Assembly (NCBI GenBank): GCA_963575745.1
Contig: CAUYUJ010000107.1
Coordinates: 62,001 to 118,160, forward strand
Source of the DNA: Prorocentrum cordatum
Lineage: Eukaryota
Reading direction: 5' to 3'
DNA: 56,160 nucleotides
In this document: positions 1 through 56,160 of the stretch, piece after piece
Numbering within the stretch: position 1 is the first letter of the stretch
Layout of the letters: each line of letters opens with the position of its first letter
Translations under genes and position numbers: made by a program
The notes under the pieces: model-generated
Seen by the model: the letters and a program-made list of their open reading frames with translations, nothing else
Databases searched by the model: none
What the model was told of the DNA's origin: nothing

Positions 1-2389
1 TGTTAGAGCTTCCAGGGAGCTTTCACATACCATGTTAACGCTCCAAGGGAGCTCCCACTGAGCTCTAAGATGCTACGTTAAAGCTCCGTTGGAGCTCGGT
101 ATTTTAGAGCTCCCAGGGAGCTCTAACATAGGAGCTCTAATAAATCATGTTAGAGCCCCCATGGCAGCTCTAACATACTCGAACATGCTATGTTAGAGCT
201 CCGTTGGAGCTCTAACAAGCCATGTTAGAGCTCCGCCGGAGCACTAATATACCATGTTAGAGCTCCCAAGAAGCTCTAACATACTCGAACATGCTATGTT
301 AGAGCTCCGTTGGAGCTCTAACAAGCCATGTGAGAGCTCCCACGGAGCTCTAACATACCATGTTAGAGCTCCACCGGGGAGCTCTAACATACTGGAACAT
401 GCGATGTTGAGCCCCCAGGGAGCTCCCACTGAGCTCTAACATGCCATGTGTAGAGCTCCCTTGGAGCTCGGTATTTTTAAGAAGCTCCCAGGGGGCTATA
501 ACATGGGAGCTCTAACATACCATGTTAGAGCTCCGTTGGAGCTCTAACATACTCGAACATGCCATGTTAGGGCTCCGTTGGAGCTCTAACAAGCCATGTT
601 AGAGCTCCCATGGAGCTCTAACAAGCCATGTTAGAGCTCCCAGGGAGCTCTAACACACTCGAACATGCCATGTTAGAGCTCCGTTGGAGCTCGAACAAGC
701 CATGTTAGAGCTCCCGCGGAGCTCTAACATACCATGTTAGAGCTCCCAGGGAGCTCTTACATACTGGAACATGCTATGTTAGAGCTCCGTTGGAGCTCTA
801 ACATACCACGTTAGAGCTCCCACGGAGCTCTAACATACCATGTTAGAGCTCCCAGGGAGCTCTAACATACTCGAACATGCTATGTTAGAGCTCCGTTGGA
901 GCTCTAACGTGCCATGTTAGAGCTCCTACGGGGCTATACCATGCCATGTTAGAGCTCCCAGGGGACTCTAACATACTGGAACCTGCTATGTTAGAGCTCC
1001 GTCGGGGCTCTAACAAGACATGTTGGAGCTCCCGTGGAGCTCTAACATAGCATGTTAGATCTCCCAGGGAGCTCTAACATATTGGAACCTGCTATGCTAG
1101 AGCTCCGTTGGAGCTCTAACATGCCATGTTAGAGCTCCCACGGGGCTCTAACATACCATGTTAGAGCTCCCAGGGAGCTCCCACTGAGCTCTAACATGCT
1201 ATGTTCAAGCTCCGTTGGAGCTCGGTATTTGAGAGCCCCCAGAGAGCTGTAACATGGGAGCTCTAATATAGCATGTTCGAGCTCCCTGGGGTCCCTAACA
1301 TACTCGAACGTGCTATGTTAGAGCTCCGTTGGAGCTCTAACAAGCCATGTTAGAGCTCCCACGGAGCTCTAGCATACCATGTGAGAGCTCTCAGGGAGCT
1401 CTCACATACTGGAAAAAGCTATGTTAGAGCTTCGTTGGAGCTCTTACATGCCATGTTAGAGCTCCCACGGAGCTCTAACATACCATGTTAGAGCTCCCAG
1501 GGAGCGTTAACCTACGCGAACGTGCTATGTTAGAGCTCCCAGGGAGTTCCCACGAGCCTAACATGCCGAATTTAAAGCTCCGTTTTGGAGCTCGTATTTT
1601 AGAGCTTCCCGGGAGCTCTAACATGAGAGCTCTAATATAGCATGTTAGAGCTCCCAGGGAGCTCTAACATACTACTACCATGCTATTTTTAGAGCTCCGT
1701 TGGAGCTCTAACAACAGCCATGTTAGAAGGCTCCCACGGAGCTACTAACTACCATGTTAGAGCTCCCAGGGAGCTCTAACATACTGGAACATCTATTTGA
1801 GCTCCGTTGGAGCTCTAACATACCATGTTAGAGCTCCCAGGGAGCTCTAACATACTGGAACATGCTATGTTAGAGCTCCGTTGGAGCTCTAACATACCAT
1901 GTTAAAGCTCCCACGGAGCTCCAACATAGAATGTTAGAGTTCCCAGGGAGCGCTAGCATACTCGAACATGTCATGTTAGAGCTCCGTTTGAGCTCTAACA
2001 AGCCATGTTAGAGCTCCCGCGGAGCTTTAACATACCATGTTAGAGCTCCCAGGGAGCTCTAACATACTGGAACATGCTATGTTAGAGCTCTCAGGGAGCT
2101 CTAACATACTGGAACATGCTATGTTAGAGCTCCCAGGGAGCTCCCACTGAGCTCTAACATGCTATGTTAAAGCTCCGTTGGAGCTCGGTATTTTAAAGCT
2201 TCCAGGGAGCTCTAACATGGGAGCTCTAACGTGCTATGTTAGAGCTCCCTGGTAGCTCTAACCTACCCGCCGCCGCCGCCGCCGCCTCCTCAGAGCTCCC
2301 ACGGAGCTCTGACATACGATGTTTGAGCTCCCAGGGAGCTCTAACATAATCTAACATACGATGTTAGAGCTCCATTGGAGCTCTAACAT
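1..2389. repeat. Palindromic satellite, unit TGTTAGAGCTCC-(CAG/GTT/CAC)-GGAGCTCTAACA plus short linkers
   Basis: Dozens of tandem 32-42 bp units. Each core is a 12-bp inverted repeat with a 3-nt loop. Loop and linker variants recur in a roughly three-unit higher-order pattern. Runs off the left edge of the window. Confidence 0.97.
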
Positions 2390-2705
2390 GCGATCGGATT
2401 CTCGGGCCCTGGCTGTCGACTCCCGTCGGGAGGGCCGAGTGGTCGAGGGGCCTCCCGACGGAGGGCCCTCGCAGATGAGTCATCGTGCGGCGCCCCCCGA
2501 CAGTCCGACGGTCTCCCCCGTGGCCGGTGGCCCATGGCCCGTGACCCGTCGTCGTCGTCACCGTCCGTCGGCGTCGCTGCCTCAGCCTCAGCCGTCTGCA
2601 GTTCGAAGGTCCAGCGTTTTGGCTGTACTCCTCCTCAGCCTGAGCAGGCGACCCCCCTCCCCCGCCTCGGAGTCAGGCGTCGACGCGGCGTCGACGCTCG
2701 CCCCG

Positions 2706-3386
2706 ATGGCCGCGATGGCAGCATCTGGGCCGTCGACGATCCAGCTTCGTGCGACCATCAATGGAGATGGAGTCGTGGTGGGCGGTGCGACCATCAACAA
2801 TGGAGATGGAGTCGTGGCGGGCGGCGGCGGCGACGACCAGCGCGCCCCGGGGGCCGCCGCCGTGTTCCAGCATGTGGTTCATGTGCCAGCTGCTGGTGGT
2901 GGTGGCGCTGCGGCCGCAGGCCCTGTGGGCGCCGCTGCAGCTCCGGGTGGCGCACGGGCCGCACTCCCACTCCCACCCCCAGCACTTCCTGTCGCTGCCG
3001 CTGGGCAGCCTCCTCCTGTCGCTGTGCAGCCTGGGCAGCCTGGGCTGCCTCCGCCGGCGCCAGCGGGGCAAGCCTTGGAGGTGCCCGAGGGGTCTGAGGC
3101 CAACGAATTCGGCTGGCCAGCCACTGCGCCGTGGATCGCACCGCACTTCCGCCGGATCTTGCCCCTCGCGGCTGGCGCGCTCGGGTATCACAGCAGCCGC
3201 GTGATGGCCCGCTATCGCGGCGTTGACATCTGCACCGTATGCGGCGGCTTCTCTGAGCGTGTATGTTCCAGGAAGCTCTGCGCGCCCTGTTCAGGGATCC
3301 GCAGTGATCACTATGGCAGGCGCAACCTTCTTCGCATGCGCGTCGGCCACCACCCCAAAACTAACCGCGATCTTGCGGGCTGCTAG
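2706..3386 (+). CDS. Pro/Ala/Gly-rich protein with C-terminal His/Cys putative Zn-binding motif
   Basis: Within ORF 2361-3386; plausible start MAAMAAS at 2706. C-terminus YHSSRVMARYRGVDICTVCGG...LCAPC...GRRNLLRMRVGHHP has an H-CxxC-C pattern like C-terminal motifs of non-LTR element proteins. Short internal duplication at about 2751-2825. Confidence 0.5.
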   Translation: MAAMAASGPSTIQLRATINGDGVVVGGATINNGDGVVAGGGGDDQRAPGAAAVFQHVVHVPAAGGGGAAAAGPVGAAAAPGGARAALPLPPPALPVAAAGQPPPVAVQPGQPGLPPPAPAGQALEVPEGSEANEFGWPATAPWIAPHFRRILPLAAGALGYHSSRVMARYRGVDICTVCGGFSERVCSRKLCAPCSGIRSDHYGRRNLLRMRVGHHPKTNRDLAGC

Positions 3387-3994
3387 CGTGGTGAGGGCCC
3401 GCCACGCGCCGCGCGCTGGAGTAAATGGGGGGAGGAGGGGTGGGGGGAGATGGGGGCGAGGCGATATGATCAGAGATTTTGACGACCGTGACGACGACCG
3501 CGACGACGACGACGCGACGACGACCCGACCCGACTCGCCCTTAATCCTTAGGCCTCATCTGCATTCTGTGCCCTGCAGGACGCCGCCCCCGCGGCTGCTT
3601 CCCACGGTCCGTCGGCCCGATGCCACGCGCGCGCTCGATGCGAGGCCGCGTGGGCTGCAGCATGCGCGCCGTCTCATCCCCCGCCCCGCAGCGCGCGCCC
3701 CCCCCCCCCCACTGGCACCACTGGACGTTTGCGCAAGTGTCGGGCTTATGCCGATCGGATCAACGCCCCATGGCTCCAGGCCCCCCCAGGGCTCCCCCCC
3801 CCCGACTACATGAATTATCCGACGCTGTCCGCCGCGAGGGCGGGGGGGGAGGGGGGGCGCGCTGTAGCTGTTCTCTGTTCTATCGGCTAGCGCAGTCAGT
3901 CGAAACCTTCGGCCTGGCAGCGAATTTCGAAAGCATAACAGATTTATGGGGTTCTGGATCTACTAGGACTCAAAAAATGAGTGCGTTGAAGATT

Positions 3995-4115
3995 GGGATC
4001 TCCTCTTGACGCCCTGAGGGGCGAGGAATTTCTGGCAATCTCTCTTGAGGCCCTGTGGGGAGATAGAACTTCTGGGATCTCCTCTTGAGGCCCTTAGGGT
4101 AGTTAGAATTTATTG
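3995..4115. repeat. Three ~40-bp degenerate direct repeats (ATCTCCTCTTGAGGCCCT...GG)
   Basis: Copies near 3995, 4037 and 4074, upstream of the large ORF. Confidence 0.6.
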
Positions 4116-4461
4116 GTGCCGTTGGGGTCTTGCAAAATCTCTTGGCCCACCCATCAAGAGCTGGTAGGCCATCTGGGGGGAACTCGACAGGCTCTTGGCG
4201 CCCTCGCTCGCTGAAAATGCATTAATCTTCGCATTGCTTCGAGGGAATGGGCGACTTCCGACATCCGTGAGTTCGTCTAGAATTGGTTGCGGCTATTTTC
4301 GCTCTGCTTCCTATCCGCCCTCTGGACGTTCCATCGGCTACAACGGCCCCTGTTATTCCATCATTGCCCAATTCCATTCCCACCACGGCTCCAGCCCGAC
4401 CTGCAACAGGCGCGCGAGGTGGAACGGCCAGCCCGCAGCTGAACCAGCCCGCCTGAGCGCG

Positions 4462-7400
4462 ATGAGCGGCTTCGCGGCGCAGCCGTTCAAGGACTTCTGG
4501 ACCGACAAGGTTTCCCCCCTCATCGAGACTGACTTCAAGCGGCTTCTCAAGACCATTCCGAAGCGCGTCGCTGAGATGGCCGAGAAGCCAGACAAGTCGC
4601 AGGAGGACCAGTCGAAGAATATCTCGAAGAAGGACAGCAAGGAGAGAACTCCATTGCAGGAGAAGCTCGCCAGGATCATCGAAGAGTGTAACGAGAAGGG
4701 CGAGCGCAGGAATGCCTATCGGAACCTGGCGTATACGGCGCCCATCGACAACAGTTTCCTGGGGGAGAATATCACGGTGGGCAAGGTGGAGAACGCGGCT
4801 GCGGACATGTTAATGTCGAACGTGCCGACGGGCGACGCGGCTGAAACAGCGAACGACTCTCTTGAGGGCGCTGGCGACGTCGAGTGCACAGCCCAGGGTA
4901 ACCCACAGCGGCGCACCGTGGAGACGCTAAGCCAGGTCAAGGGTGGCAGGCCTTGGAACATCCCGAAGCAGGTTGAGGAAGGGTTCGAGATCCCCATCAT
5001 GCTCACCAGCGTGAACCAGACCGCTGTGCCCGAGATCGGCAAGTTCAAGCGTTTGGGCAGTGGCGTCGTGGTCAACGCTGTCTGGCTGGCCTACTACTGG
5101 GCGAAAGAGGAAGGCAACAGGCAGGCCGCACAAGCGGTGGAGGACTTGATGCTGGATTGGCCCTCCGATTTCGTGCTGATCCCGGGGCGCTCGGCTGAGG
5201 AGGTCGAGGAGAACATGTTCAAGTGGTCTGTCAACCAGAGAGCCCGCCACGAGCGCCTGCGCGATTTCCTCGGTGTCGAGAACCAGAACCTCATGCGCAT
5301 CGTGGCACGTGCGGCGGAAATCTCGAAGAGCGGCGGGCCAGGTGGCGGGAACCCCTCGGCAGAGAATGTGCAGGCGTGGTTGGAGAAAAACATACAGTGG
5401 GGAATGATGCACTGCCCCTGCCTGAGGACCGTCAGGACGCACATGATCAACTGGCTCGCTATCGAAAAGTGCCCAGGGGCATTGCTGCTTTTGGATGCCG
5501 CCGTGAACCGTTGGGGGCGAGACACTCTGCTGGACAAGCCCACGCAGCTTGGGATGATCATCGCGAAGACGGACGCTTTCTCGCTGGGGTACGTCTTGGA
5601 AGGCCTGTACTCGCGGACGTGGCGGAAGAGCGTGAAGGACCCGTACAGCGCCTCCATCATCGGCCAGGTAGTGGCCGAGATCTTGTGGGCGAAGAAGTAC
5701 GTGGCGAACTTTCTGAAACAGTACCCAGACTTGTTCAAAGGGAGCACTGGCTGCAACAGCACTGAAACACCAGACACACAGGAGAACGCCGCCGAGAGAA
5801 AAGTCATGGTCATGGCGAGGCAATACCTCGACTCGCCGCTCAAGTTCTTCGAGGAGACTGAGGGGCCTGACAAGGACTCGACCTGGGTGCAGTCACTGCC
5901 GACCGACGCGCTGCGCTTGGCGATGAGACACTTCTTCGACATAGGCCAGGAATTCTACAAGCAGGAGATCTCTGGCGCCCTAACCCAGCCGTGCGCCGAG
6001 CGCTACAACATGGACAAGTTCCACAGGAGCGCGCGAGTGAACCAGAGGTTCTTCGAGAAGTTCCAGATCGCGCACGACTCCCTCGTGGGAACCCCCCAGG
6101 AACCGTCAGAGGAAAAGCCTGCAGACAGCGACACGGTCGGTGCTGCAACAGCGGGCGGCGCTGGAACAGCGGAGGCGGCCTCCGAGGACAAGAAGAAGAT
6201 CGACGTCTCCCCGAGCGACGTGAATAACTTCAAGGCGCTGTGCGAGCAGCAGTGCTCTACCGTGCTGGATACGCGGGTCGTCGTGATCATGGCGGAGGGC
6301 AGCGCCATGGATACCAACGCTTCGGTTACTAAGACACGCCTATACCAGAACCTCACAGAGAATGCATCAGCGATGGGCTTCTACGATGTCAAGAATGCGA
6401 AGTTGTGCTGCGTCTTCGAGGGGGAAGGCCTCGCGCGCCGTGAGCCCGCGCTGGACGAGCAGGATTTCACACGCTACCTGAAGTCCTTGGAACCGCTGAT
6501 GGTCGGTGGACGGGGCGTGCTGTGCGTGCTGACGGGCCGCGCGCAGTCGAACCTCCCGAAGATCCAGGAGATCCTCGCCGCAAACAAGTTCCGCACGGTC
6601 ACATACCACCTCGCCTACAACACGAAGCAGATGCAGCAGTACGGCCACTTCCAGAGGCAGCGAGGCCTGGCGAACTCGCGCTCGCACGAGGTCATGTTGC
6701 CTTGCTACAAGGGGAGGAAGCCGACGCAACTGGCCATTATCAGGCAGTTCGTGGACGCGGGCAGCCCCCTCTTCAACGAAGTGATGAGGAACGTGCCTGT
6801 CCTGCCGCAGAAGAGCCACGCCCTCGTGCCCAAGCAGGTTCGGGAGACCAGCTTGGCCAGCATGGTCGGCCAGTGCGTCGCCGAGGTGGAGGCGGAGGAG
6901 CGAGAGAAGCTGGGGCATTGCCCCCGTCTCCTCCAGGGGGACGAGGGCGCTGATTGTGGCGCCGAGGCGCGCGACGAAGCTGCGACAGCCGTCCGCCCCG
7001 AGAAGGCCTTCGTGACTGCGGCCGTGAAGAAGCGGAAACTCGACCGCCAGCTCACGGGAACGGAGGTGCCGTGGTTCCCGCACGACAACGACATCGAGCT
7101 CTTCAAGGAGCTCTGCCACGAGGCGGGGAAGCCCAGGTGGGTGTACTTCGGCACGCCTGCGGGCGGCGCAGGCATGCACGGCTGCATCGAGAGCGGTTGC
7201 AGTGTGTTGGCCTTGACTTTCGACGACCACCACGCGAGGGTGCTCAAGCCGTTTCTCGTGGAGCGTGCCGTCGAGGCCATGCTCGGGGGCAGCACCATGG
7301 TGTTCGTGAACGAGGACCTGCTTGCACGCTCTGTGCAGTTGCGCCTGACAAAGGAGGGCCCGAAGGAGGACCCGAAGGATGGGAAGAAGGAGGACGACAA

Positions 7401-7590
7401 CAAGAAGGAGGGCAAGAAGACGGAGGACAAGAAGAAGGACAATAAGGATAATAATAAGAAGGACAAGAAGGATGACAAGAAGAAGGGTAAGAAGGGTAAG
7501 AAGCGCGACGCCGACGCGTCCTCGACCTCAGACTCCTCGCCCTCAGACGACTCCTCGGCCTCGAAGAAGAAGAAGCCGAATACAAGCTGA
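4462..7590 (+). CDS. Intronless ~1042-aa protein: ParB-like region, HTH, divergent beta-class N6/N4 DNA methyltransferase-like domain, Lys/Asp-rich tail
   Basis: Uninterrupted ORF (track 4195-7590; ATG MSGFAAQ at 4462) with strong G/C third positions. C-terminal order F..YLKSLEPLMVGGRGVLCV / HEVMLPCYKG / FPHDNDIELFKEL / VYFGTPAGGAG...GCSVLAL.FDDHH parallels the N6_N4_Mtase pattern. GFEIPIML...KRLGSG...EEVEENMFKWSVNQR resembles ParB. Coding status is strong; the domain calls are moderate. Confidence 0.75.
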   Translation: MSGFAAQPFKDFWTDKVSPLIETDFKRLLKTIPKRVAEMAEKPDKSQEDQSKNISKKDSKERTPLQEKLARIIEECNEKGERRNAYRNLAYTAPIDNSFLGENITVGKVENAAADMLMSNVPTGDAAETANDSLEGAGDVECTAQGNPQRRTVETLSQVKGGRPWNIPKQVEEGFEIPIMLTSVNQTAVPEIGKFKRLGSGVVVNAVWLAYYWAKEEGNRQAAQAVEDLMLDWPSDFVLIPGRSAEEVEENMFKWSVNQRARHERLRDFLGVENQNLMRIVARAAEISKSGGPGGGNPSAENVQAWLEKNIQWGMMHCPCLRTVRTHMINWLAIEKCPGALLLLDAAVNRWGRDTLLDKPTQLGMIIAKTDAFSLGYVLEGLYSRTWRKSVKDPYSASIIGQVVAEILWAKKYVANFLKQYPDLFKGSTGCNSTETPDTQENAAERKVMVMARQYLDSPLKFFEETEGPDKDSTWVQSLPTDALRLAMRHFFDIGQEFYKQEISGALTQPCAERYNMDKFHRSARVNQRFFEKFQIAHDSLVGTPQEPSEEKPADSDTVGAATAGGAGTAEAASEDKKKIDVSPSDVNNFKALCEQQCSTVLDTRVVVIMAEGSAMDTNASVTKTRLYQNLTENASAMGFYDVKNAKLCCVFEGEGLARREPALDEQDFTRYLKSLEPLMVGGRGVLCVLTGRAQSNLPKIQEILAANKFRTVTYHLAYNTKQMQQYGHFQRQRGLANSRSHEVMLPCYKGRKPTQLAIIRQFVDAGSPLFNEVMRNVPVLPQKSHALVPKQVRETSLASMVGQCVAEVEAEEREKLGHCPRLLQGDEGADCGAEARDEAATAVRPEKAFVTAAVKKRKLDRQLTGTEVPWFPHDNDIELFKELCHEAGKPRWVYFGTPAGGAGMHGCIESGCSVLALTFDDHHARVLKPFLVERAVEAMLGGSTMVFVNEDLLARSVQLRLTKEGPKEDPKDGKKEDDNKKEGKKTEDKKKDNKDNNKKDKKDDKKKGKKGKKRDADASSTSDSSPSDDSSASKKKKPNTS

Positions 7591-9004
7591 AACAGAGCAC
7601 AGGCTCGAGCACAGGCTGCAGCATAATTCGACAGCTCCGACGCCGGAGCCAGCCCGCGCGCTCCTGTTCCCGTGCGTGGAGCTGCCACTTGTTTGATTTT
7701 GGAATACAGCAGTCGCGCGCTGGCGGCGTCGCCTCCGTTCTCGTAATGGGACGCGCGCCACATTCTGGCCTGTGCAGTGCACGGCACCTTGCGTACAGAT
7801 AGGACCATAGTCCTCCGTCATCCCTTCGTCGCCATCCGTCGCACTTGGCCCACGGCGCAGGCAAGGCGCAGAGTCAGGTTGCTTGCCTTTCCACAGGGTC
7901 CCCCTGTTGCATCCTACGCTTTCCGTTCTGAAGCTGGGGAGCTGGATAAACGCCAGATGCCATGCCGCCAAGGCCCTTGCATCCTTGCGGCGCTCTGTAG
8001 GGGCGGGCCAGGATGGGGATGCAGCAGGGTGGGGAAGACACGGGAAGCAACGCTCCGATGAGCGGCCGCAGGGGGAGGAGGAGGACGGAGGAGGGGCCCG
8101 CAGGCGTCTCGGTTCACTGAAACTTAGCGGGCCCGCAGGGACGACACTGCCGTCAGCGGGCCTCCGCGGCGATGGCTGCCTCGGGCGGCAGCGGTCGCGA
8201 CAGGGACAAGGTTCTCTTCTATAAGTGGGGCTGTTACCTGCAGGGTGACGGGTCGAACAACGACACGATCGACAAGAAGCTGGGGGATGCCTGCAGCAAT
8301 AGCATGGCCAGGGTGGCAAAAGGGGCCCCTACCGCAAAAGTGACGCTGGGGAAGGTAACGAAGAACAAATGTGTGTTGACGTGGCCAAAGCCAGTTTCGC
8401 ATGACACCTGCACGCGGCTCCGCAAGATTGCGCTGGGCGCCAACTGGAAAGACTATGTGAGCAAGCTTGCGGGGGTGCCAGGGTGCGCGAAATGGGCTGG
8501 AACAGCTAAACGCTGCAGAAGATGAGCCAGCTGTCGCCGAGGGCCACGGTGTCGCAGGAGAAACCCTAGAGGACGCGCTGGGGAAGTGCTCGCTCCCGCC
8601 GCGGACGGGGTATCGGAGCCTGCGCCACCGACAGCTGCTCGTCGCGGGTCTGCTGGTCCGAGAGCGGTGTCCCACGGCGAGGGCCGCGTGAATCTACTTG
8701 CGCTGAAGCTCCACGCGGTCGGGCACGCGTGCGAAAACAAACAGAAGGGCAAGTGCGAGGACCTGCCGCTCGAGCACGACGTGCAGTGGGAAGGAGGGGG
8801 GCTCGGCCAGGGCTCTTTCGGCAAGGTCTACTTGGGCGCGCGACAGGGCGACAAGACTGGCCTTGCGATCAAGATGCTGCGGGACGACCCCAGCGGTGCG
8901 CAGAAGGGGTGCAATGCGGATGCCGTCGGAGGGGCTCTGGATGAGGTCATGCGCCACGGTGTTGTGGGCACGCGCCCGCGTCTCGTTCGCTTACTCGACG
9001 TGGG

Positions 9005-9087
<83 letters not shown>

Positions 9088-9493
9088 CAGGAGGTTGTGC
9101 CCAGGAACTGCAACAGCCCCGAAGAAAGCACACCGAGAACTGCAACAGTCAGCACCAAGGATAGATTGGAAATGGACGGAGCACATCGGCCTCGTGCACG
9201 AGTTGTTCGAGATCGACGCCCGCCAATTCCTCGAGGGGTCATCCTTCGCGCAGACAGGGATGCGCCGCGTCCTGAACAGCGTTCTCGAAGGGCTCCAGCA
9301 CATGCACGACAGGGGCCTCATTCACTGCGACATCAAGCCCGCGAACATCCTGATGCGAGGATCGCCGCAGACGCGCGGCTGCTTCGAGAAGCAGGCACTT
9401 GTATCACGTGAGCTTGGCGAATGGGACCCCGTCGCGCCGTGCCCAAAGAGCAAGCTGCAGTTCGATTGGCAGATCCCGAGTTCCTTCGAGGCG

Positions 9494-9790
9494 CTCGTCG
9501 TCGACGTCGTCGTCGCCGTCGTCGTCGCCGTCGTCGTCGTCGTCCTCCTCCTCCTCGTCCTCCTCGTCCTCGTCGTCCTCGTCGTCCTCGCCGTCCTCGT
9601 CGTCCTCGTCGTCCTCGTCGTCGTCCTCCTCGTCGTCGTCGTCCTTGTCGTCCTCGTCATCCTCGTCATCCTCGTCGTCCTCGTCGTCGTCCTCCTCGTC
9701 CTCGTCGTCGTCGTCCTCGTCGTCCTCGTCATCATCGTCATCCTCGTCATCCTCGTCGTCGTCGTCGTCGTCATCCTCGTCATCATCGTC
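9494..9790. repeat. (GTC/CTC/ATC)n compound microsatellite inside the intron
   Basis: Direct reading. Confidence 0.95.
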
Positions 9791-9819
9791 GTTCCTTCGA
9801 CTAAGATCCCGAGTTGTCA

Positions 9820-10050
9820 GGGCTCACATGGAGCTTTAAAATAGTATGTTAGAGCTCCCAGGGAGCTCGAACATGCTATGTTAGAGCTCCAAGGGAGCTC
9901 TAACATGCCATGTTAGAGCTCCCTGGGAGCTCTAACCTAGCATGTCAGATCTCCCCAGGGAGCTCTAACATAGCATGTGAGAGCTCCGATGGAGCTCTAA
10001 CATAGCGTGTTAGAGCTCCAATGGAGCTCTAACATCGCACGTTAGAGGTC
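9820..10050. repeat. Second patch (~7 units) of the TGTTAGAGCTCC...GGAGCTCTAACA palindromic satellite, intronic
   Basis: Same core unit as 1-2389. Confidence 0.93.
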
Positions 10051-12245
10051 CGACGACGCCCTCATATACGAGGTCAGAGCTCAGCTTATCTCACTAGCCT
10101 TCATGTTAGGTCTCACACCGAGTTCTAACAAGGGAGGTTCCACCCTTCCCCCGAGATGCCGTCGTCGTGCCCTCTATCCCTCCCTGCCCTCCAGGGGGAG
10201 CTCAGTCGCCGTCGCTCCCCTCTCCTCCATCCGCCCCTCTCCGCAGGTGGTGCTCGGCGACCTGCTGTGTGGAGATGGCGGGCCCCCGCGGCAGGTTGAA
10301 GAAGGAACTGCGCTACAGCCCGACCTGCGATGACCTCGGAGTACGCGCGCCCGCTTACAGAGCGGTAGACGTTTTCTTGGGGAACCAGCGCTACTCAGAG
10401 GACCTGGACATGTGGTCCATCGGGTGCCTGATGGCGGAGTTGAACACGCGCAAGGTGTTGTTCCAACCACCAGAGCCTTGCGGCGCGCTCGGGCATCCTC
10501 CAGGGGGGCACCCGAAAGACTTCGTGGTTTTCTGCAGGGAGGTCATGGGGATCCCAGGCAAGGAGCCAGGGTCGGGAGCCTTCTACAATCACGAGGGCCA
10601 GGAACCCGCCCCGTGGCTGGAGAACTTGCCTTTCTTTGAGAAGTGGTTCAAGCGGTCGGGCGAGGATTGGCTAAAGGCTGAAACAGCGAAGGCACTCGAC
10701 GGCCGAGGACGCTGGCCCGTTGACGAACTTGCAGACTGCCCCCCAGACTTGTTGAAGGCCGCCGAGAGCTGCCTGCTTTGGCACCCTGGCGCCAGAGCGA
10801 CAATCAGTCGTCTAAGGGCTCGTCGCTTCCTGCAGCCGGCTGGCGCCCAGCTCGTCGCGCGCATCTCCATGGCGCAGGGAAAAAACGGCACGGGCACGAT
10901 AGCGGAGGCGGAGCTGGACCCAGACATGCTCCGCTTCTTGCAGAGAGACCCGTGCTGGCATAACTTGGCCGAGGAGCGCCTGGACACGGGGGCAACCGTC
11001 TCCAAATGCGTTTTTTGTGGTTGTGTTTTTTTGTTTGTTCGGATTTTGTTCTTTTTGGTGTTTTCTGTTGTTTTTCTTTGTTGTGTATTTTTTGTTTTGT
11101 GTACCCCCACACACACTTTTTGTTGTTTTTTTTTATTTGTCCTTTTGATGATCGTTTAGTTTGTGTGGTTCTGGTTGTTTGTGTTTGTTTTTTTGGTTTG
11201 TTTTTGTTTTTTTCTTTTTTTGGTTTTTGTTTTGTGTTTTTTTTTTTTGTTTTCTGTATCATGGTGTTGTTGTTTTTGTTGTTGTTGTTTTTGTATTTTT
11301 TGTCATTTTTGTTGTTTTTTGTCTTTTTTCTTATTTTTTTGTTTTTTGTTTGTTTTTTTTTCAAATTTTTCCGACTGGGGGACCCCCCCGAGGGCGAGCA
11401 AAGGGCTTGAAAACCCGAGCTGGGACGAGTGGCCGTGTGGGCAAGCCACGATGCCGCAGCCTCAACAAGGGCGGGAATTGCCCCCTCGCCCCACATGGCC
11501 GCCTTCGTGCGAGCGCTGCGGAAGAAGATGCGCCCGTGGCTGCAACAGCTGGGAGACAAAATGCGCGAGGCTGTCAAAGCCGACGGTATGCCACCTGCCA
11601 TCGTCGAGCAGAACGGAAAGCCCATCATGACAGAGCACTTCGCCGACAACGCGTTCGCGTACGCATCGATCCAGCTCATGCAACCAGGCGCGCGGGACGA
11701 TGGTTGGCACACAGATGGCGGATGCTCCCTGTTGCACGCGGCCGTGACGATTTTCGGGACGCGCTCCGTGCAAGTGAGGATCCCAGGGGTCCTGGGAGCA
11801 CATGATGGGGCGTCACCCTCGAGCACGGCCACCTGCGGAAGGGTCGTCACCCTCGAGCAAAAGCCTGGGTCCTTCTACATGGGCACCCTGTCCTCCCTCG
11901 AGCACAACGTGCACCACCACGCCTCCGCGGACTGCCAGGAAGGTTTCGCGACCCACCACGAGCTGCAACAGCGCGTAGACGACAGCAGGCTGCAGATCGC
12001 CGTCATGATCCGCTCCGACGTCTTTCGGGAGTTCAGGGCGCGCAGGATCGACGCCACGCCTGGCCCGGACGAAGGAGTTCTTCAACGTTGTGAACCACGT
12101 CGTGGCCGATCACCTGGCGCGGGTCCCCGTGGCGCTGCCCGACCTCACGGGGGTGTTTGACGAAATGCGGTGGCCCGACCTCGCGGAGGTGCTTGACGAA
12201 ATGGGGTTTTCCGATTAGTACTCAGCACGGCCCGCGCAGTCCGAA

Positions 12246-12515
12246 ATCATCATCTTCATCGCCATCATCATCGCAATCATCGACTTCATCATCATCGTCA
12301 TCATCATCATCAGCATCAACATGTTCACGCCGCCATCATCGTCATGCGGGTCTTGATTTAATCATCATCATCGCTACATGATGATGACGATGACGAGGAG
12401 ATGTTGATCGATATTATGATGATGACGATGATGAGGAGATGGTGATGATGATGGCGATGACGCGGACGATGATGAATATCATGACGACGATGATGACGAT
12501 GATGATGAAAATGAT
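12246..12515. repeat. Head-to-head (ATC)n / (GAT)n degenerate microsatellite, fold-back
   Basis: ATC-type tract 12246-12375 followed by the complementary GAT-type tract 12378-12515. Confidence 0.85.
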
Positions 12516-13832
12516 GCAAAAACAGGTGGAGTCGGTTGAGTCCGAAAACTTCGCCTTAAATCAAGCCAGCTTAGCACTTCAGATCTGGACCAGATCGCGG
12601 CCGCTCTAAATCCTGAGCAGGTGGAGCAGTTGGCGGACAGACTGTACCAGCAAGACCCTTGGGCCGCTGGCCAGGGAGCCATGTCCGCCATGGTGACGCG
12701 TAATCGTCAGGCCATGCAGGGAAACTTGCCCGTCAATGGACTCAGCAATCATGTGCCCGAACCGCAGTGAGACCCGCAGACGTTCGGCCGCATCTTCGGA
12801 GAGCCTGCTCGATTTGAGCAGATGCCTGGGAGCCCCTCGCATAGCATGCACACACCGAGGGGCATGACCCCAGTGGCGACGCCACCAGCACAGTCTCCGT
12901 TTGGGACTCCTGGTCGCTCTGCCACGAATGGCACTCTCATGGAGAGGATCGCCGCGGCCAGAGCTGATCATGGCACAGCTCTCCTGAACATGATGCCACC
13001 CGGCACGCCAACGAGTCAGCAGGGAAACCTGCCCGGCACTCCAATTCACCACCGACCATTTGCTGGCCAAACTAATGTTGCTGGAGTGCCTGGTGACTAC
13101 CGTGCAAGGGTGGCAGCTGCGGTGCAACAGGTGCAGAGTCACAACCTGCCCCACCCGAGTGGTCAGAGGTGGAGGCCGGCCTGGTCCTGGGAGCCAGAAG
13201 GTCCCAATCCACGGGATCCTGCTCGGCAACGAGCCTTCATCCCAGCCTTCAATGCTCACCCGAGCATGGCCCAGGGGCAGAGGCCAGCGCCAGCACGCAT
13301 GGATCCGCCACTGTACCCTGATGGGTCTAGAGTCCCGAACAGGTTTGTTCGCGAGACGGCGGATCAGTTTCATAGCCTCACGAATGTGCGCTGCAGTGAT
13401 CAGTCCATGTATCCGCACATGGCCTTCATGCCCGCGCCGACAACGCCAGAGGTGGCCGTCCAACCCACTGCCCATTCGATATCATCAGGCAGTAGGGGAG
13501 TGCCTGACTATATCAGGCAGACGTACCACTCTCAACAGGCGTGTTTCAGGCGCAGGCAGGCCGTGCAGAGCGTACGTGACCAATCACGTGCAGCTGCACT
13601 TGAGGTCGTGAGGAACAGAGGCTCACCCACGCGAGGAAACTCGCCCGCTGTGACGCCTGCTGCCTCCGCAACGGCAGTTCCTCCAGCAGTGGCTGCCGTA
13701 GCGCCGGAGGTGCTAGCTCCCGCAGGGGATCCTCCAGCGGCCTTCGTGGACTCCGAAACGGTCCTGGAGAGACAGCGGCGGGTGCACCCCAGAGCGGCAG
13801 ATGTGGAAGTATTCGCTGGGATGGAAGACACC

Positions 13833-13989
13833 TGCGCGGTATGCCTCGAGGAGTTTCAGCCGAGGGCAAGCGTTTACCGCTTGAGGTGTAACCACCTATT
13901 CCACGAGGAGTGCTGGAACTCGAATGTGGTGGGCCATGTTGCCAATCAGCGTGAGGGAGACCCTCAGCAACCACCATGTGCTATCTGCC
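13833..13989 (+). pseudogene. RING-H2 zinc finger within the retrotransposon polyprotein
   Basis: CAVC-x14-CNHLFHEEC-x21-CAIC fits the C3H2C3 spacing. Confidence 0.9.
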
Positions 13990-14849
13990 GAGCGCCTGGC
14001 ATTATAGCGTCGTCATTTCCATGGACCGGCTCCTACACTCAGGCTCCTGAGCAAGCAGCGAGGGAGCTGCGGGAGTTGAGGAGCATGGTGGAGGAGATGA
14101 CAGCCAGGATGCTGGACAGGCAGACAGCTCAGCCCCAGCAGCAGGGAAACCTGCCGGAGGAGGTGAGGCCGCCGATGGAGACGGGATACTTCGACCAGCT
14201 TATCCCGACGACGGCGCCTCAGCAGGGAAACCTGCCTAACACTGCACTTGTCAGACAGGTGGCCCCTCAAATGTCTCCCCAGAGTGGGGGCGGGGCAGAG
14301 TTGGCACTGGGCCCTGAACAGCTGCGTGAACTGCGTGTTCGCCATTTCCAGACCCAGATGGACAATGCGCACACAACGTTCATGCTGGACGCCGACAATC
14401 CTGAGACTGAGAGTGCTTCGTTTGATATCTCAGATTCCTCAGTGGCGACAGCGGCAACAGCAGTCGGGGCCGTCGAGCTCTCAGCCACGAACAAGGAGTT
14501 CGATGAGTGGTTGCAGTACAGGGGCCACCTCACGAATGAGGGGCTGCAGGACATCCCTTCATTCGTACTTGACGCTGACGAGTCGCACTACCCGCGAGCA
14601 GTATACGAGCATACGTGACGAGTATGCCAACTGGCGGGAGGAGCAGGGCGCTCAGGCTCAGAACGTGTCGTACTTCCAGTACATCGACCTGGCACGTATG
14701 GCCGAAGGCAGGCCGGGTGCCAGCACAATGCGGGGAAACCCGCCAGGGAGTACGACCGAATTGCGGGGAAACCCGCCAGATGGCCCAGCTGGCACTTCAG
14801 AAACAGTGCACATCAAGCAGCCTAGTAAGACCTTCCTGGAAGATGGCGG

Positions 14850-15290
14850 AAACTCTATCCTCATCGATGTAGGCTCTAAGACCTACACAATGGGAGGAAA
14901 TACGAGCCGCAAGTTTGTCCAGGCTGCTGAGGCACATGGTCGTTCTTGTACGTTTGAACCCCGTTCTCGTCTGAACATCAACGGGGTGGGCGAGGGGTCG
15001 GCCCCAGCTGATAGCGCGGGCACTTTCAGCATTGCCTGCGAGTGCCAGGGCACGACCCAGCTCGACTCGTACAAGGCGAACATTGTGTCAGGCTGTGGCA
15101 AGGACCTGCCGGCAATCCTGGGCCTCGACAGTATGCAGGACAAGCGCACTATTATTGTGCTCGAACGAGGCCAGGAGAAGCTGATATTCCTTGGGAAGGG
15201 ACAGGTCAAGATGGAACTCCCCGAGGGCTCCAAGATCATGCCGACGACGAAGTTGCCATCAGGGCATCTGTCAATCAGGTGTGATCGATT
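14850..15290 (+). pseudogene. Retroviral-type aspartic protease
   Basis: ILIDVGSK (variant D-[TS]-G), flap INGVGEG and ILGLD motifs. Confidence 0.8.
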
Positions 15291-15849
15291 CGGAGCTGCG
15301 GGGCAACCCGCCTCGAGCGCAAGCAGCACGTCGTTTCAGACGGTGCTGACAGGCGAGCCGACCCCGGTGCAAGAGCGCCAACAATTGTAGGGAAACCTGC
15401 CTCAGGGGTTGCTGGAGACGCTCGCTAAAGCGACGATGAGAGGCGACAGCGTCGACGATCTGGAGACGTTCGATTGCTTCGTAGCCAGAACACTGGCCCA
15501 GCATGGTGGACGTGTACCCATGGACGCTGCACGGCCCCGCCGGAAGATAGTGATGGGGTACGCGAACCATGAGCTGCAGACGGTCAACGACGCGAGGTCG
15601 AAAGGCCTACTAAAGCAGCTAATGGACAATCCATCCATGCTGGCTACGTCTGCGGAGCAATCCGCCTCTGAGGCCACAGCGCGCTGCAGTGCTGAGCTCC
15701 AGCCTCTGAGGGAAGCCCAGGTGCTGGCAGACGTTGCAGGCGCATCTTCTTTATCTTGAAAACGGCAGGGCGACGCTGCCCCCTCGTCGTCTTGCCTGAT
15801 GGCCGAAAGGCCCGGGGGTAACAAGGACAGCGGGGCAACCTGCCTTAGC

Positions 15850-16400
15850 AAAAGAGCTTTTGTCATTGGAGATACGAGAGAGGCTTGCGCCGACCTCCGC
15901 ACCCGAGGTTATATCTGTGATCGCATTTCCACAACGAGCTTATGACGACTGTGGGCACAGATTACCTGGGTGCGGTGATCAGTGGAGATTACACTCTAAT
16001 ATGGATTAGTACCCCGGGTAAAGAGTGGCCCCACACTGGTCACGTATCCAAAACCTTTTGATGAAAGCCAGGAAGCTCCGTATGAAAATCATAATGTTTG
16101 GTCCCCCAGGATACGTTTGGAAGTTATCCCCAGTACGTGATACTCTGGAAGATCTCAAGTCGACAGTGATACGGATGCGTTTGTGTCATTTCAGTATTCG
16201 GTTCAACATGCAAGACAGTACACCGAGTGGTACCTATATGCAGGTAGCAACAACAATACCGATCAGCTCTAAGTTGTGGGCATGTACGTGCAAATTGGCG
16301 ATACCACAACATGTGTTGGATTGTTACGGCCAAGCGGCACGACATGCTGAATGGCGAGCTCAGACACGCACCACACTCATCCGTCACCTTAACGACAAAA
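15850..16400 (+). pseudogene. Highly degenerate C5-methyltransferase-like domain 1
   Basis: Across frameshifts: LIWISTP / IIMFGPPGYVW / RMRLCHFS / CTC..H. These are colinear with the LQPSC / FIREQPTGTW / RIDQCATG / CNGQH motifs of the downstream domain. Confidence 0.45.
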
Positions 16401-17074
16401 TTCTGGGAAGCAACACCACGCACGGAAACGTGCCGATATACCTGAACTTATACACGTACGGACCACAACATCCATCACTATGTGACGACCAACAAAGGAG
16501 GACCGAAATGGTTTGATGTTATCCGACGTGTAACAATCAACTTGGATACCAATACGGTTATTCAGGATATTGCAGTAGCCGATCCACCAACAGGATATGA
16601 TTGGCATGCACCACTACCTGCAGGGGTTGCCAACATCAGCACACGGTTGTACTGGCAACCCGAGGAACCGGTCTTGCTCGGAAACGAGCCTACTCAATCA
16701 CCACAGAAACCTAAACGCGTCATCATAGATGACTGTCTATCCCCCCATCCCGACTCTGGCGATTGACGCATGTACCCACTCAACAACGACGGTGGGCACG
16801 CAGACCGCTGAACAAGACGAGCAAGTCTTACCTACGGAGTCGCGTATCAAACAGAAGGAAAGGCTCAAAGCCGAAAAGGAAGCAGGCATCAAGCCTCGCC
16901 GCATCAAAAAGCACGTTGAAGACGGAAACGACGATTGCGGTGACGACTTGTCGGGACTCGGACAGGATCTCATGGCGACCTGGAGCACTGACGTCCCTGT
17001 TGAGCTGATAAGCTCCGATGAGGATGATGACCTGTTCCTTACCCTCCCCACATCTATGCCCGACACACACGCTG

Positions 17075-17110
<36 letters not shown>

Positions 17111-17139
17111 TAGTAGCTACTCTATGCTATGGTCACAAT

Positions 17140-17780
17140 TAACTGCGTGGATATGTTGGAGCTTTGTGGAGGTGAGGGTGGCATTTCAGAGCTTGCCTTC
17201 TCAAGGGGTCTCTCCTCAGGAGGCAACTTAGACAAGACTACATGCGTCGACCTGGGAGATCCCTCGGTGCAGCGAGCTGTAGATCATTACTTCGCAATAT
17301 GCTACGTACGAGTTGCCATGCTGCAGCCCAGTTGCCGCGCCACAGGACCACCATCCTACTACAACTACAAAGTCAATCACAATGCTTGGGAACAGCACCA
17401 TACATAAGATTTACCACACATAAATTATTGTGGTAAAATTGCTGTCGTTCAAGATAACGCACGGAGGTGGTTTATACGCGAACAACCCACAGGAACATGG
17501 GTGGATGAGATTTCCCCATGGAAAGAACTTGCCAACCGACCACATATCACAACCGTACGCATTGATCAATGTGCGACGGGACTTAAAGATACGGCTGGTG
17601 ACTATGTCAAGAAGCCGACAAATATCACCAGCAACGACGAGACGATTCTTAAACACTTCGAGCGACTCAAATGCAACGGTCAGCATGCGCACGCACAACC
17701 ATGCAACAGAGAGTTTTCACTGGCACAAAAATACACTCGACGACTGCAGTCTGCCTTTGTGGAAGCCGTCTATTTGGCGA
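17140..17780 (+). pseudogene. C5 cytosine DNA methyltransferase-like domain 2
   Basis: Motif I-like DMLELCGGEGG (17150), LD...DL, motif IV-like LQPSC (17321-17335), motif VI-like FIREQP (~17480), DQCATG, KKPT, C-H-H, AQKY. One in-frame TAA at 17405 separates the two listed ORFs. Confidence 0.7.
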
Positions 17781-18549
17781 AAGCCATTGACGCTACGCGC
17801 GGAGACGCGCCTACACGCACTGCGCATGCTTACCCTACTGACCTTCCTGATCAAGCTGAACCAGGAGAAGGCATGAGACGCATCGGCGATCGTATCATCC
17901 CAAAAGTGGCTACATGCCCAGCATGCATCGACAATGTCCGAAAGGACAGTCCTAGCCATAACAGAGACCCCACACAGTGTAAGTATCATGACTCTATCTC
18001 TGTATACTGGCCATGTCCTGCATGCCAAAGGGATCTTACGATAAGCAAGGGTGTTAAGAACCACCTCGATACTGAACCCGGTAAATGTCGTTTTGCTGAA
18101 CCGTTCAAACTTCCAGATGATCATGATCCCGAAGGCAAGAATGTGCCAGCTTGGTGGAAACCCTTACCCAAACCTGGTGAGGGCCAAGCTTCCGCATCAG
18201 GTGGCCGTCAAGGCGCTCACGCCAGGCCACCACGACCACGATCTTTTGGGAACGCTGATCCTACATCTGGTGCCAGCAGTCACGACATTCTACGAGACGC
18301 GCCCGAGCGTGGAAACACGCCTTCTGCGTCTTCTGGCGAGCCGCCACAGGTAGCGGCCCGCCGCGGCCGCCTACAAGGCATACCACCACCGCCAGATGCA
18401 GTTGACGAAGGAGACCGACTGCGGAGAGCTACAAGGAACCCTCTTGCCTCAACCGGCTCGGGGGCTCCACGACTACCCGACTGGACGAGATTTGATATCC
18501 AACGCAGTCTGCAAAATCTCCGTAGTCACGAACCTCATGTCGTTAAAAA

Positions 18550-19330
18550 GGAACTCCGTAAACTGCACCTACGGTGGCATCATGCGAAGGAACCCAAGAT
18601 GAGGCTAATCCTAGACAAAGTGGGACTGGACAACGTTCGACTAAATATGATCAAAGAAGCTTGTGACACCTGTCGGGAATGTAGAGCATGAGAGCGTCCA
18701 GGAAATGCAACGCTAACTTCGGTAAGCCTTCCTGGAAATTGGCTCGATGAAGGTGAAATCGATCTCATATTTTACAAGAAACGAACCGTATTTCACATTA
18801 TGGACCGTTGTATTCGCCTGGCAGCAGGCCGAGAGATTTCCGACAGAGAACGTGACACTATACTCGACGCCTACCGCTATTGCGAGATTGCCTATCATGG
18901 ACCCTTCAAAGTCTTGCACTCAGATGGAGAAGGCGCCCTGGACAATGACACTGCCAAGGCCATGATGGCGAACAAGGGTACAACACTCCGTATCCGAGCG
19001 CCTGGCCAACGCGCGATTTCGATCGAGTCACGCAACGGTATTATCAGGGGCGTCTTCCACATGATTGAGGAAGAGCTGAACAGACACAACATCCCTGTTG
19101 TATTTACTAGAGTGTTGGCTGAAGGCATCTTCGTCACTAACGCCTGCACGTTATACGACGGAGTCTCGCCATACCAAGCACACACTGGACGACAGCCCTC
19201 CTTTCTTCCTGACCTCGACACCCTTGACTTTCCTAAGGGGCCCGAGACGTCAGGTCACGAACGAGAACGTCGTGTGAGGGAAGTTAGCCTAGAAGCAATA
19301 ACTCAAGCCACGGCTGTGGCCAAGACAAAT
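18550..19330 (+). pseudogene. Integrase (HHCC + DDE)
   Basis: LHLRWHH...CDTCREC; EIDL (18761), LHSDGEG (18923), IESRNG (19025), GVSPYQ. TGA at 18689 sits where the paralogous relic has Trp. Confidence 0.9.
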
Positions 19331-20427
19331 CGTGCTCTCAGGGCTAAAACGGCTCCAGATGGTGCTCGCCTTTACTCAGCAGGGGATCTGGTCGACTACT
19401 ATCGACCTACTGCCACTAAGGACGATCATGGAGGCTGGAATGGCCCATTTCCTGTGATCCGTAACGTGCCTGAAAGAGGACACATCGTCGTCAAGGCAGG
19501 AACTCGTGAGGTAATTGTAATGTATCCTGATGCTCGTCACACGCTATACATTGAATGCCTCCTTACACGGGAACTTGGCATGGACAACATGGCCATGCAA
19601 ACCGCCCTTACATATGTGGCACACCTCGGCGCAGGGAAACCTGCCAAAGTCTTCGGCTACATTCCAGACTATAAGGGAAACCTCAATCTTTCAGACGACA
19701 GCAAGTTTCACCCGCGCGTACATATTGCACCACAGTATCTCTTGCGAAATTATTTCCGAGTTGAACATGTAGTAGCAGTTAGATTGGCCAAGAGTGTGTC
19801 CTATCTACCTGCAGTAAAGTACGCTACCGGGTCTACGCTGATCCACAACGATAACGACGTCAACCCAGCCTTCCACTATTATGAGTGCGTGGGCACTGGC
19901 CTGAACATTTCTCAAATCACTGGTAGCACTCACTCCAGACTCATCCAATGCTTGACGTCACATGTTCCTTCTTTAGGATTTCATGACGACCTGGCCAAGT
20001 ATCAGCACTCGGGCACCACGTCTGGAGAACACGACCCGCCTGGAAACAGGCCTCCACCAGACACCCCAGGTGCTTCATCACCAAGTGAAGGCCGTCTGTC
20101 TACAATCTACGAAGGAAACGAGGAACATGATATAGAAACCATGATGCTGGAGGAGTGGTACGATGAGTTACGTGTGGACCATCATCCCACAACGAACACC
20201 GACGATCATCTCTACTGCGTCCCAACAACTATGCTGCCCGACCAATGTGTTCTGGTTTCAGCATCCGTGGACGAAGAAGATATCGTAGTGTCGGAAACGC
20301 TCGGAGACGAGCCTGAACCACAAGAGCCCTGTCTTGTCTCTCTCTATGCTCAACTACACCTGATGAGGGTTATTCTCTTGACAGTGATGAACACGGTCCT
20401 TATGTTGAGTTCTGTTTTACACCAGAA

Positions 20428-21528
20428 ATGTCAAAGGTAGTGTTGGATCAGACTCAACTTGCACAGCTCGACACTGGTACCGTCGCAACGATGAGAGTAT
20501 ACGTATCCTCGGCTGCTAAACGTGCTGTGGTAGTTAAGGAAGACGACCTATTCACCAAAGCCGACATAGCAGCACACCCTAAAGAGGTTAGTGAATCTTT
20601 GTACACCGAACTCAATATCTGGCTTGATAGCAGGTGCTTTGAGATGTATGACCTATCTAAAGCTTCCAACATCATGACATCCAGATATGTATATAAGTGG
20701 AAGTGTGTGAAGGTAGGTACCGAGAACGTTAAAAACATCCGTCTCAGACTTGTCCTTCGTGGATTTATGGACACTGAGGCGTTCGATGTGGAAACCTTCT
20801 CAGGAACTGCTCGAAGGCAGTCCCAGAGGCTCTTGGCAAGTGAGGCGGCATGCCATCCAGAGTGGGTCTTAGCATCCATGGATATCGACAAAGCGTTCCT
20901 CAAGGGTTTGACCTATGAGGAACTTGCTCATGCCACCGGCGAGGAAACTCGCATGGTTTGCTTCACTCTTCCACCAGGAAGCGCCCAGGTACTTCGTACA
21001 CTGCCCGGCTTCTCGCCCTACGATGAAAGCCGACGCTGCCTCAGGTGCCTCAAGCCAGGGACGGGTGCAAAGGACGCCCCAAGAGCGTTCCCCCTCAAGC
21101 TTCGTACGACCACACGAGCTATAGGCCTCGCACCGACAAGTTATGATCCTGAGTTTGAATTCAGTCAAGATCTGTTAACAGCAAAACATGTCGACGACAT
21201 CAATATGACAGGCCTAGAGAAAAATATGGACGACTATGTACAACGTGTCGAAAAGGTGTTTGGTAAATGCAAGCTTAACAAACATTCCTATGCAAACTGC
21301 TCCGTTCGCTACACCAAGAATGACCAAGGGGATGTGATCATGGATCAGGACGAGTACATTAAACAACTACGTCCTATCACACGCCCCGAACTCACAGGAG
21401 CGGCGGCCGACGCCAAAGCCACCAAACTCATCGCCGACATGTTTGTCAGCCTGCGAGGGGCCCTCGCCTATGCCCTTCTTACTCAAGTCTGGCTTATGGT
21501 GTATGGGGTCTCTCTTCAGAAAGTCTAA
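20428..21528 (+). pseudogene. Copia-type reverse transcriptase (RVT_2)
   Basis: SRYVYKWK, RLRLVLRGF, DIDKAFLKG, GAKDAPRAF, KHVDD, DQDEYI. Confidence 0.95.
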
Positions 21529-21619
21529 GAGCCCGCCAACCTACAAGTCAGGCGACTGAATGCTGTGACGCGAAAGCTGATCAGCAGCCCGAAACGCATC
21601 ACCTTCCCTCGGATGAAAC

Positions 21620-33455: not shown

Positions 33456-34365
33456 AGGAGGAGGAGGAGGAGGAGGAGGAGGAGGACGAGGACGAGGACG
33501 AGGACGAGGAGGACGATGAGGACGATGAGGACGAGGAGGACGAAGAGGACGATCAGGACGAGGACGACGAGGACGACGAGGACGAGGAGGACGAGGAGGA
33601 GGAGGAGGAAGAGGAGGGGGTGGAGGAGGAGGTGGAGGTAGGAGTGAGGAGGAAGAGGAGGAGGAGGAAGGGAGGTGATGAGGAAGAGGAAGGAGGGTAG
33701 GAGGAAGGGGAGGTGGATGAGGGGGAGGGGAGGAGGCGAGGTAGAAGGAGGAGGAAGAGGAGGGGAAGAGGACCAGGAGGAAAGGGGGAGGAGGAGGAGG
33801 AGGAGGAGGAGGAGGAGGAGGAGGAACACGAGGAGGAGGAACACGAGGAACATGAGGAGGAAGAGGGGGAGGAGGAGGAGGAGGAGGAGGAGGAGGAGGA
33901 GGAGGAATACTACACAACACAACTATAACAAGGAACAACATACTAGTAATAAGAAAATATGAAGACTAGTTTTCGTAATGGTCATAATACGAACCTTGAT
34001 GGGAATACGATTGCTGATATTCATACAAAGAATAATCATTATAATAATGATGTTTTTTATTTTCAATAATAATATAAGACTGCTAAGGAAGCTCAGTCTA
34101 ATGATACTACTAATACGAGGACAAATCTTAAGACGAATACAATGAATAATCATATGACTATTACTAATAGGAATACGAATGCGAATCATAATAATAAGGA
34201 TAAAAAAAAGAGGATGACGAGGAGGAACAGCAAGAGGAGGAGGAGGGGGAGGACGAGGAGGGGGAGGACGAGGAAAGGTAGAAAGAGGAGAAGGAGGAGG
34301 AAAGGTAGGAGAAGGAGGAGGAGGATGAAAAAGGATGAGAAAGGAGGAGAAGGAGGAGGTGGAAT
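33455..34365. repeat. (GAG/GAC)n purine-rich microsatellites with an AAT-rich low-complexity spacer
   Basis: Direct reading. Confidence 0.9.
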
Positions 34366-34497
34366 AAACGTTCATTTTCGGTGCCCTGTGCAGGTTTCTT
34401 GTTACGGCGCCGGGGCCAGGGCGGCGCGCTTCGCGCGCCAGGGAGGTGGGCCTAGTGCCGATCCAAGAATTTTGCGCGGAGCCCCGACAGTTCATGC

Positions 34498-34544
<47 letters not shown>

Positions 34545-34547
34545 CAT

Positions 34548-34585
<38 letters not shown>

Positions 34586-34587
<2 letters not shown>

Positions 34588-34985
34588 CCGTGAGAGCTCT
34601 CGGTGCTGGAGCTGCCGCCGTGGCCGCCGCCGCGACCCCAGCAGCGGAGCCGCCCGGGAGGCCGCCGCCACCCGCGCGGGAGTCGACCGAGTCCGTTGCT
34701 GCTGCCGCGCCCGCAATCGCCTCGGAGACCACGAAAACCTCGGAGACCCAGAAGAGCTTGGATCCCAGCCAGCCCGCCAGGAGCATGGCCTACATACTGG
34801 TCCTCGCGGAGGTGCGGCAGTGGCAGGCCGAGGGGGAGAGCGTGCCAGCCATCGCATCCCGCCTGGAGGCGGAGGCGCAGCGCTGCCAGGCCCTCGGGGC
34901 CGAGCGGCGATGCCGGGACACGACGCGCCTCGGCGTCGCCTACGCGATGGCGCGGCAGGCCATGGGGGCGCGTGGCCTGGTCTGA
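34586..34985 (+). pseudogene. Headless 3' coding fragment following a (TA)n tract
   Basis: High-GC3 frame ending ...MAYILVLAEVRQWQAEGESV...AMARQAMGARGLV-stop, followed by UTR-like sequence. No product recognised. Confidence 0.4.
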
Positions 34986-36089
34986 GGAGGCGCCCCGGTG
35001 GCTCCTCTGAGGCTCTGAGGGGGGCCGCCGCCCAGTTTTGTCGCCGGCGCCGTGGTGGAGGACTCTCAGCAGATTGGGCGCTGCCGCCTTCCAGAGGGGG
35101 GGGTCGCGCGCCCGGGCCCGCTGGAGTTCGGGCACCACGGGCTCGCCGCTCTTTTCATAATCTTGATTGCCGCTGCTTTGTCAGCTCGAGTCGACCTGCA
35201 TACACATGGTCTCTTTTTGTTTTCCTCAGCTGTACTATCTAGGGGATAGTGTTGGCACGCTCTCTTTATGCTGTGAATACGGCTTGCTCTTCTGGCTGTC
35301 CCGTCCCGACAGATGAGGCGCGGTGCATTTTGCCTGAGCCTTTGGAGCACAAGGGGGTTCCTGCTGCGAGTGTCTGGTGCACGAGTAATGTCGTGCGGCT
35401 CGGAGGAGTTGCTGCGTTCCCAGCGGGTGTTGGACCTCCCGTGGTGGCAGTGCTGCACGTGCGTAGCGTTGATTTATCACTCCTCGTCCTCCTCCTCGCT
35501 TGCCCCCGGCGCGGCGCGGATACATTTTCTCAATGAGTTTGTATCGTTATAAGTGCCCGAAGCTCCGTTTCGTTCCTCTGTTTCGGCGCAGCCGGCGTTA
35601 AAGCTGTTAAAGCAGTGTTCGCCCAATCCTGCGTTAAAACTGTTAAATCAGTTTGCGCCCACTTCCGAATGCCACGGAGCCATATATATATATATATATA
35701 TATTATAATATATATATATATATACATACATATTACATATATATATAATATTATATATATATATATATATATTACCGTGAGAGAGATAGGGGGGTGAGGA
35801 GGGGCATATGGGCGAGGCAAGAGGGGGCCAGAACGTGATGTGAGTGGAATGTGTTTGTTTAGGTAATCGAATCGATGATTCGTCGTCATCGTCGTGTTTG
35901 TGCATGTTTGCTTTTCCTTTGGGATTGATTTCCGAGCCGCAGCTTAGGTCGTGGGCGCGTGGAGTACGCCCGTCGGGGGGGAATCGCCTCCCTCTCCCCC
36001 TCCGTTTCTCGCTCCTCGGCCCGTCGTCCTCCTGCCCGTTTCTGCCCCTTGCCCTGGCCCGCTTCCCTTTGTCGGCCCGCTTCGTGGTC

Positions 36090-36530
36090 CGAATCAGAGC
36101 TGCAGTGGCCCGAACTGCCACGCTGGCGTATAGCGAGGCGTGGGACGAAAACTTGCTGACACGGCTGTTGAACGACATCTTCTGGAGGGGTCGCCTCTCA
36201 CCCCGAGTCCTGCTCGGGCATCTCGGTGTCCGGGCGTTCCCGCTGTTGCGACGGGGCCGGCAGCGAGGAGCGCGCCAAGGCCGCCCCCCCAGAGGCAGCC
36301 TCGCGGGGCTCCTTGACGCCATCGTGTTTCAGGCATTCGTTGGGTCTGGCGGATTCGGTGGCCATCGGGGGCATCATGGGAGGGGGATATGCTCGAGAGG
36401 GTGATGTGCCAACAATTTTTTGTAGTTATGACATCGTTTTCGGGGCCTGGGGTGGTCTCCGTCAGCTGCGCCTCGCCGACGGCGTTCTGGGGGTGCTGGA
36501 ATCCTTCCGACCTGCCGCCAGGGAGCCGAG
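36090..36530 (-). pseudogene. Possible degraded LINE RT fragment
   Basis: RQGAPRGCLWG (GxPQG-like), then HASLYASVA (YADD-like position) in an adjacent frame. Confidence 0.4.
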
Positions 36531-38139
36531 CCGCGACCCCAAAACCAAAGCAACCATGCGGCCAGGATAGGCTCAGGGGGGGAGGCATCGACCCCCCATC
36601 GCCGATTCATCGCCGACAGGGGCTCGATGGCCCATCCCGCCCAGGAACGTTCGGACTCGCCCTCGGGGGCCCATGTTCGATCCATCGGCGATGTGTCGCC
36701 GAGTCGGGCTCGATGGCCAAGCCCGCCCCCCCGGAAAGCCTTCGGCGAGGCGCAGGTGCTGGCCAGCATCGCGACGTGAGAAATCTGCGATAACCACTGG
36801 GAACCTCCGAAAGCCTCCTCGTGCGCCCCGCCTGTCGTTGCCCCTCAGATTGGTGGCCAGATCATCCTTGGGCGAGCATTCGGAGGTCCATCTTCACCCT
36901 CGTCGCGCTCCCCGTCTGGTTGTGGTCCGTTGCTCCCTGGAGGGCTCACCTGGGTGGGCAGTCGCTGCGCCCTGCTTTCTCGCTCCTGGCCGCTCGCTCG
37001 TCGGCCGCGGGTGTTGCTTTCATCTGCATCGCCGTCCTCACCTCTGGTGGGGCAGGACGGGCGTCTTCGTAAACGGAGTCGCGTGGTTCGCCGTCATAAC
37101 CTACGCCGTGCTGCTGAACGCGAGGGGGTGGGTGCAACAGAAGCAGACTTTCTTCTCATGCTCGCACGTCGCGTGCGTCCTGCGATGCGTGCTGTAGAAC
37201 AAAAGAGTCGCGCACTCATGCGAGCGAATTCGTTTCTGGACAATTGCGGCCGCAGGCGTAGTTCTACTTTTCCGTCAGCGACACTGCGCCTCGCCGAAAG
37301 AGTGCTGGGACGGAGCCATCACGTTATCGTCCGAATCGTTATTGCATGTAGTCGCACATGTGGAGTATGGGCATTCCTATGGTATTGCCATGCCCAATCG
37401 CCGCCCAAGTACACGAAGACTTCGTCCTAATACATCTGCTCTTTACACGACGTTCCCATTGGTTCATGTTCGGTGCCAGCTCGGCCATCATTCCATGCTT
37501 CCTTGTGAGTCTCGGCATGCAGATGTATTTCTTTGAATGGTTACGTGGAGGAGAAGATGATGATGAGGAGGAGGAACAGGATGTGCAGAGGATGTGGATG
37601 AGCATTGGTCGACTGCTAACCAGCAGCAGGAGCAGGATGTGCGCGTGGTGATGGTGAGGATGATTATGAGGAGGGAGAGGGTGGAACACCGTTTTTCCTT
37701 ACTCATCCATCTCCTGCTCTTTCTCATCATACCCCAATGTGTGGCCGACTGTTGGTACTCGATGTTAACCTTTACACACCGCTGTGCAAAAGGTACCCGC
37801 CTGACACATTTTTAGTTCCGTTTCTCTGGTTGGTAGCGGAGCTTCGCGATCCGGTGCCACGGCCGCCATGCCTTGCCGCGCTTCGTTGGCCATGGTTCCA
37901 CCCTTCCGCTGCTCTTCATCCCGCTGTTCATCCGCCTTCATCGACTTCGTGTACCTCTTCTCTTTCACCATGGCAGGATACGTCACCCTAGGGCCCGTTG
38001 GGGTTTCACCCCAGTTGCCAAGAGTGGTGACGGGGAAGGCGCACATTTATCGCGAAGGCCTTACGGCCGGTGCCGCCGACCCTGAAGGGGAACGACCACG
38101 GCGGCGGCGGCGGTAGCGACGACTACGATGCTGACGTGG

Positions 38140-38830
38140 GTTGAGTCCTCAAACGTGCTTCTTGGGGTTTCTTCCGAGCGCTCTCGGGGCCTTTGGGGGG
38201 ATGTTTGGGGGCCTCTTGGGAGCCTCTTGGGTCTTGGGGCCTCTTTGGGCTTCCTGGGGGCCTCTTGGGGGCTTCTCGGGGCTGAGGGCTCGAAATGTCC
38301 GTTCGGGTCCTCCGTCTGGACACTCTCTTGGAACCGTCTTGGGGGCCTCTTGTGCCGTCTTGGAGGCGTCTTGGGCCGTCTTGGGGCACTCTTGGGCCGT
38401 TTGGGGACTCTCTTTGGAGGCCTCTTGTGCCGTCTCGGGGCGTCCTTGGGGGCCTCTTGGGCCGTCTTGGCGCGTGGGGAAACGGAAGAGGCGAGAACGC
38501 CAAAATTCTTGAAAAACATATGGGAAATCCATGATTTTTGCCTCTTGGGGCTCTCGTGGGAACGGTCCTGGAGGCCTCTTGGGGCGTCTCGCAGGCCTCG
38601 TGGGCCGTCTGGAGGCCGTCAAGGCGTCTTGGACAGATCATTCGGCGATTCGGGGCCCTTTTGGATCGTCTTGGGGGCCTCTTGGGGCACTCTTGGCCCG
38701 TCTTGGGACTTTTTTGGGCTCCAGGATTCCCCGGGGGGCGGCGTTAAAACCCGGGACCCCCCCGGGACCCACCCCGGGACAACCCCCCCCCCCGGGCGGG
38801 GAAGGGATCAAAGGGAAGGGGTTTCCCTTC
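38140..38830. repeat. Interspersed CTCTTGGG/GGGCC-rich repeat family, best-preserved copy
   Basis: Colinear motifs (AAATGTCCGTTCGGG, TCTTGGGCCGTCTTG, TTCGGCGATTCGGGGCC) recur at about 47230-47840 and 49170-49750, with fragments at about 30040-30140 and 44000-44075. Confidence 0.8.
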
Positions 38831-41086
38831 GACTCAATTACGACGTTGCTCAATTTCGCTTTGGACTGACACGCTTCAGGAGGAGGCCCTGGGAGAGGGG
38901 TAAAAGTAACCACGCTGTGGGAAAAGGGGAAGGAACGACGACGACGACGAAGAGGGAACAGACGGAGAAGCCTTTTCCACACGCCGACAGGGTCGGCGGA
39001 TTTCAACAAGGACATCAACAATAACTACAATGACCCTGGCCGCGCCGCCGCCGACGACGAATTTCGTGGCGGCCCAAAGCTCTCAGTGATCCCTTCCGGG
39101 TTTGTGCTGACTGTGTCAGCGCAGGTCGCGGGCCCTACGCCTTGAATGACCCCGCCTGTGGGTGTAGCCGCAAGTGTCAGACGATTATTCGACGCAGCGT
39201 TCACATTTTCGGTGTTGGTTCAGGGCCCCGAGCTTCTGGTGATTGCGTCACAAAAACTTTGGGGGGCGGGCAGAGAAGAGAGGGGATGCAATGGAGGGCA
39301 TTGCGCCTTCGTCACCAGCACACCGAAGGGCAGCGACGCGGATCTGGGATAACAAGAGTTCAGCGCTGTTAGCACCTAGCCCACCAGCACATGTACACCA
39401 CAGACCGTCTTCGATTTCTTGGGACATGACTTTTCACCGCCCCAAACATTCCCAGCAGCCCGGCGGGGCTGGGCCCCGCTGCGCACTCCGCGTGACGATC
39501 GCGCAGTTGGCGGCACTCAGCACAGCGACGACATGATGCACGAGGAGCACGCCCCCGATTGCGTCACGGGATGCGCCGAACACTGAGATCACTGCGACCG
39601 CGCGACTGAAGCGTGCGCCCAATGCGCAGATGAGGAAGAACGCATCCGAGGCAAATGTGCACAGCGGCATAGCGCGCGAGTGCGCGGGCGCACGGCCGCC
39701 TTCTGCCCCGACCCAGTGCCACCGATGACCTTGCTCATGCGCAGTTTGGCCGAACGGCGGGGTGCACTGGGCGAGGAGGAGCGCGCTTCGGCAGTGGCGG
39801 TGCGAGTGAGTTCAACCGACTGCCACAAGAGCGCGTCGACAATTTCATCACAAGTTTCGACATTTTTCGCAAACCGGCGCAGCAGGCAGGTCAACTCGTG
39901 ATCGGCTACGAGGGCCTCAGTTTTCCACCTGCTGTGCGCGCCGTTGGCGCGTCGATCATCCAACCGGCCACGATCGCGCAACGCTGCAACGTGGCCTGCC
40001 CCACTAACGCCTGGCAGCTCGCGCGCGCGCGACGGATCGGCCGCGACGTTTTGGGCGCGTGATCGAGGGCTCGCTGGGGAACCCCGCTGCGCGAGATCAG
40101 GTTCAGGGTGCCTGCGGCGCCGCGGCCCGAGCCGGGGCGGAGCGGGCCCAGCTGCGTCGGGGGCGGCGCCGGGCCCGAGCGCGCCCCCAGTGCCGGGCGT
40201 CGACTCGGGCACCGACGCTCATGCAATTAATCGGGTCCTCCGGCGAAGTAATTACCGCTGACGATCCCGAGCTGCGCGACGCCCCCGCGGAACATCGCAG
40301 CGCGCGCCTCCCCTGGGATTCCGAACGCGTCCAAACGCGTTGACGCAGCTTCATCCACCACGATCCCACGCGCCGCGCCCAGGGGGTCATGGAGCGAAAA
40401 GACATGGGCGGAGGCGAAGGCCATCGCGCCTTCCTGGCCGACGCGCCCGAAAACGACCTCCAGCAAGTTTTCGCGCATGAGTTCGGGTGCCGGGGTGACG
40501 GCGGTATGGTGTTAGGATGAAGGGTCTGTGATTAAGGCTAGCGCGTTGGAGCCGGGTCGCTAGGGCAATGGTGCTCATGTTGCGCTCTTAGGGTCAGCGT
40601 TCCGGTGCTAGTGTAAGGGCGAATTCTCAGAGACAGGGTCTTGGGATTTGGATATAAAATTGGGGGTGCACTCGTGTAAGGGTCAGGGTGTCAGGATAAA
40701 TCGTTTAAGGGTCTAGTGTTCGCGCCAATGCGATAGGGGCAACGTTGCGTTGTCTGCGATCGTGTTGATGTGCAGGGTTAGGATGCTAGGGGTACCGCTT
40801 GGGTGTTAGGGTTATGGTGTTAGCTTTGGGGTGTTAGGATTGGTGTTCTGAGCTTCAGGTATTAGGACGTGAAGATGCTAGAGGAAGGGCGTTGGCGCCA
40901 GTGTGACGGCTCATGTAGGGCTAGAGCGCACGAGTGACTGCTAGGGCGCCAGGGTTAGGATGTCAGGGTCATCAGGCCCGTGGCGGTCTGCGTCGCGGGA
41001 GGAGGGGAGGAAAGCAGAGGAGGAGGATGTAGAGTAGCATGTGGTAGTCTGATACGGATTGGCCGTCCTAGTTTGGGCGTTCAGGC

Positions 41087-41178
<92 letters not shown>

Positions 41179-41469
41179 CCGCGGGTGCGTGTCCAAGCAA
41201 AACTCACCCAAGCGGAACACACGGAGCGCGATATACACTAGGACGAGGAGGAAACGGAAGAGGAGGAGGAGGATGAGGAGCAGGACGGGCAGGACGGGAG
41301 GAGGAGGAGAAGGCAGAAGAGGAAAAGGAGGAAAAGGAGGAACATCCACATCAGAAGATGGAGTTGAATTTTTGGGAAGAGAGGGGCATTGAATAAGGAA
41401 ACGATGGAAGGATGAGAGAGAGGATTGGGAAGAGGACGAACGATGAGGAGGAGGAGGATGCGAGAGGAC

Positions 41470-41474
41470 GATGG

Positions 41475-41519
<45 letters not shown>

Positions 41520-41630
41520 CGATTGTTGTGGTGGTTATGATGCTGATGCTGATGCTGATGCTGATGCTGATGCTGATCATGATGAGCATGACGATCATGC
41601 GGGTGGTGAAGATGATAATGATGATGTTGC

Positions 41631-41707
<77 letters not shown>

Positions 41708-41834
41708 GTGATGATGGTGATCATTGTGATGTTGATGATGATGGTGATGATGATGTTGAGGATGATGGTGATGGTTGTGGTGACGATGATGTGGCTGATG
41801 AGTACGGCGATCATGCTGATGATGATGGCGATAG

Positions 41835-41911
<77 letters not shown>

Positions 41912-41975
41912 GTGAGGATGAGGGGGGAAAAGAGAAGGACGTTGATATGGATGAGGATGACATGATCATGATGGT
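41470..41975. repeat. (GAT)n microsatellite
   Basis: Direct reading. Confidence 0.97.
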
Positions 41976-42486
41976 GAAGGAGAGGAGGGGAAGGAGGAGG
42001 AGAGCGCAGGGATGAGCAGGCGGACAGGTGGAGCGATTGTGAGAACGAACGGTGAGAAGAAAGTAGGAAGAGCGGATTTGATGAGGGAGGACGTGAGACG
42101 TGGATGAAAAGTATTTGCGAGGAAAAGTAGGAAGCAGTGAGCATTATACAACATGAGTTGAAGCGGTGCACACACTACAAAATACATAGGTGAGTAAGGT
42201 GGGGAGCGGGCACACGACAGCCAGATCCGAAAACAAAAACGCTGAAACCGCCCAGGCCTTTATACAGGCTGGCGCCCCTCCTCCTCCTCCTCCTCCTCCT
42301 CCTCCTCCTCCTCTTCTTCCCTCCTTCCCCCGCTTCTCTCGACCTCCTGTGTGTGCACTGGCGCCACCGTCCACCAACCACCACCTCCCTCCTCCTCGTC
42401 CTCACCCCCCTGAGATCAGACGTTTCGAAAAGCTGCAGAGTCACGGAAAATTATGCCGGAGAAAAGACCCAATCATAATATTTTCA

Positions 42487-42695
42487 GGGCTGTGGGGCTA
42501 TAGGGTTATAGGGCTATAGGGCTGTAGGGCTGTAGGGCTATAAGGCCATAGGGCTATATAGCTACAGGGCTATATAGCTACAGGGCTGTAGGGCTATTGG
42601 GCTATAAAGCTCTAGGGCTATTAGGGCTATAAGGCTATGGGGCTATAGGGCTATAAAGCTAGAAGGCTAAAGGGCCATAGGGCTATAGGGCTACC
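42487..42695. repeat. GGGCTATA-type 8-9-bp minisatellite
   Basis: More than 20 tandem variants of (G)GGCTATAG. Confidence 0.92.
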
Positions 42696-43290
42696 GGGCA
42701 CCCGATCACCTGGGCTCCCGCTCCCGGGCAACTGGGCAGCTGGACACCTGGGCGTGCCGCCGAAATCGGCGCCGCACCTCACGTGGGGCTATATGAACTC
42801 GCTAGGACCCCTGCAGAGGCAAGCTCTGATTGGGGAATCATAGCCAGAGCCCTAGACCACATCCTGCTGCAGCGTGTTCCGAGCGGGATCGATCCGTGAT
42901 TCCCCCGGGCCCCGAAAACAGCCGAAAACGCCTGGTGCGAAAAATAGACGACGCCTGGATCTCAGGGCTTTCTCCACATTTCCTCCAGGGCGCCCGCGCC
43001 TGGCATCGCTCGGACGTGTGCATTTTTCCTTCGGCGAGGACCATCGAGGAGCATCCTTGATCATTTGGCGAAAAAGCACGCACGAAACCGAAAAAAACAC
43101 AGGACATGGACGTCCGAGCGATGGCCAGCGCGAGAGCGCGAAGAGGTTCGCGCTTCGCGGCTCGCGGCCCGGCTCCGCCTTCCCCCCACGCCTCTCCCTC
43201 TTCCCTTCGAGGGGGGCGCGACGGCGCGGTATTATCCACGCCTCGCGCTCCGCACAGCGCGAAGCACGAGCTTATTACCAGCCTGGAACA

Positions 43291-43418
43291 TATCCCTATC
43301 CCTATGCTGGGCATCTCCTCATCACGATGCCAATCTTAGGGATTCCCTTATTTTTTGAGGGCGCATCCCTAAGATTGTCATCGCCTTTTGACGTGTCAAT
43401 CTTAAGGATAGGGATAAG
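43291..43418. mobile_element. ~125-bp nested palindrome, MITE-like
   Basis: Outer TATCCCTATCC / GGATAGGGATA; inner GATGCCAATCTTAGGGAT / ATCCCTAAGATTGTCATC. Confidence 0.75.
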
Positions 43419-44229
43419 TTCGAGGCTGGTAAACTTAGGCGCCCTTGTGTCCTTCTCCTCGCCCCCCGCCCGTTCCTCGTCCGCGTGCCCGGAGCGGAGG
43501 CCGCCGTCTCTGCGCCTCGTGTCCGCGAGGTGGGCAAGGCCCCCGGGGCACCGAACGCCGCCCAGGGCGCCAGGTTGCGGAGCGTCGAGGAGGGCTGGAG
43601 GAAGGGCAGGGAGGGAGGGAGGATGGGCGGAGGCAGGACATGGAGGAGGACGACGAGGAAGAGGAGGAGGAGGAGGAGGAGGACATGGAGGAGGAGGAGG
43701 AGGACGAGGAGGAGGAGGAGGAGGAGAAGGAGGAGGAGAAGGAGGAGGAGGATGACACTGGAGGACGAGGAGGAGAAGGGGGAGAAGGAGGAGGAGGAGG
43801 AGGAAGAGGAGAAGGACATGGAGGAGGAGGAGGAGGACGGAACTGGGTCTGCAAGCCCCTTCGCGTGGTTGGCGGGGCCAGCAAACTACTGATTTGCCTT
43901 AAGTGTTTGAAGGCAATTGAGGTTCTGGCACGTTTTGGTTTCCGACACCGAGATAGCCCAAGAGGCCTCTCTGGGCTGCCTCGCATACCTTTTGGAGCGC
44001 TTCAGGGTCGTCTTGGGGTCCTCTTGGGAGCCCGTTGGGCACCCTCTTGGGGGCCTCTTGGAGCTATCTTGAAGGCCGGTCGGAACGACTCGGGCCGCGA
44101 ATTTCTTAATTTTCGGTCGAGCCCCACAAGGCGGACGAAGCTATTCAGGATGCGCCGAGCATCTTCGAGCTAACAACCCACAGCATTCTCGTCATCCCCA
44201 CACTTCCATCTACTACGACACGATATCGG

Positions 44230-45400
44230 TCCATGGGAAAAGTGAAGCATGTAAGAAGGATTATAACAAACGAGAGCAGGGCCACAATTACACCACGGGC
44301 GAGTGTCGATTTGCCACAACATTCAGTTGGCCCCAGGGCCACGGCGCTTCCGTGCCACTTGGGCCCCTAGACAGCGGGGGCCCCCATTGAACTCATTGAG
44401 CCAGGGGGGGGGCCAGCTTGAATCATCCACTGGGCGATCCGGAGCTCGCCCTCGATCGCCGCGACCTCGTGCGACTGGTGGCCCTACGGCGGACACGGAC
44501 AGCGACTGCATCGCGGGTTGATTGCGGCAGCGCGGTTGGGCCCAGTTCAGACGTGCGTCCACCGCTTGAACCAGTTTTCTCGGGCCGCGCCCTGATTTGC
44601 AGGCCACGGTGCTGGCCCAAGTGCTTCGCCCGTATCCAATATAGTCTCGAGGTCCTCGGGGGCGCTGACCCTGCCGTCATCAACAAGAGCTCCGCGATTT
44701 GCACCGAATGTTCTTTCGCGCGAAGGAACTTAAGATGCAGCTTATCCCGCATCGAATGTTTTTAGACGCGTAGACGAAGCCTGGCTGATCATGATCAAGC
44801 CCGTCGCTGATACATGCCAGGAATGCTTGGCATGGGGACGCCCCAGTATCTCAGCACTGAGCTTGCCTGGCCGACTCAATGAGGACAGCGGAGCGCCGCC
44901 TTCTTCTACAAGAATCACACCGGTTCCCGCATCATCGGCCAGTGCATCAGGTACGCCAGCGGCCGCGAGATCCCCGACAAGTCCAAGGACACCCGCGTGG
45001 ATGCGAATTGTAACTGTCGGGCATTGCACTGCGATGGCGAAGGGGGCCTTCGCAACGGCGACGCCGTGGGCCAGCTGAAAGCACTGGGGACCGAAGTTCG
45101 TGTTTTAGCCTCAGAGCAGCGCGACAACACGATTGAGGCCCAAGGCGGCATCCTCGAGGTGCCACTCGCATGATTTCATGTTCCACGGCGGACTTTTCCC
45201 ATGCAGCGCCCCTGCCGGTAGACAGCCCCCATGCTTCCTGGCTTCGGAGGGCCAGATCTCGAAAGGCCCGGGCCCGCTGGCTGGGAGCGCGAGCCGCGCG
45301 TCCGCGAGTTTGCCTTGGAAGCTAGTGCCCGAGCCAGCGCAACGGCCAGGGTGACCAGGGCCCTCAAGACGACAACTGGGGAGGATGCGGCAGGATCGAC
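44230..45400 (+). mobile_element. Older relic of the same copia lineage (Zn motif + integrase)
   Basis: EACKKD..GHNYTTGECRFA, IQYSLEVL, ELRDLH..AKELKMQL, MIKPVADTCQECLAWGRP, CIRYASGREIPD, LHCDGEGGL, GRQP and EREPRVREFALEA..RVTRALK all align in order with 18010-19360. Confidence 0.9.
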
Positions 45401-47494
45401 AACGGCGGGTGGAAGGGCCCCTGCATCGCGCCCGACGCGAACGAGGAGCGGAGGCACTTTGTGGCTGGGCCTGGAAGCAGAGGTTGCGGCCGAGGATTTT
45501 GGCATGGGCAGCGCGGCCTTGAGGTCCGCAGTCTCTTTTATCGCTGCCGTCCTGCAGGAAAGGCACCCGCCGCGTTCGGCTGCGTCCCCGGCCGCGAGAA
45601 CGTGCCCCGATCTTCTTTGGGTTGTAAACGCGCTCCGAAGGTGCGCGCGGCATTGCAGTGCGTCGTCGGGGCCCGCTGTAGAATCGACGACGCCACGGCC
45701 GCGCGGCCAGCCAAAAGCGTCTTCCCCGTATCGCCCACCAGGGAGCGAATCGCGACGCGCTGATATTTCTGCGATAGCGGCGATCAGCCTGGCGATCATT
45801 TCTACCGGTCCACGCGCGTCTCTTTCGGCGTCCGGGGTCTCATTGGCAGTGGCCATGCTCGCATCGCGCAACGCTTGGTTGCAACTCGGCCCGTCCGCTC
45901 GTTCGACGAGGGCTTCTCCTGGGGCGCCAGCGCAATCTGGGCGCGGAGACGGCCGCCCACCCTCTGTCGAGGGGGGCGGCGGCGGCGAGCAGGAGGAACA
46001 TGCCATGTTGCTACGCGACTGGCGCCATGAGTTCACGGGCGCACCCGGGCCGACTTGGGATCCCCCATTCGAGCCCCGCCCGCGCGACGCCCGCGAGCGC
46101 CGTCGCGGCGCCCCGCGAACGCGAACGCCACCTGTTCAAACGGCGCCACCGACCGGCGCGAGCATGAACGGAGTGATGCCCCCATCTCCCATCCATTTTC
46201 TAGCGCCCTTTCGATGGCCATCAACGCATCGCGCGCCGATGACCTTGGTTGACCTTGACCATTACGATTTTGATTCTGACGAGCAGGGGGGATTCGCCGA
46301 CTTGTGTTTCGCGGCCAACATGCACACGTAACGACTTCAATTGCACTCCTTTCTTCCTGGCGAAGTGGGCGCTGCCCGCGTCTGCGCCCCAGCTGGGGTC
46401 CAGGGAACCGCGGCGGTCAGAGAGGCCGATTTGCTCGCCGAGCAGGGTTGCAGCGACATCCCAGGGCAGGTAGCATCAGCGCTCTTGCCATCCGAATTCG
46501 AGATATATGTAGAAAGCCGATGCTTCACGAATGAGCTACTGCGGAAATCGCAGGCCGAAGTCTGCGTTCTCCGCGAGGCCTGACAATGTCGCGCGCGACG
46601 TGAAGGAGGGCACCCCGATGTGCAAGGCACGCAACTGACGTCGATTCGGGCGCCCGCGCCGCGGCCCGCGGAGGCAAGGCCAGAATGGGAGAGATCGCGG
46701 AGGAGAGCGACATCGACGAGGAGGAGGAAGCTGAGAAGGAGGGGGCGCATATTGAGGAAGGGGGGAGAGAGAGCGACGAGGAATAGAAAGAATAAATAGA
46801 AGAATCCGGATCTTGTCTCGGGGCCTCAAATAGGGCTTCGGGGGCCGCCAGGGCGATTCCAGCGCCGCCGCGACGCGCGCTTGCGCCCGGGACTTCGAGG
46901 CACCGCGCAGGCTCCCTGGTTTTGCGTCTCGCTGTCAGGGATTCGTCGTGGCGTCTCGTGGGGGCGCACTCGGGGCGCCAAGGCAATGTGGGCGGCCCGC
47001 GGAATGCTCGCTGGGGTCGTTGTATTTTCCGAGGCTGACATTCGCGCTGTTTGCCGCGCACGCATGATTATCGAATGGCGCGCGGTTTATCCCCCCGCCG
47101 TGCGCGGCACGTGGGCGCGAGGTTTATTCGGGTGGTTGATGGGCCCTCGTCGGGGGGGGTCCAGTGGCATACTGGAGGCGTATGTTGGGTTTATTGGGGG
47201 CGTCCTGGGAGGCTTTCGATTCGGGGGCGTTATGAAGCTTCATTCAGGCTTCCTGGGTGCTACTCGGTGACTTTTTTGGGCCTTCTTGGGGCAACTTGGA
47301 GGCGCCCTGGAACCGAAAGCTGGAAATGTCTGTTCGGGCTTCCCCTCTGGGCCCTTTCTTGGCGCCTTTTTCCCGGGGCCTTCATGGGCTGCATTGTTGT
47401 TCGGTTTGGCCGTCTCGGGGCCCTTGTGGGCCGTTGTGGGGCTCTCGTGGGGAGCTCTTGGGCCGTCTTGCACGTTGCGAAGGACCAGAAGGCG

Positions 47495-47551
<57 letters not shown>

Positions 47552-49799
47552 ATAGAAAACATACGTATTCTGGAGGGAATGGGGCGATGTTTGTTTCGTC
47601 GGGGCCTCTCGGGAGGCTTCGTGGAGGCCTCTTGGGACGTTTTGGAGGGTGCCGTCTGGAAGTCGCCGTGGGCGTCTTGAAATGACTGTTCGGTGATTCG
47701 GGGCCCTCGTGGACCGTCTTCGGGGCTCTGAAGGCCTTTTTGGCTGCTTGTGGCGGGGTTCTCTGCGCCCCCATGACGCGTTCGCCCAGGGATCGTCTGC
47801 GGCCGGGGGGAGTGCCACATTCCCGGTTGGGGGCCACTGGGGGAGGATTACGAGGGGGAACAATCGCACGCGCCTATAGACGCACAAAGGGTCGGCTGAT
47901 TTATTTAGGAATCGCGCTATTGTTTGAGCTTCTCTCGAGCAATTCATGCAGAATTCACGCTTCAGCTGCGCGTTTTCTCGACGTGTGCCTGGCTCTTTTC
48001 GAAGAGGCAGCGGATATGTTGGAAACGCAGAGAAAAAAGTGCAACGGGGGGAGGTTTTGTCGGAAATGCGCGGAAGAGTGTGAGAAGATGGCGCGCGAGT
48101 CGAACAATCGCAAACTGCAGAGGCGGCAACGGGGCCGCTGACTTGCTGCGCGCCAGGATGCGGGGTGTCTTTATGGGAGGTCGGTCGTTTGAGCCGTTGC
48201 CAAGTGGAGGGCCACTGCCGGAAGAGGAAGACTTCAAGAACGATCTGCGGAAAATGCCACGAGCGGGGCGTAACCGCGAAGGGAGTAGTCGACGCAACGA
48301 AGCGGTGGGATAGTGAACTGACCTTCGCGGCGTGCGGGGGCGTTCTCTAGGATTTGAACTGCTTAAACAAAATGAGGTGAACGAACATCGATGGACAAAG
48401 CACACGCGCGTGGTCTGCGCGGGTTCCGCGAGCCGTGGTTTCACGGCGCGCTGTGGGCAGTCTTGTCAGTGATTTGACACGAGCCAACAGAGACTGCCGA
48501 AGTCGGCGTTCTCCTTGAGGGGCGAACACTTCGCACGCGCCGAAAAAAACGGCACCTTGAAGTGCAAGTCGCGCAGATGATGCCCGTTCGGGTGACCATG
48601 GCGGAGATGGGTTTTGCAGCGGCGCTACAAGGAGCCAGGTCCGCGGAAGGAGAGCTTCGAAAGATGGCGAGAGGGATGGCGACGATTATGGAAAGGATCG
48701 CGCAGACAGGATGATGAGGCGGAGGAGGAGGGTGAGGGGGAGAAAGAAGACGAGGGGGAGGAGGAGGAAGAAGAGGAGGAAGAGGAGGAGGAAGAGGAGG
48801 ACGAGGAGGACGAAGGGGAATAATATGAGAAGGGGGAGGACGGATTAGTGGGAGGAACAGGAGGAGGAGGAGGAGGAGGAGGAGGAGGAGGAGGAGGAGG
48901 AGGAAGAGGAGGAGGAGGAGGAGGAGGAGGAGGAGGAGGAGGAGGAGGAGGACAAGGTACGCTGCAGACTCCCATGCCGTGAAATATCGGATTACTGTCG
49001 GGCTGCCCCGCCAACGCGTTTGGGCTGTGGGTCCGGGCTTTCAGGGGAGTTTTTGCGGCTCTCATCCTGACCTCGTCCCGAGGACCGCTTCACGGGGGTT
49101 GTTTCCCCACCGCTTTCCGAAAACTGTTTCGTGCCGGGGGCTTCGTGGAAGCAGTTGTGAAGCCTTGTCGGGCGTGTTCTGGGCCCTTCTGGCGCTTGTT
49201 GGGGGCCTCGTGGGGGCCTGTTGGGGGGTGTGTACGGGCGTCTGGAGGGCTCGTGGGTGCATCGCGTGGCGGTGAACTCGAATTGTCGGTCCTGGCTTCC
49301 GCTCCTGGGCCCTTCTCACGGCCGTCTTCGGGCTCTCATGGGCTGTTTTGGGCGCCTCTGGCTGGGCCGTCTGAGGCCTTTTCTGAGGGCCTGTTAGGTC
49401 GGTCTTGGGCGCCGGAGGCGCCGCTTTCAACACCGCCGAGGCCGAAGAAATGTGCATATTGTTTCCCCACAGGAATTGGACGAGTTTTGGTGTTCGGTGC
49501 CATCTTGGGAGGCTTCTGGGAGGCCTTGTGAAGCGTCCTGGGAGCATCGACGGCCGCGTGGAGGCAATCTTGGGCGGTTTGAAGCGTTTTCTCTGCGATT
49601 CGGGGGCCTTTTTGGAACGCCTTGGGTGCGTCTTGGAGTTTTTCTGGTCGTCGGGGAGCCCTCTCTCCCCCCATGGTGCGCTCGGGGAGGGGTCGCCTGC
49701 GGCCGGGGGGGGGCCGAATTCCCTGTTCGGTGTCCCGGTGGGGGGAGCATGATGGGGAGGGACATCGAATCTCGCACGCTTGGAGGCCCACAAATGGTT

Positions 49800-49995
49800 G
49801 GCGGATGACGGGAAGCGCCTCGGGCGTGCACCGTTGGTTCAGGGGCTTAATTTTCTGGGTACCGATTACATCCCGCACCTCGCTGGCGGATGACGGGAAG
49901 CGCCTCCGGCGTGCACTGTTGGTTCAGGGGCTTAATGACGGGAAGCGTCTTCGAGGTACGAGAAGCAAGCGGGACGTTCTGGCTGAATCCTTGAG

Positions 49996-50040
<45 letters not shown>

Positions 50041-50154
50041 TATTTTATATCTATGGGTTGCGGGGCCGCACGGGAGTTTTCGTTGGCGGATGACGGGAAG
50101 CGTCCTTCGAGGTACGAGAAGCAAGCGGGACGTTCTGGCTGAATCCTTGAGTAA

Positions 50155-50189
<35 letters not shown>

Positions 50190-50305
50190 ATATATATACT
50201 TTATATCTATGGGTTGCGCGATCGCACGGGGGAATTCATTGGCGGATGACGGGAAGCGTCTTCGAGGTACGAGAAGCAAGCGGGACGTTCTGGCTGAATC
50301 CTTGA

Positions 50306-50343
<38 letters not shown>

Positions 50344-50448
50344 TTATATCTATGGGTTGCGCGGCTGCACGGGATTTTCATTGGCGGATGACGGGAAGCG
50401 TCTTCGAGGTACGAGAAGCAAGCGGGACGTTCTGGCTGAATCCTTGAG

Positions 50449-50479
<31 letters not shown>

Positions 50480-50525
50480 TTATATCTATGGGTTGCGCGG
50501 GCGCACGGGATTTTTCATTGGCGGA
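49800..50525. repeat. ~140-157-bp tandem repeat with an embedded variable-length (TA)n
   Basis: Four full units starting ATGACGGGAAGCG near 49935, 50090, 50246 and 50388, plus two partial heads. Confidence 0.95.
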
Positions 50526-53500
50526 TTCCCCAAAATGGCCATTTCGCTCGAGACATCCTCGAAAAATCGAGGTGTTGGAGGCTATCGTTTAAGACGTTTT
50601 ATGTTAAAAATGACGGTTTCGCTCGAGACATCCTCAAAAAATCGGGATGTTGAAAAATATTAAAAATTTTTGTTATGCATGAAAAATGAGCGTTTCGCTC
50701 GAGACATCCTCGAAAAAATGAGATGCCGATAGAGGTGTTTTAGAACCTCTTATGTCAAAAATGACGTTTTCGCTCGGGACGTCCTCAGAAAATGAGCAGG
50801 TGGTCTGCCGTGCTCCCGTGTGGAGCACGGCAGACCACGGCCATTTCGCTCGAGACATCCTCAAAAAATCGAGGTGTGGTCTGCCGTGCTCCTGTGTGGT
50901 CTGCCGTGCTCCTGTGGTCTGCCGTGCTCCCACAGGAGCACGGCAGACCGCGCGTAGGAACCGAGAGGAGCACGGCAGACCAAGACGAGGAGCACGGCAA
51001 ACCAGGCTTAGGAACCGAGAGGAGCACGGCAGACCAAGACGAGGAGCACGGCAGACCAGGCACCAAGAGCGCCCTCAAGACGACGGAAAGGATGACCAAG
51101 ACGAGGAGCACGGCAGACCAAGACGAGGAGCACGGCAGACTATGCCCTAAGAGTGCCCTCAAGACGGCCGAACAACGGCAGACCCCATAGGAGCACGGCA
51201 CCTGTGGTCTGCCGTGCTCCCCACAGGAGCACGGCAGACCGCGCGTAGGAACCGAGAGGAGCACGGCAGACCAAGACGAGGAGCACGGCAGACCAGGCTT
51301 AGGAACCGAGAGGAGCACGGCAGACCAAGACGAGGAGCACGGCAGACCACAGGAGCACGGCAAACCACACAGGAGCACGGCAGACCACACAGGAGCACGG
51401 CAATCCCCACAGGAGCACGGCAGACCGCGCGCAGGTACAACATAAACGCGCCTTTTGTTGTACCCCGAACGCCGCTGGCGTTTCCCCCACAGGAGCACGG
51501 CAGACCCCACAAGCTCGCGGGAAACCCCAAATGAGCACGGCAGACCACAGGAGCACGGCAGACCACACAGGAGCACGGCAGACGCCACAGGAGCACGGCA
51601 GACCGCGCAGGAGCACGGCCGGCGCCGGAAAATTGAATTCCGAGGCGGTGCCGAAAAAAGGCCACTCCAAGACATATTTTTTTCTTTCGAAAATATTGAT
51701 TTTCTGCTCCCGGCGCCCGGGAACCCCTTCCGGGCCGCTTCTGGCACCCGGGCCGGCGCTCGAGCCAAACGCCCGGGCCAGCACCCGGGCCAGCGCCCGG
51801 GCCGGTTCCGGCGCCGGCCGGCGCCGGAAAATTGAATTCCGAGGCGGTGCCGAAAAAAGGCCACTCCAAGACATATTTTTCTTTCGAAAATATTGATTTT
51901 CTGCTCCCGGCGCCCGGGAACCCCTTCCGGGCCGCTTCCGGCACCCGGGCCGGCGCTCGAGCCGAACGCCTGGGCCAGCACCCGGGCCAGCGCCCGGGCC
52001 GGTTCCGGCGCCGGCCGGCGCCGGAAAATTGAATTCCGAGGCGGTGCGGAAAAAAGGCCACTCCAAAACATATTTTTCTTTCGAAAATATTGATTTTCTG
52101 CTCCCGGCGCCCGGGAACCCCTTCCGGGCCGCTTCCGGCACCCGGGCCGGCGCTCGAGCCGAACGCCTGGGCCAGCACCCGGGCCAGCGCCCGGGCCGGT
52201 TCCGGCGCCGGCCGGCGCCGGAAAATTGAATTCCGAGGCGGTGCCGAAAAAAGGCCACTCCAAGACATATTTTTCTTTCGAAAATATTGATTTTCTGCTC
52301 CCGGCGCCCTGGAACCCCTTCCGGGCCGATTCCGGCACCCCGGCCGGCGCTCGAACCGAACGCCCGGGCCGGCACCTGGGCTGGCGGCCGACGCGCGATG
52401 CGCTGCCACAAGCCAGCTTCCCGCAAGATCGGTCACACAGGAGCGCGGCAAACCACAAAGGAGCAAGGCAGACCCCAAATGAGCACGGCAGTCCACACGT
52501 TCGCACACGGCAGACCGCACAGAGCACGGCAGACCACATGAGCACGGGAGCACGGCAGACCACACAGGAGCACGGCAGACCACACAGGAGCACGGTAGAC
52601 CACACAGGACACGGCAGACCCCACGGGAGCACGGCAGACCACACAGGAGCACGGCAAACCACACAAGAGCACGGCAGACCATACAGGAGCACGCCAGACC
52701 ACACAGGAGCACGGCAGACCACACGTTCGCACGGCAAACTCCACAGGAGCACGGCAGACCCCAAAGGAACACGGCAGACCACAGGAGCACGGAAGACCGC
52801 ACAGGAGCACGGCAGACCACACAGGAGCACGGCAAACCAAGAAGGAGCACGGCAGACCACAGGAGCACCGCAGACGCCACAGAAGCACGGCAGATCGTCG
52901 TCGTCGTCATCGTCGTCGTCGTCTTCGTCAATAACGATCTCGAAAATTACGACAAAAAACGATGACAGAAAACGACCACAAACATACACAAAAACCAACC
53001 GAACACGGAATCCAACAACAAAAAAACAATCAGAAAAACGACCGCAATCATAAAATGATAACGACGGCGACAGCGAGAACGGCAACAGCGGACGATTATA
53101 ATGAAAACGACGACCACGACAAAGGAAAGGCACGCGACGACGACGACGGACAAACAAAAGACAAGACAGGCTGGAACAGAAAAAGTAGGCTGGGCGACAA
53201 CGGGTGGGGGCCCGCGTGGCCGAGAGAAAAGCACGGTGTCGACACCATGATGTGGCCAGGGCAGCAGACTACCTCGACAGACCAGCGCGGCAGGCCACCA
53301 TTTAGTCTGTTCTGTTGCGTTTATGGGTTTCTCTGACGTTCTCGCCAATACGGTCTCTGACGCACGTGGTGGATAAAAAACGGCGCTTCCCGTTCTTGTC
53401 CGGTCAGGTTCCCCAAAATGGCCATTTCGCTCGAGACATCCTCGAAAAATCGAGGTGTTGGAGGCTATCGTTTAAGACGTCTTATGTTAAAAATGACGGT

Positions 53501-54490
53501 TTCGCTCGAGACATCCTCAAAAAATCGGGATGTTGAAAAATATCAAAAATTTTTGTTATGCATGAAAAATGAGCGTTTCGCTCGAGACATCCTCGAAAAA
53601 ATGAGATGCCGACAGAGGTGGTTTAGAACCTCTTATGTCAAAAATGACGTTTTCGCTCGGGACGTCCTCAGAAAATGAGCAGGTGGTCTGCCGTGCTCCT
53701 GTGTGGAGCACGGCAGACCACGGCCATTTCGCTCGAGACATCCTCAAAAATCGAGGTGTGGTCTGCCGTGCTCCTGTGTGGTCTGCCGTGCTCCTGTGGT
53801 CTGCCGTGCTCCCCACAGGAGCACGGCAGACCGCGCGTAGGAACCGAGAGGAGCACGGCAGACCAAGACGAGGAGCACGGCAGACCAGGTTAGGAACCGA
53901 GAGGAGCACGGCAGACCAAGACGAGGAGCACGGCAGACCAGGCACCAAGAGCGCCCTCAAGACGACGGAAAGGATGACCAAGACGAGGAGCACGGCAGAC
54001 CAAGACGAGGAGCACGGCAGACTATGCCCTAAGAGTGTCTCAAGACGGCCGAACAACGGCAGACCCCATAGGAGCACGGCACCTGTGGTCTGCCGTGCTC
54101 CCCACAGGAGCACGGCAGACCGCGCGTAGGAACCGAGAGGAGCACGGCAGACCAACACGAGGAGCACGGCAGACCAGGCTTAGGAACCGAGAGGAGCACG
54201 GCAGACCAAGACGAGGAGCACGGCAGACCAGGCACCAAGAGCGCCCTCAAGACGACGGAAAGGATGACCAAGACGAGGAGCACGGCAGACCAAGACGAGG
54301 AGCACGGCAGACTATGCCCTAAGAGTGCCCTCAAGACGGCCGAACAACGGCAGACCCCATAGGAGCACGGCAGACCACAGAAGAGCACGGCAGACCAACA
54401 GGAGCACGGCAGACCACACAAGAGCACGGCAGGCCACACAGGAGCACGGCAGACCACACAGGAGCACGGCAGACCACAAAGGAGCACGGG
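50526..54490. repeat. Composite satellite: 75-76-bp CTCGAGACATCCTC array plus GGAGCACGGCAGACC minisatellite, duplicated at 2883-bp offset
   Basis: 50526 onward is nearly identical to 53409 onward for about 800 bp. The 15-mer occurs dozens of times in both orientations. Confidence 0.95.
51621..52390. repeat. 197-bp tandem repeat, about 4 near-identical copies
   Basis: Unit starts at 51621, 51820, 52017 and 52214. Confidence 0.97.
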
Positions 54491-54512
54491 TCCGTAGCCA
54501 TTTTGGCTCAAG
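54491..54512 (+). other. Perfect dinoflagellate spliced-leader (DinoSL) relic
   Basis: TCCGTAGCCATTTTGGCTCAAG matches DCCGTAGCCATTTTGGCTCAAG at 22/22. It is followed by CC rather than the GT of an SL RNA gene. Confidence 0.97.
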
Positions 54513-54580
54513 CCCCGCGCGGTTTCTTGGGTCTGCCTCTGGCGATAGCCAAACGGCGGGCCCTTCGCTCGGGCGCAGCC

Positions 54581-55798
54581 ATGGCGACGGGAGGGTGTGG
54601 AGTTGCACGCCCATTTCGCCGCAGCCCCGAGGACCGCAAGGCAGGGAAGCTGTGGGCTAGGCAGTCTGCCGATCGTGCGATCATCAAGCTCTCCGACGAG
54701 CTCAGGCGGGTGCAGGCGGACTTCGAGGCGATCATTTGCGGCCTCACCACCATCTTCGGGTGCGCGGAGCTGGCCGATCGCATCGTCGCGCTGGCGCCGG
54801 CCTTGGGGGAGAAGCTAGCAGGGCGCGTGCCGTCTGCGGCGCTAGCTGTGAGAAGGAACGTTGCCCTGCATTCCGACGCTCGCGGTGTACGAGTGTCGAC
54901 TGCGCCGATCGAGCAGTTGCGGCGCCTGCAGAAATATGGGGCCAGGCTGGAGGCCCGTGCGGAGGCAGAGAGCTTCACGTTCAACGCGGGCGCTGCGGAG
55001 TTCTTCCGTTGTGGCCCGCTCAGCACGTGTTTGGAATGTCTGCCGCTGCCTGGTGTGCTTGGCTATTCGGAGTCGGGCTTGTTCGAGGCCGTCGAGGGCA
55101 CCTCCGTGGCTTGCGCTGGTGACGGCGGCGGTGAGCATGATGTCGGCCCTGCTGGTGACGTGCCGTCTAAGGTGATCGCCCCCGAGTTCGCAGCTGGTCG
55201 CAAGTCGTCTTCTACTTCGGCGCCATCGCTGGGCCTGAGTCCTGTCGAAGGGCTGCGCCAGGGAGGTGGGGTTCCAGTTCGTGCTGTTCTTCCTGGGGAG
55301 CCGCTTCGTGCTGATAGTCTTCCGGATCTGCTGGCTGGCCCAGGACCTGCGGCGGAGGGGGGCTGTTGCAGCACCTTGGACGAGATCCTGGAGGCAGAGG
55401 TGTTGAAGTATGAGGCGCTGGAGGCCGCACGTGCTTCGCCTAGGGCCCTGGGGGCCGGCTCGGCCGAGTTCGACTACCAGGAGGTGGGCGCTGCCGACGC
55501 TGAAGCTGAAGTGGATGCGGCCTGCTCGGTGTCGGAGGCGGCGCCACAGGCCAGCACTGCGGTTCTGGCGTACCTGCACGCTCACCCTGCGGCGCTCCTC
55601 TCGGGAGGCGGCGGGGCCCTCGCGGCTCCTGTGGCTGGCGGTACTGGTCCTGGCGCTGGTTTCGAGGGCAGCCGCGCCCGCAGGAAGCGAGGTGCAGGCA
55701 TGGGGCGGCGCGCCCGTCGCGTCCGCTTCGACCTGCGTCCCGTCGTCATCGGCACGGCCTTCGAGGAAGATGCCGAGGCCCAGGTGCAGGACGGTTAG
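54581..55798 (+). CDS. Intronless SL-preceded hypothetical protein (405 aa) with a PAM2-like motif; retrocopy or retroelement ORF1-like
   Basis: GCCATGG start 68 nt after the SL; intact frame; helical N-terminus, RRNVALH, FTFNAGAAEF (54974-55003) and a low-complexity C-terminal half. Confidence 0.7.
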   Translation: MATGGCGVARPFRRSPEDRKAGKLWARQSADRAIIKLSDELRRVQADFEAIICGLTTIFGCAELADRIVALAPALGEKLAGRVPSAALAVRRNVALHSDARGVRVSTAPIEQLRRLQKYGARLEARAEAESFTFNAGAAEFFRCGPLSTCLECLPLPGVLGYSESGLFEAVEGTSVACAGDGGGEHDVGPAGDVPSKVIAPEFAAGRKSSSTSAPSLGLSPVEGLRQGGGVPVRAVLPGEPLRADSLPDLLAGPGPAAEGGCCSTLDEILEAEVLKYEALEAARASPRALGAGSAEFDYQEVGAADAEAEVDAACSVSEAAPQASTAVLAYLHAHPAALLSGGGGALAAPVAGGTGPGAGFEGSRARRKRGAGMGRRARRVRFDLRPVVIGTAFEEDAEAQVQDG

Positions 55799-56160
55799 CC
55801 GTGCGTGCGGACGCTAATTCCGTTTGCTCCGTGCATTCGCATTTCTTGTATTTGAATGTGTACGTGAGCTTGCAACACTTAGCTGTTGTCTCTGTAGCCA
55901 CGAGGTCTGTGAGTGCAGCTTCGCTGCTTCTGCATGCCTCTCGGCACCGCCCGCCCTCGTGGCCCTGGGGCCTAGGCGCCCCCGTTGGCCCTGGCGGCCT
56001 GCCCTCGGGGAGGCCCGAAGCGGCCCCTCGTGAGGGTGTGCTGGAGGTTGGCCCGAAGCGGCCCCTCGGGGAGGGCGGCCCGAAGCGGCCCCTCCTGCTG
56101 GCCCTGGAGGCTCCTGAGTGCCTCGGGCTCACCTTTTTTCCAGCCTTTACAGGCCCCACC

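What the first reader, a model, noticed from the sequence alone, without database searches (positions are those of the whole stretch)
4462..12218. Candidate nucleic-acid modification module: ParB/MTase-like gene next to a kinase-dioxygenase gene
Seen: two co-oriented, intron-poor genes under 600 bp apart in otherwise gene-empty DNA, one with amino-methyltransferase-like motifs and one with an HxD...H dioxygenase. Established: ParB-MTase fusions and 2OG-Fe(II) base-modifying enzymes co-occur in phage and transposon DNA-modification loci, and dinoflagellate DNA is rich in 5-hydroxymethyluracil. Inference: this may be cargo of an undescribed mobile or virus-derived element encoding a DNA reader/writer plus an oxidase. 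No transposase or capsid gene is visible.
Basis: partly seen in the sequence, partly recalled or inferred. Interest (0 to 1): 0.85.

Follow-up and report, generated by a model that had tools for sequence, protein, structure and literature searches.

The report
ParB/methylase-like gene beside kinase-oxygenase gene
A dinoflagellate-type genome carries an intact gene for a phage-style, methylase-shaped DNA-binding protein next to a decayed kinase-oxygenase gene, and the same two gene families sit side by side in other marine contigs, pointing to an undescribed, probably chromatin-related gene pair.

Summary
Gene 1 (4462-7590, +) is an intact 1042-aa intronless ORF. Gene 2 (8172-12218, +) starts 581 bp downstream. 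Neither gene 1 nor the C-terminal domain of gene 2 matches any Pfam family. A confident AlphaFold model shows that gene 1 residues ~600-950 have the beta-class N6A/N4C DNA methyltransferase fold (CcrM Z 17.6). Residues ~78-412 weakly resemble ParB-N plus an HTH (Z 6.8 and 5.8). The canonical DPPY catalytic loop is replaced by a near-invariant DVKN, so ordinary amino-methylation is unlikely. Gene 2 encodes a small N-terminal domain, a CMGC-like kinase and a cupin/DSBH domain with a conserved HxD...H...R. This copy carries an in-frame TGA and three frame breaks, so it looks like a pseudogene. Both families are large and unnamed. Linkage recurs: 5 of 9 informative metagenome contigs, from 3 lineages besides the window, have the gene-2 start 544-688 bp downstream of gene 1 on the same strand. 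I found no terminal repeats, conserved flanks, transposase or viral relatives. Verdict: a conserved two-gene cassette with phage-like architecture. Mobility and nucleic-acid modification remain unproven.

The parts
4462..7590 (+). Gene 1: intact intronless CDS of 1042 aa (P0002). Member of a large unnamed family.
   Evidence: ORF and translation. 16 near-length homologues at 43-61% identity. 751 representative clusters at E<=1e-3.
4693..5697 (+). Residues 78-412: ParB-N-like region, including the conserved GERRN patch (4699-4713).
   Evidence: VIA wide: pNOB8 ParB-N 5k5d_B Z 6.8 (212 aligned, rmsd 6.4) and PadC 6ryk_B Z 5.8 (99 aligned). Conservation: E81 37/41, R83 38/42, N84 35/42. Atlas leads to ParB_N, GmrSD_N and DUF6551 at 0.83-0.84. 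No Pfam hit.
5272..5469 (+). Residues 271-336: winged-helix/HTH-like three-helix unit inside the N-terminal half.
   Evidence: Many HTH/wHTH DNA-binding domains at Z 5.2-6.2, 47-66 aligned residues. These are middling scores.
6247..7311 (+). Residues ~596-950: domain with the beta-class N6A/N4C DNA methyltransferase fold.
   Evidence: Foldseek PDB: M1.HpyAVI E 2.3e-4, TMt 0.67-0.70. VIA: CcrM 6pbd_B Z 17.6 (218 aligned, rmsd 3.2); M.BceJIV, M.PvuII, M.RsrI and EcoP15I Mod at Z about 15. pLDDT blocks mostly above 90.
6379..6399 (+). FYDVKNA: the loop after the strand that occupies the motif IV (DPPY) position. Near-invariant but non-canonical.
   Evidence: Column counts Y47/50, D47/50, V42/52, K48/52, N47/50, A48/51. 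Order of secondary-structure elements in the model. Comparison with E. coli YhdJ, which reads IIHGD...DLIFADPPYN. The positional equivalence is inferred, not a residue-level superposition.
7072..7173 (+). WFPHDN (7072-7089) to GTPAGGAG (7150-7173): counterpart of the motif X / motif I cofactor-binding segment.
   Evidence: W62/65, F64/66, P66/67, H56/65, D62/66, N59/66; G66/69, T61/70, P67/74, A63/71. YhdJ has HPTQKP...VLDPFAGSFTTG in the same order and spacing.
7363..7587 (+). Lys-rich then Ser/Asp-rich disordered tail ending in a KKKK patch.
   Evidence: pLDDT below 50 for residues 968-1042. The tail is conserved in character across homologues.
7591..8171 (+). 581-bp intergenic spacer between gene 1 and gene 2.
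   Evidence: Spacers of 544-688 bp in L003, L004, L013 and L020.
8172..8525 (+). Gene 2 N-terminal domain (~100 aa, no known family), followed by an in-frame TGA at 8523-8525.
   Evidence: Translation. HMM and tblastx matches to the same domain downstream of gene 1 in other contigs. The domain is contiguous with the kinase in the intact 898-aa P0222.
8526..9005 (+). Linker and kinase N-lobe exon (GLGQGSFG at 8799-8822, LAIKM at 8862-8876).
   Evidence: Pfam Pkinase E 0.0054 on this piece. tblastn with P0222. Coordinates.
9006..9170 (+). Intron-like interruption containing a ~85-nt poly-T run.
   Evidence: Sequence. Gap between tblastn segments.
9179..9400 (+). Kinase catalytic-loop exon (HCDIKPANIL at 9323-9352).
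   Evidence: Pfam Pkinase E 4.5e-10. tblastn. Coordinates.
9401..10246 (+). Intron-like interruption with GTC-type triplet repeats and palindromic GAGCTC-core repeats.
10247..11012 (+). Kinase C-lobe exon. The frame changes at 10265, inside the DLG (DFG-equivalent) motif.
   Evidence: VVLGDL at 10247-10264 and CVEMAGP at 10266-10286 are in different frames. Homologues read VV(I/A/L)(G/A)DLGxVE. tblastn 55% identity to P0168.
11013..11385 (+). T-rich low-complexity interruption, absent from the P0168 coding sequence.
11398..11482 (+). Linker exon piece (AKGLKT...CRSLNKGG), then a frame change within 11476-11482.
11483..12073 (+). Cupin/DSBH domain with H72 (11708-11710), D74 (11714-11716), H137 (11903-11905) and R173 (12011-12013).
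   Evidence: 68% identity to P0168. 62 homologues. Invariant residues. Model pLDDT 79.2. Fold searches.
12072..12218 (+). C-terminal tail (KEFFNVVNH...MGFSD, stop at 12216-12218), in a third frame after a frame change near 12070-12073.

Best explanation
The locus is one copy of a conserved two-gene cassette in a dinoflagellate-type nuclear genome.

Gene 1 encodes a nuclear, DNA-associated protein built on the architecture known from phage ParB-methylase fusions. It has an N-terminal ParB-like module with an HTH-like unit, a helical spacer, a C-terminal domain with the beta-class N6A/N4C methyltransferase fold, and a Lys/Ser-rich tail. The cofactor-side motifs (X-like WFPHDN, glycine loop GTPAGGAG, acidic residue after the next strand) are near-invariant, so the domain probably still binds SAM or a related nucleotide. 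The DPPY target-base loop is replaced by an equally invariant DVKN. The protein therefore most likely does not methylate exocyclic amines. It more likely acts as a DNA/nucleotide-binding scaffold or performs a different reaction.

Gene 2 belongs to a family that fuses a small N-terminal domain, a CMGC-like protein kinase, and a cupin/DSBH domain with a conserved HxD...H...R. That signature fits an Fe(II)/2-oxoglutarate oxygenase.

The two families have stayed adjacent, co-oriented and 544-688 bp apart, through divergence down to about 40% identity. I infer from this that they act on a common target, most likely chromatin or DNA-bound proteins. One possibility is that the kinase acts on the Ser-rich tail of gene 1. 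In this window gene 1 is intact while gene 2 is decayed.

Shown here: the ORFs, folds, motif conservation, linkage, and lesions as they stand in this assembly. Inferred: cofactor binding, loss of amino-methylation, oxygenase chemistry, and functional coupling.
For: Gene 1 integrity and family size.

MTase fold: Foldseek top 28 listed hits are all beta-class DNA MTases. VIA gives CcrM Z 17.6 and five other beta-class enzymes at Z about 15, against MT-A70 proteins at 8.3-11.6. BFVD hits are phage and pandoravirus N4/N6 MTases and a phage 'ParB/Sulfiredoxin' protein.

ParB-like N-terminus: searches (Z 6.8 and 5.8; leads only), GERRN conservation.

Motif state: compared with E. coli YhdJ.

Gene 2 family: 62 homologues, 53 of them with a precomputed Pkinase domain. 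Intact 891- and 898-aa forms contain all three parts. The kinase profile hits CDK8/MAPK best, at E about 1e-17. DSBH model and searches. Invariant residues.

Linkage: of 26 metagenome contigs with a gene 1 relative, 9 hold at least 600 bp after its stop. Five of these (L003, L004, L013, L020, L022) encode the gene 2 N-terminal domain downstream on the same strand. L004 continues into the kinase. L004, L013 and L022 are one lineage, so there are 3 independent lineages plus the window.

Lesions in gene 2.

Dinoflagellate identity: an exact 21-nt spliced-leader relic at 54492-54512, with 0.01 expected by chance.
Against: No sequence-level membership in any known family for gene 1. Pfam hits for the relevant families were 0 of 24 members. 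PHROGs and NCBIfam gave nothing. PDB sequence searches gave nothing. hhalign against YhdJ gave probability below 1%.

The ParB match is middling (Z below 8) and comes from a whole-model search.

The DSBH matches are tied between metal-free cupins and oxygenases at Z 6.3-8.4, so the chemistry is not settled.

Four of the 9 informative contigs (L006, L007, L012, L023) show no gene 2 start within 640-1050 bp. L007 and L011 share a different upstream neighbour. Linkage is therefore not universal.

The gene 2 frame breaks could be assembly errors, and no reads could be laid to check.

No expression data, and no evidence that the two proteins interact.
Confidence: 0.55

Rival explanations
1. Cargo of a mobile or virus-derived element. 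On this view the pair travels together because it is carried by a transposon or an endogenised virus, and this explains the large family, the phage-like architecture and the decayed copies.
For: The family is very large and diverse, with 751 clusters at 50% identity. Several copies are split by stops or frame changes: L003, L004, L007, L011, and gene 2 here. The architecture and best viral structural hits are phage or giant-virus MTases and ParB proteins. Pairing with constant spacing would fit co-mobilisation.
Against: No terminal inverted or direct repeats bracket 4462-12218; the only long repeats are a palindromic satellite that also fills 1-2250. DNA similarity to the 26 related contigs is confined to the gene 1 CDS, 4516-7583. 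Upstream neighbours differ between lineages. No transposase, integrase or capsid lies inside or next to the pair; the copia RT at 20.3 kb is 8 kb away. No relatives of either gene in IMG/VR, and none of gene 1 in prokaryote genomes, though both searches are pattern-limited. Gene 2 has spliceosomal-type interruptions with at least one conserved position.
Confidence: 0.2
2. Two unrelated host genes whose adjacency is a neutral relic of segmental or tandem duplication in dinoflagellate gene arrays, with no functional coupling.
For: Dinoflagellate genes lie in long unidirectional arrays (PMC11572971, passages read). The window itself has further co-oriented ORFs. Four of 9 informative contigs lack the partner. 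Gene 2 has decayed here while gene 1 stays intact, so gene 1 does not strictly need this neighbour copy.
Against: Adjacency, orientation and spacing (544-688 bp) persist across copies that are only 40-63% identical in gene 1 and have no detectable non-coding similarity. Neutral linkage would be expected to erode at that depth.
Confidence: 0.2
3. A working nucleic-acid modification pair in the strict sense: gene 1 is an active DNA N6A/N4C methyltransferase (writer) and the gene 2 DSBH is a TET/JBP-like or AlkB-like base oxidase.
For: MTase fold with intact cofactor-side motifs. AlkB appears among the tied DSBH matches at Z 7.7, 111 aligned. Phage ParB proteins activate thymine dioxygenases, and those loci also carry N6/N4 MTases and kinases (PMC13229309, abstract and passages). 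Dinoflagellate DNA is rich in 5hmU (PMC11572971).
Against: The DPPY-type loop is absent and replaced by DVKN in 47-48 of 50-52 sequences. No Tet_JBP, 2OG-FeII_Oxy or JmjC Pfam hit in 0 of 63 members. No TET/JBP chain appears among the 50 listed rows of either VIA search. The dinoflagellate 5hmU enzyme has already been assigned to other proteins, the TET/JBP homologues CryTJ1 and AmpTJ1. The fused kinase is a eukaryotic CMGC protein kinase, not a nucleotide or DNA kinase.
Confidence: 0.07

Closest known systems
Phage/prophage ParB_N + N6_N4_Mtase fusion proteins (Pfam PF02195 + PF01555)
   Same: Same domain order: a ParB-like N-terminus followed by a beta-class MTase fold. The language-model leads and BFVD structural hits point to exactly such phage proteins.
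   Different: Gene 1 is about twice as long, with a ~250-aa helical region and a Lys/Ser tail. It matches neither Pfam model. It reads DVKN where DPPY should be. It is eukaryotic and intronless, and it has no relatives in IMG/VR.
CcrM and other beta-class DNA N6-adenine/N4-cytosine MTases (6pbd, 8urk, 1boo, 1eg2, 5hfj, 4zcf). E. coli YhdJ served as the sequence reference.
   Same: Best structural matches at Z 13.3-17.6 over 194-243 residues. Same permuted order: catalytic-loop strand first, cofactor loop last.
   Different: 8-16% identity and no profile-level similarity. The catalytic loop is not conserved. There is a disordered insert at residues 820-866.
Eukaryotic MTases derived from phage ParB-terminase loci, and ParB-HTH-Dam fusions of chlorophytes and chytrids (Iyer, Zhang, Aravind 2016, PMC4738411; passages read)
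   Same: These are precedents for phage ParB-linked adenine MTases acquired and expanded in algae.
   Different: Those clades are described for haptophytes, chlorophytes and chytrids, and belong to other MTase groups. The passages I read name no dinoflagellate family and no kinase partner.
Phage ParB-dependent thymine dioxygenases (5mYOX176/ParB176; PMC13229309, abstract and passages read)
   Same: A ParB-like protein is genetically paired with an Fe/2OG jelly-roll enzyme. Those loci also often hold N6/N4 MTases and kinases.
   Different: There the oxygenase is TET/JBP-type and stands alone, and the ParB has no MTase domain. Here the DSBH shows no TET/JBP signal, is fused to a CMGC protein kinase, and the system is eukaryotic.
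Prolyl-4-hydroxylase / PHD2 / AlkB-type 2OG oxygenases, and plain cupins
   Same: DSBH core plus N-terminal helices align over 107-132 residues at Z 6.4-7.7. HxD...H...R falls on the expected elements.
   Different: Scores are tied with non-enzymatic cupins such as the CENP-C cupin at Z 7.5-7.9. No Pfam membership. No 2OG oxygenase fused to a CMGC kinase turned up in my searches.

Membership tests
Beta-class N6A/N4C DNA methyltransferase (Pfam PF01555 N6_N4_Mtase) | MTase fold with the beta-class permuted order (catalytic-loop strand at the N-terminus, motif X and glycine loop at the C-terminus) | tested here: met
   VIA Z 17.6 to CcrM and 13.3-15.2 to ten other beta-class enzymes, model residues 596-950. 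Foldseek E 2.3e-4, TMt 0.67-0.70.
Beta-class N6A/N4C DNA methyltransferase (Pfam PF01555 N6_N4_Mtase) | Sequence match to the family profile | tested here: not met
   No PF01555 hit for P0002 at E<=1, nor for any of 24 members at E<=0.1. hhalign against YhdJ gave probability below 1%.
Beta-class N6A/N4C DNA methyltransferase (Pfam PF01555 N6_N4_Mtase) | Motif IV (D/N/S)PP(Y/F/W) after the first core strand | tested here: not met
   The position reads DVKN (residues 642-645): D47/50, V42/52, K48/52, N47/50. YhdJ reads DPPY there. The mapping rests on the order of secondary-structure elements and aligned ranges, not on a residue-level superposition.
Beta-class N6A/N4C DNA methyltransferase (Pfam PF01555 N6_N4_Mtase) | Glycine-rich cofactor loop (motif I) preceded by motif X and followed by an acidic residue after the next strand | tested here: met
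   WFPHDN...WVxxGTPAGGAG...ALCxD(D/E)HH are all near-invariant. Same order and spacing as HPTQKP...LDPFAGSFTTG...IGIE in YhdJ.
Beta-class N6A/N4C DNA methyltransferase (Pfam PF01555 N6_N4_Mtase) | SAM binding and methyl transfer to DNA | not testable with these tools
   Needs biochemistry.
ParB/Srx N-terminal domain (Pfam PF02195) | Sequence match to the family profile | tested here: not met
   No hit.
ParB/Srx N-terminal domain (Pfam PF02195) | ParB-N fold followed by an HTH | tested here: inconclusive
   5k5d_B Z 6.8 (212 of 250 aligned, rmsd 6.4, model 78-412). 6ryk_B Z 5.8 (99 of 132). HTH hits at 271-336 with Z 5-6. These come from a whole-model search in the middling range. The N-terminal half was not folded alone.
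ParB/Srx N-terminal domain (Pfam PF02195) | Arginine-rich GERR-type nucleotide-binding patch (the motif as a ParB hallmark is recalled, not taken from a call) | tested here: inconclusive
   GERRN at residues 80-84, with E 37/41, second R 38/42, N 35/42. It lies at the start of the ParB-aligned range. In the model it sits at a helix-to-strand junction.
Fe(II)/2-oxoglutarate-dependent oxygenase | Double-stranded beta-helix (cupin) core | tested here: met
   Model pLDDT 79.2 with seven strands. All top Foldseek and VIA hits are cupin/DSBH proteins.
Fe(II)/2-oxoglutarate-dependent oxygenase | HxD/E...H metal triad plus a basic residue on the last core strand | tested here: met
   H72 and D74 are invariant. 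H137 and R173 are at least 90% conserved in 63 sequences. H137 lies in strand 136-141 and R173 in strand 166-175.
Fe(II)/2-oxoglutarate-dependent oxygenase | Sequence membership in a 2OG oxygenase family (2OG-FeII_Oxy, JmjC, Tet_JBP and others) | tested here: not met
   0 of 63 members hit any such Pfam family at E<=1. The only PDB sequence hit for the domain was a metallo-beta-lactamase at E 0.99.
TET/JBP (5-methylpyrimidine dioxygenase) | Structural or sequence similarity to TET/JBP oxygenase domains | tested here: inconclusive
   No Tet_JBP Pfam hit. No TET/JBP chain among the 50 rows listed.
CMGC-group eukaryotic protein kinase | Pkinase domain with glycine loop, VAIK lysine, catalytic HxD loop and DFG-type motif | tested here: inconclusive
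   The family qualifies: Pkinase in 54 of 63 members, and best PDB profile hits are CDK8, MAPK and CDK12 at E about 1e-17. The window copy has GLGQGSFG, AIK and HCDIKPANIL, but its DLG motif is cut by a frame change at 10265.
Transposon or endogenous viral element | Terminal repeats or TSDs, a transposase/integrase/capsid gene, and conserved element ends among copies | tested here: not met
   No bracketing repeats. No such gene adjacent. blastn similarity to 26 related contigs stops at the gene 1 CDS. No IMG/VR relatives. Copies within a single genome could not be compared, because no genome is held.

The most novel reading that the evidence does not exclude
The cassette may be a new chromatin or DNA modification system in dinoflagellates, built from phage parts. 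On this reading, a ParB-gated, SAM-binding MTase-fold enzyme whose invariant DVKN loop catalyses a non-canonical reaction works together with a kinase-coupled Fe/2OG oxygenase. Candidate reactions include modification of 5hmU-rich DNA or transfer of a SAM moiety other than methyl. This would parallel phage ParB-activated thymine dioxygenase pathways and help organise the histone-poor dinoflagellate chromosome.
Probability: 0.12. Interest if true: 0.85.

Novelty: new variant of a known kind. Interest (0 to 1): 0.6.

Why it matters
Dinoflagellate chromosomes are nearly histone-free, heavily modified with 5hmU, and poorly understood. Few of the proteins that read, write or organise this DNA are known.

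This work identifies a large, strongly conserved and so far unnamed protein family with a phage-type ParB/methylase architecture and a remodelled, invariant active-site loop. It is repeatedly encoded next to a kinase-oxygenase fusion. That gives experimentalists two concrete candidates and specific residues to mutate: D642/K644/N645 and the glycine loop in gene 1, and H72/D74/H137/R173 in the oxygenase domain.

It would also add to the known cases of prokaryote- or phage-type DNA-modification enzymes recruited by eukaryotes, if the phage-type origin suggested by the architecture holds. If the pair proves to be a neutral neighbourhood or a dead MTase scaffold, the result is still a useful annotation of two large orphan families.

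Tried and rejected
Expression and read support. No RNA holder was listed for the stretch; one run of unknown kind held 0.34 of the words. Expression, splice sites and the reality of the gene 2 frame breaks stay open.

Binding. Complex prediction on gene 1 residues 60-545 plus the DSBH domain returned 'no answer'. This is not evidence either way.

Sequence-level family assignment of gene 1. All of these gave nothing relevant: Pfam, PHROGs, NCBIfam, PDB by sequence and by profile, and hhalign against E. coli YhdJ.

Viral or prokaryotic source. No relatives in IMG/VR for gene 1 or the DSBH domain. None of gene 1 in prokaryote genomes. All three searches are limited to two peptide patterns each.

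Fused gene1-gene2 proteins longer than 1825 aa: none found. This is weak evidence.

Element ends. The repeat search found only satellite and low-complexity repeats. blastn of window 3001-13000 against the fetched gene-1 contigs found nothing outside the gene 1 CDS.

Spliced-leader relic upstream of gene 1 (retrogene test). The only match in the window is at 54492-54512. There is none in the fetched loci.

Source names for relatives: none carried a name.

Earlier findings of this scan: nothing on this genome or on these sequences.

Literature. Searches for dinoflagellate + ParB + methyltransferase, Symbiodinium + ParB, dinoflagellate + N6-methyladenine + methyltransferase + transposable, DUF3723 + ParB and dinoflagellate + protein kinase + 2OG-Fe + fusion turned up no description of either family. 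The supplement of PMC11572971, which lists the dinoflagellate TET/JBP homologues, could not be read. I therefore cannot exclude that the kinase-DSBH family is listed there.

Considered and dropped. MT-A70 membership for gene 1: Z 8.3-11.6 against 13.3-17.6 for beta-class enzymes. The fungal DUF3723 lead for the N-terminal half: Atlas 0.88 with only 104-111 shared features, and no Pfam hit.

Full report
**What is in the sequence**

The window behaves like dinoflagellate nuclear DNA. GC is about 0.5-0.65 and no prokaryote genome is held for it. It contains an exact 21-nt copy of the dinoflagellate spliced leader at 54492-54512, where 0.01 matches are expected by chance. The leader sequence itself was recalled from memory.

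Within the finding, gene 1 is one uninterrupted ORF from ATG 4462 to TGA 7588-7590, 1042 aa. Gene 2 starts at ATG 8172, 581 bp further on the same strand, and ends at 12216-12218.

The DNA is not otherwise gene-empty. A 615-aa RING-finger ORF begins at 12771, and a copia-type reverse transcriptase lies at 20317-21528.

**Gene 1: family**

P0002 has no Pfam, PHROGs, NCBIfam or PDB sequence match. It nevertheless belongs to a large conserved family:
- 16 near-length relatives at 43-61% identity.
- 751 representative clusters at E<=1e-3, of which 425 are at <=1e-10 and 135 at <=1e-30.

None of the relatives carries a name. They sit on short environmental contigs. A profile of 24 members also finds nothing relevant in PDB or Pfam.

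**Gene 1: fold**

An AlphaFold2 model built on a 150-sequence alignment is confident: mean pLDDT 82.6, with 689 residues at 90 or above.

Foldseek against the PDB returns beta-class DNA N6-adenine/N4-cytosine methyltransferases as its first 28 listed hits. M1.HpyAVI scores E 2.3e-4 with TMt 0.67-0.70. CcrM, N4CMT, TTHA0409, RsrI, M.BceJIV and a type III Mod subunit follow, and MT-A70 proteins come after them.

VIA-align gives these scores over model residues about 596-950:

| Match | Z | Aligned residues | rmsd |
|---|---|---|---|
| CcrM 6pbd_B | 17.6 | 218 | 3.2 |
| M.BceJIV, M.PvuII, M.RsrI, EcoP15I Mod, Mbo45V Mod | 14.8-15.2 | 209-243 | 3.4-4.2 |
| MT-A70 proteins | 8.3-11.6 | 164-223 | 3.5-9.1 |

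The MTase fold is therefore firmly supported.

In the representative-wide search, the best non-MTase rows are a pNOB8-type ParB-N domain (5k5d_B, Z 6.8, 212 of 250 residues, model 78-412) and the ParB-like PadC (6ryk_B, Z 5.8, 99 of 132). A cloud of HTH/winged-helix domains matches residues 271-336 at Z 5.2-6.2. These are middling scores from a whole-model search.

They agree with weak language-model leads. Phage ParB_N + N6_N4_Mtase clusters score 0.78 for the whole protein. ParB_N, GmrSD_N and DUF6551 clusters score 0.83-0.84 for residues 60-430. The viral structure library also returns phage and pandoravirus N4/N6 MTases and a phage 'ParB/Sulfiredoxin' protein. A conserved GERRN patch sits at residues 80-84.

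I rate the ParB-like N-terminus as likely but not shown.

**Gene 1: motifs**

I took E. coli YhdJ as a tool-given beta-class reference. It reads IIHGD...DLIFADPPYN near the N-terminus and HPTQKP...VLDPFAGSFTTG...FIGIE near the C-terminus.

The model has the same succession of elements:
- Strand 606-610, helices, strand 637-642, then a loop.
- Much later, WFPHDN (residues 871-876), helix, strand 893-896, GTPAGGAG, helix, strand 914-919, then DD.

The cofactor-side residues are almost invariant across the deep alignment: W62/65, F64/66, P66/67, H56/65, D62/66, N59/66, G66/69, T61/70, P67/74.

The loop at the DPPY position reads DVKN and is just as invariant: D47/50, V42/52, K48/52, N47/50. This equivalence rests on element order and aligned ranges, not on a residue-level superposition. 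hhalign finds no significant sequence relation to YhdJ.

From established knowledge of amino-MTases, the two prolines and the aromatic residue form the pocket for the flipped base and its amino group. The family therefore fails this defining feature of an N6A/N4C methyltransferase. Even so, the site is clearly under strong constraint.

The protein ends in a disordered Lys-rich then Ser/Asp-rich tail, conserved in character.

**Gene 2**

The last exon (188 aa tested) finds 62 longer relatives at 43-77% identity. Of these, 53 carry a precomputed Pkinase domain. By hmmscan, 54 of 63 aligned members have Pkinase.

Intact forms of 891 and 898 aa show the full architecture:
- An N-terminal domain of about 100 aa.
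- A low-complexity linker.
- A kinase whose profile matches CDK8, MAPK and CDK12 best, at E about 1e-17.
- The C-terminal domain.

No member hits any 2OG-oxygenase, JmjC, Tet_JBP or cupin Pfam family (0 of 63). The domain has invariant W71, H72, D74, G75 and G76. H137 and R173 are conserved in at least 90% of sequences.

Its model (pLDDT 79.2) is a seven-stranded jelly roll preceded by helices. H137 and R173 lie on core strands.

Fold searches give only cupin/DSBH proteins:
- Foldseek: thiol dioxygenases, NO66, JMJD5 and sugar isomerases at E 5e-5 to 1e-3, but TM only about 0.3-0.4.
- VIA: Z 6.3-8.4, with ties between short cupins and the GGCX beta domain (77-95 aligned) on one side, and PHD2, P4H, AlkB, Ofd2 and PolD-type 2OG oxygenases on the other. 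The oxygenases cover more of the model, with 107-132 residues aligned over 1-188.

The fold is DSBH. Fe/2OG oxygenase chemistry is a reasonable inference from the HxD...H...R pattern, but the substrate is unknown. Nothing points specifically to TET/JBP.

**State of gene 2 in this window**

I compared the window with intact homologues. The coding pieces lie at:
- 8172-8522 and 8526-9005, one frame split by TGA at 8523-8525.
- About 9179-9400.
- 10247-11012.
- 11398-11475.
- 11483-12073.
- 12072-12215.

Three gaps look like introns or insertions: a poly-T run, triplet and palindromic repeats, and a T-rich tract.

Three further frame changes fall inside sequence that is continuous in the homologues:
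- At 10265, within the DLG (DFG-equivalent) motif.
- At 11476-11482.
- Near 12070-12073.

Gene 1 (3.1 kb) and the RING ORF (1.8 kb) nearby have no such breaks. This argues for real decay rather than random assembly error. I could not lay reads to check.

**Linkage**

A scan of metagenome contigs with gene 1 patterns gave 26 loci.
- 22 contain the end of the gene.
- 9 have at least 600 bp after its stop.

tblastn with intact gene 2 family proteins found the gene 2 start downstream on the same strand in L004, L020 and L013. In L004 the match continues through the kinase, P0222 residues 1-402.

A small HMM of the N-terminal domain added two more loci:
- L003, at E 2.4e-10. Its ORF also matches window 8298-8474 directly by tblastx, E 3e-12.
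- L022, more weakly, at E 0.0036.

So 5 of 9 informative loci are positive. L006, L007, L012 and L023 are negative within 640-1050 bp.

L004, L013 and L022 share 80-90% similar intergenic DNA and count as one lineage. That leaves three independent lineages plus the window.

Spacers are 544, 598, 563 and 688 bp, compared with 581 bp here.

Gene 1 identity to the window in these loci is 40-63%. No non-coding similarity to the window is detectable.

**Is it mobile or viral?**

I found no support for this beyond family size and the presence of decayed copies.
- No bracketing terminal repeats.
- No conserved flanks.
- A different upstream neighbour in the L007/L011 lineage.
- No transposase or capsid.
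- No relatives in IMG/VR or prokaryote genomes.
- No fused long form.

A shared intron position before the DLG exon is suggested by the many 524-aa ORFs that begin exactly there. That fits a host gene.

**Comparison with what is known**

Phage ParB-MTase fusions and beta-class MTases are the closest architectures.

Iyer et al. 2016 (PMC4738411, passages read) describe eukaryotic MTases derived from phage ParB-terminase loci in haptophytes, and ParB-HTH-Dam fusions in chlorophytes and chytrids. The passages I read name nothing for dinoflagellates.

O'Toole et al. 2026 (PMC13229309, abstract and passages) show phage ParB proteins that activate thymine dioxygenases. Those loci also often carry N6/N4 MTases and kinases. 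This is an attractive analogy but not a match.

The dinoflagellate 5hmU-forming enzyme has been assigned to TET/JBP homologues (PMC11572971, passages). Its supplement could not be read.

Six literature searches found no description of either family.

**Verdict**

There is a conserved pair comprising a ParB/MTase-fold protein and a kinase-DSBH protein. However:
- The MTase lacks its canonical catalytic loop.
- The oxygenase is of unknown specificity.
- This copy of gene 2 looks dead.
- Mobility is unsupported.

I file it as a new variant of a known kind, with moderate to high interest.

Noticed in passing
window 54492-54512 (+): Exact 21-nt dinoflagellate spliced-leader sequence in genomic DNA, inside a 491-aa stop-to-stop frame (54323-55798) with no Pfam match. 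This is the kind of relic left by retroposed, trans-spliced mRNAs.
   Followed up: partly
window 1-2250 and 9795-10082: Arrays of palindromic repeats of about 26-32 nt with a GAGCTC core (periods 32, 42, 74 and 106 bp). They fill the first 2.2 kb of the window and recur inside the second interruption of gene 2, giving long inverted matches between the two places.
   Followed up: partly
window 9005-9088 and 11013-11385: A poly-T run of about 85 nt and a T-rich low-complexity tract of about 370 bp sit in the interruptions of gene 2. The second is absent from the otherwise continuous coding sequence of homologue P0168.
   Followed up: partly
window 12771-14618 (+): A 615-aa ORF with a RING-type zinc finger (zf-RING_11 E 1.5e-8), co-oriented and 553 bp downstream of gene 2. 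I could not test whether it is also linked to the pair elsewhere.
   Followed up: no
window 17408-21528 (+): Three long co-oriented ORFs, the last with a copia-type reverse transcriptase (RVT_2 E 1e-9). Probably a Ty1/copia retrotransposon.
   Followed up: no
window 50785-53268 (-): An 827-aa open frame with no Pfam match.
   Followed up: no
L007:736-1089 and L011:24-383: Two contigs with gene 1 relatives share a conserved upstream ORF (about 65% identical by tblastx). It has no counterpart in the window, so the upstream neighbour of gene 1 differs between lineages.
   Followed up: partly
P0002 residues 60-430 (window 4639-5751): The language-model search places this part nearest to fungal DUF3723 clusters (0.87-0.88, 104-111 shared features). 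This is a weak lead that I could not test. From recall, DUF3723 is an accessory gene family of fungal Starship elements.
   Followed up: no
P0002 whole protein: The two best Atlas clusters (0.94 and 0.92; 813 and 1673 aa) are unnamed eukaryotic clusters whose few labelled members are Streptophyta. The family may therefore reach beyond dinoflagellates, or the labels may be contaminants.
   Followed up: no
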